NCBI GenBank assembly: GCA_963777505.1 | Contig: CAVZQN010000006.1 | Location: 423,119 to 487,118 of the forward strand | Length of the DNA: 64,000 nucleotides | From: an uncultured bacterium | GTDB taxonomy: Bacteria; Acidobacteriota; HRBIN11; JAKEFK01 | Direction of reading: 5' to 3' | Shown here: piece by piece, positions 1 to 64,000 of the stretch | Layout of the letters: each line of letters begins with the position of its first letter | Numbering within the stretch: the stretch's first letter is position 1 | Notes under the pieces: model-generated | What the model saw: the letters and a program-made list of their open reading frames with translations, nothing else | Databases searched by the model: none | What the model was told of the DNA's origin: nothing | Position numbers and translations under genes: made by a program

Positions 1-562
1 TTTCCGCGATTTTCGTTAAAGTCAGATGACCCTCGCAGTCTGGATCTCTGGAACTACCGCAGTGATTGGTTTCGTTTTGAATATCAAAAAGAACTCCCCG
101 GTATGGCTTTAAGATTACTGCAATACTCCTGATCCCTTTCTTGTAATTTTCAACTCCTATCCCTTCAATCGCCGAACGGCTGAAAACAAGCTTCACAATA
201 AAACCATTCGTTCTTGCAACGTTCAAAACACGCTTCAATCTGGAAACGCCATCGAGGTCTATAGTTCCATTATTTCGAATCACGTTAATGGCTCGCGGTT
301 GGTGTTCGTCATGCCACGTGCCCCATACGCGCAGTGCATTGAAGCCGCGTGCTTTTAGAAAACTGATATCACTTTCAAGAATATTGATGGGTGCTGAAAG
401 TGCGTCAAAATAGGAAATACCAAGCAGAAAGGTGGGATTGCTTTTCACAACAAACAAGCCACTTTGGATTTTTAGATCGCGCCTGGGAGGGTGATCAGAA
501 AACTCAGAATTTACCTCTTCCGAAAGGAAGAGGATGAAGACAAATCCCCAAAAACTCCTCAT
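1..562 (-). CDS. Glycoside hydrolase clan-A (GH5-like) secreted protein, partial (runs off window start)
   Basis: Not in the ORF track; translated by hand from ATG 562: MRSFWGFVFILFLS...FLLGISYFDA...LKARGFNALRVWGTW...VLFDIQNETNH. The 'GFNALRVW' and 'DIQNE' (acid/base NE) motifs fit GH-A TIM barrels. Confidence 0.6.
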   Translation of the reverse strand, partial: MRSFWGFVFILFLSEEVNSEFSDHPPRRDLKIQSGLFVVKSNPTFLLGISYFDALSAPINILESDISFLKARGFNALRVWGTWHDEHQPRAINVIRNNGTIDLDGVSRLKRVLNVARTNGFIVKLVFSRSAIEGIGVENYKKGIRSIAVILKPYRGVLFDIQNETNHCGSSRDPDCEGHLTLTKIAE

Positions 563-639
563 AGCGAAAGAATACCTCTTTCACGTAAGACTTGCCAATT
601 TGATTGACGGACTGAAATGTGCCGTTTACATTGGTAGCG

Positions 640-1911
640 ATGGACTGGAATTTCAGAAATTCATTCACTGCATTTCATCATCGTAACTTTCGTATTTTTG
701 TGACCGGTCAATTTATTTCATTGATCGGGTTTTGGATGCAAAATGTTGGATTAAGCTGGCTTGTCTATCGTCTCACGCAATCAGCATGGTATTTAGGCGC
801 AATTACGTTTTCTCAACAAATCCCAATCCTTCTCATTTCATTTGCTGCTGGCGGAATTATTGACCGTGCAAACCGGAGAAGAGTCATTATCGCTACTCAG
901 AGCCTGGCATTAATTCAGGCTTCAGTGCTTGCGTACCTCACGTACAAGAGCGTGATACAGATTCCTCATTTATTTCTGCTTTCTGTTTTCATTGGAATTG
1001 TGAGCGCTTTTGATTTGCCTGCACGCCAAAGTTTCTTAGTCCAAATGGTAGGAAAGGACGATCTTGTAAATGCAATTGCAGTGAACTCATCTATGTTCAA
1101 TGCCGCACGGATGATCGGCCCAGCTATTGCAGGAATTGTAATTGCGAAGTGGGGGGAATCATTTTGTTTTTTACTGAATGCAATATCGTACCTTGCCGTT
1201 CTCGTTTCATTGGTTTTAATGAAACTCAAAAGGACTGAAGAGGGCGCTAGAAAACAAAGTCTGATTAAAGATCTGGCAGAAGGGATTCGCTATGTTCGGG
1301 AAACCCAACCCATTCGTGTTTTATTACAGACGGTTGGATTTTTTGGAATCGCAGGTTTCCCATTCATTGTTCTTCTTCCGTTATTTGCAGATCGAATTTT
1401 TCAAAAAGGTGCTTCAGGACTGGGAATTTTGTCTGCAGGCGTTGGAATTGGAGCACTCGCAGGTGCGCTATTTCTTGCAGGAAGAAAAGGGATTCATGGA
1501 ATCGGACGGATCATTTCTATTTCTACATTTGGATTTTCTCTTGCTTTAATTTCATTTGGATTCAGCAACTGGTTCTGGCTGTCATTTGTCTTGCTTAGCC
1601 TCACAGGCACTTTTATGATGACAAGCGTTGCATCAATCAATACAGCGATTCAATCGATTATTCCTGACTTCCTGCGCGGACGAGTCATGAGTTTATTTAC
1701 AACTATGCTGATTGGCACCGCGCCCATCGGAAGCCTTTTTGCAGGAACAATTGCGAAATATTTTGGTGCTCGAGCTACTGTTATTACGATGGCGATTGTA
1801 TGTTTGGCCGCTGCATTTTGGTTTTATCGTTCCCTGCCGGGAATTGCCACTGAAGCGAGACGTCTTTATTTACTGCAAAATCCTCCTCCGATTGTGGAGG
1901 CGCAAAATTAA
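640..1911 (+). CDS. MFS transporter (MFS_3/DHA3-like)
   Basis: About 12 hydrophobic segments; 'NFRIFVTGQFISLIGFWMQ', motif A 'GGIIDRANRRR', 'PDFLRGRVMS'. ATG 640 preferred over GTG 619. Confidence 0.9.
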   Translation: MDWNFRNSFTAFHHRNFRIFVTGQFISLIGFWMQNVGLSWLVYRLTQSAWYLGAITFSQQIPILLISFAAGGIIDRANRRRVIIATQSLALIQASVLAYLTYKSVIQIPHLFLLSVFIGIVSAFDLPARQSFLVQMVGKDDLVNAIAVNSSMFNAARMIGPAIAGIVIAKWGESFCFLLNAISYLAVLVSLVLMKLKRTEEGARKQSLIKDLAEGIRYVRETQPIRVLLQTVGFFGIAGFPFIVLLPLFADRIFQKGASGLGILSAGVGIGALAGALFLAGRKGIHGIGRIISISTFGFSLALISFGFSNWFWLSFVLLSLTGTFMMTSVASINTAIQSIIPDFLRGRVMSLFTTMLIGTAPIGSLFAGTIAKYFGARATVITMAIVCLAAAFWFYRSLPGIATEARRLYLLQNPPPIVEAQN

Positions 1912-1996
1912 TGTTGACATCTATTTTTTCATGCCTAAATTGAAAAGTGGAGTTCGAGAAAGAATAAGTTGAAAAACAAATTCAATCTCAACTACT

Positions 1997-2032
1997 GAAA
2001 GGCCAACGTCGAAAGATGTTGGCCTTTCTTTA
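1997..2032. terminator. Bidirectional intrinsic terminator between convergent genes
   Basis: Stem gaaaggccaacgtc / gatgttggcctttc with GAAA loop, followed by a T-rich tract. Confidence 0.8.
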
Positions 2033-3347
2033 TTATTCTTCAATGATTTGAAGTAACGCTTTTTGGGCGCGTTCATCATCACTTTCACCCAGCCAGAAAA
2101 TTGCTTGCTTCCGCATTTCTAGATCCTTATCCGACTTTGCTATCTTAATTAATTCCGAAATTCCCTGGCCATCTTCCAGTTCTGTCAGCGCAAAAAGTGC
2201 ATGTTTGCGCACTTCACGGTCCGGATCTTTTGTCGCAAAGTCTTTGAGTGTTAATTCCAATTTCTCGGTGTAATTCTGACTCAGCCAGAAAATCGCATGT
2301 TTCCGGCCTTCCCGTGTTGGTTGATTGTGTGCAATGCGAATTAAAGTTTCCGTAACTCCGGGAGTCTTTTGCATTTCGGACATTGAAAAGATTGCCTTTT
2401 CAACGATCTCGGGATCTGTTTCTTCCATGGCGATTTTTTCAAGTAAGGGAAGTGCTCCGGGTGCGTCCTCCTGTCCCGAGCCAGAAGATTGCGCCTTCAC
2501 GTAATTTTCTCGAATACTTCTTTTTAGTCCATTCTTTCATTTGATTCGTTGCTTCAGGCAACGTCATTTCAATCATCCCCACAAGACCGTCTTCAAGAAC
2601 ATCTTCCGAAGTTTCAGACGGAAGAGTTTCCGTTAACACCTTTAAAGCACTTGGATGATTTTGTTGCCCAAGCCAGAATGCAGCTTTTGCCCGCAAATCA
2701 TCATGAGCATTGCTTTTCAAAACTCTTTCAAGAAAAGGTACGACAATCGCGGGAGTACGATGAATCCCGATACACATCAACAAATCTTCTTTGAACTTTA
2801 CTCTTTTTTCTTGCTCATACATGTTCCGCAAAAAACTAAGACTTTCTTCTGAAGATGTTGCTCCCAACCAGATCAGGCTTTTTCCACGAAAATCGAATTG
2901 AGACTCAAGCATTGTTAATTCGACGCGGTCAAGAGTACCCTCGAAGCCAAACAGAATTGCAAGTTCCTTGGTGACTAATTTTCCAGGACCGGAATCCTTT
3001 TCGTCGAATCTAGCCAGCTGCTCTTTAGCAAAGACCTGAACATTGCCGTGATTGGGACGATTTTGAACAGGCTGGCTTTTTCCTGTTAAGACTTCCTGAA
3101 TCGTTTGGAATTTTCGTTTATCGCTATACCACGATCCAATGAGTTCGTTTTCATACATTTCCTGTGAAATTGAATAAGCAATCCAAACGTCCTTGTGTTG
3201 ATCGCGTTGCTGAAGTCCCCATTTCCAGCGTTCCACTAAAGAAACAGATTCATCAGGATACTTTGTGGTTGTAATACTCCACGAGATCGAGCAGAAAAAA
3301 AATAAGTTGATCAGCAGAAATGCCGTTATGGTTCGCCTGTGTGACAT
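2033..3347 (-). CDS. Secreted HEAT-repeat protein (split by +1 indel near 2476)
   Basis: Signal peptide and repeated 'R..AxFWLGQ/S/E' HEAT units across ORFs 2439..3347 and 2033..2500. Removing one G from the GGG run restores AIFWLGQEDAPG. Confidence 0.8.
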
Positions 3348-3405
3348 TTGAATTCCTCCAAAGAACTTGATACTCGCGAGATCCGAGCATCCGTCTCGAT
3401 AATGC

Positions 3406-3435
3406 TAAGACGTGAGGAATCCAAAAGCGGTTTAC
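3406..3435 (-). promoter_or_regulatory. Putative ECF-sigma promoter GTAAACC-N14-CACGTCTTA
   Basis: Upstream of the HEAT gene. A near-identical motif with the same spacer lies upstream of the ADOP permease (49774-49803). AAC/CGT cores are typical of ECF promoters. Confidence 0.55.
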
Positions 3436-3444
3436 AGAGGGGAC

Positions 3445-3879
3445 CTATCTTCCTCTTGCTTGTTCGCCTCGGAGTGTAAGGCAGGTTGAAGAAGCTCGCG
3501 CAATCAGCTGTTCTTTCTCGTCAATAACTGAGCATTCGGTTAAACCGACAGTCTTGCCCTTTTTTATGACTTTACCGATTGCGCGCAAATTTGCATTCCA
3601 TATAGGTTTGATGAAATTGATCTTAAGCTCCAGTGTCGTAAAAGATTCATCGTCATCGAGTAATGTTGCATATGCGATCCCCATGGCGGCGTCAGCAATG
3701 TCGCATAGAATTCCACCGTGGAGTGTCCCCATCGGGTTCGCATGGCGTTTATCCGTTTGCAGTTCAACGGTTGCTTCTCCAGCTTTTGCCGACACCAGCT
3801 TAAAGCCGATCAGTTGGGAGACTGGTGGAGGAGGAAGTTCTCCACTGATCAACTTTTCGATCATATCCATCATCTTCAT
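3445..3879 (-). CDS. PaaI family (hotdog-fold) thioesterase
   Basis: 'HANPMGTLHGGILCDIADAAMG', 'TTLELKINFIKP'. Confidence 0.92.
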   Translation of the reverse strand: MKMMDMIEKLISGELPPPPVSQLIGFKLVSAKAGEATVELQTDKRHANPMGTLHGGILCDIADAAMGIAYATLLDDDESFTTLELKINFIKPIWNANLRAIGKVIKKGKTVGLTECSVIDEKEQLIARASSTCLTLRGEQARGR

Positions 3880-3881
3880 AT

Positions 3882-5634
3882 TTATTTTTTCGCTTTTGTA
3901 GCTTGAACGTAGCGATCAATATGCTTTTCTAAAACTGACATTGGCATAGCGCCGCTTGAAAGAACAACATTATGAAATTGCCGGATGTCAAAAGCGTCTT
4001 TAAGTTCAGCGCGAGCTTTTTCACGCAGTTCAAAGATTTTATTCGCACCCATCATGTATGCGAGTGCTTGTCCCGGAACGTCTGAGGAATAACGTAAGGT
4101 TTCGGTGTGAATTTCAGAATCGGAAACGAGCAGGTTTTCTTTCATATATTCAACAGCACGCGAACGCGGCCAACCTAAAATATTCATGCCCGTGTCAACC
4201 ACAAGTCTGTTTGTTAGAAATGCTTTCATTGCAAGGCGGCCATATTTTTCATAATCATCGCTATACATTCCCATTTCACCAGCGAGTGTGGAACTGTACT
4301 CTGCCCAGCCTTCAACATAAGCAGTCGGGAAACTTTCACGGCGGAATTCATGAAGTGAGTGATTTTCTTCTTGCAAACAAATTTGGAAATGATGACCCGG
4401 AATCAGCTCATGATAGATAAGCGATCCAGCCGCAAGAAGCGAACGCTGATCTAGTTTAGAGCCGTTGTAGTTGTAATACCCTTTAGGATCGGAAGGGATC
4501 GGAGTTTGATAGTAACCAAAAGTCATCGCTCCTTCCAATGTAGGGTCGAGACGCTTCACGCCATAGGGTGCTTTTGGGACATTCATGAAATAGGCTGAAA
4601 CTTTCGGCTCAATGCGATCAATGTATTGCATGAGCGTCGTACCGATTTCATCCGCTGTTTTTGGAAAGAATTTCGGATCGTTTTTGAGCTTATTATGAAA
4701 TTCTGCTTTTGTGCCTTTGAAACCTAAAGAGTTGCGGATCTTTTCCATCTCCGAATTCAGTTGAGCCATTTGTTTTAATCCGCTTGCATGAATATCTTCA
4801 GGCGACACCATCATAGTTGTGTGATATCGCGTAAGAAAGCGGTAATACTCCTTTCCATTCGGCAATTCCGCCAATTCCGACATTCGTTCTGGCTTTGGTG
4901 CTGTATTCGCCTGAAATGTACGAAGCGAGTTCTATAAATGCTGGATTCAGATTCGATTGCAAGACGCTATCGACGTTCCCACGAAACTTCTTCGCATCAT
5001 CAACTGATTTCAACCTGTCTTCCGAAACGGCAAGAGGGTTGGTGGCGGGCTCATTTGCATTGCTTTGAAGAAATGGAACAACGAGTTGAATTTCTTCCTT
5101 CGGAAGAAAAATGCCTTTGTTAAATTGTTCCTGGACCTGTTTATGAAAGATCCTCACTGCGTCAGCGTATTGTTTTAATAGCTGTAAGTAACGCTCTGAA
5201 TCATCCGCATCCTTAAATTCAAATTCGCGAAAAACCCTGTTGAACGTTGGAATCGGTGAAGCGTAAGGAGTAACAGGAGAATTGAGCCAGAAGTATTTGA
5301 AGCCTTCAACGGCCGTGGAGTTTTCCCATTGCAAAATGTCGTAACTGATTCGATCTTCTTCATTCAAACCAGAGGTGTCGATCTTTTTCAACCGGTCAAG
5401 AATCGACTGTGAAAACGCAGTTTCCTTTTTGGCGCCTTCATACGATACATCGTTGAGTTTTTCTATTGGCAACCCGAATTTCAACCGCAAATAAAGCCTT
5501 TCTTCCAATTGATGTTCCCAATAATCATCTTGAATCTCTTTTAATTCCGCTGACCCTGAAGATGTAGATTGTGAGAATCCTGAAAGAACCAAAACCAGAA
5601 GAAAGAGAGAGGCTGCAAAGAAAACTTTTTTCAT
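3882..5634 (-). CDS. DUF885 family protein (split by +1 indel near 4875)
   Basis: Signal peptide; 'YHELIPGHHFQ', 'AYVEGWAEY', 'RLVVDTGM', 'PGQALAYMMG', 'FDIRQFHNVVL'. Removing one A gives NVGLAELPNGKEYY. Confidence 0.88.
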
Positions 5635-6848
5635 TTTTTAAACCTCGATAGGCTGAAGAGTGGTTCGGGTGATTTTTCTGTAAGCACAAGTTCTGACATT
5701 AATTCTCCGAAAGCAGGCCCCATTTTATAGCCATGTCCGGAACCGCCGCCTGCAATCCAAACATTCTCGGCGCCGGGATGACGATCCATGATGAAATTCG
5801 AATCAGGACTATTTTCGTACTGGCAAACACGTGATTCAACAAGCGGCGCATTCTTCAATGCAGGAAACCGCCTCGTAAGAAGATCGCGCGCAAGCGTCAG
5901 TGCAGATTCACTCGGCATGCGATTGCCATCTGTTGGATCGAAATCAGGCCCATGAGTGTCATCTGCCACTTTAAATCCACGTCTTTGATTACCTGGTATT
6001 CCGTACATCAATATTTGACCATGATCAACCCAAACAGGAAAATTAGGCTCATCAAATCTGAGGTCGCCCGCAGGTGTGCCGAAGAAAAAAACATCCTGAC
6101 GAGTTGGACGGATTATTTTTCCAAGTACATCCGGAAAAATTTTTCCTAACCACGGTCCGCATGCAAAAACATATTTTGCAGCTTGAAGCTTTGTGCCATC
6201 GGATAATTCGATAGAACTAAGTCTTTTATTTTGGATTGATCCTGGCTTTACGTGAGCTTGGACATATTTCCCGCCTTCTTTGATGAAGCCCTGTAACACT
6301 CCATCACACGCCTGGCGAGCTAAAAGATAACCAGCTTCCTGTTCAAAGAGCGCCCATTGAACACCATCGAAATTGACTTGCGGGTAGCGTTTTGCAGCTT
6401 CATCTGCGGTTAATTTTTCATACTTGAATTTTGCTTCATCAAGCAGTGGAATGGATGCAGTTTCATATTCACCTGAACCAGTAATCATCCAGAGGGCACC
6501 CGTTCGTGTGTAAAAAGATCGCTGCCATTTGGCTTCATTTTCTTTCCACAGTTGGAGCGCACGAATCGCCATCTGAGTGTAAATTCGATTGCCGCCATAC
6601 GTTGCACGGATCACTCTCGTTTCGCCGCCGGAACTTGCGCGCGCATTTCCAGGTCCCCATGCGTCCAGTAATGTGACGTGTACTCCACGCCGCAATAAAT
6701 AAAGAGCGGTCCATCCACCAAATGCTCCAGCCCCAATGACAGCAACATGAAGCTTAGGACTGACAGCCGATAATGTATCTCCCAGGACATGCATTCCTGC
6801 AAGTAGTGCAGATGATTTCAGGATGGTTCGACGCGGAATTTTTTCCAT
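5631..6848 (-). CDS. FAD-dependent oxidoreductase, sarcosine oxidase (MSOX/DAO) family, Tat-like signal
   Basis: 'PRRTILK' twin-arginine signal, GAGAFG Rossmann motif, 'ASSGGETRVIR', 'CQYENSPD', 'GGSGHGYKMGP'. Confidence 0.85.
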   Translation of the reverse strand: MEKIPRRTILKSSALLAGMHVLGDTLSAVSPKLHVAVIGAGAFGGWTALYLLRRGVHVTLLDAWGPGNARASSGGETRVIRATYGGNRIYTQMAIRALQLWKENEAKWQRSFYTRTGALWMITGSGEYETASIPLLDEAKFKYEKLTADEAAKRYPQVNFDGVQWALFEQEAGYLLARQACDGVLQGFIKEGGKYVQAHVKPGSIQNKRLSSIELSDGTKLQAAKYVFACGPWLGKIFPDVLGKIIRPTRQDVFFFGTPAGDLRFDEPNFPVWVDHGQILMYGIPGNQRRGFKVADDTHGPDFDPTDGNRMPSESALTLARDLLTRRFPALKNAPLVESRVCQYENSPDSNFIMDRHPGAENVWIAGGGSGHGYKMGPAFGELMSELVLTEKSPEPLFSLSRFKK

Positions 6849-6883
6849 TCGCTCACCTCCCCTTCTTTTATAACACGCGAAGG

Positions 6884-7043
6884 GAATAGAGAATAGAGGA
6901 TAGAAGATGGAGGATAGAAGATGTCCGGATTTATTACTTCTTAATTGGTTTAATGTTTTCCTGGCTGGGATACATCATTCTAAGAGGAAAATTCTAAGAG
7001 TGGAGCTCATCTTCTATTCTCTATCTTCTATTCTCCATCCTCT
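6884..7043. repeat. Inverted arrays of 7-bp purine-rich units (GAATAGA/GGATAGA/AGATGGA and complements)
   Basis: Left arm 6884-6923 and complementary right arm 7008-7043 flank about 85 bp of AT-rich spacer. Confidence 0.7.
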
Positions 7044-7046
7044 GAG

Positions 7047-8348
7047 CTATTCCGGCGGTTTGCAAGTAGCAAACAAATAGGTGGTATCCAATCGTGCATC
7101 AATTCGGAAAGGTGCAGGATGCATGCCCGTAAGGATTCGACTGACTGTAAGGCTCCCAGTCGCATTTAACATTCCAGGTTCAACTCTGATAAATTGAAAT
7201 GGACCATTTTCAACGCTGATAATTTCGGGAGTTTTGTTTTCCACTGCAATAAAGAGGGTAGATTTTAAATCGTTAGGCGCATCAAGTTGAACAGTAAAGA
7301 CTGCGTTTGCTCCGCTCGAAAGTGTTTCAACTGAGGCCCAGCTGCGAAGATCTAGATTCCTGTAACGGCACCGAACTTTCTTTTCCCGTTCTATCAGCCT
7401 GATTTCCAACAATCCTGTTAGACGCGGGTTAAATGCAATCATCTTGTTTGGCGATTCAGCCAGAATAAAACTTCCATTCTTGTTAATGCTCAACGAAGTG
7501 GTTTCTGCAATGCCATCAAATGGGCCACGAATTTCAAGATAGCGTCCCGCTTGATTGAGCGAAGGTAATTGAAATAACAAATGAGGAATATCGATGTCAA
7601 TGACAGGCTCACGCGGAGGTTGTGTGTCGATTTCTAATTCACCCGCAGTTTGTGGAGATGATTGTGTTTGTTCTGTTGAATCTTGCGTAGAAAAAGATAT
7701 TCCAGTTCTTACCGCTTCGAAGCCCTCAAGCGTTCTTATGACGGCCTCAGCGGAAGGAGGTGCTGAACCAACAGAAACTTGTTGAATTGTTGCCGATATT
7801 GAAAGCTGTCGTGATGCGAACTCAGTACGATAAGTCGAAAGAGTTTTTTCATTTTCCGCACGATCGAGGTCGGTTAAACCAAATGGCTGAACTTGAACGC
7901 TGTAAGTAAAAGGGTTCGTCTCCTTAACATCGTCAGGAAGGTAGAAGCTGAATCTTCCTTCAGGTACTGTGAGTTCAATGATTTCTATTCCAAATTCTTT
8001 GCGACGTGCCGCACGAAAAACTCTTTGGGCAGCGAGAATTTTTGAGATCTGCAGATGTACTTTTTGGAGAATTTCCTGTTGAGGGTAGGATCGAAGCCGC
8101 TTTTGAAAACTCAGGAGAGTGAGAACAATATTGCCGGCTCGGCCTTGATGAACTTTATTCCTGAGATTTTCCAGTTCTTTTCTTGCATTTTTGAGTTTGT
8201 CTTTTGCAATACGTTCCTGTGTTTGTTTTTCAGCTTGCTCCAGGAGACGTTCAGCAACTTGTATATCTGATTCGTGTGAAGTTTGCGCGGCCGAAAAACA
8301 GCACGCTGCAAGTAGAACTGCAATTGTCGTTAATCGATATTTAACCAC
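7047..8348 (-). CDS. Hypothetical secreted protein (coiled-coil N-terminus, beta-rich C-terminus)
   Basis: 433-aa ORF with signal peptide; no family recognised. Confidence 0.65.
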   Translation of the reverse strand: MVKYRLTTIAVLLAACCFSAAQTSHESDIQVAERLLEQAEKQTQERIAKDKLKNARKELENLRNKVHQGRAGNIVLTLLSFQKRLRSYPQQEILQKVHLQISKILAAQRVFRAARRKEFGIEIIELTVPEGRFSFYLPDDVKETNPFTYSVQVQPFGLTDLDRAENEKTLSTYRTEFASRQLSISATIQQVSVGSAPPSAEAVIRTLEGFEAVRTGISFSTQDSTEQTQSSPQTAGELEIDTQPPREPVIDIDIPHLLFQLPSLNQAGRYLEIRGPFDGIAETTSLSINKNGSFILAESPNKMIAFNPRLTGLLEIRLIEREKKVRCRYRNLDLRSWASVETLSSGANAVFTVQLDAPNDLKSTLFIAVENKTPEIISVENGPFQFIRVEPGMLNATGSLTVSRILTGMHPAPFRIDARLDTTYLFATCKPPE

Positions 8349-8353
8349 GAAGA

Positions 8354-8511
8354 ATTAGCCCCCGGCGTAAGCCGGAGGTTCCAATATCCATGTAAGAAAT
8401 TAGCCCGCTGAAAGCGGGCGTAAGAGTGTTCAAGTATATAGTCTTTCGCCTGCTTCAAGTGGGCTGGATTAATTCACAATCTCGTTACCCCGGCGTAAGC
8501 CGGGGGCTAAT
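8354..8511. repeat. REP/MITE-like composite palindromic element
   Basis: 13-bp terminal inverted repeats ATTAGCCCCCGGC/GCCGGGGGCTAAT, two CCGGCGTAAGCCGG hairpins, and an internal inverted pair at 8402-8420/8447-8465. Confidence 0.75.
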
Positions 8512-8540
8512 CAACAAAAGTTAATAATATAAACGCAGTA

Positions 8541-11072
8541 TCACAAATTGCCGGTGGCGGCCATTTCTTTCCGAAGTTTCGTCAAGGATTGTACTGTTTC
8601 ACGCGTTCGCTGATGGTCTTTTCCTAGTGACTTCTCTAAGCTTTCGGCGGCGGTAACCAGTAATTCTTCTGCCTCTTTATAGCGCTTTAATTTCGTCAGA
8701 TTATCGCCGAGGGCGCTTTGTGAGCTGGCAATTAACCAGTGTCCTTCTGGAAGCGTTTTCTTTCGAAGTTCTAAACTCTCGCGCAAAAAGGGTTCTGCTT
8801 TTGCCGGATCGCCTTTGTCAGATAAAACTCTTCCCATCAACTGCAATGAACTATGAATCAAACTGTGATTTTCTGGAAGTGTTGTGCCACGTAATAGTAG
8901 AATCTGATTCAAAATCGCTTCAGCATCCTGGTAATTGCCTTCGTCATAGATGAGATGAGCATAATTGTATTGTGTCCATGCAACCTGAGGATGGGAACTC
9001 CCCAATTTTTTTTCACGAATTGCGATCGATTCATTAAACATCTTTTTTGCTTCATTGGGATCTCGTTCTGAAATCAACGCGGCAATCGCACTTAATGCTG
9101 AAGCAACTTCAAGATGATCGCTACCTCGAATCTTTCTGATGATTCTCAGCGCCTCGCGCTGAAGTTGTTCCGCTTCTTTGAAATTTCCTTTTGTTCCGAG
9201 TACAACGCCCAGATCGTTCAAGCTTTCTGCAACAGCAACGCTTTCATTGCCGAAGATTTTTCGGCGAATCGCCAGTTCCTTGCGATGAGCTTGTTCGGCT
9301 CCTGTCAGGTCACCTTTCAGAAGCAAAAGTTCGCCAAGATTATTTAAAACCATCGCTGCGTATTCATGTTCTTCGCCGTGGATTGCTTGAATTATCGCAA
9401 GAGACTTCCTGAACATCGGTTCGGCGGTTTCAAGATCTCCTTTACTTTCGATTGCCAGCGCAAGATGGTTTAAGCTGAGCGCAACTTCAGGGCTTTGTTC
9501 AGAATGAAGTTTTATACGGAGATCGAGTGCGGATCGCAATAACGGCTCTGCAGCTTCATACAACCCGAGCCCCATATACGTTTTCGCAAGAGTCGTTTTT
9601 ACTTCAGCAGCAATTTCGGGCTGACCTTTTAGTTCGGAATCAACACGATTTGAAGCTTCTTCCAATATTTCTGCAACCGTTACATCTTTTCCGCTGGCTT
9701 CAGGATCGGCGGAACTCAACATACTTTGCACAAATGTATTAATTTGTTCAGCCTTTCTTGCTTCAAGACGGGCTCGATCACGCTCCTGCCGCGCAATTCT
9801 TGCTTGCCATGTTGTGGTAATAATTCCAGCGATGAGACTGATGAGCACCAGCAGAACCGCGGCGGCGCCTGCTTTATGACGCGAAATAAATTTTCCGGAT
9901 CGATATCGAATCGTATCTTTCCGTGCACTCACAGGTAACGATTCAATGTGGCGCCGAATGTCTTCAGAGAATTGATCCACGGATACGTAACGGCGCGCAG
10001 GCTCTTTACGCAAAGCCATCATCAGGATGTTGTCTAAATCGCCGCTGAGCTGTCGTTGTAAACGTTCAGGCGTTGTCGCGCGAAGCACATGAACCGGTTC
10101 AGGCAATGCTTCTTTCAAAACGATCGTTCTTGTGATTGCAGAACTTGGACGTTCCGGCTGTTCTTCACATACAATGCGAGCAACTTCGAGAGCTTCTCGA
10201 TTCTTGAAATGATATGGAAGATGTCCGGTCAGGATCTGATAAAGCAAAACACCAAGCGAATAAATATCACTCGCAATGTTCAACGGTTCGCCACGAATTT
10301 GTTCAGGACTGGCATACTCTGGAGTCATTCTTCTGAGAACCGTTACGGTGCGTTCCGCTGCATCTGAAAGAGAGTCAGGACTCAGCAGCTTTGAAATACC
10401 AAAATCAAGTAATTTTGGAACGCCATCTGATGTCACCAGAATATTGCTTGGTTTAATATCGAGATGCACGATCAGGTTTTGATGTGCATATTGAACGGCA
10501 GAGCAAACTGTACGAAACAACAACAAACGCTGAATGAGTGTCAAACGGTTGTTGTCACAAAATTCATCGATCGGAAGACCTTCAACGTAATCCATAACAA
10601 GGTATGGAATACCAGTCGGTGTGGTTCCGCCATCAATTAGACTCCCAATATTTGTGTGACTCAGTTCTGCAAGGATCTGTCTTTCTCGATGAAATCTACC
10701 GATTTGGTCTGGACCCATTCCAGGTTGAACAAGCTTAATCGCTACCTCTTTGCGAAATTGATCATCGGCTCGTTCTGCAAGATAAACAGCACCCATCCCG
10801 CCACGTCCAATTTCACGCACAATTTTGTATTTCCCAACTTGATCGCCAATCAACTGACGCGTTTGATCTTGAACAAATGCATTGAAAGCGTGGAGTCCAA
10901 CAGTAGACTCTAGAAAGCGATTTGAACTTTCGTGAGATTCAACAAGCGAAATCACTTCACTGCGTAATGTGGTGTCTTCACTGCATGCGGTATCCAGATA
11001 GCCTGGACGTTCTTCTTCCGGCAGTTCCAGAGCATTCTGGAAAATTTCTTGAATTTTATCCCATCGATTCAT
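8541..11072 (-). CDS. Ser/Thr protein kinase with TM helix and TPR repeats
   Basis: 'IGRGGMGAVY', 'VAIK', 'HLDIKPSN', 'DFG', 'TPEYASPEQ', then a TM segment and kinesin-light-chain-type TPRs. Start at MNRWDKIQE (11072). Confidence 0.92.
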   Translation of the reverse strand: MNRWDKIQEIFQNALELPEEERPGYLDTACSEDTTLRSEVISLVESHESSNRFLESTVGLHAFNAFVQDQTRQLIGDQVGKYKIVREIGRGGMGAVYLAERADDQFRKEVAIKLVQPGMGPDQIGRFHRERQILAELSHTNIGSLIDGGTTPTGIPYLVMDYVEGLPIDEFCDNNRLTLIQRLLLFRTVCSAVQYAHQNLIVHLDIKPSNILVTSDGVPKLLDFGISKLLSPDSLSDAAERTVTVLRRMTPEYASPEQIRGEPLNIASDIYSLGVLLYQILTGHLPYHFKNREALEVARIVCEEQPERPSSAITRTIVLKEALPEPVHVLRATTPERLQRQLSGDLDNILMMALRKEPARRYVSVDQFSEDIRRHIESLPVSARKDTIRYRSGKFISRHKAGAAAVLLVLISLIAGIITTTWQARIARQERDRARLEARKAEQINTFVQSMLSSADPEASGKDVTVAEILEEASNRVDSELKGQPEIAAEVKTTLAKTYMGLGLYEAAEPLLRSALDLRIKLHSEQSPEVALSLNHLALAIESKGDLETAEPMFRKSLAIIQAIHGEEHEYAAMVLNNLGELLLLKGDLTGAEQAHRKELAIRRKIFGNESVAVAESLNDLGVVLGTKGNFKEAEQLQREALRIIRKIRGSDHLEVASALSAIAALISERDPNEAKKMFNESIAIREKKLGSSHPQVAWTQYNYAHLIYDEGNYQDAEAILNQILLLRGTTLPENHSLIHSSLQLMGRVLSDKGDPAKAEPFLRESLELRKKTLPEGHWLIASSQSALGDNLTKLKRYKEAEELLVTAAESLEKSLGKDHQRTRETVQSLTKLRKEMAATGNL

Positions 11073-11110
11073 AAGAAATGAAATACTCACCGCAAGTGCG
11101 CAAAGAAATC

Positions 11111-11680
11111 CTAAGTACCTTTTATTTCGCGGTGCAGCCAGGCTCGCGCAAAATTCCAATCTCGCAAAACTGTATTGGATGAAATTTTCAAAACTTCGGC
11201 AGTCTCTTCAACAGATAAACCTCCAAAATAGCGAAGCTCCACAACTTGTGTTTTGCGTTTATCAAGTGCAGAAAGCCTTTCAAGAGCATCATTTAAGATG
11301 AGTAGCTCTTCATTTTTTTCTTCGGAAACAAGGGCTGCTTCATCGAGGGGAATTATCTGTGTACCGCCACCTCGTTTTGCATAACGATTTCTTCGGGCAT
11401 GATCAACTAGAATTCTTCGCATCATCTGCGCAGCAATTCCAAAAAATTGCGCACGGTTCTGCCAATGAACATTCCGTTGATCAACCAGTCTTAGATAGGC
11501 TTCATTTACTAAGGCAGTCGTTTGCAAGACATGACCCGGACGCTCCCGGCCCATGTATCGGGCTGCTAGTCTGTGTAATTCTTCGTAAACCAGAGGAGTT
11601 AATCGCTCAAGAGCTGATTCGTCGCCCTTCCCCCAGTCAACAAGCCATTGTGTAACTTTTTCTGGCGATGGATCCGTCAT
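11111..11680 (-). CDS. ECF sigma factor, kinase-associated (TIGR02999/ECF43-like)
   Basis: 'VYEELHRLA', '[14 protein letters not shown]', '[24 protein letters not shown]', '[11 protein letters not shown]...[10 protein letters not shown]'; directly upstream of the kinase. Confidence 0.9.
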
Positions 11681-11958
11681 CCTTCCCCATGATTCTCTGG
11701 ATTCCAGGCTTTTATCTTATTTCGAGCATCTTTGATCCGTCAAATTAATATTCTTCGACCTCATGAGAGTCTTTTTGAATTTTTCTCGCGTTTGATAGTA
11801 GGGGAATGTTTCCCCTGCGTTTAAGGGCATACTCCAATGGACGCGCGCACCCTACTAAACCCTGTGCGCGTCGCGGTGGCCGGTCTGGATTGGACTCAGT
11901 CCAGGCCGGTCTTTTACCGATGGATAAAACCATCCCGCTCCATATACTATTAGTAAAT

Positions 11959-12759
11959 ATGAAGACCTTAAGTTTGTGTATGGCGGTTTTGGTGATAAGT
12001 ACTTCGCTTTTTGCTGACACGCTGGTATTAAAGAACGGTAAGAAAATAGAAGGTACTGTAGTTGAGGAAGATGCTGAAGGTTATCGCATCCGTGATTCGC
12101 AAGGAATTGTGATTTTTGTAAAGAAATCGCAGTTGGATGCTAACGCTAGTCAAATCACAAGAGAACCAGAACCAGATACATCGAAAGCCAAAAATGAACA
12201 GCCGGAAATTACATCGAAAAATCCTTCGAGTGTTGCAGAAGTAGCGCGCGAATCCCGTGATAACAAAAAGGGAAATGTTCGAGTGCTGCGAAAAGAGGAT
12301 CTGGATAAAATGCCTGAGGTTTCAATTATCGGAACCGAAACAGCTGTTGAAGAAGAAGGCGAAGAAGGGTCTGATCCCGCAGAAGAAAGAACTACTGAAG
12401 ATCGAACATCCGTACGATCGGAAGAATATTGGAAAGAAGAAACACGTCGTTTCGCAATTTCAATTCGCGACGCTCAGCGCGATGCGGAAGAACTGGATCA
12501 AGAATGCGAAGATCTAGGTAAGCAAGCGGCTTATGCAGTGACTGATCCCACACAGTATGTCGAAATTAACGGCGTTTTGATCCCGATAGCTGGCAGCGGT
12601 TATGATGCATCTACGATTCAAGCGGCGCAGGAAGTATGCCGTGACGCCGAAAAGGCAAAAAAGGAACTTTCCAGGCTTCAGCAGGATCTTGAGGAATTTC
12701 AGGATTATGCTCGTCGACAAGGAGCATTGCCTGGTTGGGTCGATCCTGATCGATTGTAA
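11959..12759 (+). CDS. Hypothetical secreted protein
   Basis: Signal peptide followed by 'ADTLVLKNGKKIEG', an acidic linker and a coiled coil ending 'ARRQGALPGW'. Confidence 0.7.
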   Translation: MKTLSLCMAVLVISTSLFADTLVLKNGKKIEGTVVEEDAEGYRIRDSQGIVIFVKKSQLDANASQITREPEPDTSKAKNEQPEITSKNPSSVAEVARESRDNKKGNVRVLRKEDLDKMPEVSIIGTETAVEEEGEEGSDPAEERTTEDRTSVRSEEYWKEETRRFAISIRDAQRDAEELDQECEDLGKQAAYAVTDPTQYVEINGVLIPIAGSGYDASTIQAAQEVCRDAEKAKKELSRLQQDLEEFQDYARRQGALPGWVDPDRL

Positions 12760-12891
12760 CCGCCAGAAACAACCTCTAATTTGGCTTCACCTCCTCGGCA
12801 GGGCTCTCTAAGTCCTATAGGTATACGCAACAACGAAAACCTCCTGCCGATAATTCAATTGGTTAGGGCAAACGCCCAGGAGGTGCCGAAA

Positions 12892-13308
12892 ATGATTTCA
12901 CCTATTGGTTCCGGTTATTCATCACCGGTTTATATTCAGCCGCCCGACCTTCAAAACAATCAGGATACACAGGTCTCTTCATCTGTTGCACAGAAAGCCG
13001 GTGTCAGAAAGGGAATCGCAGAATACCAGGATTCATATGTGTCTCCGCAGTTTGAAGATCAATCTATAAAATCTGCAGAGACTGAAAAGTCAAAGAAAAA
13101 TAATTTTGAAATTCGTTTCCACATCGAAGAAACTGATCAAAAGTGGGTGCGACGGTATGAAAATTTGAGAATGGTCAATGAAGCGCAGAAAGCAGAACAG
13201 ACAAATGCTTTTCGCCCTGATCAACCCGTCGCCCAGATTCAACCGGCAGTTGATCCTGCACTGAATGCTGCAATCACTGCAAACATGCTATCTATGATCC
13301 GCGTTTAA
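12892..13308 (+). CDS. Hypothetical protein
   Basis: AGGAGG Shine-Dalgarno before ATG 12892 (MISPIGSGYSS...). Confidence 0.6.
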   Translation: MISPIGSGYSSPVYIQPPDLQNNQDTQVSSSVAQKAGVRKGIAEYQDSYVSPQFEDQSIKSAETEKSKKNNFEIRFHIEETDQKWVRRYENLRMVNEAQKAEQTNAFRPDQPVAQIQPAVDPALNAAITANMLSMIRV

Positions 13309-13350
13309 CCAACCAATCCTCAGGCAATAACAAGCCTTCAAAAAAGAATC

Positions 13351-13380
13351 AAGGGGCGCAACCGCGCCCCGTTTTGTTTT
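13351..13380. terminator. Intrinsic terminator between convergent genes
   Basis: ggggcgc-aacc-gcgcccc hairpin followed by gttttgtttt. Confidence 0.7.
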
Positions 13381-13957
13381 AAGGTTGCTGTGGTGGAGGA
13401 ACATAATCCGGAACTGTATTTTTAATTGGAGGAATTGATCGCAAGTAACCAAAGATGGCTTTCAAATCTCCATCAGTCATTTTTGAGTAAGATTGCCATG
13501 GCATAGGAGGCATAATCGGACGAGATGTTCCGAAATGTTTTCCGGTTCTTATAGCTTTTATAAAAATATCTTCGGTCCAAATTCCCATTCCTGTGTTTTG
13601 ATCAGGCGTCAAATTCGGCGAATATGTAACACCAAATGGTCCGTAAAATGCGGTATTCGTGCCGGCGCCGCCCCAAATCCAGGGACCTTGTGGAGCTGGT
13701 GGTGGCGGGAGTATTTCCGACTCGGGATGCCCCGATAGCATTCGTGTCATATCAGGTTCCGGCCCATTCGCTCCCATCTTAAATGGTGTGTGACAGTCAT
13801 TACAGGCAAGGATTGTTACGAGATATTTACCGCGGGCTGCAGGATCTTCCTTTGGCATTTGTTTTTCAGCTACAGTCTCCGTTTGCTTTGGTGTCTGCTG
13901 ACAGCCCATGATGGATAAACTTCCAATCAGGAATGCTACAGAAATGATTCGGATCAT
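13379..13957 (-). CDS. Cytochrome c lipoprotein (single CxxCH)
   Basis: Lipobox-like IMGC; 'ARGKYLV..ACNDCHTP', 'NLTPD..TGMG.W', 'MPPMPW'. Confidence 0.85.
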   Translation of the reverse strand: MIRIISVAFLIGSLSIMGCQQTPKQTETVAEKQMPKEDPAARGKYLVTILACNDCHTPFKMGANGPEPDMTRMLSGHPESEILPPPPAPQGPWIWGGAGTNTAFYGPFGVTYSPNLTPDQNTGMGIWTEDIFIKAIRTGKHFGTSRPIMPPMPWQSYSKMTDGDLKAIFGYLRSIPPIKNTVPDYVPPPQQP

Positions 13958-14024
13958 CGATTAACCTCCTCCGTTGTTTTTTTGAGAGACTTCGAGTGCA
14001 GCAGTTTATTTTAACGCAAGATTT

Positions 14025-14759
14025 TTATTTGGGGAGATTGTTTGACAGAAGCGAATCAAGACTAAATGAACCTGAGAGAAGACAAGCGTGACCATGATTT
14101 GGAAGAAGATGGATTCTGGCATTCGGAATTTGATCCGCCATCAATTTTGCTTCTTTCACTGATGGGATAATCTTGTCGCGACCAGCTGCAACAATCGTTA
14201 CAGGTACATGAATATCCGAAAGTCTTGCGCGGACATCGTGCGAGGAAATCAATTTCATTCTTTGACGATATGCTGGATATGTGTGTGACCATGAATATTT
14301 AAAAAGCACTTCAATTCCTTTTTCATCGACCAGTTCACTCAATAAAATTGGCCGGGTCAGAATATCTCGGCTTTTCCGAATGACTGGCACAAATGCAAAG
14401 GGCAGTAAAGTTTTTGCAAGCCAGAGTAACTTGCGTCTTCGAAAATAAGGAAATGTATTTACAAGCACAAGTTGCTCAATCCTCTCTTGATGATCTAAAG
14501 CGAAATGAAGTGCAACCGTTCCGCCAAAGGATTCACCGATCACAGTTGCTTTTTCAATCTGTTCTTGATTCAAGATTTCGAGAACATCGCTCTCCAGATC
14601 AGAATAAGTAAAAGACGCTTCATTGCGCAGTGCAAAAGTGATTACGGTGTGGTTTGAACTTAAGCTTTCAACTTGCCGCGAAAAGAGCCGACCGGTTCCA
14701 TCAAGTCCCGGGATACAAATCAGGAAGGGTCCGCTCCCTGTCCGCTTGTACTCAATCAT
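14025..14759 (-). CDS. Alpha/beta hydrolase
   Basis: 'PGLDG' oxyanion motif, GESFGG nucleophile elbow, 'DKIIP' Asp, 'GHACL' His. Confidence 0.88.
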   Translation of the reverse strand: MIEYKRTGSGPFLICIPGLDGTGRLFSRQVESLSSNHTVITFALRNEASFTYSDLESDVLEILNQEQIEKATVIGESFGGTVALHFALDHQERIEQLVLVNTFPYFRRRKLLWLAKTLLPFAFVPVIRKSRDILTRPILLSELVDEKGIEVLFKYSWSHTYPAYRQRMKLISSHDVRARLSDIHVPVTIVAAGRDKIIPSVKEAKLMADQIPNARIHLLPNHGHACLLSGSFSLDSLLSNNLPK

Positions 14760-14794
14760 ATTGTAAGAATAATAAGATAAAGCGAGGAAAAACT

Positions 14795-16084
14795 ATGCGC
14801 ACCCTTCTTATCATTGCCGGGTTCTTCTTACTGTTTTCCCCTTTCGTTGAAGCACAACAAGAGACTAAGGATTCTACGACTTCGAGGGTTCAGATCGAAG
14901 AGAAATCAGCTCGTGTACCTGTTCCAGTTATGACCGAGAAAGCCGTTCGATATTACAAAAGCGGAGTAGTGCTCTGGTTTACGAATACCGTATTAGGGTT
15001 GCTGATTCCTGCGCTCTTTTTATTTACAGGACTTTCTGCAAGGATCCGTGATTGGGCACAGAAAACAGGCCGCAAGTGGTTTTTTGTTATTGCCATTTAT
15101 TTCATCATCTTCACAATACTAAACTTTTTGATCTATTTTCCACTTTCCTACTATCAGGATTTTGTACGCCAGCATGCTTACGGTTTATCGAATCAGACGT
15201 TTAGCAAATGGATGGGAGATTCATTGAAAGGATTGTTGATCGGTTTGATCATGGGCGTGCTCTTTTTATGGATCCCTTACCTCTTGCTGGAAAAGAGCCC
15301 GAAGCGATGGTGGCTCTATACAAGTATTCTGGCCATTCCATTCTTTTTGCTTATGATTTTGATCGCTCCAATCTGGATAGATCCGCTGTTCAATAAATTT
15401 GGGCCAATGAAAAATAAATCACTTGAACAAAAAATTCTGGCACTGGCGGATCGAGTGGGAATTGAAGGTAGCCGCGTTTTCGAAGTTGACAAAAGCGTTG
15501 ATACGAAAACTGTAAATGCGTATGTTACAGGTTTCAAAAATACGAAGCGGATTGTTTTATGGGACACCATCATTTCTAAACTGACTGAAAGACAACTTCT
15601 TGTCGTCATGGGACACGAAATGGGTCACTATGTTCTGGGGCATGTTTGGAAATCCGTTGCCTTTTTCTCTGTACTTACTCTCCTGATACTGTATGCTGCC
15701 TATCGTACTGCTGGCGGATTCATTCAACGCTATAAGAATCGTTTTGGTTTTGACAGGCTATCCGATATCGCATCCTTGCCGTTGATTCTCTTACTGGTTA
15801 ACATTTTTTCGCTTGTGATTCAGCCTGCAGCATTTACATTTACGCGTCATCAAGAACATGAATCCGACCGTTTCGCGCTGGAAGTAACAAGGGATAATTA
15901 TGAAGCAGCAAACGCGTTTGTAAGATTGCAACAAGAAAACTTGAGCAACCCAAGACCGGGTCTAATTATGAAATTAATGCGAGCGACCCATCCACCATTG
16001 GGTGAACGGATCGATTTTTGTAATGAATACCGTCCATGGGAAACGGGACAGCCATTGAAATATGAACACCTGATTAGGAAGTAA
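14795..16084 (+). CDS. M48 family (Ste24-like) membrane metallopeptidase
   Basis: 'NAYVTG', 'KRIVLWDT', HEMGH, 'EHESDRFA', 'THPPLGERI'. Confidence 0.92.
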   Translation: MRTLLIIAGFFLLFSPFVEAQQETKDSTTSRVQIEEKSARVPVPVMTEKAVRYYKSGVVLWFTNTVLGLLIPALFLFTGLSARIRDWAQKTGRKWFFVIAIYFIIFTILNFLIYFPLSYYQDFVRQHAYGLSNQTFSKWMGDSLKGLLIGLIMGVLFLWIPYLLLEKSPKRWWLYTSILAIPFFLLMILIAPIWIDPLFNKFGPMKNKSLEQKILALADRVGIEGSRVFEVDKSVDTKTVNAYVTGFKNTKRIVLWDTIISKLTERQLLVVMGHEMGHYVLGHVWKSVAFFSVLTLLILYAAYRTAGGFIQRYKNRFGFDRLSDIASLPLILLLVNIFSLVIQPAAFTFTRHQEHESDRFALEVTRDNYEAANAFVRLQQENLSNPRPGLIMKLMRATHPPLGERIDFCNEYRPWETGQPLKYEHLIRK

Positions 16085-16309
16085 TCTGTTTCGTTAAGGT
16101 TAATTTCCTGCCGCAGTGTTTCGATTTTGTGACACGCTGGATTTGGACGAGCCAACCGATTAAGAATCAGTATTCCAATCGGAAAATGGATCCGGCGTCT
16201 CATTCATGGGACGCCTCTCGTCTACAATAACAAGGAGCAATCTGGCTTGCTCTTTGCTATATTAAACTCAGACGAATCCTCTGTGAGACGAGTGAAGTGA
16301 GGATTGGTC

Positions 16310-16924
16310 ATGAAAAAAGCTTCCATTACGCTCCTGATCTTAGTGATTCTCATTCCTGCGGGGTTTGTTCAAGGCGGGAATGGTCAGAGTAAGAAATTCG
16401 CCGCAAAGGCATTCGTTTTAGATCCTGAAGATACAGATTTAGTGGCATCCGCCTGGCTGACACGAGTTGGATTGCCTGATGCCGGAAATTCGAGACATGC
16501 ATTGTATCTGCAAAAAGATACATTAAGCGCCACTAACGCGTCAGCAGGTGCAAAAATCCGCTGGTTGAAAGACAAACTCGTTACAGATTTGACAGAGTTA
16601 GGATTCGACTATCTTAATGGCGGACACTGTACTGCGACCTCTCCGCGTTTTGTTGTGACAATCGATACTGTTGATTATACGCTCGGCTGCACTGCGGGAG
16701 TTGCTACTCCAGCTCCAGATGATGTTGTGAACTGGACGCGTGTGCGATTCGGACCAGCCGAATTTGCGGGAGCAGGATTTCCAGCCGTCGGAATAATCAA
16801 CGATGCAAAGATCATTTTCGATGAAGGTACTGATGCCGGAACTGGCTCCACGTATCTCGATAACATCGACATAAACGCGTCTCTAATTGGAAAGCCGGGT
16901 AAAGCGAAACCGCCAAAATTATAA
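16310..16924 (+). CDS. Hypothetical secreted beta-rich protein
   Basis: Signal peptide, two Cys, C-terminal 'IIFDEG...YLDNIDIN'; followed by a terminator. Confidence 0.7.
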   Translation: MKKASITLLILVILIPAGFVQGGNGQSKKFAAKAFVLDPEDTDLVASAWLTRVGLPDAGNSRHALYLQKDTLSATNASAGAKIRWLKDKLVTDLTELGFDYLNGGHCTATSPRFVVTIDTVDYTLGCTAGVATPAPDDVVNWTRVRFGPAEFAGAGFPAVGIINDAKIIFDEGTDAGTGSTYLDNIDINASLIGKPGKAKPPKL

Positions 16925-16967
16925 GTCTCCACCTTATCGGACCCGAGACCTTACGCTTTTGATTTAT

Positions 16968-16998
16968 GGGCCAGGGCTTCACTGGCCCTTTTATTTTC
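16968..16998 (+). terminator. Intrinsic terminator
   Basis: gggccag...ctggccc stem followed by ttttattttc. Confidence 0.65.
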
Positions 16999-17159
16999 AT
17001 AAAAAGGGATATGACACAAGAACTATGGGCGGGTTGGTCAAAGCTGGGGTTCTGCTGTACGATCAGAAATCGCAAAACCTTTGATCAGAGATGGGTCATT
17101 CTTTGTTGCCGGACAAAAGGTAATTGAAGAATTCTCGGTTCTTGCAAAACTGTGGATAG

Positions 17160-17507
17160 TTAAAAAGAACTTAGCGCAGAAGCTTCATCATCATACAATT
17201 CGAAAATTCCGAGCAAACCTGTCAATTTCAATGTGTGTTGAATAAATTTTCCAGCCTGAAGAAGCTTGAATTTGCCGCCGCTCTTGGAAATCGTTGTGAA
17301 ACTCTTTACAAGCGCTCCAACACCTGAGCTGTCCATGAATTCCACACCTTGAAGATTTACAAGAATATTCGTTTGTTTACGAGAAGAAAGCTCGGCGACT
17401 GTATCTTTAAATAATTGTTCAGGAGCACCCAGAGTGAGATTCCCCGAGAGGTCAAGAACGACAACATCACCCTTTTTCCGTTTTTGAATATCTAAGACAT
17501 CAGCCAT
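17160..17507 (-). CDS. STAS-domain anti-sigma factor antagonist (RsbV/SpoIIAA-like)
   Basis: 'VLDLSGNL', 'VEFMDSSGVGALV' phospho-Ser motif, 'LKLTGLLGIF'. Confidence 0.92.
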   Translation of the reverse strand: MADVLDIQKRKKGDVVVLDLSGNLTLGAPEQLFKDTVAELSSRKQTNILVNLQGVEFMDSSGVGALVKSFTTISKSGGKFKLLQAGKFIQHTLKLTGLLGIFELYDDEASALSSF

Positions 17508-17644
17508 TTTCGAGTACTATTATAACCTTGTCTATACTGTAATTCCATGACTGCAGCTACGGGGAAGTAGTTGATCATTATTGCAGCAAGGCTTGTAAGG
17601 TCATAAATTCTTAAAAGCGCGAGTTTGGATCAGGGAGCAGATAC

Positions 17645-19207
17645 ATGAAGGGATTGCCTTCCGTTTCAATCATTGTTTTTCTGGTATGTTTTTCGTCTGA
17701 AGTTTTTGCCGAATCGATTCAAGGGATGTTCATAAGGATGAACATCGAAATTCAGTCTTCAGAAGTCAGGTTGATTCGTGCAACAGTTCATTCGGGTGAA
17801 GTGCAAAAGCGAAAACTTTCAATCGAACATCGTAACGATCCACTTTTATTTCGAATCGTATCAAATAAAGGAGGGATACTCTTTGAAGATACGTTGCAGG
17901 ACCCCAGAACAATATTTTTTGATGAACCAGATTTAACCGGCCGTTTGCATGGCGGGACAATCCGAAATAGAAATGGCATCGCCACTGTTACGCTTCCATT
18001 CTTCAGCAATTCAGCGAGTATCGATTTTTTTCATCGCGTATTAGAACCTAAGGACGGCAATGCAATCCACTCAAAGCGTTTGGATAAATTAGGTTCGATC
18101 CGGATAGAGGAAATGGCTGCTTCAATGCGAGCAGCAAAAGCCCTTCCTGAAATTGCCCCGGTTAATATACAAAAGACTGGAAAGCCGGAAAACAGAATTG
18201 ACATGGTGTTTCTAGCGGAAGGTTATACAGCAGAACAAAGAGCATCGTTTTTAGCAACAGTTCGAAAAGTTGTTGCAAGCTGGAAAAAATTATTTCCGTG
18301 GTCGGAATATTTTCGATTGTTGAACATTTATGCCGTGCCTCTTGTGTCTGAGGAGTCAGGCGCAGATCATCCAGGAACAAATAAAAATACGGCTCTCGAT
18401 GCCGTATATGGATGCTTCGGCGTTCCTCGTTTGCTTTGCATCAGTTACGAAAAGGCTTTTGCAGCGGCTGCGGATTCTGTTCCACAATTTGATTTCGCAA
18501 TTGCAGTTGTCAATGATCCTGAATATGGCGGATCAGGCGGTCCCGTTTCTGTTTTCTCAATTAATAATGAGGCGCAGCAAATTTTCTTTCATGAAATTGC
18601 TCACACATATGCCTCACTTGCCGATGAGTATGATGCTGTAAATCCGAGCCCGCCACCATTTACGGAAGCATTGTATCCAAATGTTACGCAAATTAAGGAC
18701 AGAACCACAATCAAATGGAAGGATTGGATTCTTCCTGAAACACCTGTGCCGACTCCAACTACACTGACCGATGTAATCGGAATCTTTCAGGGAGCGTTTT
18801 TTCATCCTACAGAGTATGTTCGTCCCAAAGCAGATTGTTTAATGCGGACCCTTGGTGTGGAATTGGATTCGGTGTGTGCAGAAGCTCACATACTGCAAGC
18901 TTTGGAACGGATCGCGTTCATAGATAATCCTACGCCAGCTAACACCGAGATTGTGTTGTCCAGAAATGCAGCGCAACAATTCAAAGTGAAACCTGCACCT
19001 GTGCCTTTAGTGCGGCTACAATTTGAATGGTTTGTGGATGGAGTTCTTCAAAGCAGCACCAGGTCAAATTTCAATTTGGCGAAAAATCAACTTCCTGCAG
19101 GTAACCATCAAGTGGTGGTAAAAATAACTGACAAAACGACTCATATAAAAAGGGATCCTCAAAAACTGCGGACTGACTCTTTCACCTGGAACCTAACGAT
19201 CCAATAA
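17645..19207 (+). CDS. M64 family (IgA peptidase-like) secreted metallopeptidase
   Basis: 'IDMVFLAEGYT', 'EYGGSGG', 'HEIAHTYASLADEY', 'CLMR...VC'; C-terminal Ig-like domain. Confidence 0.88.
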   Translation: MKGLPSVSIIVFLVCFSSEVFAESIQGMFIRMNIEIQSSEVRLIRATVHSGEVQKRKLSIEHRNDPLLFRIVSNKGGILFEDTLQDPRTIFFDEPDLTGRLHGGTIRNRNGIATVTLPFFSNSASIDFFHRVLEPKDGNAIHSKRLDKLGSIRIEEMAASMRAAKALPEIAPVNIQKTGKPENRIDMVFLAEGYTAEQRASFLATVRKVVASWKKLFPWSEYFRLLNIYAVPLVSEESGADHPGTNKNTALDAVYGCFGVPRLLCISYEKAFAAAADSVPQFDFAIAVVNDPEYGGSGGPVSVFSINNEAQQIFFHEIAHTYASLADEYDAVNPSPPPFTEALYPNVTQIKDRTTIKWKDWILPETPVPTPTTLTDVIGIFQGAFFHPTEYVRPKADCLMRTLGVELDSVCAEAHILQALERIAFIDNPTPANTEIVLSRNAAQQFKVKPAPVPLVRLQFEWFVDGVLQSSTRSNFNLAKNQLPAGNHQVVVKITDKTTHIKRDPQKLRTDSFTWNLTIQ

Positions 19208-19231
19208 ATTATTAAAAAATCATCAAAAATT

Positions 19232-19627
19232 TTAATATTTGGATCCACTCAGCAGACGATCCGCTTTCGCTGTATCAGAGACTTTGAGAATCGCAAGCGC
19301 ATTCTCACCCGTACCGCACGCGTATGCATATTCAATATTGATTTTTTCTCTGGTCAACTTCTTTGTTGCTTTTGCCAAAGCACCTGGCTCATGAGCCATT
19401 TCAAGAGCGATTACATTCTGTGCTGAAAATGTATATTTCTCTCTTGTGAGTACCTGACGTGCCTTCCCTGGATTATCCACTACCAGTCTTAAGATGCCAT
19501 ATTCATTGACATCATGGATGCATAAGGCAAGGATGTTCACTTTTTTTCTAAGCAGAGCTGCGCTGATGTTAAATAAGCTCCCAACGCGATTTTCCTGAAT
19601 AATTGAGATTTGTTTTTTCACGGGCAT
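19232..19627 (-). CDS. Tandem ACT-domain protein
   Basis: 'KQISI..ENRVGSL', 'EYGILRLVVD', 'PGALA...INIEYAY'. Confidence 0.88.
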   Translation of the reverse strand: MPVKKQISIIQENRVGSLFNISAALLRKKVNILALCIHDVNEYGILRLVVDNPGKARQVLTREKYTFSAQNVIALEMAHEPGALAKATKKLTREKINIEYAYACGTGENALAILKVSDTAKADRLLSGSKY

Positions 19628-19716
19628 AGCAAACTCCTCTAGAGACAGGTGAGTACTCTGCCACATTGTAACATGTGAGGAATCTTCAGGAGATTGTATA
19701 GGAGAGGGGGATTCAG

Positions 19717-20385
19717 TTATTTAATGCGCTTCATGACGTGATTCACGATTCGATCACATCGTTCGCCGTCGAATTGAAAGAGCTTTCGTAACCCGGCACC
19801 GAGTTTAGCATCAAGCCTTTTCCGAAGAAGGGCTCTTGCCCGAAACATGCGTGTTTTTACTGCTTCTTCTCCAATTTGAAGGCATTCTGCAGTCTCCTGT
19901 GTGCTTAAGCCTTGCAAGTCGCGTAATGCAAATACAGCGCGATACTTTGGTGGTAGAGAATCGATCACGGATTCCAGAATTTGTCCCAACTGTCGCCGGG
20001 TCAATTCTTCTTCCGGATTCGATCTTGATTCAAGAACTAACATTCCTTCCTCCAACTTCGATTCTTCTCCGAATGCAATAACTCTCTTTCGTCGTTTCAA
20101 TCGAGCAAGGCTTTCATGAATTGCAATGCGCGTCAGCCATGTACTGAATTTTGCATTACCGGCAAATTGATGAAGGTAGGTGAATGCTCTTACGTATGTT
20201 TCTTGAATTACATCTTCTGCCTCAGTATCGTTTCTGAGCACAGCGCGTGTCAGTCGAAAAAGCCTTTGATTATATCGGCGCATGATTATTTCAAATAAGG
20301 CAGTTTCGCCACGACGGACTCGGCTAATGACTTCGTCGTCAGTTAAGGCAAGATTTGAAGCGATTTCTGCCGGTTTAGCGCCCAT
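19717..20385 (-). CDS. ECF sigma-70 factor
   Basis: 'MRRYNQRLFR', 'AEDVIQETY', 'FSTWLTRIAIHE', 'VKTRMFRAR', C-terminal 'FDGERCDRIV'. Confidence 0.9.
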   Translation of the reverse strand: MGAKPAEIASNLALTDDEVISRVRRGETALFEIIMRRYNQRLFRLTRAVLRNDTEAEDVIQETYVRAFTYLHQFAGNAKFSTWLTRIAIHESLARLKRRKRVIAFGEESKLEEGMLVLESRSNPEEELTRRQLGQILESVIDSLPPKYRAVFALRDLQGLSTQETAECLQIGEEAVKTRMFRARALLRKRLDAKLGAGLRKLFQFDGERCDRIVNHVMKRIK

Positions 20386-20517
20386 TTTTCAATTTTCGCC
20401 CTCTTAATAAAGATAGAGTTTTTAAAAGGACATAGGTTGCAAATTTTCTTCCTAAGGGCGAGGGGCTAAGACTCGCCTGCATTGCTTAACACCTGCGGCT
20501 GAGTCAGAATAAACCAA

Positions 20518-22932
20518 ATGATTGGCGAAAATGCCGCAAGATTGCCACAACTTTATCGTCTGGCGCACAGCCTTCTGTCCTGCAAATCCAAACAAGAAGC
20601 GCTTCAAACGTCGCTGAATTCCATTTGTAACGCTCTTCAAGCAGACAGCGGTATTTTGTGGGAATTTTCAGCGGATAAGGGAGTCTTAAAACCCGCAATT
20701 ACTTTTTTCGAAGGAAAAGCAATAAAACTGCGAAATGTTTCGCCGGGCGCCGATTTTCTCGGAGAAGCCTATCGCGGCGGAAAGCCTGCAATTCTGAAAA
20801 GCGAATCATTGCAGCAGCCGAATAAGCATCTACAGTTCAGCGATGATAAAGAGCTTTCATCGATCCTTGTATTTCCGTTGCGAGCGAAAGGTGAGCCAGA
20901 TTATGTCTTCGAATTTGTCTATCACTCGGGAAATAATAGGGCCTTCCCCATAGAAGACATCGATTTTGTCGGCCAGTGTGCTGATTTATATCTGATGTCG
21001 ATACGAAGTTGGAAGATGCGTGAAGATCAAACGAATAGTCAGCTACACGCGATCACCAGATTAACTCTTCTTTATGATATCAGTCAGATTTTTCATTCCA
21101 CGCTTGAATTGAGTGAGCTCCTCCCGATCATCACTGAAAAGATTCGCGAAATTCATGAAGCCCAAACGTGTACCATTTGGGTTCCTGATGGAGAGAACCT
21201 CACGTATGGATACAGTTCGGGTGGATATTCCGAAATTTTTGAATCAGTGAAAACGCTTGAAGATGATCCAGCGTGTGATGTATCGCACACCAGAGAAAGC
21301 ATTCTGTTTGAAGACGCCTCTCAAGAAGAGCGTTTACGGAAACGATTTTCGAATCCGGAAGAATCTCCTGTTATCACGTATATGGTTTCGCCTCTAAAAG
21401 TGAAGGATGAATTTCTCGGAGTGATCGAGGTTATGAATCGGATCGAAGGGGACCCTCACTATAACGAAGTGGATCAATTCCTATTGAATGATCTTGCTAC
21501 TCAAGCTGCCGTATCGATTCATAATGCGAATCTTCTTGCTGCTGAGCGGAAAGCACAAGAGCTCGATGCTTTGCTGAAAATAAGCCATGAAATTACATCA
21601 ACACTCGATCTCAACAGGGTTCTTCTAACAATCGTAAATCAATCGGCGAATCTAATTCCTTATGATCGAGCCTCGATATCACTCGTGGATCGAGGAAAGG
21701 TTGATATTGGTGCAGTCTCCGGACGTATTGAAGTCGATAGAAAAAGTCAGGAGATGAAGGATCTGCACAGCATGCTGACCTGGGCAGCTGGTTTGAATAA
21801 AGGTATTTATGTCTCTGAATTCAATAAAAAGATCATTACGGAACGTGAGGAAGATCAGGAAAAGTTTAGAGCATACTTTGAAAAAACTGGACAAAAATCC
21901 TTCGTTGCTATTCCACTGAAGGATGAAGAAGGTGCGTTAGGAATTCTTTGTTTTGAAAGTGCGTCATCTTATTTTCTGGATGATCGACACCTGGAAGTCG
22001 CAAGCATCCTGGCAAATCAAGCAACCGTAGCAATTCGCAATGCTCAACTTTACCGACAGGTACCCCTTGTTGATCTGATGAAGCCGTTCTATAAAAAGAA
22101 AGCCCAGATCATGAAGATGCCCAGAACCCGAAAAATCGCATGGGCAACCGGGATTGGAGCTGCACTGTTGCTATTGATTCTTGTGCCATGGAACATGAAA
22201 GTTGTTGGGGATGTCACGATTCTTCCTTCGTTAAGAACGCCTGTAGTTTCTGAAGTAGAAGGCATAGTCCAAAAAGTCCACTTCCGCGAAGGTGATCGTG
22301 TGAACTCCGGAAAAGAAATTGCTGATTTGAAGGACTACGATTACCGATTGGCATTGGAAGGCTTTCAATCGCGACGTGATGTGCTGTTTAAGGAAATCAG
22401 CCGAAGTGAAAGCCAGGGCGATTCAAATACTGCCCGTTTAAAAAGGATCGAAATTGAACAAGTCAATCGTGAAATTAATTTTTCAAACGATCAGTTGGGA
22501 CGTACAAAACTTCGATCCCCGGTTGATGGAATTATTATGACGCCGCGTATTGAAGAAAAGGCCGGACAACTTATCCGGAAAGGTGAAGAATTTTGCGAAG
22601 TCGCTAATGTGAAGGAAGTGCGAGCTGAAGTCGCAATTGATGAAGGCGATTTATCTTATTTGAAGGCCGGACAAAAAATAGCATTAAAAATGAATTCTTA
22701 TCCAACCGCGAAGTTTTATGGAACGGTAAAACATCTTGGAGCAGAACTTACAGGCAATGAATCGAGGCGCTATTACATTTTAGAAGCTGAAGTCGAAAAT
22801 CCTGAAGAGCTTTTGAAATCGGGAATGGTTGGTAAAGCGAAAGTTGAAACCGGGTACCGCAGCATTGGTTATGTCTTATTGAGACAACCTTTCCGTTTTC
22901 TATGGAAAAAACTCTGGGTTTGGATGCCCTGA
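20518..22932 (+). CDS. Triple-GAF + TM + HlyD/MFP fusion protein
   Basis: Three GAF-like repeats ('LGVIEVMN...DQFLLNDLATQAAVSIHNA', 'LGILCFES...LANQATVAIRNAQLY'), a TM helix near aa 540-560, then MFP lipoyl/coiled-coil/barrel ('EGIVQKVHFREGDRV', 'LRSPVDGII', 'LKSGMVGKAK'). Confidence 0.88.
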   Translation: MIGENAARLPQLYRLAHSLLSCKSKQEALQTSLNSICNALQADSGILWEFSADKGVLKPAITFFEGKAIKLRNVSPGADFLGEAYRGGKPAILKSESLQQPNKHLQFSDDKELSSILVFPLRAKGEPDYVFEFVYHSGNNRAFPIEDIDFVGQCADLYLMSIRSWKMREDQTNSQLHAITRLTLLYDISQIFHSTLELSELLPIITEKIREIHEAQTCTIWVPDGENLTYGYSSGGYSEIFESVKTLEDDPACDVSHTRESILFEDASQEERLRKRFSNPEESPVITYMVSPLKVKDEFLGVIEVMNRIEGDPHYNEVDQFLLNDLATQAAVSIHNANLLAAERKAQELDALLKISHEITSTLDLNRVLLTIVNQSANLIPYDRASISLVDRGKVDIGAVSGRIEVDRKSQEMKDLHSMLTWAAGLNKGIYVSEFNKKIITEREEDQEKFRAYFEKTGQKSFVAIPLKDEEGALGILCFESASSYFLDDRHLEVASILANQATVAIRNAQLYRQVPLVDLMKPFYKKKAQIMKMPRTRKIAWATGIGAALLLLILVPWNMKVVGDVTILPSLRTPVVSEVEGIVQKVHFREGDRVNSGKEIADLKDYDYRLALEGFQSRRDVLFKEISRSESQGDSNTARLKRIEIEQVNREINFSNDQLGRTKLRSPVDGIIMTPRIEEKAGQLIRKGEEFCEVANVKEVRAEVAIDEGDLSYLKAGQKIALKMNSYPTAKFYGTVKHLGAELTGNESRRYYILEAEVENPEELLKSGMVGKAKVETGYRSIGYVLLRQPFRFLWKKLWVWMP

Positions 22933-22948
22933 GCTCCGTTCGTAAGTA

Positions 22949-23043
22949 TAGGGTACGCAGCTCAACCGCATTTATGGGGGCGAGCAGTACCGTAAAGTTG
23001 ATTGCTACGGCACTGCCTCGCATTCGCTCGGCTGCGTGCCTTA
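22949..23043. repeat. REP-like inverted element between the two MFP-fusion genes
   Basis: tagggtacgcagc (22949-22961) pairs with gctgcgtgcctta (23031-23043); internal ccgta/tacgg hairpin. Confidence 0.55.
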
Positions 23044-23056
23044 CTACAAATTAATT

Positions 23057-25198
23057 ATGACTTATTACGAACATCTTTCAGAATCTCCCACAAGAAAACT
23101 GGGTTCCACAGCACCTGATGCAATTATGCCCGCGCTTCGTCCTGATGTTGTTGTGCGGCGCCTCGCCCAAAAAGATGAAGTTTATTACGTAATAAAAGAT
23201 CCGCTGATTCAAGCGTATTACAAGTTCACTCCCGATGAGTGGGAAATCATAGCGTTCTTTGATGGAACCCGCACCATTGACCAGATTGTTGAAGAGTACA
23301 ACAACAAAAACTCGAACGAAGTTATCAATGATGAAACTGTAATCAGTTATCGTCAATCACTCAAAGAAATGGATTTGCTGACTCTCCCCGCAATGGAAAA
23401 AAGTCTTCAATTCATGGAGCGAATCAAAGAGCAGCGAAAGAACCGCGCCGATACAAGTAAATTCAAAAATCTTTTTGAGATTACATTTTCAGCATGGGAC
23501 CCTGATGAATCGTTTAACAAGGTGATCCCGTATCTGCGATTTCTTTACACAAAACCATTCTTCATTATTTCTTTCACTGCAATTTTAATGATGGCGGCAG
23601 TAAACATTCTTAAATGGGAAGAATTTAAGCAGGGAACAATCCAACTTTACACATTCACCGATAAATCATTATGGGAAATTCTTGTGTTCCTGATTCTGAT
23701 GACTGCGACCGGTACATTGCATGAAATCGGACATGGCATGACTCTTAAAAACTTTGGCGGAGAAGTCAGGCAAATGGGCTTACTCCTGTTTTATTTAACT
23801 CCTGCATTTTATTGTGATGTCAGTGATTCGTATCTCCTGACAAAGCGGAAAGAACGGCTCTGGGTTACTTTTGCTGGTGTTTATAGCGAACTGGTTTTAT
23901 GTTCCATTGCAACCTTCGTCTGGTTTTTTGCTGTGCCTGGGACACTCATATATGACTTTGCATTTCAAGTAATTTTGTTTACAGGAGTTTCATCATTTTT
24001 GATCAACATGAATCCGTTGATCAAACTTGACGGTTACTATGCTTTGATGGACACACTTGAGATCCCCGAATTGCGCGAAGAGTCTTTTGCACACATCACC
24101 CGAAGGATCAAAAAATTGTTCGGTCTGAAGGTCGAAGAGTTGGAAGGACTGACTCGAAGAAAAAGACGTATTTACTGGGCTTACGGTATAGGCGCGATAC
24201 TGTACACAGTAACACTGTACGTCCTCATTGTTTTTTGGTTACGAAATGTTTACCTGGAGACATTTCGGGGGTTCGGATATGTTCTTCTTGCAGGTACTGT
24301 TTACTTTCTCTTTCGCAAGGAAATTCGCGGAGGTTATAATTTTCTGCGGTTCGTTTATCTTGATAAAAAAGAAATGTTATTAAAAAAATTAAAGAACAAA
24401 TCTACAGCCGTTGTAATTATCGCTTTGCTTTTGCTGGCGACAATTCCAAAAACTCATATGAAGGTCTCCGGGCCATTTGAAGTACAACCAGTACAACAAA
24501 ACGAAATACGAGCTGAAGTGGATGGTTTTATCCGCAAAGTGCTGGTTCGTGAAAACGATTCTGTTTCTGCGGGACAAGAACTGGCTGTGATGGAGAATCC
24601 TCAGCTCCTTCAAGATTCATCGCGGCTATTGTCTGAGCTTTCTACAATCGATCGAAACTTAAAAATTGCTGAGATAGATGGAAATACGAGTGAATATCAG
24701 AAGTCATTGCGTTTGAAACGTGAAATGATTGCACAAAATGCCGAGATTCAGCGGAAATTAAGCCATCTTTCGCTGCGATCTCCGATCCCTGCTCAAGTAG
24801 CGACTTCACGTGTGGAAGAAAAATATGGCGAATTCTTAAAGCGTGGTGATGTCTTTTGTAAAATGATTGCAGTGGATCGAGTCAAGATTGAAATTCCAGT
24901 ACGTGAATATTATGTCCCTGATTTGAAAAAAGGGCAGACCGTGAAACTTAAACTTGAGGCGTATCCAACTGAAACTTTTGAAGGAAAACTCGAGCAAGTA
25001 TCTCCTGCGATTCGTAAGCGTGTCGAGGCATTAGAAGGAACCTATACCCAGTTTCTGGCTACTGCGATTATTCAAAATCCGGAAGGAAAATTGCTGCCTG
25101 GAATGCGTGGTGATGCAAAAATTTTAGCTGAAAGGTATTCAGTGGCGGGACGTATTTTTCGTGAACTACGCCGTTGGATCCAATCCCGAATCTGGTAA
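23057..25198 (+). CDS. PqqD/RRE-like domain + M50 (site-2) intramembrane peptidase + HlyD/MFP fusion
   Basis: N-terminal 'YYVIKDP...YYKF...WEIIAFFDGTRTIDQI...LKEMDLL' (wHTH/RRE-like); HEIGH, 'AFYCDVSD', 'FAGVYSE', 'NMNPLIKLDGYY' (M50); C-terminal MFP 'DGFIRKVLVRENDSV', 'LLPGMRGDAKI'. Confidence 0.88.
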   Translation: MTYYEHLSESPTRKLGSTAPDAIMPALRPDVVVRRLAQKDEVYYVIKDPLIQAYYKFTPDEWEIIAFFDGTRTIDQIVEEYNNKNSNEVINDETVISYRQSLKEMDLLTLPAMEKSLQFMERIKEQRKNRADTSKFKNLFEITFSAWDPDESFNKVIPYLRFLYTKPFFIISFTAILMMAAVNILKWEEFKQGTIQLYTFTDKSLWEILVFLILMTATGTLHEIGHGMTLKNFGGEVRQMGLLLFYLTPAFYCDVSDSYLLTKRKERLWVTFAGVYSELVLCSIATFVWFFAVPGTLIYDFAFQVILFTGVSSFLINMNPLIKLDGYYALMDTLEIPELREESFAHITRRIKKLFGLKVEELEGLTRRKRRIYWAYGIGAILYTVTLYVLIVFWLRNVYLETFRGFGYVLLAGTVYFLFRKEIRGGYNFLRFVYLDKKEMLLKKLKNKSTAVVIIALLLLATIPKTHMKVSGPFEVQPVQQNEIRAEVDGFIRKVLVRENDSVSAGQELAVMENPQLLQDSSRLLSELSTIDRNLKIAEIDGNTSEYQKSLRLKREMIAQNAEIQRKLSHLSLRSPIPAQVATSRVEEKYGEFLKRGDVFCKMIAVDRVKIEIPVREYYVPDLKKGQTVKLKLEAYPTETFEGKLEQVSPAIRKRVEALEGTYTQFLATAIIQNPEGKLLPGMRGDAKILAERYSVAGRIFRELRRWIQSRIW

Positions 25199-25200
25199 TG

Positions 25201-25249
25201 TTTACCGCAGAGAACACAGAGTTTTCTGTGTCTCTGCGGTAAAGTTTTT
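25201..25249. terminator. Long hairpin/bidirectional terminator of the ACCGCAGAG...CTCTGCGGT repeat type
   Basis: tttaccgcagaga...tctctgcggtaaa inverted repeat between convergent genes. Confidence 0.75.
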
Positions 25250-25252
25250 ATC

Positions 25253-25630
25253 TTAGCGTTTTGGGGCTACTTTCTTCGCCATTACTTGTTTTGGCGCTGC
25301 TTTCTTTGCAAGTGTCATTTTAGGTGCAGCTTTTTTCGCAAGCGTCATCTTAGGCGCTGCTTTCTTGGCCATGATTTGTTTTGGTGCAGCTTTCTTTGCC
25401 ATAATCTGCTTTGGCGCTGCTTTCTTAGCCATGATTTGCTTTGGTGCCGCTTTCTTTGCCATGATCTGCTTTGGCGCTGCTTTCTTCGCCATCGTCATTT
25501 TTGGTGCAACGCGTGGGGTAAGATGTGTTCCCACTGTTTCTACCTTGAATTCGTAATGTTCCTGTCCGGTTGCTTCTTTCAATTGTCTTTTTTGCTCATC
25601 AGTTAATCGGATAATTGTCTCATCGGCCAT
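25253..25630 (-). CDS. Small leader + Lys/Ala/Pro-repeat protein; candidate secreted precursor peptide
   Basis: AGGAGG SD and sigma54 promoter upstream; 44-aa leader (IIRLTDEQKRQLKEATG...LTPRVAPK) plus 8 decamers. Repeat variation is largely synonymous in this frame. Confidence 0.85.
   Translation of the reverse strand: MADETIIRLTDEQKRQLKEATGQEHYEFKVETVGTHLTPRVAPKMTMAKKAAPKQIMAKKAAPKQIMAKKAAPKQIMAKKAAPKQIMAKKAAPKMTLAKKAAPKMTLAKKAAPKQVMAKKVAPKR
25259..25498 (-). repeat. 8 x 30-bp coding tandem repeat encoding (M/Q)(T/I/V)(M/L)AKK(A/V)APK
   Basis: Read directly: MTMAKKAAPK, 4x QIMAKKAAPK, 2x MTLAKKAAPK, QVMAKKVAPK. Confidence 0.95.
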
Positions 25631-25688
25631 TTGGTTTGCCCTCCTGTTGGCAATTTTTTTATGTTTGCTTAATTACGATTTTATGTAC

Positions 25689-25704
25689 TGCAAGCTTGTT
25701 GCCA
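25689..25704 (-). promoter_or_regulatory. sigma54 (-24/-12) promoter TGGCAACAAGCTTGCA
   Basis: Exact GG-N10-GC spacing with TGGCA and TTGCA cores, about 60 bp upstream of the repeat-protein ATG and adjacent to a sigma54 activator gene. Confidence 0.85.
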
Positions 25705-25729
25705 TCTTTTTTATTGAGGAGAGAATGGA

Positions 25730-25805
25730 ATTTTGACCTACAAAACAGGGGTAATTTTTCAACCCCAGGGTTGAATTTTTAACCACCTGAGCTCGATTTA
25801 ACCAC
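25730..25805. promoter_or_regulatory. Putative enhancer (UAS) array for the adjacent bEBP
   Basis: GGGGT-N9-ACCCC (25748-25766) and GGTT-N8-AACC (25769-25784); ATTT(T)..AACC-like motif recurs at roughly 20-bp period. Confidence 0.55.
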
Positions 25806-25852
25806 TTAGTTGTGACCTTCGTGGTAATAAGTTGTGTCGATAACACGCTCTA

Positions 25853-27220
25853 CTACAGATTATATTTGCGGCTCAGATACTTCATACGATTGCGATCAAT
25901 GCCTAAAATTTCTGCGGCTCGTGCTTTGACTCCCCCTGCCCGTTCGATTGCAGCGCGGATCAATTCACGTTCATAATTTTCAACCGATCGATCCAAGGGC
26001 AAACTGTCATCCATAATCGCAGGCACTGGTCCACCGGCACACGATATATGTGAAGGAAGGTCTTCTTTGTGTACAACTTCGCTATCGATCGTTAACAAAA
26101 GCGTCTGAACAAGATTTTCAAGTTCGCGGACATTTCCTTTCCATGGATAGCTTCTCAATGTATCCATAGCTGCGGCATCAAATCGTTTTGGACCTGCCGG
26201 GCGGTCTTTCGAATAACTCTTAAGAAAATGATCAAGCAGTAGCGGAATATCTTCTTGCCGCTCACGTAAAGGCGGAACTTGTATCGGAAAAACATTAATC
26301 CTGAAGTACAAATCTTCACGAAATTCACCTTTTCGAATTTTTGCTTCCAGGTCTTCATTTGTCGCAGTAACCAAACGCACATCCGTTTCAATCGTTCGAT
26401 TTCCTCCGAGGCGTTCAAACTTGCGCTCCTGCAGCACGCGCAGAAGTTTGGTTTGCACTGTGAGAGGGATCGCACCAATTTCATCCAGAAATAGCGTGCC
26501 GCCATTTGCCGTTTCAAACTTACCGGCATGAGCTGCATGTGCTCCGGTATAGGCTCCTTTTTCGTGACCAAAAAGCTCACTTTCAACGAGAGTCTCTGGG
26601 ATTGCGGCACAATTCACACTAATAAAAGGACCTCTGCTGCGTGAACTATGGTAATGAATTGCGCGTGCGATTAATTCTTTCCCAGTTCCACTTTCACCGC
26701 GGATGATTACAGTAGTAGTACCTTGCGCTACCCGCCGGATCGCTTCAAAAACACGCTGCATCCCGGGGCTAACGCCAATCATATTTTCGAACGAATATTT
26801 TTCCCGCAGTTCATCCCTCAGGCGCGTATTCTCACGTTCCATCGCTTGTTTTTCCAAAGCCCGGCGCATAATTAATTTCAATTCCATAAAATCAAATGGC
26901 TTACGGAAAAAGTCGTAAGCACCCGCTTCAATGGCTTTTAATACGGACTGCATTTCTGCTTCACCGGACATAACAATGACAACGCATCCAGGATTTTTTT
27001 CGTGAACTTTTGCTAGTAGATTGAGCCCTTCATCAACCGTTCCACTTGGAGGAAGCTGAAGATCCAGTAATACAAGATCAGGATCTTCCTTTTGAAGTAG
27101 TAGTTCGCCGGAAGGACGATCTGCTGCTTCAACAATTTCGTATTCTTTACCCAATGCAAATATGATTTGCTGTCGCAGAAAACGATCATCTTCGATGAGT
27201 GCGATTTTTTTCTCAGGCAT
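25853..27220 (-). CDS. sigma54-dependent response regulator (NtrC family, PrsR-like)
   Basis: REC domain 'IEDD...LLDLQLPP...EGL...GAYDFFRKP'; AAA+ 'GESGTGKE', 'ELFGHEKGAYTGA', 'LFLDEIG', 'WKGNVREL'; Fis-type HTH. ATG 27220 overlaps the kinase stop. Confidence 0.92.
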   Translation of the reverse strand: MPEKKIALIEDDRFLRQQIIFALGKEYEIVEAADRPSGELLLQKEDPDLVLLDLQLPPSGTVDEGLNLLAKVHEKNPGCVVIVMSGEAEMQSVLKAIEAGAYDFFRKPFDFMELKLIMRRALEKQAMERENTRLRDELREKYSFENMIGVSPGMQRVFEAIRRVAQGTTTVIIRGESGTGKELIARAIHYHSSRSRGPFISVNCAAIPETLVESELFGHEKGAYTGAHAAHAGKFETANGGTLFLDEIGAIPLTVQTKLLRVLQERKFERLGGNRTIETDVRLVTATNEDLEAKIRKGEFREDLYFRINVFPIQVPPLRERQEDIPLLLDHFLKSYSKDRPAGPKRFDAAAMDTLRSYPWKGNVRELENLVQTLLLTIDSEVVHKEDLPSHISCAGGPVPAIMDDSLPLDRSVENYERELIRAAIERAGGVKARAAEILGIDRNRMKYLSRKYNL

Positions 27221-27914
27221 TAGACTCTGCCGGGAAGAAAACTCGAAACGTGGTTCCTTCATGAGGGGCGCTTTCTACTGCCAGGCGGCCATGATGCAGT
27301 GCAAATATTTGCTGGCTCGTAAAGAGTCCGAGCCCCATGCCGTGATCTTTGGTAGTCATAAACGGCTGAAAAAGTTTGCTCTCTAAATATTCCTGGGTGA
27401 TCCCAATTCCTGTATCCGCAATCTCTACTCCGACCCGCTTTTTAGTGCGAGTATCGGCACGCCATGTACGAAGCGTCAATGTTCCACCCTCTGGCATTGC
27501 ATCGATCGCATTTTCTACGAGATTTATAAACGCTTCCCGCAGATAAAAAGCATCTCCCCAGATGGGCGGAAGTTCTTCAAAATTAGTTTCGATTTTTATC
27601 TGCCGGAGTGATTTGTTCGGAAGCGAATCTAGAATCGCTATGAGAACATCATTCACATTGATACGAAGTTTGATAATGACTTGCTTTTGATGATCCCGAA
27701 AGCGTTTTACGATTGTATCCATTCTGCCGATCGTATCAGCCAGTACTTCCATCATGCTTGTTTTGAACAGTGGATTCTCATAATTTGAATCCATGTTTTG
27801 AAGCAGAGCACTCAACCGGAAGGCAAGATTTTTCAAATCGTGTACGATGACGGAATCTACAGTTCGACGCAATGAAACACGTGAAGCGCTTGTACTTGTT
27901 TTTCTTTTACCCAT
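27213..27914 (-). CDS. Sensor-less histidine kinase (PrsK-like HisKA + HATPase_c)
   Basis: H-box 'VHDLKNL...NPLF', N-box 'NLVENAIDAM', 'DTGIG', 'FQPFMTTK', 'GMGLGL'. Only about 25 aa precede the H-box. Confidence 0.88.
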   Translation of the reverse strand: MGKRKTSTSASRVSLRRTVDSVIVHDLKNLAFRLSALLQNMDSNYENPLFKTSMMEVLADTIGRMDTIVKRFRDHQKQVIIKLRINVNDVLIAILDSLPNKSLRQIKIETNFEELPPIWGDAFYLREAFINLVENAIDAMPEGGTLTLRTWRADTRTKKRVGVEIADTGIGITQEYLESKLFQPFMTTKDHGMGLGLFTSQQIFALHHGRLAVESAPHEGTTFRVFFPAESNA

Positions 27915-27949
27915 AGCTACGTTTTTTTCACCACAAAGACACAAAGACT

Positions 27950-29602
27950 CTACAAGTATTTGACGATTAGCAGCGTCAAATCATCGCTACGTGGAAGTTC
28001 AGTTGTATGATTTGTGACGGTATCAATTACAGCTTGAAGAATGCTTTCTGAATTCAAAGCTCTATTTGTAATCAGTGTATTGCGCAAACGTTCTTCTCCA
28101 AAAAGTTCACCGCCAGGTCCATGCGCTTCTGTCACTCCATCAGTGTAGAGACACAATACATCTCCCGATTTTAGATCAATTGTTCGTTCTTCAAGCACGG
28201 CTTGTTCGATAACGCCCAGCACCATTCCTCTTGCTTCAAGTTCAACCCATTCGCCGGACTGTTTCACAAGAAAAGGAGGATTGTGTCCGGCATTTATATA
28301 GGTAAGTTTGCCATCTGAATCAAGGATTCCAATAAAGAGGCTTACAAATTTCCCCATATTTGAGCGTTGCACCAGAAAGCGATTTACATTTCCAATTGAT
28401 TCCAGAAGATTCTTATGACGTGATACTTCTGAAAAAAGAACTCCTTGAACAAGTGAAGTCAGTATTGCTGCAGAGATCCCTTTTCCTGATACATCTGCGA
28501 TGACAAAAGCCGTCCGGCCATCAACGAGCTGAATCAGGTCATAATAATCACCGCTGATTTTTCTACTTGGAGTATTTTGTGCACAAGCTTCGAACGTTTG
28601 ATAGGTTCCATGGATTTCAGGTAAAAGGCTTTCCTGAATTTCACGCGCCGTATGTAGTTCCATCTCAAGTTTTTCTTTTTCACGCGATTCACGTAGAAGC
28701 TTCGCATTCATCAGAACTGCACTTGCATCGTTTGCAAGTGATTCCAACAGGCCCTCGCTGATTGTGGACAGGATCGCCGTAGCCTTGCGGCTATCAAGAT
28801 AGATAGCGCCGAGCACATTTACTTTCAGACTAAATTCTCCGGATCCTTCAAAGCTTTGAGACTGACGTAGGGGAAGGCAAACAACTGTGCTCAGTTCCAG
28901 CGCTGCAATACTTTCAGCCTGCGGAAAAGGATTTTGATTAGGGCCGCTCATAATTTGTCTTGTTCCTGTTTGAATCACATCATTCAATACAGTACTGCTG
29001 ACTCGAAACTCACTTTCGTTGAGGTTCTGTTTGTTGTTATTTCGTCCGCGCTGAAACCGGGGTTGCTTTGAATCGTCTAAAAGAACAATGAAACCTCGTT
29101 CCGCATGTGTAATATCCAGCGCTATATCAAGCACAACATCAAGAATTTCGTGTAATGGAACACCGGCAGAAAATTGACGGACTCTTTCCAAAAAACGTGA
29201 AACATGTTGCAGGTCATTTGCTGATGAAGATTGATCAAAAAAAGTTGTTGATTGAATGGATGTCAGGAATGGTTCTGGCGGCTTAGCGTCCGCACCTGTT
29301 AGAAATATCAGTTCAGGATATTCGTTATGCGAAAGTTGGATTTTGTCTCCATGTGTGAGCGGTTTTTGTGTTTGAATGCGTTCGCCATTAACGAATGTTC
29401 CTGATTTGCTGCTGCAATCCTGGATGCGGAATTGATTTCCAACGCGCGTAATTTGCGCGTGAACTCGCGATACAAACGGATCATTTATTTTAAGATCGTT
29501 TTCACCGAGTCTGCCGATTTTAAAATCATCTTTTTGCAGACGAACAACACGTTCATCTCCCTTTGCATCGCGAAGTATTAGCCGTGGTTCAGATTCGGCC
29601 AT
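27950..29602 (-). CDS. FHA-GAF-PP2C (SpoIIE/RsbU-like) phosphatase
   Basis: FHA 'IGR...VSRVHA...SKSGTFVNG'; GAF 'AERGFI...LGAIYLDS'; PP2C 'SGDYYD', 'ADVSGKG', 'NAGHNPP', 'YTDGVTE', 'DDLT'. Confidence 0.92.
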   Translation of the reverse strand: MAESEPRLILRDAKGDERVVRLQKDDFKIGRLGENDLKINDPFVSRVHAQITRVGNQFRIQDCSSKSGTFVNGERIQTQKPLTHGDKIQLSHNEYPELIFLTGADAKPPEPFLTSIQSTTFFDQSSSANDLQHVSRFLERVRQFSAGVPLHEILDVVLDIALDITHAERGFIVLLDDSKQPRFQRGRNNNKQNLNESEFRVSSTVLNDVIQTGTRQIMSGPNQNPFPQAESIAALELSTVVCLPLRQSQSFEGSGEFSLKVNVLGAIYLDSRKATAILSTISEGLLESLANDASAVLMNAKLLRESREKEKLEMELHTAREIQESLLPEIHGTYQTFEACAQNTPSRKISGDYYDLIQLVDGRTAFVIADVSGKGISAAILTSLVQGVLFSEVSRHKNLLESIGNVNRFLVQRSNMGKFVSLFIGILDSDGKLTYINAGHNPPFLVKQSGEWVELEARGMVLGVIEQAVLEERTIDLKSGDVLCLYTDGVTEAHGPGGELFGEERLRNTLITNRALNSESILQAVIDTVTNHTTELPRSDDLTLLIVKYL

Positions 29603-29612
29603 ATTGTATTCG

Positions 29613-30347
29613 TTAATTTGCGATCGTGATCTTGCCGGATGTTCCTGGTTTCAATTGCCCTTTTTCGGATTGAGTTAGAATTTCCAAAATTACCGGTGCC
29701 ATTCCACTTCCAGCATCGATAACAGAACTGATCCATCTAATTTTTGCGGTAAATTTCTTAGAAGTTGCCGTATTCGGGACAAATTCAGCTTTTTTCCCTA
29801 ATGAAAATTGTCCGAGTTGCTCTTCCTGAACGTAAATACGTGCTAAAAGCGGAGTCGAAGCTGTGATTCTAAATAAAGGAACATCTTCATCCTCCACCAC
29901 ACGTTGACCAAGACGGGCGTATCGCTCAACGACAACTCCTGAAAATGGAGCCGTGATAATACTCTTTTCATAATTAACGCGGGCAATCTCATTTTCCATT
30001 TTTGCGCGATCAAATCCCAATCTGCGTTCATCATATTCCTGGGACGATAGAAGTTCCTGATCATGCAAAGATTTCGCTCTTTGAAATGCAGACTCAGATT
30101 CCTCCATTGTTACTCTTGCCTTTTCCATCTCGAGCTTCAAATCTTCATTTTCAAGGCTCGCGAGCGGAGTTCCTTTTTTCACGGATTGACCTCGATCAAC
30201 ATGGATTTGTTCGATGATCCCGGTGAGACGAGTCTTGATTTCTACATCGTTTTCTACAAAAAGTGAGGTGTCAAAAATCAGCGATTGTGCACCAACGTGA
30301 GGCGCGAAAAGACAGAATCCAAGCAGGGTTAATAGTCCTATTTTCAT
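29613..30347 (-). CDS. Stand-alone periplasmic adaptor (RND/HlyD MFP) with signal peptide
   Basis: 'GIIEQIHVDRGQSVKKG', 'ITAPFSGVV', 'LKPG'. First gene of the MFP-PP2C-HK-RR run. Confidence 0.85.
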   Translation of the reverse strand: MKIGLLTLLGFCLFAPHVGAQSLIFDTSLFVENDVEIKTRLTGIIEQIHVDRGQSVKKGTPLASLENEDLKLEMEKARVTMEESESAFQRAKSLHDQELLSSQEYDERRLGFDRAKMENEIARVNYEKSIITAPFSGVVVERYARLGQRVVEDEDVPLFRITASTPLLARIYVQEEQLGQFSLGKKAEFVPNTATSKKFTAKIRWISSVIDAGSGMAPVILEILTQSEKGQLKPGTSGKITIAN

Positions 30348-30391
30348 TAAATGGGGTTCCTAAGGCCGAGTGTAACACAAACTTTTGAAAA

Positions 30392-31000
30392 CTACTTCGT
30401 GTTGAATTTAGCCTGGATTACGCTGCTTCGTTCCAAGAATTCTCGCCAACATTCAGTGGGATTTGTATGAAAAATCGCTTTTGAATCGGCAGGTAAGACA
30501 TGCCAGTACCCTCCTGCGATTTCCCTTTCAAGCTGTCCGGCGCCCCAACCGGCATATCCTGCATAGAAGCGTAAACGGGGTTCATTTCCTATTTTGCCTA
30601 CCAGATTTTGCATTACAGATTTATCCGCACTGATGAAAATATTTTCGAACACATGTTCTGTGTTGTTTTTAGAAAGCGGGCTCTGGATCAAAACAAAGAT
30701 TGAATCGAGTGAAACAGGACCTCCCAGGTGCACCAACTCAGTCCGTTTTTTAACTTCAGGAATCTCCGGAAAAAGTTTTGAAACTCCAACAGGCGTGGGA
30801 TGATTTAGAATCAATCCAGCCGCGCCGTCTTTTCCATAACGAAAGAGCAAAACAACACTTTGTACAAAACGGGGATCCTGAAGTGTTCGATCGGCAACAA
30901 GTAGCTTTCCAACGGCCGGCGTCTTCCAATCTGACCCCATGACAGGGATTCCAGGAATGGCTAGCGTGATTAAGAAAATGAGAAGCTTCAGGATTGTCAT
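30392..31000 (-). CDS. YqgE/AlgH (UPF0301) family protein with N-terminal signal
   Basis: 'GKLLVA...DPRF..SVVLL', 'GLILNHP', 'GGPV', 'GYAGWGAGQLERE'. Confidence 0.9.
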   Translation of the reverse strand: MTILKLLIFLITLAIPGIPVMGSDWKTPAVGKLLVADRTLQDPRFVQSVVLLFRYGKDGAAGLILNHPTPVGVSKLFPEIPEVKKRTELVHLGGPVSLDSIFVLIQSPLSKNNTEHVFENIFISADKSVMQNLVGKIGNEPRLRFYAGYAGWGAGQLEREIAGGYWHVLPADSKAIFHTNPTECWREFLERSSVIQAKFNTK

Positions 31001-31031
31001 AACCTCTCATGATATAAAATAAGCTGAAATT

Positions 31032-32195
31032 ATGAAAAAGATGGGGGTCGGAGGGATCGGCTGTGTAACTCTTTTTATCCTTCCATTTGCGGCAGTCGGG
31101 ACTTTCATGTCCTTTGTTTTTGTTTCTGACTTTGTTGATTGGTTTCGGATGTTGAGCTGGAAAGAAGTTCCGGCAATTATCTTAAGCGCTAATCTTGAAC
31201 AGAGTCGCAGCAGCAAATCGACAACCTATGAAACAGTAGCGGAATATGAATATGTTTACGGCGGACGCACGTATCGAAGCACAAGAGTCTCAAGGTATTC
31301 CGGTAGCGATAACATTGGAACGTTTCATCAGGATATCTACAATGAAATATCCCGATACCGTGATTCAAAAAGGCCTTTTCGATGCTACGTAAATCCTGAC
31401 TCGCCAGAACAAGCGATCCTTTATCGCAAATCACGTTTAGCAATGCTTTGTTTTTATGCCGCTTTTGCTGGAGCATTTGGCGGAGTTGGGTTCGGTGTGC
31501 TGGCTGCAATGATCGTAGAACTGATCAACAACAGGCGCAGTTCAGCACTGGAAAAACTGTATCCTGGACAGCCATGGAAAGCACGACCCGATTGGAGTCG
31601 CGGGGAAGCGCGTACTTCTGCAGGACTAAAAATGTTTGTAGCTGTGGGAGTTTCAATTTTTGTACTCACTTTGTCGATTCCGATCCTCATTTTTATTCCT
31701 AAGGAATTAATGGAAGGAAACTTCGCAGCATTAATAGCCTTAATCCTTCCAGTGATTGCAGGTCTCTTTGTCACATGGGCAGTCCGTTCGGTTCTCCAGT
31801 GGAAACGTTTCGGGTCGGCTGTTCTTGTACTGAATGCAAATCCGGTGAAACCTGGAGAACGTTTACGGGGATTGATTAAGACTGGAGCTGAGCTGCCGCA
31901 ATCTGCAATCGTTCAATTGCAACTTAAGTGCGACCGGTCAACACGGGTACGTTCGGGAAATAAAACCAGAATTGAAAAGAACACCGAGTGGAGTCAAAGT
32001 TCTACCGGTACCGGCATGACAGGCGCTGATGGTAAAACCTGCGTTCAAGTCGATTTTGAAATTCCGGAGAATGTACCAACGACCGGAAAAGAATCCGAAA
32101 ATTCAGAAATCGAATGGGAATTACACGCGAAGTCTGAAATTCCAGGCATTGATCTAAATGCAACTTTCAAAATCCCCATTTTTCGAATTGTGTAG
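31032..32195 (+). CDS. DUF3592-like membrane protein, paralogue 1
   Basis: TM, 'W.EVPA.I.S..L', 'YEY..GRTY', 'CYVNPDSPEQAIL', further TMs, C-terminal 'PGIDL.ATF.IP.F'. Confidence 0.8.
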   Translation: MKKMGVGGIGCVTLFILPFAAVGTFMSFVFVSDFVDWFRMLSWKEVPAIILSANLEQSRSSKSTTYETVAEYEYVYGGRTYRSTRVSRYSGSDNIGTFHQDIYNEISRYRDSKRPFRCYVNPDSPEQAILYRKSRLAMLCFYAAFAGAFGGVGFGVLAAMIVELINNRRSSALEKLYPGQPWKARPDWSRGEARTSAGLKMFVAVGVSIFVLTLSIPILIFIPKELMEGNFAALIALILPVIAGLFVTWAVRSVLQWKRFGSAVLVLNANPVKPGERLRGLIKTGAELPQSAIVQLQLKCDRSTRVRSGNKTRIEKNTEWSQSSTGTGMTGADGKTCVQVDFEIPENVPTTGKESENSEIEWELHAKSEIPGIDLNATFKIPIFRIV

Positions 32196-32232
32196 TAGAG
32201 GCGAATCTAAGACTCGCCCGTAACTTGGAACT

Positions 32233-33348
32233 ATGAAAAAGGCGGAAAAGGGATCAGTCGGTTGTTTCGTATTTATTTTTGCTTTTGTTGCAGTAGGTAC
32301 AGCTCCAATTTACCTGTATTTCGCTGACCTCATAAACTGGGCGCGAATGCAAACATGGAAAGAAGTTCCAGCCATCATTCGTTCTGCCGATCTTAGTGCT
32401 GGCCGGACCACAGGCGGCAAATCAACTGTCTACAAGGCACTTGCCGTATATGAATATGAATACCAGGGCCGAAAATATACAAGCTCAAAGGTTTCAAGAT
32501 ATTTCGGCAGAGACAATATGGGCCATTTTCATGAAGATATTTATGACCAACTTATACTTTTCAAAAATTCCGGAAGACCATTTCGTTGTTACGTAAATCC
32601 GAATTCGCCTGATCAAGCAATCTTGTATCGCAATGTTAGATTGTCCATGCTTTGTTTGTTCGGCGGTCTCGGTGGAGTTTTTGGCGGAATTGGATACGGT
32701 ATGCTTGCCGGCTCTCTAGCTAGTTATGTCAGGGAAAAACGGGCTTCGGCATTTAGAAAGCGATTTCCTGCCGAGCCATGGAAGTGTCGTGCAGATTGGA
32801 GTCGCGGGGAATGTCAGACTACTGCCGGCTCCACTATGTTTGTTGCGATAGCAACTTCAATTTTGGCAGCTCTTTTTTCTGTTCCTATCCTTCTTTTTAT
32901 TCCTGGAGAACTGAGCAAAGGAAACTACAAAGCACTATGGGCGCTAATCTTTCCATTCGTTGGACTATTTGTGATCAAATGGGGAATTGGTTCGATCCTG
33001 CAATGGATTCGGTTTGGTCGTGCAGTTCTTCAGCTCAATAAGGTTCCAGTACGACCCGGCGAAAGGTTACAAGGAACTATCCGAACAGGTATGAATCTCC
33101 CACAATCCGCAGAAGTGACACTCAAGCTAATGTATAAAGGAGACGCCATTCGCACTTCTGAAAATGAAAAACCAAGAACGAATCCGTTCACAGGTGCTGA
33201 TGGAAAAACATTCATTCAAGTAGATGTGCAAATTCCAGAAAATGCTAAGACTGGAAAAGAATCAGACAATTGGGAGTTGAATGCTATCTCCAAAATTCCT
33301 GGGATCGATTTCGACGCTACTTTCAAAATCCCTGTCTTTAGAACTTAG
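32233..33348 (+). CDS. DUF3592-like membrane protein, paralogue 2 (tandem duplicate)
   Basis: Colinear with the upstream gene: WKEVPAII, RPFRCYVNP, DWSRGE, TGADGKT, IPGIDF.ATFKIP. Confidence 0.8.
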   Translation: MKKAEKGSVGCFVFIFAFVAVGTAPIYLYFADLINWARMQTWKEVPAIIRSADLSAGRTTGGKSTVYKALAVYEYEYQGRKYTSSKVSRYFGRDNMGHFHEDIYDQLILFKNSGRPFRCYVNPNSPDQAILYRNVRLSMLCLFGGLGGVFGGIGYGMLAGSLASYVREKRASAFRKRFPAEPWKCRADWSRGECQTTAGSTMFVAIATSILAALFSVPILLFIPGELSKGNYKALWALIFPFVGLFVIKWGIGSILQWIRFGRAVLQLNKVPVRPGERLQGTIRTGMNLPQSAEVTLKLMYKGDAIRTSENEKPRTNPFTGADGKTFIQVDVQIPENAKTGKESDNWELNAISKIPGIDFDATFKIPVFRT

Positions 33349-33432
33349 GCATGCCTGCGGTCCCTAAAGGGCAAAAGGGTTTGACTTTTGGGGGCTAACC
33401 ATATTCAATTACATCTTTCGTCTAACGAAATA

Positions 33433-35529
33433 ATGTTTCAACACCATAAACCTTTCTATCGCTGCGCTCTGATCGTTCTTCTATTTCTGAATTTTGCCCT
33501 CCTTCTTTCTGGAGATGAATCTTCCGTTGTCCCGGAGCAGGTTCAGATTTCAATGGAGCCCGCGATTTCCGCCGTTTATCCAGCCCTCGTACAGATCAGA
33601 GTTGTTTCAGCAACTTACGATGATGGAAGACAGAGGAAAGGTCTTGTAGCCGGAAGTGGAGTGATTATTTCCCCTGATGGATATGTTGTGACAAATCATC
33701 ATGTAGCAGGGAAAGCAACCGCAATCCGTTGTTTTCTTTCATCACGAAAAGAACTGGAAGCTAAACTTGTTGGGACTGATGCACTCACCGACATAGCCGT
33801 TTTGAAGCTTGATATTTCTTCTCTACCACCTGCTGAGCAGAAGCTGCCATTTGCTCGTTTTGGAAAATCTGAAGCATTGAAGATTGGTGATGCTGTTCTG
33901 GCAATGGGGTCACCTCTCGCACTTTCGCAGTCCGTTACGCGGGGAATTGTCGCGAACAAAGAGATGATGTTTCCTGATTTATTCGGCTCCGATTTACTTC
34001 TTGATGGTGAAGACGTTGGTTTGCTCGTGAAATGGATCGGCCATGATGCGCAAATTCTTCCTGGAAATTCTGGAGGTCCGCTTGTCAACCTTCAAGGAGA
34101 AATTGTAGGGATCAATGAAATAAGCCTTGGAGGATTTTTTGGTGGCGGAATGGGCGGCGCGATTCCAAGCGAGCTTGTACAAAAAATATCAGATGAATTG
34201 ATCGAACGTTCCAGCATCAGGAGAGTTTGGACCGGACTGAATTTTCAGCCGTTGTTGAAGAGTATTGTAAAAAAGAACGAGGGCAACTCACGGGGTGTAG
34301 TGGTTTCTTCTGTGATGAAAAATTCACCCGGACAGCGTGCGGGAATTTTGCCGGGTGACATTATTATTTCGCTGGATGGAAATCCTATCAATATCCGTTT
34401 TCGTGAAGAACTGCCATCCCTCCATCAATATTTGCTCTCACAGGCGACTGCAAAAAATCTCGAAGTCGTTTTACTTCGCAATGGAAAGGAACATCGCGTA
34501 AATCTCACAACAGAAATTCGTGATGATTCACAAGGAAAGCAAGAGGAATTGAATCAATGGGGCTTGGTTGTTGAAGATTTAACAACGGTAACCGTCCGTG
34601 AATTAGGCCGTGTTGATAAAACAGGTGTCATGGTCAGCAGCTTCAAAGGCGGAGGACCAGCCGATCAAGCTTCACCCGCATTACTGCCAGGAGATGTAAT
34701 CGTTGAAATTGCAGGAAAGCCTGTGAGCGATCGAAAAGCAATGCGAGAAATTACCGATCAAATCACGGAAGGACAATCAAAACCAGTTCCAACGCTTGTC
34801 GCTTTTGACCGAAATGTCGAGCGCCTCCTAACAGTAGTTGAAGTAGGAATTAAAATACCGCAACAACCTCCACCAGAAGCACGAAAAGCATACTTACCGG
34901 TTACAACTCAGGTGCTCACAAAAAAACTCGCAACCGCTCTCGGTGTTCCTGGAAAGCAAGGCGTACGAATCACCGGAATTTTGGCAGGCAGCAGTGCTGA
35001 GAAAGCAGGATTGAAGGTGAACGATATCATCACACATGTTGGTGATCAGCCAGTTGAAGCTTCCGAAGCACAACATGAATCCGTTCTTGAAACGATGCTA
35101 CGGGCTCATCGGATTAAGAGTTCACCTGAATTGACAGTAATTCGGGATAAGACGGAATTAAAAATTGCAGTAACACTTTCAGAACAACCGAAACCACTAC
35201 GGGAATTGAAAGTCTACGAAAATGTGATTTTAGAATTTAAAGCGCGAGATCTGTCATACGATGACAGAATCGAAATGAATTACGATCAAAATGTAAAAGG
35301 TGTCGTTGTAACAGAAGTCGAACCTGGAGGATGGGCCTCTGTCGGTGGTCTCCACGAAGAAGATTTAATTCAAGCTGTTAACGGACAAAATATTGAAAAG
35401 TTGGCAGAGCTTGAAGCCATCATGAATAGCGAACAAAAGAGCTCATCGAAATATATTGTCCTGTTCATTAAACGTGGAATTTATACATTCTTTTTGGAGT
35501 TGCAGCCAGTTTGGCCGGAGGAATCATAA
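33433..35529 (+). CDS. HtrA/DegP-type serine protease with about four PDZ domains
   Basis: 'GSGVII', 'TNHHV', 'TDIAVLK', 'PGNSGGPL'; repeated PDZ 'G...GD.I' units. Confidence 0.9.
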   Translation: MFQHHKPFYRCALIVLLFLNFALLLSGDESSVVPEQVQISMEPAISAVYPALVQIRVVSATYDDGRQRKGLVAGSGVIISPDGYVVTNHHVAGKATAIRCFLSSRKELEAKLVGTDALTDIAVLKLDISSLPPAEQKLPFARFGKSEALKIGDAVLAMGSPLALSQSVTRGIVANKEMMFPDLFGSDLLLDGEDVGLLVKWIGHDAQILPGNSGGPLVNLQGEIVGINEISLGGFFGGGMGGAIPSELVQKISDELIERSSIRRVWTGLNFQPLLKSIVKKNEGNSRGVVVSSVMKNSPGQRAGILPGDIIISLDGNPINIRFREELPSLHQYLLSQATAKNLEVVLLRNGKEHRVNLTTEIRDDSQGKQEELNQWGLVVEDLTTVTVRELGRVDKTGVMVSSFKGGGPADQASPALLPGDVIVEIAGKPVSDRKAMREITDQITEGQSKPVPTLVAFDRNVERLLTVVEVGIKIPQQPPPEARKAYLPVTTQVLTKKLATALGVPGKQGVRITGILAGSSAEKAGLKVNDIITHVGDQPVEASEAQHESVLETMLRAHRIKSSPELTVIRDKTELKIAVTLSEQPKPLRELKVYENVILEFKARDLSYDDRIEMNYDQNVKGVVVTEVEPGGWASVGGLHEEDLIQAVNGQNIEKLAELEAIMNSEQKSSSKYIVLFIKRGIYTFFLELQPVWPEES

Positions 35530-35530
35530 G

Positions 35531-36352
35531 GTGAAATCATTCAACTTTAGAAATATATTTTTGGCAATCGTTTGGTTTGGTTTTATCAATGCAACATTTG
35601 CAGATATCAAAACAACTGCGCTTGCAACATTGCCTAAAGTGCAAAAAGCGATTGTCTCTGTGAAAGTTCAGGCGAGTATTAAGTCGCGGGGACAGGATCA
35701 GGAGCAAAGAGTTGAAGTAACTGGAACGATGATTGATCCATCCGGATTAACAGTTGTATCGGAACAGTCGATAAACCCCGCAGCGATGCTGTCTGCATTT
35801 ATGTCCTCATTTTCAAGACGCGATGCGGAGGATATGAAAATTGAATCCCAAATCACAGAAACACTGATTGTGCTGGATGATGGAACAGAAATTCCGGCTG
35901 ATGTCGTTCTAAAAGATGAAGATCTTGATCTTGCATTCATTAAGCCAAAACAAGCTTCGGATAAATTTGTTCATATTCCTTTTAAACCACGGGAAAAGCC
36001 GATTGAACTGCTAGATGATTTTTTTGTCATTAGTCGTTTAGGAAGATCGGAAAATCGGTCGATTCATGTGAATATGGGAATGGTGTTATCCGTTGTAAAA
36101 GGTCCGCGCACATTTTATGTCTGCGATCAGGGAATATCAGGCAACAGCCTTGGTGTTCCAGCGTTTGGAGCAGACGGTTCCACGCTGGGTTTATTTGTCA
36201 CACGAAAAAATCAAGGAGATCAAGACGACATGAATGCCTTGATCAATATGATGATGGGAAAAGTTGGACAAAGTGGTTCCGTCTGGATTCTGCGTCCCGT
36301 TGAAGACATTCTGGAAGTCGCCAATCAAGCCTTGAACCCCGAAAAGGAATAA
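35531..36352 (+). CDS. Trypsin-fold secreted protein with degenerate catalytic motifs
   Basis: 'VTGTMIDPSGLTVVSEQS' (no His), 'DLDLAFIKP', 'GNSLGVPAF'. GTG start 2 bp after the HtrA stop. Confidence 0.7.
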   Translation: MKSFNFRNIFLAIVWFGFINATFADIKTTALATLPKVQKAIVSVKVQASIKSRGQDQEQRVEVTGTMIDPSGLTVVSEQSINPAAMLSAFMSSFSRRDAEDMKIESQITETLIVLDDGTEIPADVVLKDEDLDLAFIKPKQASDKFVHIPFKPREKPIELLDDFFVISRLGRSENRSIHVNMGMVLSVVKGPRTFYVCDQGISGNSLGVPAFGADGSTLGLFVTRKNQGDQDDMNALINMMMGKVGQSGSVWILRPVEDILEVANQALNPEKE

Positions 36353-36377
36353 GTCTCTGCGGCTCTGTGGTTCATCT

Positions 36378-38150
36378 TCATTCTATTCGTACGGGCGATT
36401 CAATGAGTTCCGCATTTTTGCCATCTACAGGTTGAAAAATTGAAGGACTTAATTCGTCCGATTTGCGCCGCCGCCATTTTCGCGGGACTCTGTCGATCTT
36501 AATAGGATAGATCGTCAATGCGCCGTCTGCAGTTATATGAAGGCGTAAGAAGTTTTTATAGTCCTGAATTTTCAGCGCTGAAAATGCCTCTTCGTCATGA
36601 CGGCCGAAAATGTTCAGCGATATGAGTAGATACAATCCCATGATCAGTGAACCGACAACCCATCCCAGTGCAAATGTAAGCATCATGCTAATCGCGAATT
36701 GAACAATCGATTCTGAAAAAAGATATTGCGTCCCTGCTGTAACACCCCAGGTAATATAGAACATCGCTGCATAGTGAGCGGTGCAATGAGCAATTCCTCC
36801 AGCCCATTTATAGACACGTGAATGGGTATCCGTAAAAAAGACAAAGAGTAAAACCACAATCGCAACCCAGGCTGCGAGACTGGGATTATTTTTAAATGCA
36901 AGTACAGTGTATTGAATTGAATCAAACAATCCGTGGATCTTCTTATCTTCAGTGCTTGAAAGAATATTCCAGGCCGTAAAGAGGTAAATCAATCCAGTTG
37001 AAACACCAAACCAGGGATTAATAAAAAGAAAAAAGAGATTCCACCAACACAGTTTCCGCGAAGTAGCACTATTTGGATATTCCTCTTTCAGTTGAAATTT
37101 TCGCCTTTTTCCTTTTTCAAATTCTGCGCGTTCTGTAATTAAAGAGACGTCGAATCCATGAGTTGCATGCAAGAAAGCTCCGCCGCCACCGGCAGTGATT
37201 TTCTGGGTGCCGGAGTACTTATTTTCCCACTGTACTTCTTCATGTCTGCGGTAGTGATGCAAATCACCTGCAAGAAATAGTTTTATCTGAATATTTTTGT
37301 TCGAAAGAATTTTTTCTTGAAGAAACAAGAAGTCGCTTTCGTCATAGATATGTCCAAACTGCGCATACTTGTGAGCTTTTATCCACACAGGTTCAGCAAT
37401 ACATAAAATTACGCGGTCTCCGGGCTGCATATACTTTTCGGCTACAAAGCGGAAGTACTCGATTTGAGGGGTATCCATATCGGATTGTAATTGACCGTCT
37501 GACCCAAGCAGCCACCATCCGGCAGGCAGCTTCAGCGCGAAGTAGCTTCGTTTTTGTCGTGTCCACCATCCCGCAAATTTCCGTGTACTCAGATCGGAGC
37601 AGAACAACCGGATAAAAGCTTCCAAACTGTCATACCAGTCGTGGTTGCCCGGGATCGCAAACACATGCGGGGTTTCACCAGAAATATTTGTCCCGATGGC
37701 GTTTTCATAAGGATAGATAAGCCGCTTTTTATAATTATCTTTTGTAGGTATGGGATAAACTTCATCTCCGCCAAAAACCAAAACTGTTCCGCGATTCGTT
37801 TCGTATACTTCCTTTGTGGACTCGTGTTTCAGAGGAAGCGACGGCTGAGATGCAGAATATGCCACCGCATAGGTTGAATTCCAACCTTCTCCAGTATCAG
37901 CAACATAATCAAGCCAGATTTCCTTTCGTGGATTTTTCAAATCAATGACAGGCTCTTTTTCGGAATCAGTGTAGTGAAATGTGTAATCGTAATACTCTTT
38001 TCTTTGTGAAGAGAGAGCCTGAATCAACCTTCGATCTGAATGTTTACCGATAGTAGATGACAAGAGTGTTTGAATACCGGTGTGAAGAAGACGTCCCAAA
38101 TCATACCAGCCAACCATGGGCGCGCGCTTAAGTCTGTCTTCAAAATTCAT
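36378..38150 (-). CDS. Calcineurin-like metallophosphoesterase with C-terminal TM helices
   Basis: 'DYVADTGEG', 'GGDEVYP', 'PGNHDWYD', 'AGDLHHY', 'AGGGGAFLH'. Confidence 0.88.
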   Translation of the reverse strand: MNFEDRLKRAPMVGWYDLGRLLHTGIQTLLSSTIGKHSDRRLIQALSSQRKEYYDYTFHYTDSEKEPVIDLKNPRKEIWLDYVADTGEGWNSTYAVAYSASQPSLPLKHESTKEVYETNRGTVLVFGGDEVYPIPTKDNYKKRLIYPYENAIGTNISGETPHVFAIPGNHDWYDSLEAFIRLFCSDLSTRKFAGWWTRQKRSYFALKLPAGWWLLGSDGQLQSDMDTPQIEYFRFVAEKYMQPGDRVILCIAEPVWIKAHKYAQFGHIYDESDFLFLQEKILSNKNIQIKLFLAGDLHHYRRHEEVQWENKYSGTQKITAGGGGAFLHATHGFDVSLITERAEFEKGKRRKFQLKEEYPNSATSRKLCWWNLFFLFINPWFGVSTGLIYLFTAWNILSSTEDKKIHGLFDSIQYTVLAFKNNPSLAAWVAIVVLLFVFFTDTHSRVYKWAGGIAHCTAHYAAMFYITWGVTAGTQYLFSESIVQFAISMMLTFALGWVVGSLIMGLYLLISLNIFGRHDEEAFSALKIQDYKNFLRLHITADGALTIYPIKIDRVPRKWRRRKSDELSPSIFQPVDGKNAELIESPVRIE

Positions 38151-38235
38151 CTTGATTACTTGACTGATTTTAGCACTTGGAAAAGAATTACCGCAGAGAC
38201 GCTGATCCTTCGCGATCTCTGCGGTATGTCTTCGA

Positions 38236-39304
38236 CTATCTATCAAAAAGAGTTGCACCTCCAGAAACGAAAAGTCCGAATAAAAACAGTTCTTCTGGAG
38301 TGTTGGGTAAATCCGACCCGATCACAGTTGGCGGGGAATCTTTCTTTCCAGTCACGGTATTCATATGATAAGCGAGGATGTTAGTACCATCGTTTGAAGA
38401 TCGTAATAAAAACACATGTCCGCCGTTCGGAGACGTTTCTGAAGGCGTGGACGTTATCCCACCAAAAAAACCAAGCTGTCCCAGGTTTTGATTTACTGGT
38501 GGAAGATGGATGAGAGAATTTCCAATTGGCCTGCAGGTTGGTCCGTCAATCCGAAAATTCTCAATCGAGATTTTTTCGGGATTATTTTTTCGTTTCATCA
38601 AAACGAAATTAAAATCATCGTTGTTAGAAGTTGGAAGTATGGTTGAGCTTAATAACGTCGTCTACAAAAGAGGCGACAACCGTGGGAGTTGGATTGTTAA
38701 CATTCCCACAGACAAAATTGTATCTGCTGCCGTCGTATCTGAGGCCGGCATAATTCTCTCCGTCAAAATCTGTATCGATCTGGAGACCAGTTCCAGGGAC
38801 CGTGAAGACTGTGTCTGCTGGCCCAAAAAGATTTCCAGTTACCGAATTTCTATTCATACGTACAAGGTTTCTTCCTTTAAGAAAAGTGATTTTCGTTGAA
38901 GGAGAACCTGGAGCAATAGCCGGCAGATGATTGAAGTTGTAATGAGCAGTAAGATTTGGCGGCAGCGTTTTTATAGGTCCTACCTGGTTAAGATCTGAAT
39001 CCACTATCATGCTTTTAATTTTAATTATTGAGTTGGTGCTGATTCCTTGAGTTGCAGGACCGGCTGTCCAGACAACCTGAGCACGCCCATTAGGTAGAGG
39101 CGCCATTGCAGTAAGTCCTCCTTGAACGGGCAGATTAAAAACTGCGCTATCTACCACTTTGTATTTTTTATTTGCATACTCAATATTTAGCAAAATGAGT
39201 TTTTTGTTAGTCGAAAGCGCGGAAAGAATTATGTTCTCTTGTGCAATGCAAAGAGAACTTGAAAGAAGAACCAGAGCTGTAACAAAAAGACTTGCGATTT
39301 TCAT
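38236..39304 (-). CDS. Hypothetical secreted beta-rich protein (split by indel near 38655)
   Basis: Signal peptide MKIASLF...; the downstream frame stays open upstream of 38601 (LSSTILPTSNNDDFNFVLMKRK), so the two ORFs probably form one gene. Confidence 0.55.
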
Positions 39305-39407
39305 AAACCCTCCGAAAAACCTTGAATTCACGAACCCCTTAGGTCCGCTACTCATACATGCGCCAGTTGCGTAAAAAACACGCCAGAGGGTTTGTATGAG
39401 GGATGAA

Positions 39408-39833
39408 TTAACTTTTCTTTCTGCCGTCTACGGAAAACTTTCCTGGTCCATCAAGGAAAATCAGCAAACCTGCAAATAACATCGTAAGAGCTGGAAACAT
39501 TCCGACGAATGTATCTCCCCGGTGAGCGATCATCAGTGCTGCAATGAAATTCACAACGAGCAGAAATCCGGTGAGCCGGCTAGCAGCTCCCAGGAGATAC
39601 AGGACTCCACATAAGAATTGAACATAAACCGAGAGAATCGCTCCGAGCAGTGGAAATGGAACACCACGCGCGGCGAGAAAATGTTCAAATTCAACCATAT
39701 GTTTCCAGCTAAGGATGTTGTCTTGAACACCATAAATGAGACGTGCCGATATCAACAACCGGAAGAAGAACATGCCATATCCAGTGAATCGGCTTGATCG
39801 ATCAAATGCAAAGAATTTCATTAGTGTTGCCAT
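39408..39833 (-). CDS. DoxX family membrane protein
   Basis: Four TMs; 'G..FP...A.LS..VQF..G', 'GPGKFSVD'. Confidence 0.85.
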   Translation of the reverse strand: MATLMKFFAFDRSSRFTGYGMFFFRLLISARLIYGVQDNILSWKHMVEFEHFLAARGVPFPLLGAILSVYVQFLCGVLYLLGAASRLTGFLLVVNFIAALMIAHRGDTFVGMFPALTMLFAGLLIFLDGPGKFSVDGRKKS

Positions 39834-39905
39834 GCTTTTTATCTTGCCACATTTGACCGGGATAAACATCTTGCTTTCCAGTTGTCGTTTTCATATAATC
39901 CAATA

Positions 39906-39923
39906 TGCAACCATTTAGTTGCA
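39906..39923. promoter_or_regulatory. Palindromic operator TGCAAC-N6-GTTGCA (probable ArsR autoregulatory site)
   Basis: Perfect 6-bp inverted repeat just upstream of the SRPBCC-ArsR operon and divergent from DoxX. Confidence 0.7.
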
Positions 39924-39940
39924 CATTGGAGAATAAAAAT

Positions 39941-40360
39941 ATGGCACCTTTAACTGTTGAACGCAGCATCTGGATCGCGGCATCACGCGAGCGAATTTGG
40001 TCCGCAATTACTGAACCTTCACAACTTTCAGTTTGGTTTGCGCCGGGCGCAAAGTGGGAAATCCCCGCTTTAAAAATTGGAGGAATCGTAAAGTTTTACA
40101 ATACAGAAACTGATATTGCCGTACATACAATCGAAGTCCTGGATCCACCGCAGGAGTTCGGCCTTAGCTGGGAAGAGGAAGGCAGGCCGATGCGAACAAC
40201 GTTCAGATTGGATGAAGAAAAGAATGGCACACGCGTAACAATCACCGAAACCGGATTCGAACAGCTTGCACCAGAAGTCCGTCAAAAACGTTTTGATGAA
40301 ACAAGCAAAGGATATGGAATCTCATTGGAAAACTTAAAAGCTCATATTGAGGGCCGATGA
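39941..40360 (+). CDS. SRPBCC/AHSA1 domain protein
   Basis: 'VERSIWIAASRERIWSAITEP..L..WF', 'GTRVTITETGF'. Confidence 0.88.
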   Translation: MAPLTVERSIWIAASRERIWSAITEPSQLSVWFAPGAKWEIPALKIGGIVKFYNTETDIAVHTIEVLDPPQEFGLSWEEEGRPMRTTFRLDEEKNGTRVTITETGFEQLAPEVRQKRFDETSKGYGISLENLKAHIEGR

Positions 40361-40674
40361 CTGACACACATGTGTTCTCAGCGCTTGCTGATCCGACACG
40401 CCGGAAATTGCTTCTACATCTTGCGGATCACAGCCCCAAAACAGCGACTCAATTTGCAAAACAATTTCCAATTACACGCCAGGGAATTCTGAAACATCTT
40501 GAAATTCTGGAAAATGCCGGATTAGTTGTTGTTCATCAAAAGGGACGTGAAAAGCGATACACCCTCACTCCAGAACCGCTCAGCGAAGCCGATCGCTGGA
40601 TAAAACGCATCAATTCCAAATGGGAGAAACGTTTGGAGCGTTTGAAAGCGTTCATTGAAAGCGAAAAGGATTGA
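40357..40674 (+). CDS. ArsR/SmtB family transcriptional regulator
   Basis: 'FSALADPTRR', 'ITRQGILKHLEILENAGLV', 'GRE'. ATGA overlap with the SRPBCC gene. Confidence 0.92.
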   Translation: MTDTHVFSALADPTRRKLLLHLADHSPKTATQFAKQFPITRQGILKHLEILENAGLVVVHQKGREKRYTLTPEPLSEADRWIKRINSKWEKRLERLKAFIESEKD

Positions 40675-40700
40675 GTCAGGCGTATACAAGAATAAGGCCG

Positions 40701-42708
40701 CTACGGCCATTCGTAAATCAGATAACTGCTGTTATCGGCAACATGAATTCGTCCACGATTGTCGACTGCTACGGCTTTTGCATATCCCGGGGTAGGAAGC
40801 GTTGCAATGATCTCGGGACGTGTAGGATTCAGCAAATTGAGAACAGTTATTCCATCGAGTCCATCAGCAATGAACGCAAGATTTTCACGAAAGGCGATCT
40901 CTTCTGCATAACCTGTGGCGTGCTTTCGTGTAAAACCGGAAAACAATACTTCCGGTTTTGATATTGTTCGAACATCTACAATCGCAAGTTGTCCTTCGCC
41001 TACTGGAAGAATGCCAAGTCCTGTCCCCGCGAACAACATATATAGATAACCGTTCTTCATCGCAATCCCGGTGAGAACCGTTCCGAACGAAATCGTTTTT
41101 CTTGTAATAAGCCTGGGAGACTGAGGATTCCTGATATCAATTATGTGTAGATCTAGTGAAATCCGTTCTGCATTATTGTCACTTTTGTAGTGCAGAGTTC
41201 CAACAAAAGCAGTTCCTGCATTCACTCTTACTATTCCTGCACCAAGAGTTGCAGCAATCGGATAAAATCCGATTTGCCTTGGTTGATTCAGATTTGAGCC
41301 ATCTAATATTCTCAATCCTGTTCGGCTGGCCACATAAAAGTTGGTTCCTTCGGAATCAAATGAATCTGGAGCGAGATATTCAGGAATTCCTGGAAGCGCA
41401 AATTTGCCTGACAATCTGAGGTTTTGTGGATTACTGATGTCAACGATATTTAGAATTGTTCTGCCTGACTTATCGAGTGAAGTAACTTGCGCTTTGGTGC
41501 CGGTTATTTTGATTGATCCGGCTTGACCCGAAAGCGCGAGTCGTCCTGTAATTTGCAGTTGGTTCCCGGTCATTCGACCGGAGATCAATTCATTCGAGGC
41601 AGTTAAAAATACATTGCCATTTTCGGTTAAAACATCAGTCGGAGTTGATACGATATGCTCACTAATTTTTGTTAAATTGCCTTCTTCAACTCGAAAAATT
41701 CCAACTCCAAAACCAGTTGTTGGAAATATCCCCAGGAATGCTTCATCCGTTGCAGGGTCAGTAATCCATTCCGGCGACTGTTGCATTCAAAGGGGATTGA
41801 CTGATCTTAGTTGGCGAACTGCTATTCGAAATATCAAACACCGCTAGATCACGTTGTTCAAAGTCGGCGAAATTTACAAACAACAAATCGTTCTCAGCGT
41901 ACACCGACTCGATCCCAAAAAATGCTTCTCCTTCCATGCTTGTAACCGGGACAAGATACTCAGGCCTTTGTGCATCAAATACAAGAAGCCCAAGTGTCGG
42001 AACTGAAACATAAACTGCAGAATTGGATGCGGTTATGTATCCTGCTGGTCTTGAAAAACCACTTAACCGTGGAAAATAATACGTAACGATTTTTTTTGGC
42101 TGGCGGATATTTGAAATATCAACAGCATCGAGTCCGCCATCATCCAGATTCGACCACGCTGCAAAAAGAGTTCCCTCTTGAAGTGCGAGCCCGCGAACAC
42201 CTCCCTCAGGAGTTGTAATTGTAATTTGCGAAATTCTTTTCAAACGAGCCGGATTGGATATATCAAGAAAATCAATCCTTTCACCATTTCCAACGATTAA
42301 TGTGTGTTCGTGAATCAACAGGTCGGTCGCCTGGTTATCTTCAAGATCGATATATCTTGAAACAATTTTCGGCTGAGCAGGATTACTCACATCAACTACC
42401 GTGATATTGGATTGCTCAAGGAATATGTATCCAGACAGAACAAACACGTGAGAACCGGAAACTTCTATATCAACATTTCCGCTGTCGCTCACAATTAGTT
42501 GAGAAAGAATTTGAGGGTTTGTCCGATTACTAACATCGTAGATACGGAGCCCTCCTTCGGTTGCGCAATACAAAATATCATCTACAAGCCGAGCCGCTTT
42601 GAATCCGCTCAGAAAATTCACGGCAGTGAGTTCCGAAGAAGCTCCGGAAACAATCTGTACGATGACCAAACCAATTAACAAAAGTAAAATTGCTACGAGG
42701 CGCTTCAT
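40701..42708 (-). CDS. LVIVD-repeat secreted beta-propeller protein (split by +1 indel near 41760)
   Basis: Many 'GL.I.DVSNP..P' units across both ORFs. Removing one T gives MDYDPATDE. Confidence 0.85.
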
Positions 42709-42717
42709 AGTAACTCC

Positions 42718-44678
42718 TTATTTGATTGTGAAGCTGACACTGCGTGCGGGTCCTAAGCGAGTCGTTCCACCCAGTCTTGACCGCAAATTAATTCTGTATG
42801 CTCCTTTTCAGGAACACCGGTGAGAATTAAAAGTTGCAGAGCTCCTTTGAGTCCACCATGACGTCCCTGCACGACTTCATCTGCAAGCATGACGACAAGG
42901 AATTGATTGGATGGTGGCCCATTTATTTGGAACCTTTCAGGAATCAAGTTGTAACCAGGCGTCACATGTTGTGCTTGATAATCCGATAAGACTGCAATCG
43001 TATCCCCTTGCTGAAATGTTTCTGTCAACCGAATGTTTCCCGAATCTAAATCGTATAGACCCGTTCGTAATGCAGTAACATTCAAACTTCCTGTCTGGCC
43101 GGGATCATCTCCGCTTATTCCATGTTGCGAAAAAGAATCTTCGATTGCTTGTTGATTGCGGGCTTGATTGAGGATCGAATCAGTGACAAGCATTGAATCG
43201 CGCAGATCGAAAAAGGTCATCTCTTTAGGAAGTATTGGAAGAGCATTAAAGAGAATCTGCTGCGCGGTATCCGGTCCAATACTTTTTTGCAAATCCCACA
43301 ATGAACCTCCGGCAATCAGTCCTGTGTGATGAAGTTCTGATCTTTTAATAACGGGATGGATAACATCCTGCGGGAATCTATTTTCATTTTCTAAATCACG
43401 GCCAACAAATCTTTGTGTTTCTTTAACGCGAAGTCCGAATTCGCCGATCTTTGAATTTCCCGTTATCGCCGCGGCTGAAATATCGGAGAAGGCTTCGTGA
43501 AAGGAGCGAGGATAGTTACTTTCGAATGATTCTAAAAATTGCGGACGAGACAGATCGAGAACGCCATGACCGTACTCGTGATAGTAAATATCTGCATCCA
43601 ATCCGAGATTTTCCAATTCATTCCCCGAACCAAAAACGTAGATTCCTGTATTGGGAAATTGTGCAATCCGCGAATAAAAAGCATTATCAAAGCCATTGCC
43701 ACCATCTTGCTCCGTAACATTCACGATTACCGGAGCTTTGCTATTCAGGACAGTCATGCCGAACTGTTTCCAACGGTCATGGACGCGATTGATATGGAAA
43801 TAAGCCATCGCTTCCGATAACCGAAGATCGTTTTCGCGAAAGTTGTACTTTGAGTTTGAGTTTCTGGCTGTTGTGAATTCGGAAAAACGGAATTCATTTA
43901 CATCATATTCATCATTTGCGTTATATGTCTGGAGGAATTTGCCGTTTAACTTTTCGCCATGCAAATACAAAAATTGTTGGATTGAACGATCGGGTGAAAC
44001 GATTGGATTTTCTATGTACACATTACCTTCTCCAGTTAAAAAGGCATGCGTCTTTAAAACTCTAAGAATCACGTTTGGATGAACTGCATCTATATATAGA
44101 AGCAACGAACCTTTTGTAAGCCTTCCTGAATCAACCTGAAATTTCCATGCTGGTTTCGCTTCGCCGGCCAAAGGTAAAATGACCAGCTCACCAGTGGAAG
44201 CACTGACGTTATTTCCAAGAAAACGCAGAACAGAAGAATGAGCGGCTGCGGCTGAATGAATCGAGCCGGTTGTGTTTTTCAACTTCGGATGAAAAGAATT
44301 GTGGACCGCAATCATCTGATTTGTGTGATTCATGTGTAAAGCGACCACTCCATTCTCAACAGGTAATTCACCGAAATATTGTTGATAGAGAAAATGCGTT
44401 CCTAGATCGGAATTCTGTCTTTGCCTTAAACGCAAATCGGTGAGTCTGTCAATTCCAAGGAGACGATGATGCCTTTGCAAAAATTGCAAAGCTGCGGCCT
44501 CAGCGTCCGTTTGCGTTTGGGCGGAGATTCCATATATAGATGACAGCGTATTTCGATCCGTGAAGCGGGGTTTCCAGGAATTACCTTCCCATTGAATAAA
44601 TTCGTTCCAGTCATTTGAGGTTTGAACTGTTTGCTGGATCGTAAGCAGGACTACAATAAATAAAACAATCCTTTTCAT
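42718..44678 (-). CDS. Secreted M4/M36-type (thermolysin-like) metallopeptidase with FTP propeptide (probable -1 indel near 42806)
   Basis: FTP 'GTHFLYQQYFGELPV', 'DNAFY', HEYGH, 'HEAFSD', 'ELH..G.I..G.LW'. Adding one A in the A-run gives the C-terminus GAYRINLRSRLGG...SFTIK* abutting the next gene's SD. Confidence 0.82.
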
Positions 44679-44691
44679 GATGTTCAGAGCG

Positions 44692-44707
44692 AGCAAGCGC
44701 CATGCCA
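44692..44707 (-). promoter_or_regulatory. sigma54 promoter TGGCATGGCGCTTGCT
   Basis: GG-N10-GC spacing just upstream of the peptidase ATG; inverted TCAGGGAACT/AGTTCCCTGA (44766-44775/44841-44850) further upstream. Confidence 0.6.
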
Positions 44708-45065
44708 GAAAAGGATTTCTCAGAATCGCCAGTTTAATGAGCAGCTGTCGTCGATAGCGGTCCGATCAGGGAACTTACCCGTTTTCGAAAATTCGTTCCC
44801 TTATCAAAAATCTGCGACCTTAGAAGTCCGAAGTTCAAGGAGTTCCCTGACCGTTGGAAGTTTAGTCCCCGATTTGAGAACGCCAATCAATATAGAAATT
44901 TAAACGTCAAGTATTTTGTTTAAAAAAGTCCAACATTCGAATTCTGAAGAATGCTCGGCCCGTTTTTTTTCAACAATTCTTCTTACGATCTGTCATGCAT
45001 CGCGACTTGTATCAGAAATACTGCTGCATATATTCCACGGTAGTAGTGCGATACGGAGGACCACA

Positions 45066-45635
45066 ATGAAGAAGAAAATATTTTTCTGTTTCGTGACAGT
45101 TTTGACCGTTCTGTTTTCAATGAGCCTTTACGCTGATGGATACCAGAACTGCCAAAATTCAATTCGCGACCAGGTTTATCAAAACAATCCCAAAGCTCAA
45201 AAAGTAGAATTTGAAGTGATGACAGAAAGTGCTCAGGAGAGACTCGGAGATCAAAGTAAGTACAGAGGGAATGGACGTTTCCTGAGACAGTCTGGTGAAT
45301 TGGAACAATTTAATTGGGAGTGCACATACAATGAAAGGAACAGCACCGTCATTGAGGCGCATTATTCAGTTCTTGAGACAGGTAGTTCGGCTGCTTCCGT
45401 GAATTGGACAGATGAATGTCATGCTTCAATTCGCGACCGGATTCAAAACGAGAATGAAGGCGTAGGAAAGGTAGCTTTTTCGAACACTAAAGAGTCCCGC
45501 TTCTCAGATCATGAGCAATTGATAGAAGGACGCGGATCTGTTGTTCTCAAGGGCAAAGATCAGATCTTTAGCTATCAGTGTTTGAGAAACAATCGCACAA
45601 ACCAGATTACAGATAAAAAGTACGAGTTGAAATAA
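45066..45635 (+). CDS. Hypothetical secreted protein with two internal repeats
   Basis: GGAGG SD and signal peptide; two 'C..SIRD...KV.F...G.G...F.(W/Y).C..N.R' domains. Confidence 0.7.
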   Translation: MKKKIFFCFVTVLTVLFSMSLYADGYQNCQNSIRDQVYQNNPKAQKVEFEVMTESAQERLGDQSKYRGNGRFLRQSGELEQFNWECTYNERNSTVIEAHYSVLETGSSAASVNWTDECHASIRDRIQNENEGVGKVAFSNTKESRFSDHEQLIEGRGSVVLKGKDQIFSYQCLRNNRTNQITDKKYELK

Positions 45636-45645
45636 TGGTTCGAGT

Positions 45646-47169
45646 TCATTCAGTGACCCTTTCAACACAGTATGGTTGAATCCTTTCAGAAGAAGGCTGA
45701 ATCGGCGAAGATTCCCAAAATGAGGGCATATAGAGCAGGTGTGAAACAGTTCCACGACGTCGGGACCAAAATCTTGGTTCGAGCTCCATCCACGTAGTAT
45801 TGCGGCATTCAGTTCTGGAACCAAAAAGTTCAGTAGCGTGGTTCAAAGGCAAGATCCAGACACGCCGTTCCAATGCACGAGGCCATTTCTTTGTAACCTT
45901 TGGTGTGATATCTGCTCCATCGAGTCCTCCAGTATCTGGAACACCTACGACAGTTATTCCTTCGCTTTCCAGAACGTAAGGCTTCACTACTTCGCCGACC
46001 GACTCCATTCGGCTCTGCTCTCTCCATGTATCAAAAGCGCTATTACAAACTGTGCAAACTGCAATAAATATGAAAAGTGCTGCGACCCACGGCCGGAATC
46101 GTTGGTCGACAATATTCAAAGTACCTCGAACAGTCGCAATCGTTGCAAACGGAAGGATTGGAATAAAAAACCGTGTCTCATATAAATAACCACTCGCAGG
46201 GAACTCGTTGGCATAAACCACCGGCAAAAGACCAGCTACCGTAGCAAGAAGAAATCCCAGAAGTTTGCGCGGCTCAGCGGAATTTTCATCTGACTGGTGA
46301 AACCATTTTTTGATCAATATCGCCGCGAAGATTCCAGCGATAACTGAGACAATTGTTGAACGTGTGTCATTCTCAAGTCGAATTGCCGCTGCAGCAGATC
46401 CATAACTGCTGAGAAGGCTTGTCCATAAATTCACGATTAAATCGAATATTGCTTGAATCGGTTGGTTTAAAAATGTTTCTAGCTGTTTGGATGCAACTCG
46501 TGATTGATTGTTGAGACTAAAGTCGCCAATCCTTTGAAAGATGAAAAAACCAACAATTGTCCCAGCTAAGATTGCTATAGCCGGACGTAGACGTTTAAGC
46601 ACAAGCAGAAGAGTGATGGATGCTGCCGCAGTGGCGACTCCATATTCGCTCAACACAGCAGCAGCTAAAGAAAGAACACCTATGAGTACAAGTAGAATTG
46701 GCTTTTGCTGTGTCTTCTCCCGCAAAGACAAAAGCAAAACACCAAGACAGATTGAAACAGGAAGATTGCCCGGGATCAGAATTGTAATGGTTGAGAAATG
46801 TGTCTTGACAAAAATTGGACTCAGCACCATCAAAGCCGAAAGCACAGCTGAATATTGTGATTCAAAAAGGCGGGTCGAGAGCCTATATGTTTGCCATGCA
46901 AGTAATATCCAGAAGACAAGATTTAAAATGACATATGCCGTTTCATTTAGTGCGAAAGTATCAACGAACTGTTGTAACAGTAAACCGTAAATTGGACGAT
47001 TCGATTTGGCTTCCGCAATTTTGACCTGATCTTTTTCGTTCCCCAAAAGATACAAACAAGCATCATCAAATACAGGAAACCCTCGCAAGGTTCCAAACGC
47101 AATTGCGCAAAGCATCCCGGCGAAAATAAGTCCAGGGATTATTGGCCGGCGGATTCGGTCAAAATTCAT
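45646..47169 (-). CDS. Multi-pass membrane protein (GT-C-like)
   Basis: 'PVFDD', 'NRPIY', about 11 TMs, 'ETRFFIP'; periplasmic C-terminus. Confidence 0.6.
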   Translation of the reverse strand: MNFDRIRRPIIPGLIFAGMLCAIAFGTLRGFPVFDDACLYLLGNEKDQVKIAEAKSNRPIYGLLLQQFVDTFALNETAYVILNLVFWILLAWQTYRLSTRLFESQYSAVLSALMVLSPIFVKTHFSTITILIPGNLPVSICLGVLLLSLREKTQQKPILLVLIGVLSLAAAVLSEYGVATAAASITLLLVLKRLRPAIAILAGTIVGFFIFQRIGDFSLNNQSRVASKQLETFLNQPIQAIFDLIVNLWTSLLSSYGSAAAAIRLENDTRSTIVSVIAGIFAAILIKKWFHQSDENSAEPRKLLGFLLATVAGLLPVVYANEFPASGYLYETRFFIPILPFATIATVRGTLNIVDQRFRPWVAALFIFIAVCTVCNSAFDTWREQSRMESVGEVVKPYVLESEGITVVGVPDTGGLDGADITPKVTKKWPRALERRVWILPLNHATELFGSRTECRNTTWMELEPRFWSRRRGTVSHLLYMPSFWESSPIQPSSERIQPYCVERVTE

Positions 47170-47306
47170 CGCAAGAATTCTACCCCAAAGCGGACGAATC
47201 GAAGATTATTGATCCACCGTTTTACGCAGTATGATGGAAGCCTTTCATTCTTGTTCTGGACGAGAATTCTGGCGAAATAGATCGATCAGAGTAATCAGCA
47301 AAATGA

Positions 47307-49749
47307 CTATTCATATCGCAGTGAAATAATCGGATCCACTTTTGTTGCTCGAATACCGGGGAGACTTGTAGCAACGATTGCCACTATGAGCAGAAGGAAA
47401 GTCAGGCCTGCATAAATGATTGGGTCAGTTGGGCTGACATTGTAAAGCTGACTGGTTAATAGCCGGCTTAATGCTGCTGCTCCAAAAAGTCCTGCGAGAA
47501 GGCCGCAAGACATCCAGATCAGTGCCTGCCGCAAAATCATCAGAAATACATCCTGTACGTTGTGCACCTAATGCGATTCGAAGTCCGATTTCGCGAGTCC
47601 TTTGAGTAACCGCATAACTTAATACACCATACAATCCGATGCAGGCAAGCAACAAAGCAAAACCTGCAAAGATCGACATTAAGTAAGCATTGAAACGGGA
47701 ACGGGCCGTTTCGTTCGAAACGAGTTCATCCATTGTTGAAACTTCAAACACAGGAATGTCGCGATCCATTTTTTGTATTTCTTGTTTGACAGCTTTCGTC
47801 ATTGAAGCTGGATTTTGATTTGTTCGAATCACTACAGCAGGGTTCAATTCTCCGCCGCGCTGTCCCAATGGCAGATATAGATCCGGATCTTGGGGATCAA
47901 CTAATGGATCGTTTATAAGAGTCCGGTGTTTTGCCTCAGCGGCAACTCCAACAACTGTGATCCATGGAATCGAACCAGAACGTCCAAACTTAATCCGCTT
48001 TCCAATTGGATTTTGGCTCCCCCAAAATTTTTCTGCCATTTGTTGGCTAACAATTGCAACAAGAGGTGCCTCTGCCGTATCACGATCTGAAAATGTACGT
48101 CCATTAATGATTGGAATTCCAAGCGTCGCAAAGAAGTTCGGACTCACCGAATGCCGGTAGATCCGTCTTGAAGGTTGAGATTGAACATCTTCCATCGTAA
48201 CAATGGATGCACTGCTAGATCCTCCGAATGGAATGTCAGAAGCAACAGCAACGGATTGGATTGAAGGCAATCCCCCAATCTGTTGTACAAGCTGTTTTGT
48301 GAATTCGATACTGCGTCCATCCGAATACTTTTGTTCTGGTAATGAAAGAAGCATTGTTAACAAATGATCTTTTTTGAAGCCGATTGGAATTTGCTGCATT
48401 TGTTTCAAACTCTGGATCATTAATCCGGCTCCAACCAGGAGAATTAAAGCCAATGCAGTTTCGGTGATCACAAGTAAACCACGTGTACTTTTTGATGAAC
48501 GTGTGTCGGTAGATTGAACCGCTGCATCTTTTAAGGATGCCTGCGGATCATGACGTGTTGTATGAATTGCGGCGAACAAACCTATGATTAAACCAGTTGC
48601 AAAGGATATAGCGATCGAAAAAACTAACACACTGCTGTCGATTCCAATATGAACATATTCAGGAATTGTCACAGGACTAAAGCGCTTAATTAAATCAACG
48701 CCCCATATTGCAAGCACACTGCCGGAGATTCCACCGATGATTCCCAGCAAAGCGCTTTCCGTAATAAGTTGGCGGATAATTCTTATTCGCGATGCGCCTA
48801 GCGCAGTTCGTACTGCGAATTCCTTTTGCCTTCCTGATGTTCGAACTAACATTAGATTGGCTACGTTTGCGCATGCAATCAGCAATACAAATGCCACCGC
48901 GCCAAACAGTATTCTTACCGCAGGTTTGATATCACCCAGAATTTCTTCTTTGAAGGGGATCAGCATGACACCGTAGTTCAAATTTGAGTCGGGATACTCT
49001 TCTTCCAGCCTTTTAGTCGTGGAATTCATCGCGGAATGAGCTTGCTGGATTGTTATTCCGGGCTTTAAGCGGGCAATGACATCATGCCATCTTGCGCCTC
49101 GATTATTGAGAATATCCGATTGTTCAAACAGAGGCCCGGTGGCAAATGGAATCCATACTTCCGTGTCCGGATCGAGACCATAAAATCCTTTTGGAAGAAT
49201 TCCAATAACGTTTGTATTTTGATTGTTCAATCGAATGTTTTTTCCGACTAAAGAAGAATCGTTTCCGAAACGGCGTTGCCAGAAATCGTAACTAATCAGG
49301 GCAACGCGAGAAGCAGCTGGCATTCGATCTTCTTCCGCTCGGAATGTTCTGCCAATGATTGGGTGTGCACCTAGCAATTGGAAATAAGTTGAGGACACAA
49401 GCTCAATCTCAACTTGCTCAGCTCCGGCACTATCATTCAGCGTTATGGAATAATTTGCGTATGCAGCCATTTGTTCGAAAACCGAATTTCGAGATTGCCA
49501 ATCCAGAAAGTCCGGATAAGATGTTCCACGGCGTTCGATGCTCTCTCGTTGAACAGTTGAACTCACAGCAACCAATCTTTCAGGTTGAGGAAATGGTAAA
49601 TCACGCAGCAGTACTGCGTTAAAAACACTGAAAATCGCGACATTGATTCCGATTCCAAGTGTTAATGTGATTAGGGCTAAAAGAGTAAAGCCAGGTGATT
49701 TGATCAAAAATCGACTACCGATTCGAATATCATGCAAGAGAGTTTCCAT
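47307..49749 (-). CDS. ADOP-type duplicated ABC permease (MacB/FtsX x2), split by +1 indel near 47557
   Basis: 'METLLHDIR...KSPGFT...[11 protein letters not shown]', '[12 protein letters not shown]', '[24 protein letters not shown]', C-terminal '[14 protein letters not shown]'. Confidence 0.92.
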
Positions 49750-49773
49750 GTCGTCTCACCACTCCTTCATATA

Positions 49774-49803
49774 TAAGACGTGCTCAGTAATGATTTGGCT
49801 TAC
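49774..49803 (-). promoter_or_regulatory. Putative ECF-sigma promoter GTAAGCC-N14-CACGTCTTA
   Basis: Matches the motif at 3406-3435 in sequence and spacing. Confidence 0.55.
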
Positions 49804-49854
49804 GCCGAAGAATTGTTTCAGATGTCTGGGGGATAGCCTATACTGATATTCCAA

Positions 49855-50521
49855 ATGCCGACACGCAGGTCATATTGAATTTATCAATCGGAACCGCGAC
49901 GTCATACGCGAACCGATTTTGATTATTGCTTCAAAAATTTATGACTTTGATCGTGAACGTATTCAAGATCATTTGAAGCGATGGGGCTTTCATGATTTTC
50001 GAGGTATTGATCTTATGCCGGGCGAAGGGGTAGATGAGACAGTTGATGTCACGGATTCGACATCTGATTTTTGGAGCCGGTACCAAAATCATTATCAGAC
50101 TGTCTTTTGCCTTGAGCTTTGGACTTATGTGAGACAACCATTTACTGCTGCAAATTTGATTACTGGAGTCATTCGTCCGCAAGGTTCGCTCTTTTTATCC
50201 GAATGTCCTACACGTAAAGTATCAAGAATGCCCGTGGATCTTTGGAGATTTACTCTAGGCGGTCTTCATACATTATTTCCAGCATTTGATTTTGACGATA
50301 AACGGATATCGATGTTCTACACCCGATCGAAAGAGGCAAATCCACTCATCAAGTATCAAGAAGACCTGCCTGAAATTCTTTCGGATCACCGTCACCCTGA
50401 TGAAAATGCTTTCGGATTCTTTTTGCGAAGATTGCACCGTCGGTTTTTTGCAAAAGGAATTTTTCGTTTATCACGATTCTTGCCAGAAACTACTGTTTGT
50501 ACGGTTGGCAGAAAAAGGTGA
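49855..50521 (+). CDS. SAM-dependent methyltransferase-like protein (5' end uncertain, probable indel)
   Basis: 'ILIIASK', 'GIDLMPGEGVD', 'TVFCLE', 'IRPQG.L', 'PVDLWRFT..GL..LF'. ATG 49855 is out of frame with the track ORF at 49919. Confidence 0.55.
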
Positions 50522-51881
50522 AAAAGACTCCGCAGTCTTCGTCAATTCAACAAACAAACACAGGGAAGATCCGCTGGTATCGCATGGCTGCTTTGTTGGT
50601 GTCATCCATTGTTGTATTTCGAACTGGCCATTTGATATTTAACCACTTCAGTGAGGTCAAGGGATGGGAGGCGTACTGGGTTGCAAAAGCCCTGGTTGCG
50701 GGTGAGGGATTCAGCATGCCAAATCCTGAACCATGGGGATACGATCTCGTTGTCACCGGTTTTCATCCGACTGCTTGGGCTGAGCCTGCTTATACTTACA
50801 TTCTCGCAGGCTTCATTTTACTTTTTGGGCCTCATCATCAACTGGCTGCCGTCGTTTTGAATCTGACTCTTTTGTTCACGATTTTCGTACTCACATATTT
50901 TATTGGCGAACGTTTGATTTCCGCTCCTGCCGGTCTTATGGCGGTTCTTACACTTGCTGCTAACACTCGATTTTCTGGAGCCGCTACTTTTATGAACAAT
51001 ACAATGTTGGCAGCGACTCTGATTGGACTTTCAGCGTTAATGTTTGTGAGGTTCGCTGAAAAGCAAAATAACCATCGTGCCGCTGCTCTTGGGCTGGTTT
51101 TGGGAATCACCACGTTGGGATGTCCGAGTGCACAGTTTTTTGTTTTTGTGACTGTAATCGGCATAGTCGTATCGGGCTGGAAAAACTTGCGTTCCTCTGT
51201 AGCCCGAGCATTGTTAGTGCTCGTTCCGGCCATCCTGATCATACTTCCCTGGAATATTCGGAATTATCAGTTATTCGAAACGTATGTTCCGATCCGAACT
51301 GCAGGCGGATGGAATAGCTTCGCGGGCATTGTTGCTACAGCCGCCACAGTGTCAACGGAAAAGGTGCATTCAATTGCGACTCCTCCTTGGAAAGCAACAA
51401 CTCTTCGCCAGGCGGTGAGACAGAATTCTGTGCGAAGAATTCCCCTTGACCGTTTCCAAATGGATTATGCGATTGAGAAAGGGGGAGCGAAATTTATCGC
51501 AATGAACGAAGCTCAACGCGATCGTGGTTTCTTGAAGAAACAAAAAAATTCATATTGGCCAATCCTGTTATGTCAGCAAAGATAGCAATACTCAATATCG
51601 AAAGATTTATTCGTGCCATGGGTTTGCCCGGGATTTTAATGTGTCTATTAGCTGCGCTCGGAACATTGCTTTCGATCAGAAACCCCGTCGTTTTGATACT
51701 GGCATTCTGGGCGGGCACATACATCGGACCGTTCCTATTGATTCTCTGTTACTACAATCGCTACCGCTCCCCGATCGAACCCCTGCTTATTCTTCTTGCA
51801 ACATTTGCCATTTGGCGTGTGATACAGATCGGCCGCCGGATCGTGGGGGGCCGTGTAGGAATCGAAGCTAAAACCGCATAG
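50518..51881 (+). CDS. ArnT/PMT (GT39-like) membrane glycosyltransferase (split by -1 indel near 51525)
   Basis: 'VAKALVAGEGF', 'PTAWAEPAY', 'LPWNIRNY', 'GGWN', 'RYRSPIEP'. Correcting the frame gives RDRWFLEETKKFILANP. Confidence 0.8.
51848..51875 (-). repeat. Decayed tRNA-Lys 3'-end remnant (att scar 1) inside the glycosyltransferase 3' end
   Basis: gggccgtgtaggaatcgaagctaaaacc matches the 57385-57412 copy at 26 of 28 positions. Confidence 0.7.
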
Positions 51882-51959
51882 GGGGCCACAGAAGCTCCAC
51901 GTTTTTTCATTTCTTCTTGATGTTTTCGATACGTTGTTCACCGAATGTTATGATTAAGC

Positions 51960-52952
51960 ATGCCTGATCCTGTCTTTCATCCACTCTATCAAAAGTGGAT
52001 GGACAAAGTTTTACAGCGGGATATTTACACAGAACCACGTGCGACATGCAACGACTGCGCAATGTGCACAGTTCATGAGCGTCCTGCCAAAGCTGACTAT
52101 CAATTCAATCCCAATACTAAATGCTGTTCATTCCACCCAACACTTCCGAATTATTTAGTCGGCGCAATCATCAGCGACAGTTATGAAGAGGATCCGGAGG
52201 CAAAGGCCGTTTTTATCCGAGGCGCATTGACGGCCGACATTTCACCTAAGGGCATCGCTCCGTCATATAGGACACGCTTGACCTACATATTGAAACCGTT
52301 TGGAAAATATGAGCAAACCCTATGTCCTTTTTTTATAAGCGGCAGAATAGATGCATGCTCCATTTATAAGTATCGAAATGCTCGCTGCTCCACATGGTTC
52401 TGCAAACACGAAAGAGGAAGTGTTGGCTGGCGCTTCTGGTGGGAGCTCGATGCACTGCTTACGGTTGCAGAACATGAGCTTGCGCAATATTGCATTACAA
52501 AACTTCTCACGATTCCGCAATTTCCAAAAGACTTGAGAGAAAAATTGTGGGGCAACTGGACGTTTCGTGAGCCGGAATTTTTTCAAGAGTGTTGGAAGAT
52601 CGTTGAAGCCTTGTCCTGGGAAGAAGTTTTGCCAATTGGCGGAGAGAAATTGAAAGCTGCCTTAAATAAGTTGATCGAAGCTTCTGATGAACTCAACTCT
52701 AACTCCATTCCAAAATCGCTTCGTGTAGGAAAATTCACGCACGAGGATGTAGGCGAGGGTTTCGTTCGAATCTGGTCGTACGGCGAATTCAACCCAATCG
52801 ATTTGCAGAAAGAAGTAGTCGATGTATTACCACTGTTTGATGGGCGACCTGTAGAAGAAGTATTGGAACAGATTGAAAAACAGAATCCTTTTCTGATTGA
52901 TGAGAAACTGCTTCTTCAACTTACAGATTACAAAATTCTAATCTCTACTTAA
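51960..52952 (+). CDS. Cys-rich putative Fe-S/Zn protein (YkgJ/FliB-like Cys pattern) with C-terminal wHTH-like segment
   Basis: 'CNDCAMC', 'KCC', 'CPFF', 'CSIYKYRNARCSTWFC'. Confidence 0.6.
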   Translation: MPDPVFHPLYQKWMDKVLQRDIYTEPRATCNDCAMCTVHERPAKADYQFNPNTKCCSFHPTLPNYLVGAIISDSYEEDPEAKAVFIRGALTADISPKGIAPSYRTRLTYILKPFGKYEQTLCPFFISGRIDACSIYKYRNARCSTWFCKHERGSVGWRFWWELDALLTVAEHELAQYCITKLLTIPQFPKDLREKLWGNWTFREPEFFQECWKIVEALSWEEVLPIGGEKLKAALNKLIEASDELNSNSIPKSLRVGKFTHEDVGEGFVRIWSYGEFNPIDLQKEVVDVLPLFDGRPVEEVLEQIEKQNPFLIDEKLLLQLTDYKILIST

Positions 52953-52954
52953 TA

Positions 52955-55900
52955 ATGACCGAAAAGAATAATCATCAAAACGGAACTCCCCCAATTTCCA
53001 AAGCTTCAAACAATAAATCTTCAAATCCAGCTCCATCCGAGTTGCTTACAGTCGGAAGTGGAGAGGCTGAAACTTCCGGCTCCTTCACCGAACTGAAAGT
53101 GTCAGATCGTCTGGGACACTATGAAATTGTTGGAGTACTGGGATCGGGCGGTATGGGAGTCGTTTACAAAGCATATGATCCTGCCTTGAACCGATATGCA
53201 GCGTTGAAATTAATCCGCACAGAAAATCCTAATCTCGCAGCTCGATTTGGACAGGAAGCTCGCACGCAGGCGCGTGTGCAGCATGAAAATGTTTGCAGAG
53301 TCTACGAAGTTGGTGAAGTGCAGGGGAAGCAATACATCGCAATGCAATTGATCGAAGGCAAATCACTATCTGCTGCCGCAAAAGGGTTATCTCTTGAAGC
53401 AAAAGTTCGAGTGATTAAACAAATTGCTGATGCATTACATGTTGCCCATAAGGAAGGATTGATTCATAGAGATGTGAAGCCATCCAACATCATGCTGGAA
53501 CGCAGCGAAGAAATGGAATGGAAACCCTATGTCTTAGATTTTGGATTAGCCAGAGATCAAGAGGCACCAGGATTAACCAGAACCGGGATGGCGGTTGGCA
53601 CTCCATATTATATGGCGCCCGAACAAGTCGCCAGTAACAGCGATCACCTTGACCGGCGTACAGATGTGTATGGACTGGGAGCAACTCTGTACGAACTTCT
53701 ATGTGGAATGCCTCCGTATCAAGGGTCGAGTGGTGGGGAAATCCTCTTGCAAATCCTGAAGGATGATCCGGTTCACATCGGCAAAGTCGCACCGAAAACG
53801 CCTCAAGACTTGCAAACCATCGTGATGAAATGCCTCGAACGAGATCCTTCCCAGCGTTATGATTCGGCCAAGTCCCTATCGGAAGATCTGCAACGATATG
53901 CTGATGGCGATCCAGTCACGGCAAAACCAACGAGTTTTTCGTATCGACTCATCAAACGCGCGAAAAAGAATAGATTGGCTACCGGAATTGCGCTCGCAGC
54001 TGCAGCGATCACCCTTATTCTTGTCGGCACTTTCTTGTGGGTTCAATGGCAAAACAAACTTCAGGTTGACTACGCGCGCGAGTTTGGTGATGAAGTAAAA
54101 AACATTCAGTCCGCCTTGCCAAACATTTACTCAGCACCATTGCATGATGTACGTCATGAAATTGCAGAGCTTAAAATTCGTTTGAATAGACTGGAAGAAC
54201 GTGTAAAACAAGGTGGCCGAGCTGCTCAAGATCCTGGCAACAATGCTTTAGGACAAGGTTACCTCGCGTTGGGTGAGATCGAAAACGCAAGAGAACATCT
54301 CGAAAAAGCATGGAAGGCAGGACATCAGACTCCATCCACTGCATATGCGCTTGGACAGGCAATGGGACTTCTCTTTCAAAAGAAACTTGGTGAAGCGGAA
54401 CGCATTACGAGTGAGGATGTGCGTACGAAATTAAAGCAGCAATATGAAAAAGAATTCCGTGATCCGGCCGTTTTATATTTGAAGAAAGCAGAAGGAAGTG
54501 TTGAATCGCCAGCATATGTAGAAGGACTGATTGCACTTTATGAAAAGCGATATGATGACGCGTTAAAAAAATCGAAAGAAGCATATCAACAGTCCAGGTG
54601 GTCCTATGAAGCTAAGACACTTGAAGGTAAAGCTCTTGTTGGTCTAGCACAAAAAAAGTTTGATGTTGCAGATTATAAGGGCACTGTTCAACAGTATGAA
54701 CTTGCTGGTGAGGCGTATGCAAAAGCGGCAGAACTTGGAAGAAGCAGAGCAGACATTTATTTGAGTGATTGCGACCGTTGGGGCAAGACCATGGTAGCGC
54801 AATCCTATACCGATGTTAGTCCCTCTCTATCTTTGCAAAAAGCGGAAGAAACATGCAACAAAGCCATTCTGGTTGATCCCGACAATCCAAGCACTTATAT
54901 CCGCAAAGCTTACCTATACAGCAGATTGGCACGATACACGCTGTACAGTTCAGCTGAGGATCCACGACCACTCACAACGAAAGCGATAGAAATTGCAAAA
55001 GAAGCGGTACGAAAGGATCCAAAGAGCTGGGAGGCCCATTCACTCATGCTGGGCGCAAATCAGGTGGCCAGTGAATATGAAGTGCGGCATGGAATCGATC
55101 CGACAAAATCGATTGCAGAAGCCATCAATCAGGCTAATCAAGGTTTAAAAATTAGAGAAAATAGTCCCGGGATTCTACATACTCTGGGAGTTACCTATTC
55201 GCTTCTTGGCGAATATGAGACTCAATCGGGAAAGAATCCAACAGCATCATACAAAAAAGCGATTCAACAATATCAAAGAATCGAACAACTGGATAAATCA
55301 TTCGAAACAGGGATGGAAACAGGAATCGCATATTGGTTCATTGCTATATACCAGATGGATCATGGTGAAGATCCCAAGAGCAGTTTTCACAATGCAATCG
55401 AGCAATTAGGAAAATCATTAAAAGAATCGCCCGACGATCCTTATTTTCTTTACAATTTGGGAATGGTCTACACAAGTCAAGGCCACTACGAAATGTCATC
55501 AGGAAAGGACCCGCTTTCCAGTTTTCGTCGTGGATTGGAAGTACAACAAAAAGCAGCGAAATTCATGCCGAATAATTCTTATGTCCTAAATGGGGTTGGA
55601 GGTGACTACACCAGAATTGCTACCTATATGGTCGAACAGAAGAAGGATCCAACAACTGAATTGAATGAGGCACGGAAATTCTTGGCTCAGGCATTGCAAG
55701 TCGATGAAAAATACTACCTTCCATATGCAAATCTTGGCGACACTGAAATGGCCACCGCACAATGGGCCATCCAGCAAGGACAATCCCCTGTTGCATATTT
55801 CGATGCAGCACGCAAAGCGTATCAAAAATCGATTGAATGCAACAAAGAAGAGCCAAGGACCTACGCTTTGATGGCCGATGTTTATCACTGGGAAGCTGAT

Positions 55901-56173
55901 TGGCAAATTCAGCAAAAGCGTTCAGCGAAAACATCGATTAAAAACGGAATGCAATGGATTGATAAAGGTCTAAAAGTTAGTGCAGACAATTCTTTTACGA
56001 TCGCGATTCAAGGCACGTTGTTTCTGCTGCAAGCCAGGACAGAAAGCAATTCAACAAAACGCACAGAGTATGCTGTCTCCGCTATTACCGCTTTAGAGAA
56101 AGCGATCCAAAAAAATCCCCTTCTCCGAATTCAGTACGAGCCATTCCTCAAAGAAGCCAGAGACCTGAAATAA
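52955..56173 (+). CDS. Ser/Thr protein kinase with TM helix and TPR repeats
   Basis: 'LGSGGMGVVY', 'HRDVKPSN', 'DFGLAR', 'GTPYYMAPEQ'; TM near aa 345-365; repeated 'G.DP' TPR-like units. Confidence 0.92.
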   Translation: MTEKNNHQNGTPPISKASNNKSSNPAPSELLTVGSGEAETSGSFTELKVSDRLGHYEIVGVLGSGGMGVVYKAYDPALNRYAALKLIRTENPNLAARFGQEARTQARVQHENVCRVYEVGEVQGKQYIAMQLIEGKSLSAAAKGLSLEAKVRVIKQIADALHVAHKEGLIHRDVKPSNIMLERSEEMEWKPYVLDFGLARDQEAPGLTRTGMAVGTPYYMAPEQVASNSDHLDRRTDVYGLGATLYELLCGMPPYQGSSGGEILLQILKDDPVHIGKVAPKTPQDLQTIVMKCLERDPSQRYDSAKSLSEDLQRYADGDPVTAKPTSFSYRLIKRAKKNRLATGIALAAAAITLILVGTFLWVQWQNKLQVDYAREFGDEVKNIQSALPNIYSAPLHDVRHEIAELKIRLNRLEERVKQGGRAAQDPGNNALGQGYLALGEIENAREHLEKAWKAGHQTPSTAYALGQAMGLLFQKKLGEAERITSEDVRTKLKQQYEKEFRDPAVLYLKKAEGSVESPAYVEGLIALYEKRYDDALKKSKEAYQQSRWSYEAKTLEGKALVGLAQKKFDVADYKGTVQQYELAGEAYAKAAELGRSRADIYLSDCDRWGKTMVAQSYTDVSPSLSLQKAEETCNKAILVDPDNPSTYIRKAYLYSRLARYTLYSSAEDPRPLTTKAIEIAKEAVRKDPKSWEAHSLMLGANQVASEYEVRHGIDPTKSIAEAINQANQGLKIRENSPGILHTLGVTYSLLGEYETQSGKNPTASYKKAIQQYQRIEQLDKSFETGMETGIAYWFIAIYQMDHGEDPKSSFHNAIEQLGKSLKESPDDPYFLYNLGMVYTSQGHYEMSSGKDPLSSFRRGLEVQQKAAKFMPNNSYVLNGVGGDYTRIATYMVEQKKDPTTELNEARKFLAQALQVDEKYYLPYANLGDTEMATAQWAIQQGQSPVAYFDAARKAYQKSIECNKEEPRTYALMADVYHWEADWQIQQKRSAKTSIKNGMQWIDKGLKVSADNSFTIAIQGTLFLLQARTESNSTKRTEYAVSAITALEKAIQKNPLLRIQYEPFLKEARDLK

Positions 56174-56227
56174 TTCCGACTTTTGTAGATTCCCCTAAAT
56201 TATTGTTGATCTAATATTTTTATCAGG

Positions 56228-56264
56228 GTGGGCCGTGTAGGAATCGAACCTACAACACCCTGAT
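56228..56264 (-). repeat. tRNA-Lys 3'-end remnant (att scar 2)
   Basis: gtgggccgtgtaggaatcgaacctacaacaccctgat matches 57383-57419 at 36 of 37 positions; its reverse complement contains the T-arm GGTTCGATTCC. Confidence 0.85.
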
Positions 56265-56447
56265 AGTGAATCAGGGGGTTATATGCTTGATAAAGTTACT
56301 TTTGAATCACTCCGCTTGCAATAGCTTGCAAAAACAACCCGATTTTCCTGTTCTCTTTCATAACGGGTCAACTTCATGGAATAGACGCATCTTTGTCCGT
56401 TGCAGCAGCCACAAGATTTTTTATTTTTTTTGTTTTCATAATGGTGC

Positions 56448-56630
56448 TCATATTTTCTCGATAGGCACCCAAGGGTTAGCCCAGCGTTCAGAATACCTAG
56501 ACCTACCACACTCTTGCGTGACGATCTCCACTTGCTTACGAAGCGTCTTCACCCACTTGTATTCCTGACCGAACCAGAAGCCGCCAGCAAATAACAGTAA
56601 AGCTACTAATACCTTAATTACATTTTTCAT
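56448..56630 (-). CDS. Small hypothetical membrane/secreted protein
   Basis: GGAGAG SD; MKNVIKVLVALLLFAGGFWFG hydrophobic N-terminus. Confidence 0.4.
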   Translation of the reverse strand: MKNVIKVLVALLLFAGGFWFGQEYKWVKTLRKQVEIVTQECGRSRYSERWANPWVPIEKI

Positions 56631-57380
56631 TTTACTCTCTCCGATTTATTTTTCTTTGCGAAGGTGGGAACGAACCCTTCCTTCATACGTTTTTGAATAC
56701 TCGCTTTTGCGATTTTGCAGCGAGTCTTTGCAGTTAATTGATCGTGCTGACGCAAAATCATGGAATGCGATGCACTGCAAATACCATCACCACAAAATGA
56801 CGCAGGCGGCGGCGTTACAGACTCGGAGACTGGTGCAAGGGATCAGACCTTATTTAATCGCCTCGAACTAAATATTGAAAAAAATGAAATAAATAAAAAC
56901 AGGGCAGAATTTCGCCTGCACTATTTGAGTTCTCGGCGAGACAAAAACCTCGCGGCTAAATTACTTAGTGTTCCCATACGCAGCCCACTGGGCTGGTCAT
57001 ATCGTAACAAGTGTAGTTCCTATGCCAAGCGGATCTGCAGCCTAGCAACTGCACGATACATAAAGTCCCACCTAGTGACACTGAAAATGCTTTTACTGAA
57101 AACACAGCTAAAGCATCTGTAGTCCCAAAGGAGATAATAAGGAAAGAAAACTACGCTCCCAAGACCCATTTAAGGGAGAAAAGAAAGCGAATATTTTGAG
57201 AGAAAATGTCTGCACGAAGTAGTCAGCGTTTGATACCTACCAGCAATCCGTGGATTAGCCATACTGAAGTACAATTCCACTAAAAGGAGGTTTGACGTAG
57301 CAGGCGCAAGTAAGATTTTTATTTCTTTTTGACACACAAAAGCGAAGCCCCTAAGTAATTACTACCTAGGAGGCTTATTT

Positions 57381-57426
57381 TAGTGGGCCGTGTAGGAATC
57401 GAACCTACAACCCCCTGATTAAGAGT
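57381..57426 (-). pseudogene. 3' part of tRNA-Lys(CTT) (att scar 3, boundary of the defence island)
   Basis: Reverse complement ACTCTTAATCAGGGGGTTGTAGGTTCGATTCCTACACGGCCCACTA contains the anticodon loop CTCTTAA, the T-arm and the acceptor 3' strand. No D-arm or 5' half is present. Confidence 0.85.
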
Positions 57427-57428
57427 AG

Positions 57429-57800
57429 CTACAATATTATAGAGAATTGTGGATAAAGCTGCCTTGGTACTGCCTTGAAAATGCCAAAAATCAGCATCTT
57501 TGACATCCAGATGACATCAGACTTTCTGCAAAAGACATGAACGGTTTCGCCCTCGTCCATTCTTCTGAATCTCCTTTTGATTCTGTCGCGTATTTCTCCA
57601 AAAAAAAGATCTCCTTTAAAATCAAAATGAATTTCTGGCTTTGCCCCTTTAGATTGGAGTTTTGCATCGGATGGGTTTTGTGTGGTAGATAAAAATGAAT
57701 CGACAGGGGGGGACCTAAATATCATACAAGTCGCAGCTTTCTTTCTTCTCTTTGTGCTTTTTACTGAAATCACTCTCATAAGATCAGAGTAAGTTTCCAA
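57429..57800 (-). CDS. Hypothetical protein (doubtful)
   Basis: 123-aa ORF ending at the att site; no family recognised. Confidence 0.3.
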   Translation of the reverse strand: METYSDLMRVISVKSTKRRKKAATCMIFRSPPVDSFLSTTQNPSDAKLQSKGAKPEIHFDFKGDLFFGEIRDRIKRRFRRMDEGETVHVFCRKSDVIWMSKMLIFGIFKAVPRQLYPQFSIIL

Positions 57801-57855
57801 TGGAATTTCTATTCATGAAGCGAGTTATCCATGAAGCAATATAGATACGAAGACT

Positions 57856-58647
57856 TTGTGTAACCAGCAGCGCGCTGGATCAATCAATGGTGTCTTCATC
57901 GATGATACGGGCTCTACTCCTGGCCTTCAGGGCACACCAGGATTAAATCCATACGGAAAATCATGGATAGCGGTGATCATGTCGAAGCACTATCTTCCAG
58001 AGATTTGGCATCAAATGCCTGAAGCGCTAGATGAACTGAAAACCCAAACAGGGGCAAAGGAGTTCCACTTCACTAATATTTATGCAGGAAGAGGTGAGTT
58101 TAAGAATGTCTCGCTTGATCTAAGGTTGACACTATTTGAAGTCATGGTTCGTATTTTTACCGGGTATCAGTTTCCAATTCTCGTTCAAACTCTGGATCCT
58201 GATTTACTTTCTAACATAAGATCGGGAGCGTCATTTCCAGAGCAACTTGGGGCATTCCATTTAACCAAACCTGCGGATTCCGCACTTTTCTTTTTACTGT
58301 TAAGAGTGAAATGGTATTTAGAAGAAAATTTTGCGGAAGATACTCGCCTAACTAGAATCTTCGTTGATGAGGGATTTAAGAAAAACGGAATAGTCCGAAA
58401 TTTCGTCCTTTGAAGATATGTTTGCAGACGGACTGATATGTTTTGGGCGTTCCGATTCTATTTTGCCTTTACAGCTAGCCGATTTTGCAGCGTTCTGTCT
58501 AAATCGAACTCAATTAATTTCAGGTGAAACGGATCTTCGGATCTTGACCTGGCGTTCTTGGAAATCGTTGAGCCTATGACAAAGAACTTTAAGAATATTC
58601 CAACAATTCAGAGCGATGATTGGTTTTCAAAAAAGGCAACTCAATAA
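57856..58647 (+). pseudogene. DUF3800-like (RNase H-fold) protein, frameshifted
   Basis: 'FIDDTG', 'KEFHF', 'IFVDEG'; a shifted frame continues 'SDSILPLQLADFAAF'. Confidence 0.7.
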
Positions 58648-58681
58648 CAGTTTTATGGAGCTAAATATGGCCAATATACTC

Positions 58682-58960
58682 TTAAGGCGGAAAATTCGAT
58701 TGACGATTTGAGATCACAAATCTGAGAATTGGGGCTATTCGAGGCAGAACATTCCTGAGTGTGACTCTTTTTTTGAAATTCTCAACTCCAATTTTTTCGG
58801 TTAGCTTGCCTATCAGTTCGTCCCCGAATGAGTGACTGATCATGGTAACTTCGCTAAAATCTAGCACGACATTATTACCTTGCTCTAGTTTCCTTTCAAC
58901 CTGTTCCCGAAGCTCTTTTCCAAGTAACCGAGTGCCGAGGAAGGAACCATTTTATTCGGA
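58682..58960 (-). pseudogene. DUF4325/STAS-like protein, 5' end disrupted
   Basis: Open frame 'FLGTRLLGKELRE...VVLDFSEVTMISHSFGDELIGKL', with in-frame stops upstream. Confidence 0.65.
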
Positions 58961-59077
58961 TTAGAATCGTCAGACATCCACTTCCATAATTGTAAGATAG
59001 TATCACTGGAAAAGTCTGATCAAATAAAATCGTAATCGTGTTCGGGCGGGGCGAGGCGGTTAAAAATCGATAAAAGA

Positions 59078-59939
59078 TCAATGGGATTTTTCAGATCGAG
59101 TTTCACAGAAACAATCGAACGAATCCGCCAGAGGAGCTTTCAGGACGTTTTGCTTTCCCGCCTTCATCTGAAGTTCTCCGTCATCCGAATGGATTACAAG
59201 ATCGCCTAAATTCTCTTTCACCAACTCGCAAATGAAGAAGAGACCTTGACCGCTGTTATGATCAGGACGGCCTGTCACTTTGAGTTGAATAGCTAATTCA
59301 AGAGCTTCTCGCGAACTACGGAGTTCTTTCCCAAGTCTTTTGTTTTCCCAAGACTTTTCTTAAAGCCCATCCCACAGTCCACGATTGCCAATTCGACTTC
59401 TTTTCGGTCTCGAAAAGCGTCAGCACAAACTATCGCGTTTATTGGAGAATCTGCATGATGAAAGACGTTATCCATTAGTTCCGAAAGGACGTAACTAATG
59501 GAGTCGGCGTTCTCGTCATTTAGATTTGTGTGAGATTTGAGTACAGCGGTCAGATCAGTTGTTACCTGAAGGCACATCTTTTCCGAATAACTTCGATCAG
59601 TTCTCTGCGTCCGCTTGCTCTCGGCATTGACCATTTCGCAGGGCTTTTTAATAACTCATAAAAATCCATTCGTTCCAAGTATTTAGACGTTCACAGGTTT
59701 TCGGCTCGACTGTTTAAGACTTGCGTTCAGTATGGATTTTTTTCTGTGGCCATAAAGCACCGCAGCAGCCATGACCGCCATGGAAGAAGGCGAAATAAAG
59801 TTGACGTCAGTGAGATTCAGGACAACATTTACAGCCTGGTTCTTGCACGCCTGAAAAATAGGAAAGAGTGCATCTACTAGTTCGTGAATAGTTGCAGAGT
59901 TCAACTCGGTGGGAGAAGAACTTCTAACTCTTTTGGCAT
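59078..59939 (-). pseudogene. STAS-like + HATPase_c (GHKL) protein in several fragments
   Basis: 'LNLTDVNFISPS', 'LSELMDNVFHHA', 'AIVDCGMGF', 'NSGQGLF' are spread over three or more frames. Confidence 0.7.
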
Positions 59940-59941
59940 GG

Positions 59942-62900
59942 CTACTTGAACTCGATCTTTTTCGTAGGCGCCTCACCGAGAGCTTCGCTGCAAATGAGTC
60001 GTGGAATCGGTTGTTGTTCGATTTCTGGAGAACGATCCATCCAGTTGCGCATGTTGTGTTGGAGATACAGATCGGTTAGCGTTTTCAAGAGATACTTCCC
60101 GTTTATTCCGTTTCTTCGAATACGGTTTAACTCCCTTTTCATTGCTGCGGTTAGTGGTTCGCGGAATGCTCTTTCCAAGATATTAATTTGTGCCCTTACA
60201 TCTTCATCAGTGTCTTGTTTAAACAGAACTTGCAATTCCCGCAATACATATCTCTGACTCTGAGTGAGTGAAAGCGTGTGGAGGAACTCCGCCTGCCGAT
60301 GCTTCACTTCTTCAGCGAATCGTCGTTGGACCTTCATCACTGCTGAATTGTAATCGGGTGGTATTTCATTGCCTGAAGTATCAGGCGCGCACTTTATGAT
60401 TCCCAAAATTCTTGGCATATCTCTCGATACAATTTCTCCTGCCTCATCAACAAGGAAAAGTTGTTGATATCCTTTTAGATCGCTTCGGTTGGGATACGAC
60501 GCCTCACAAAAAACAAATACTCCCTTTTCCGTTGAATATTTTGCTGCACGTATGCCGTCCCTGAGCTTCGTAATGCGTTCGTATTCCGCTGGATCGTCCT
60601 TACGCATCCGTCTGAGTTGTTCTTCAGCTTCATTTAAGTCGATCAGCTCTTCTTTTTCGTCCTCCCAAAGACCGAGCTGTTCGCTCTTTTTTTCGTAAAT
60701 CGCATACATGGTTTCTTCATTTAATCGTTCCGAAAGATCTAGAATTTTTGCATCTTCTCCAATCGTGTCGTGGATTTCTTGGATTCGGTTCCGTAATGAT
60801 TGGCGCAATCCGAGATTCTTTTCGAGGCCGGTTTCCGGTAGAAAGTTGAATCCGTAAATTCTGTCATATTCTGATCCTATTCGATCGATTCGGCCAAACC
60901 GTTGGATCAAACGGACCGGGTTCCAATGCAGATCATAATTGATGATTTTGTCGCAGTCTTGAAGATTCAGTCCTTCCGCAAGAACGTCTGTCGCAATGAG
61001 TGTTATGATTTCGGATTCACCCCTTGAAAACTTGTATTCTGGATTTGCCTTTGGTGCAAAGCGGCCAACGACTCTAACTTTGCTTTTATCACCGCTATGG
61101 ATTACTTCTATGTCGGCTCTTTTGCCGTTTGGATTAAGGTTGTCGAATAGATATTGTGCTGTGTCAGCGTATTGAGTAAAGATGATTCGCTTGCCGGAAC
61201 TGAGGGGTTGCTTGTCCAGCCACTTTTTAAGAGTCTGAAGTTTTGCGTCTTTGTTCGGCGTGATAGGCGCAATGAGCTGAAGGATTTTATCAAATTGCTC
61301 GATGTCGTGTCTCACGTGCGTTTTCAATCGTTGAAGATCGAAATCATGTAATTCGTAACGGCCGGATACTTCCCTTAGAGCATCGAGGAGATCTTCTTCC
61401 TCGGCGTGATTCGGGTTATAAAGTAGATGCTGTGCTTCTTCACCGGCTGGTACGAAACCTTCATTCAGTGCTTTTAGAAAGCTTCGATGAATGCTCAGAA
61501 GATTGGTAATACTTTGACGAAAAGCGTAGACGCTGGACTCAAATCTTTTAAACAATAGCACCCGCATCAAACCGCAAAGGTTAGCTCCTGCTCGATGCAA
61601 GCTACTGTACGGCTCAGAGCGCTGCTTGTCTTTAAGTACATAGTGCCATAGCCCGTATCTGGCATACGTCAGTTCGTTTTGCGAAGGGGCGACTGGTTGG
61701 CCAGTTCTCCCTTTACCAAGAAAAGCTCGCAATTCCTGATAGAGCCCCTGGTAAGTTTGTTCAATGCTATATTCAATGGTTTGCAGCTCGCGTTTCGGAA
61801 AAAACTGATGTCGCCCGCCAACTATCACATATGCTTTGCGTCGGCCTGTAGAGTATTCCTGAAAATTCGTTGGATCGACTTTTAGATGTGTTTGGGCATC
61901 GTAACCATACCAACGGAGGATATCCCTCCTCGTTCTTCGGATCAGCAGGTTTACGAGTAGATCCGGCAGCTTCCTTTGTTCTTTTTCAATTAACTTGAAA
62001 TACTCCTTCAGGTTCGGCGGATCAACTGGCAACGTAGTGTTGTCATCCTGATGGAAGAGTTTGATCTGATAGTAAACATCCCACGCGCTTTTATTACGAG
62101 GCGTCGCAGTCAAAAAGCAGCAACGCTTTCCAGTCGCTAGAAATGCTTGAACTGTTCTATAACGTTGAGCGTCCGAATGCCGAAGGTTATGACTTTCGTC
62201 AATTAATAGAAAATCTCGGTCACGGTATTTTAAGTTGTCGGTTAGAAAATTTGGCAGGCCCCCTTCATCTTCCTTCAGAAATCCCATTGAAAGAACTCTT
62301 GCATTGAGCTGGTAAACCTCATTGTACCGTTCCCACATATCGACAAGCGTGGCCGGACAAATAATTAGCGGACGTGCGTGCTCAGTCCGTTCAAAGTGCT
62401 TCACAATGGCGGCGCCGATATAGGACTTTCCTAACCCAACTACATCGGCCACGAATGCGCCGCCAAAATCGCGAATCATCTGCACAGCCTGTTTTACAGC
62501 TACGCGCTGGAAATCAGAAAGCTTTGTGGTAATTTCATCATCCCAGAGAAGTTCACTCTTCTTCCCCTTCTAGGCGATCCTTAACAAGACTGTATAGCGC
62601 TTTCATGTAGATGTCGTAAGGCCGGACAGAAGCAACGGCCCATGATTCCCGAATCTCTTGCATTAACAATTCATCAAAATCCTGGGATTCATTCCAAAGT
62701 TCTTCAAACCATCGCACAAGCTCGGAAGATTATCTGTGCCTTGAACGACCACGTTTAATTCTGTGTTATGGCTGATGCCAGCCAGTGTTAGATTCGAGGA
62801 CCCTACGATGGCGATGCCTGATTCGTGTCGATCCAACTGTTGGCCCGACTGGTCGAATACATTTCCGTAATCGAAGATGTAGGCTTTTGCATGAAGCCGG

Positions 62901-63325
62901 CCTTTTGTATATATGCGCACTTTCATTCTCTTTTCTTCAATGAACCGCATGAGTCCACTGACCAAGTTCTGTCCCTCATCCGTCTGATCCATCAGCTCCA
63001 TGCTAGTCCTTACTCGGTCTGCAGCCAGCGCGGCCATCTTTTTAATATCTGTGCGTTTTGGATACTTCTGGGCCTCCACATTTTCCGATACAAGTTCGAG
63101 TCTTTGATACCCCTCAGCCAGTTGTTCGAGTGTTTCCCTATTGGTTACATTGCCTATTAGAAGCTTAAGCTCCTTGATGTTGGCCAGCTTTTCAGCGATT
63201 CCATTGAAGCCGGAGACAAAAAAGTAACCGACCGCAAAACGTGCCATATCGCACGAATGCAAGATTCGGTTTATGTGATCAATCAACTTTTCGTTGCGGT
63301 TATCAACTATGTCGTGGGTCGACAC
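59942..63325 (-). CDS. PLD-like nuclease + SNF2/SF2 helicase fusion (frameshifted at about 62560-62720)
   Basis: PLD 'AVGYFF', 'LHAKAY', 'GSSNLT..G...N.ELN'; helicase 'ADVVGLGKS', 'IDESH', 'LTATP', 'TDVLAEGLNLQ', 'WNPVRLIQRFGRIDRIG'. Confidence 0.85.
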
Positions 63326-63328
63326 GTT

Positions 63329-64000
63329 TTAGTTTCCTTCAATTTGTGAGATTCCCTTTGCGGCTGTTAACGAATAGATTTGGTATACGGCCTTATCTAT
63401 TTGCTCGTCAATCTTTTGAATCGTGTTCTTTTTCTTTGAGACCGCCTCCCATCATTTCGTCAACGAGAAATACGAGATTGTCATGTACTGCCTTGTGAGC
63501 TTTGTTTGCCAAATCAATATTGGGAATAGGAAGTTGCGAGAGATATTCCTTCGACAGATTCACTGTTAGTTTCGAGCCATTTGTGAAGGATAGTTTATAA
63601 TACCAACTCAATAGTCGCGAGTTAAGCAGCGCGAGAATAAACTTAATGTTATATGGGCATTCAGGCGACAAAATCAGGTTGTTGATGGATTCCTTGTTAT
63701 AGTACTGCTTGTTGTCGTATGCCACAGCCAAAGGCCGGTTTCCACCGGTTATTCGCTGAATCAGAAGCTTCTCAGGAACTTCAAAGATTTCTCTTTTGCG
63801 TGGACGATGAATTTCAGCTGGGCGATAGTCCAAGTATTTCGTACAAGGACGAATTAAGTATCGGCTAATATCCTCGCCTTCTAAGAAGGGTTTCAGACTT
63901 TTTCGGTAATTTTCTGAAATCAAATCTTCCCGATTGCCTGAAATAACAACGCCAAAAATGAGTTCCTTGCAATCTACGCCAGTCATTGGCTCAAATGGTG
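63329..64000 (-). CDS. C-terminal TaqI_C-type specificity region of a type IIG/Eco57I-like R-M enzyme, partial
   Basis: 'PFLEGEDISRY', 'EKLLIQRI', 'FILALLNSRLLSWYY', 'YLSQLPIP'; a shifted frame ends 'IDEQIDKAVYQIYSLT...IEGN*' just before the helicase start. Confidence 0.8.

What the first reader, a model, noticed from the sequence alone, without database searches (positions are those of the whole stretch)
20518..30347. Candidate undescribed sigma54-controlled peptide export/processing system: three MFPs, an RRE-M50 protease and a repeat-peptide cargo
Seen: two operons converge on one small gene. The + strand encodes GAF3-TM-MFP and RRE-like/M50/MFP fusions. The - strand encodes MFP, FHA-GAF-PP2C, a histidine kinase and a sigma54 activator, followed by a 125-aa leader+repeat protein with its own -24/-12 promoter. 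No ABC ATPase/C39 transporter, RND pump, TolC or recognisable RiPP-modifying enzyme is in the window. Known: PqqD/RRE domains bind RiPP leader peptides; M50 peptidases mature peptides in the B. subtilis epipeptide pathway (YydH) and, as RRE fusions, in daptide pathways; MFPs bridge inner-membrane transporters to TolC. Inference: the RRE binds the leader, the M50 domain cleaves it (and may itself provide the inner-membrane conduit), and a hetero-oligomeric MFP channel exports the cationic core. This would be a non-canonical type I-like route with its own regulators. Similar GAF-MFP/M50-MFP pairs are, to my recollection, annotated but uncharacterised elsewhere.
Basis: partly seen in the sequence, partly recalled or inferred. 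Interest (0 to 1): 0.92.

Follow-up and report, generated by a model that had tools for sequence, protein, structure and literature searches.

The report
Leader-guided peptide protease–adaptor export module
A gene set conserved in soil Acidobacteria links small sigma-54-driven genes, which encode a fixed leader followed by very variable repeats, to a membrane protease that has a leader-binding domain and is fused to a periplasmic adaptor; it probably cuts and exports short peptides in a way not described before.

Summary

What the tools showed:
- The N-terminal domain of the M50 fusion models as a three-strand, three-helix fold. All of its top 11 PDB matches are RiPP recognition elements (RREs).
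- The M50 zinc-site motifs are invariant.
- The C-terminus models as a MexA/MacA-like adaptor.

Synteny across 80 related loci:
- The GAF-adaptor gene lies upstream in 79.
- A convergent sigma-54 activator lies downstream in 68.
- The gap between them always holds small genes.
- In the window's type, the leader (consensus MAxEVRIKLTDEQKAKIKxATGK) is found only in that gap. It is followed by tandem repeats of 5-22 aa with net charge -29 to +44.
- A second type instead has one to three Lys-rich peptide genes of 20-53 aa.

Promoter evidence: -24/-12 sites precede 24 of 27 and 43 of 44 peptide regions. They precede only 1 of 62 GAF-adaptor genes.

There is no ABC transporter, RND pump, TolC or C39 peptidase in the window, and no conserved modifying enzyme in the loci.

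Binding, cleavage and export are inferred, not shown. The "cationic core" does not hold across relatives. I found no description of this system in print or in NCBIfam. I rate it a new variant of known leader-dependent peptide maturation and export.

The parts
20518..22932 (+). GAFx3 - single TM (aa 540-558) - periplasmic adaptor (MFP/HlyD) protein, 804 aa
   Evidence: An ortholog lies directly upstream of the M50 fusion in 79 of 80 related loci.
23057..25198 (+). RRE - M50 intramembrane metalloprotease - MFP fusion. The ORF is open from GTG 23036; a 100%-identical database protein of 713 aa implies a start at ATG 23057.
23150..23368 (+). RRE/PqqD-like domain (aa 39-111 of the 720-aa ORF): three strands followed by three helices
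   Evidence: Model pLDDT above 90 over the fold. The Foldseek PDB top 11 hits are all RiPP recognition elements: TbiB1, PqqD, lasso B1, CteB and TigE.
23720..23734 (+). HEIGH zinc-binding motif (H229 E230 H233). The second M50 motif N324-x-N326-P327-L328...D332-G333 lies at 24005-24034.
   Evidence: Invariant in 66 aligned homologues.
24449..25198 (+). Periplasmic adaptor part of the fusion: barrel-sandwich, alpha-hairpin (helices 522-548 and 551-576) and beta-barrel
   Evidence: Foldseek matches to MacA, MexA and AcrA at E 1e-15 to 1e-14, with TM-score up to 0.75 on the target.
25204..25240 (.). GC-rich hairpin between the two convergent stop codons; a likely bidirectional terminator
   Evidence: Read in the sequence. 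Its function is inferred.
25253..25630 (-). Precursor-like small protein, 125 aa: leader aa 1-44 (25499-25630), then about 8 units of MAKKAAPKQI-like decapeptide (25258-25492)
25690..25704 (-). -24/-12 sigma-54-type promoter element TGGCAACAAGCTTGC, 74 nt upstream of the ATG
   Evidence: The same element precedes 24 of 27 orthologous small genes.
25746..25787 (-). Two copies about 20 bp apart of GGTTGAAAAATTCAACC-like sequence just after the activator's stop codon; candidate activator-binding site
   Evidence: TRF period 20. Similar paired motifs were seen by eye at the same place in related loci; they were not counted.
25853..27262 (-). REC - sigma-54 AAA+ activator - Fis-type HTH (GAYTGA loop present)
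   Evidence: It is convergent downstream of the M50 fusion in 68 of 80 loci.
27213..27944 (-). Soluble histidine kinase (H-box HDLKN plus HATPase_c), with no sensor domain and no TM helix
   Evidence: Present in 22 loci, all of the window's type.
27950..29602 (-). FHA - GAF - PP2C (SpoIIE-type) phosphatase
   Evidence: Found in only 4 of 80 loci, so it is an accessory.
29613..30347 (-). Short periplasmic adaptor (MFP), 244 aa, with a signal-peptide-like N-terminus
   Evidence: RND_mfp 146.6 bits, cutoff 94.9. Its cluster is present in 55 of 80 loci, either here or between the two large genes.

Best explanation
This is a conserved acidobacterial module for leader-dependent maturation and export of small, apparently unmodified peptides.

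Proposed steps:
1. The response-regulator-type sigma-54 activator switches on a dedicated -24/-12 promoter in front of the small gene.
2. The product has a conserved leader of about 36-44 aa and a tail of tandem 5-22-aa units that evolves fast.
3. The cytoplasmic RRE domain of the M50 fusion binds the leader.
4. The M50 intramembrane zinc protease removes the leader and perhaps cuts between repeat units.
5. The product leaves through an envelope-spanning assembly built from the adaptor domains of the M50 fusion, the GAF-adaptor and the short soluble adaptor. This assembly docks on one of the TolC-like proteins encoded elsewhere. The GAF domains gate it from the cytoplasm.

Shown here: the genes, domains and folds; the intact catalytic motifs; the exclusive gene linkage; the conserved promoter; and purifying selection on the repeat units.

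Inferred: leader binding, the cleavage site(s), export, and the biological role of the peptides (signal, antimicrobial or matrix).
For: Fold and catalytic motifs
- The N-terminal model has three strands then three helices, with pLDDT above 90 over aa 11-90 of the construct.
- Its top 11 PDB matches are all RRE-containing RiPP proteins. TbiB1 with its leader scores E 1.4e-3, probability 1.00, TM-score 0.70 on the target. PqqD scores 8e-3. Lasso B1, CteB and TigE follow.
- HExxH and NxxPLxxxDG are invariant in 66 homologues.
- The best family match is the daptide RRE-site-2-protease model, at 223 bits over aa 36-427.
- The adaptor domain matches MacA, MexA and AcrA at E 1e-15 to 1e-14.

Linkage
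586 of them encode a relative.
- In the best 80 loci, the GAF-adaptor is upstream in 79 and the activator is convergent downstream in 68.
- Of the 12 loci without the activator, 11 have at most 792 nt of contig left.
- A leader regex hit 27 ORFs in 25 loci, and all 27 lie immediately downstream of the M50 fusion. There was no hit elsewhere in the roughly 1.46 Mb of loci, six frames read.
- All 22 loci with activator plus kinase have at least one leader gene.
- Reverse test: a leader profile found 20 matches in 19 of 401 Acidobacteriota genomes. Within 1.5 kb, 15 have both the M50 fusion and the activator. Four have only one of them; three of these are at contig ends. One, on a 1.7-kb contig, has neither.

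Promoter
- TGG[CT]N7[TC]TGC lies within 150 nt upstream of 24 of 27 leader genes and of the window's gene. Background is 0.022 per 150 nt.
- It is present in 43 of 44 second-type gaps.
- It is present at 1 of 62 GAF-adaptor genes.
- rpoN is present in the genome.

The tail is a real coding product
- Among 7 repeat units there are 81 synonymous against 34 non-synonymous codon differences.
- The four units that encode the identical decapeptide have four different DNA versions.
- Close relatives keep 82-93% of the leader but have a different unit.

Precedent
- RRE domains fused N-terminally to a site-2 protease define the daptide clusters (PMC10036551, passages).
- The M50 protease EpeP is thought to both cleave and export EpeX (PMC10885120, passages).

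Outer-membrane partner
- Four TolC-like ORFs exist elsewhere in the genome.
Against: - No step of binding, cleavage or export has been observed.
- The Pfam scan gave no PqqD hit at E<=0.01. The profile-to-PDB match to PqqD is only E 0.59.
- The match to the daptide protease model is below NCBI's cutoff, 223 against 300 bits.
- Periplasmic adaptors are not known to work without an energised inner-membrane transporter. None is conserved beside the module.
- The tails are hydrophilic, whereas M50 enzymes typically cut hydrophobic or helical segments (recalled).
- Tails range from strongly acidic to strongly basic, so no common activity is obvious.
- One relative (L010) has no repeats. Five of 28 tails are only weakly periodic.
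- The machinery genes lack the sigma-54 site, so co-regulation with the peptide is not shown.
Confidence: 0.5

Rival explanations
1. Maturation only. The RRE-M50 protease cleaves the precursor as proposed. The three adaptors, however, serve an ordinary distal pump (an ABC/MacB, RND or MFS transporter encoded elsewhere), and that pump does the transport.
For: - Adaptors normally need an energised transporter (established knowledge; the review PMC8277102 was seen only as abstract and one passage).
- The genome has many ABC and RND genes and four TolC-like genes.
- A MacB-type permease lies 22 kb away in the window.
Against: - No transporter is conserved next to the module in 80 loci.
- The Pst/PhoU genes seen in about 20 loci are phosphate importers.
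- The adaptor is covalently fused to the protease in the 66 aligned homologues. This argues that the protease itself is the inner-membrane partner.
Confidence: 0.17
2. Regulated proteolysis without export. The small protein is an intracellular regulator or stress protein, for example a disordered hydrophilin or a nucleoid-binding protein. Its level is set by sigma-54 transcription and by RRE-guided degradation. The adaptor domains act as periplasmic sensors or scaffolds.
For: - The small protein has no signal peptide or TM helix.
- The window's tail weakly resembles histone-H1-like proteins: HC2 35.2 bits against a cutoff of 40.
- The module is rich in signalling parts: GAF, REC, a kinase, PP2C, and STAS in 35 loci.
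Against: - Three conserved adaptor paralogues with MexA/MacA-like hairpins are hard to explain without a periplasm-spanning conduit.
- The tails are not conserved in charge or sequence, so a common intracellular target such as DNA is unlikely.
Confidence: 0.18
3. Cryptic RiPP. The repeats are post-translationally modified by an enzyme that is encoded elsewhere or is not recognisable. The module is only the final protease and export stage.
For: - RRE domains are typical of RiPP pathways (PMC10036551, passages).
- The layout of a conserved leader with variable cores is RiPP-like.
Against: - Clustering of the neighbours in 80 loci found no conserved enzyme beyond the core. The next clusters are STAS and Pst/PhoU.
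- Many units lack Cys, Ser or Thr.
Confidence: 0.1
4. Chance neighbour. The 125-aa ORF is an independent histone-like DNA-binding protein, or a spurious ORF, with no functional tie to the flanking genes.
For: Weak low-complexity hits to HC2 and the Burkholderia H1-like models, all below their cutoffs.
Against: - Position is exclusive in both directions of the test.
- The promoter is conserved.
- There is a synonymous excess among the units.
- The leader profile finds 424 cluster representatives at E<=0.001. In nearly all of the 150 best listed, the leader sits at or near the N-terminus of a small protein.
Confidence: 0.02

Closest known systems
Daptide RRE-site-2 protease (DapP/MpaP; NCBIfam NF041824)
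   Same: - An N-terminal RRE is fused to an M50 intramembrane metalloprotease.
- It is the best family match, 223 bits over aa 36-427.
- It is encoded beside small precursor genes with a conserved leader (PMC10036551, passages).
   Different: - The score is below the equivalog cutoff of 300.
- A C-terminal periplasmic adaptor is fused on.
- No DUF-RRE, oxidative decarboxylase, aminotransferase or methyltransferase is conserved nearby.
- The leader motif differs (ELExMEAP in daptides).
- The host is a diderm of another phylum.
- The precursor tails are tandem repeats.
Epipeptide protease EpeP/YydH/LiaK (NF058609)
   Same: It is an M50 protease that matures a small ribosomal peptide and is thought also to export it (PMC10885120, passages). 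The match is weak, 64 bits against a cutoff of 225.
   Different: - No radical-SAM epimerase and no ABC immunity genes are present here.
- EpeP has no RRE and no adaptor domain according to the length of the NCBIfam model (246 positions). I did not check this further.
Peptidase-containing ABC transporters with HlyD and TolC (bacteriocin/NHLP type I export)
   Same: The logic is the same: a leader-cleaving protease is physically joined to an envelope-spanning export route that uses an MFP. There are weak hits to NHLM_micro_HlyD.
   Different: - The protease is M50, not C39. No C39 match exists anywhere in the genome.
- The protease is fused to the adaptor, not to an ATPase.
- No energy source is evident.
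Tripartite-pump adaptors MacA, MexA, AcrA and EmrA
   Same: The barrel-sandwich, alpha-hairpin and beta-barrel fold is shared.
   Different: - Here there are three paralogous adaptors.
- Two are anchored by large cytoplasmic or membrane modules (GAFx3; RRE-M50).
- None is adjacent to a pump gene.
Eep/RseP-type processing of peptide pheromones and tandem-copy pheromone precursors such as yeast alpha-factor (recalled, not checked here)
   Same: An M50 protease releases small signalling peptides, and one precursor carries many copies of a short unit.
   Different: - Those substrates are signal peptides or secretory-pathway proteins.
- They have no RRE, no adaptor fusion and no sigma-54 control.

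Membership tests
RiPP recognition element (PqqD-like RRE) | Three-stranded antiparallel sheet followed by three helices (winged helix-turn-helix) | tested here: met
   The model has strands 14-20, 23-30 and 35-39, then helices 41-48, 56-66 and 74-86, with pLDDT above 90. The top 11 Foldseek PDB hits are RRE proteins.
RiPP recognition element (PqqD-like RRE) | Significant sequence match to PqqD/RRE profiles | tested here: not met
   No PqqD family hit at E<=0.01 in Pfam. The profile against PDB gives PqqD 3g2b at E 0.59 only. RRE-Finder was not available.
RiPP recognition element (PqqD-like RRE) | Binds the leader of the co-encoded precursor | not testable with these tools
   This needs a binding assay. 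The one complex prediction gave no verdict (see Tried and rejected).
Peptidase M50 / site-2 protease | HExxH in a TM helix plus NxxPxxxxDG, and a Pfam match above the gathering score | tested here: met
   H229, E230, H233, N324, N326, P327, D332 and G333 are invariant in 66 sequences. PF02163 scores 29.0 bits against a cutoff of 27.2.
Daptide biosynthesis protease (NF041824 equivalog) | Score of at least 300 bits, and daptide tailoring genes alongside | tested here: not met
   Score is 223 bits. No conserved tailoring-enzyme cluster appears in 80 loci.
Periplasmic adaptor / membrane fusion protein | Lipoyl-like barrel-sandwich, coiled-coil hairpin and beta-barrel | tested here: met
   HlyD_D23 and HlyD_3 match in all three proteins. 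The hairpin helices are 522-548 and 551-576. MacA, MexA and AcrA match at E about 1e-15 to 1e-14.
Tripartite efflux pump / type I secretion system | Energised inner-membrane transporter (ABC, RND or MFS) encoded with the adaptor | tested here: not met
   There is none in the window and none conserved in 80 loci. Outer-membrane factors exist elsewhere in the genome.
RiPP biosynthetic gene cluster | Precursor with a conserved leader and a variable core | tested here: met
   Leader alignment of 28 sequences. The tails are variable.
RiPP biosynthetic gene cluster | At least one post-translational modification enzyme | tested here: not met
   None was recognised in the module or conserved in the neighbourhoods.
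Sigma-54-dependent gene | GG-N10-GC promoter, an adjacent bacterial enhancer-binding protein, and rpoN in the genome | tested here: met
   24 of 27 orthologues; activator with a GAYTGA loop; rpoN. Transcription itself was not observed.

The most novel reading that the evidence does not exclude
This is a new kind of diderm peptide secretion system. An RRE-guided intramembrane protease fused to a periplasmic adaptor takes the place of the ATP- or proton-driven transporter. Together with a GAF-gated adaptor and a soluble adaptor, it forms the conduit to TolC. It chops a tandem-repeat polyprotein into many copies of a short unmodified peptide. That would make it a bacterial counterpart of eukaryotic multi-copy pheromone precursors, under sigma-54 control, and possibly a strain-specific signal.
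Probability: 0.25. Interest if true: 0.92.

Novelty: new variant of a known kind. Interest (0 to 1): 0.8.

Why it matters
Acidobacteriota are among the most abundant soil bacteria, and their secreted peptides and signalling are almost unknown.

How common the module is:
- 58 of 401 sampled Acidobacteriota genomes match the RRE-like domain.
- The protein database holds at least 2890 relatives of the fusion.
- The leader profile finds 424 cluster representatives.

Its genes are nonetheless annotated only as 'efflux RND transporter periplasmic adaptor subunit', 'putative peptide zinc metalloprotease protein' or 'hypothetical protein'.

If the mechanism holds, it would:
- extend RRE-guided peptide processing beyond modified natural products;
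- show an adaptor working with a protease instead of a pump;
- reveal a large, fast-evolving repertoire of short peptides.

The tight, simple gene set makes it directly testable by heterologous expression.

Tried and rejected
Dead ends
- The complex prediction of the N-terminal domain (alignment A2) with the leader (alignment A3) gave no verdict: ipSAE 0.07 and 0.01 against a mark of 0.32, and the controls were not run. It counts neither for nor against binding.
- A search for sequencing runs holding window 23000-27300 listed none, and no RNA holder was listed. Read laying was therefore not used, and expression is untested.

Literature searches that found no description of the module
- 'M50, HlyD, RiPP': 6 papers listed, none relevant by the listing. 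I opened only the tripartite-pump review, whose single 'M50' match is residue M507.
- 'daptide, M50': 0 papers.
- 'putative peptide zinc metalloprotease, HlyD': 0 papers.
- 'RRE, M50, precursor peptide, Acidobacteri' at 3 of 4 terms: 28 papers, 20 listed. Only the protease review was useful.
- Six architecture terms at 4 of 6: 0 papers.
- 'RRE-Finder, HlyD': 0 papers.
- 'Acidobacteria, sigma-54, small peptide, enhancer-binding protein, HlyD' at 3 of 5 terms: 5 papers, none relevant by title and abstract.
- Subscription journals and supplementary files were not searchable. The RRE-family tables in the supplements of the daptide and RRE-Finder papers could list this family.

Rejected ideas
- ECF-sigma/anti-sigma site-2 cleavage. 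An ECF sigma gene lies divergent at 19717-20385, but no sigma-factor cluster appeared among the Pfam-annotated conserved neighbours.
- A histone-like function for the tail. Relatives have acidic tails.
- A strict sigma-54 regex first matched only 3 of 27 upstream regions. The relatives use TGGC[CT] rather than TGGCA, so the pattern was relaxed after I had seen those upstream sequences. It was then checked against background and against a negative set.
- NCBIfam has no model for any of the nine peptides tested. There were only low-complexity hits.

Full report
**What is in the window.**
The ORF list and translations confirm seven genes.

On the + strand:
- An 804-aa protein with three GAF domains, one TM helix (aa 540-558) and a HlyD-type periplasmic adaptor domain.
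- A 720-aa ORF with an unassigned N-terminus, a Peptidase_M50 core and a second adaptor domain. A 100%-identical database protein of 713 aa implies a start at ATG 23057.

On the - strand:
- An operon of a short adaptor with a signal-like N-terminus, an FHA-GAF-PP2C phosphatase, a sensor-less histidine kinase (H-box HDLKN) and a REC/sigma-54 AAA+/HTH activator.
- After a 222-nt spacer, a 125-aa ORF. It has 44 unique residues followed by about eight MAKKAAPKQI-like decapeptides.

Regulatory features:
- The spacer holds TGGCAACAAGCTTGC 74 nt before the ATG.
- Just after the activator's stop codon there are two copies, about 20 bp apart, of a GGTTGAAAAATTCAACC-like motif.
- A strong hairpin (25204-25240) separates the convergent stop codons.

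The module is single-copy in the 5.2-Mb genome. Whole-genome family searches place no ABC ATPase, RND pump, TolC-like protein or C39 peptidase in the window. Four TolC-like ORFs and one rpoN lie elsewhere.

**The M50 fusion.**
NCBIfam's best match is the daptide intramembrane metalloprotease model. It scores 223 bits over aa 36-427, which includes the N-terminal domain, but this is under the 300-bit cutoff. YydH/LiaK is a distant second at 64 bits.

I aligned the N-terminal 128 residues from 57 loci and predicted the structure. The result is three strands followed by three helices, with pLDDT above 90 across the fold.

Foldseek against the PDB returned RiPP recognition elements for the top 11 ranks:
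- TbiB1 bound to its leader (E 1.4e-3, probability 1.00, TM-score 0.70 on the target).
- PqqD.
- The lasso B1 protein.
- CteB.
- TigE.

TglHI, SuiB and MibB follow further down the list. At sequence level the signal is weak: PqqD scores E 0.59, and there is no Pfam hit.

The full-length model (pLDDT 84) shows these parts in order:
- The RRE.
- A long amphipathic helix.
- The M50 helices, with HEIGH at 229-233 and NxNPLxxxDG at 324-333. Both motifs are invariant in 66 homologues.
- A last TM helix at 455-469.
- An adaptor with a hairpin of two helices of about 26 residues each, plus a beta-barrel.

The adaptor part matches MacA, MexA and AcrA at E 1e-15 to 1e-14. An odd number of TM helices would put the RRE in the cytoplasm and the adaptor in the periplasm. 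I counted about seven by hydropathy and the model, so this is an inference.

**Synteny.**
A word-based protein search found at least 2890 relatives of the fusion. Most of the few that carry a source name are Acidobacteriota. They are named only 'efflux RND transporter periplasmic adaptor subunit' or 'putative peptide zinc metalloprotease protein'.

I analysed the best 80.
- The GAF-adaptor gene is directly upstream in 79. The exception is cut by its contig end.
- A convergent sigma-54 activator lies 450-2650 nt downstream in 68.
- Of the other 12, 11 have at most 792 nt of contig left, and one (L072) has 2504 nt without it.

Clustering all large ORFs gave the following:

| Cluster | Loci (of 80) |
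|---|---|
| M50 fusion | 75 |
| GAF-adaptor | 69 |
| Activator | 59 |
| Short adaptor | 55 |
| STAS protein | 35 |
| Phosphate-uptake genes (Pst/PhoU) | about 20 |

No exporter and no modifying enzyme is conserved.

**The small genes.**
Two layouts exist.

*The window's layout.* The short adaptor and a kinase lie behind the activator.
- A leader regex found 27 ORFs in 25 loci.
- Every one lies immediately downstream of the M50 fusion on the opposite strand. None lies elsewhere in the roughly 1.46 Mb of loci.
- All 22 loci with activator plus kinase have one or two.
- L060 has a degenerate copy.
- The leader consensus is MAxEVRIKLTDEQKAKIKxATGKxxxEIRVxxLGxN. M1, I7, L9, T10, Q13, G22 and V30 are invariant.
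- The tails are tandem repeats. The best-fitting period is 5-22 aa in 27 of 28, and L010, which has no real repeat, fits 4 aa at a self-match of 0.17. Self-match at the best period is at least 0.43 in 23 of 28.
- Unit sequences are unrelated: GLGKK, SADTSIE, GDQEALRA, LADRANPTA, GKSIGARAS, SAQDL.
- Net tail charge runs from -29 to +44.

*The second layout.* There are 44 such loci with an activator. The short adaptor sits between the two large genes and there is no kinase. The gap holds one to three genes for Lys-rich peptides of 20-53 aa. Their N-termini resemble MAKKTLKKSKKLExTKPL or MxKPxKPVKKGKTLGAKKLEKKxPL, and their C-terminal ends are short and variable. Two of them carry repeats of their own.

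*Reverse test.* A profile of the leader matched 20 places in 19 of 401 sampled Acidobacteriota genomes, almost always once per genome. Within 1.5 kb:
- 15 have both the M50 fusion and the activator.
- 4 have only one of them; three of these are at contig ends.
- 1, on a 1.7-kb contig, has neither.

The RRE-domain profile matched 58 of the 401 genomes. Both tallies include genomes flagged unpublished: G024 in both, and G152 and G049 in the second.

Against 1.84 billion cluster representatives, the leader profile found 424 proteins at E<=0.001 and 100 at E<=1e-10. In the 150 best that are listed, the leader is nearly always at or near the N-terminus of a small protein. A few long multi-stretch hits look like low complexity.

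No source names these proteins anything but 'hypothetical'. NCBIfam has no model for them.

**Promoter.**

| Region tested for TGG[CT]N7[TC]TGC | Result |
|---|---|
| Within 150 nt upstream of leader genes | 24 of 27, plus the window's |
| Second-layout gaps, activator strand | 43 of 44 (69 sites) |
| GAF-adaptor genes, -300 to +150 | 1 of 62 |
| Background in the same loci | 0.022 per 150 nt |

- Two of the three leader-gene misses have a GTGC variant, and the third has a spacer one base longer, both read from the upstream sequences.
- Of the 69 second-layout sites, 60 are followed 50-100 nt later by an ATG-started ORF of 18-70 aa behind a GGAG-type ribosome site.
- The window's GAF-adaptor gene and short-adaptor operon also have no site.

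So sigma-54 control is a conserved property of the peptide genes, not of the machinery.

**Is the tail meaningful?**
Among seven in-register units of the window's gene, codon pairs are identical 95 times, differ synonymously 81 times and differ non-synonymously 34 times. The four units that encode exactly MAKKAAPKQI use four different DNA versions. The DNA repeat is therefore old, and the peptide unit is kept by selection.

Close relatives with 82-93% identical leaders carry a different decapeptide, MGPKVAAKRS-like against MAKKAAPKKV-like. Conserved leader plus fast-changing unit is the pattern expected of a recognition tag and a diversifying product.

**Mechanism.**
The best reading has five steps:
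1. The activator switches on the peptide gene.
2. The cytoplasmic RRE captures the leader.
3. The M50 site cuts the precursor.
4. The product leaves through an assembly of the three adaptors.
5. That assembly docks on a TolC-like protein.

Precedents exist for the first half:
- RRE domains fused N-terminally to a site-2 protease were the handle used to discover daptides (PMC10036551, passages).
- The M50 protease EpeP is thought to both cleave and export the epipeptide EpeX (PMC10885120, passages).

The second half is inference from the conserved triple-adaptor architecture. Adaptors are not known to work without an energised transporter, and none is linked here. Rival readings are given with their odds: maturation only with a distal pump; intracellular regulated proteolysis; and a cryptic RiPP.

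**Comparison and novelty.**
- The protein is not a daptide protease by NCBI's cutoff or by gene context.
- It is not a type I or PCAT system, because there is no ABC transporter and no C39 peptidase.
- It is not a RiPP cluster in the strict sense, because there is no modifying enzyme.

It works most like a leader-dependent peptide maturation and export system, with the protease fused to the adaptor instead of to the ATPase. Eight full-text searches found no description of it. Subscription journals and supplements could not be searched. I rate it a new variant of a known kind. The bolder reading, a pump-less protease-adaptor secretion route that releases multi-copy peptides, has about a one-in-four chance.

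**Limits.**
- Nothing here shows transcription, binding, cleavage or export.
- Many loci come from metagenome bins. Some have apparent frameshifts, for example in the L001 fusion and activator. A few carry non-acidobacterial labels (L006, L015, L029), which I did not examine.
- Counts across related genomes are not independent.
- The relaxed promoter pattern was chosen after I had seen the upstream sequences. It was then controlled with background and a negative gene set.

Noticed in passing
L003-L080 (second-layout loci), gap between the M50 fusion and the activator, e.g. L061:12910-12975(-) and L012:12207-12311(-): One to three sigma-54-promoted genes encode Lys-rich peptides of 20-53 aa. 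The N-termini resemble MAKKTLKKSKKLExTKPL or KKGKTLGAKKLEKKxPL, and the C-terminal ends are short and variable. They take the place of the repeat precursor. No NCBIfam model matches them.
   Followed up: partly
L021:12986-13992 and L037:11763-13115: Two tandem precursor genes per locus, each with its own -24/-12 site. The repeat units are related but not identical, and copy numbers differ.
   Followed up: partly
L024:6536-6694(-) and L028:12761-12922(-): Two second-layout Lys-rich peptides have acquired tandem repeats of their own (LTRPGA and LKGVTA units). This suggests that repeat expansion recurs in this system.
   Followed up: no
L001:5257-5685(-) and 34 other loci: A STAS-domain (anti-sigma-antagonist-like) gene recurs near the module in 35 of 80 loci. 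Together with the PP2C phosphatase seen in 4 loci, this hints at partner-switching control. I did not look for a STAS gene near the module in the window.
   Followed up: no
L011:1471-5923 and about 20 other second-layout loci: Phosphate-uptake genes (PstS, PstC/A, PstB and PhoU) lie directly upstream of the GAF-adaptor gene. This could be shared ancestry of the neighbourhood or a link to phosphate limitation.
   Followed up: no
window 47425-49749(-): A 774-aa MacB-type permease (MacB_PCD plus FtsX) with no ABC ATPase anywhere in the window. It is 22 kb from the module.
   Followed up: no
window 31032-35529(+): Two adjacent DUF3592 paralogues (387 and 371 aa), followed by a 713-aa HtrA/DegP-like serine protease with PDZ domains and a shorter trypsin-like ORF.
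   Followed up: no
window 17645-20385: An M64 (IgA-peptidase-like) metalloprotease, an ACT-pair protein and an ECF sigma factor. The ECF sigma gene is divergent from the GAF-adaptor gene. No sigma-factor cluster appeared among the Pfam-annotated conserved neighbours in related loci.
   Followed up: partly
L001:10961-13103 and L001:13652-15060; L002:13554-17286: In these closest relatives, the M50 fusion, the activator and the phosphatase are each split over two or more reading frames. Sequencing errors or real decay cannot be told apart here.
   Followed up: no
P0138 (134 aa, on a 624-nt contig): A leader plus three repeat units is fused to an unrelated C-terminal segment that carries a Pfam PF23552 hit. 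It is probably a chimeric or truncated contig.
   Followed up: no
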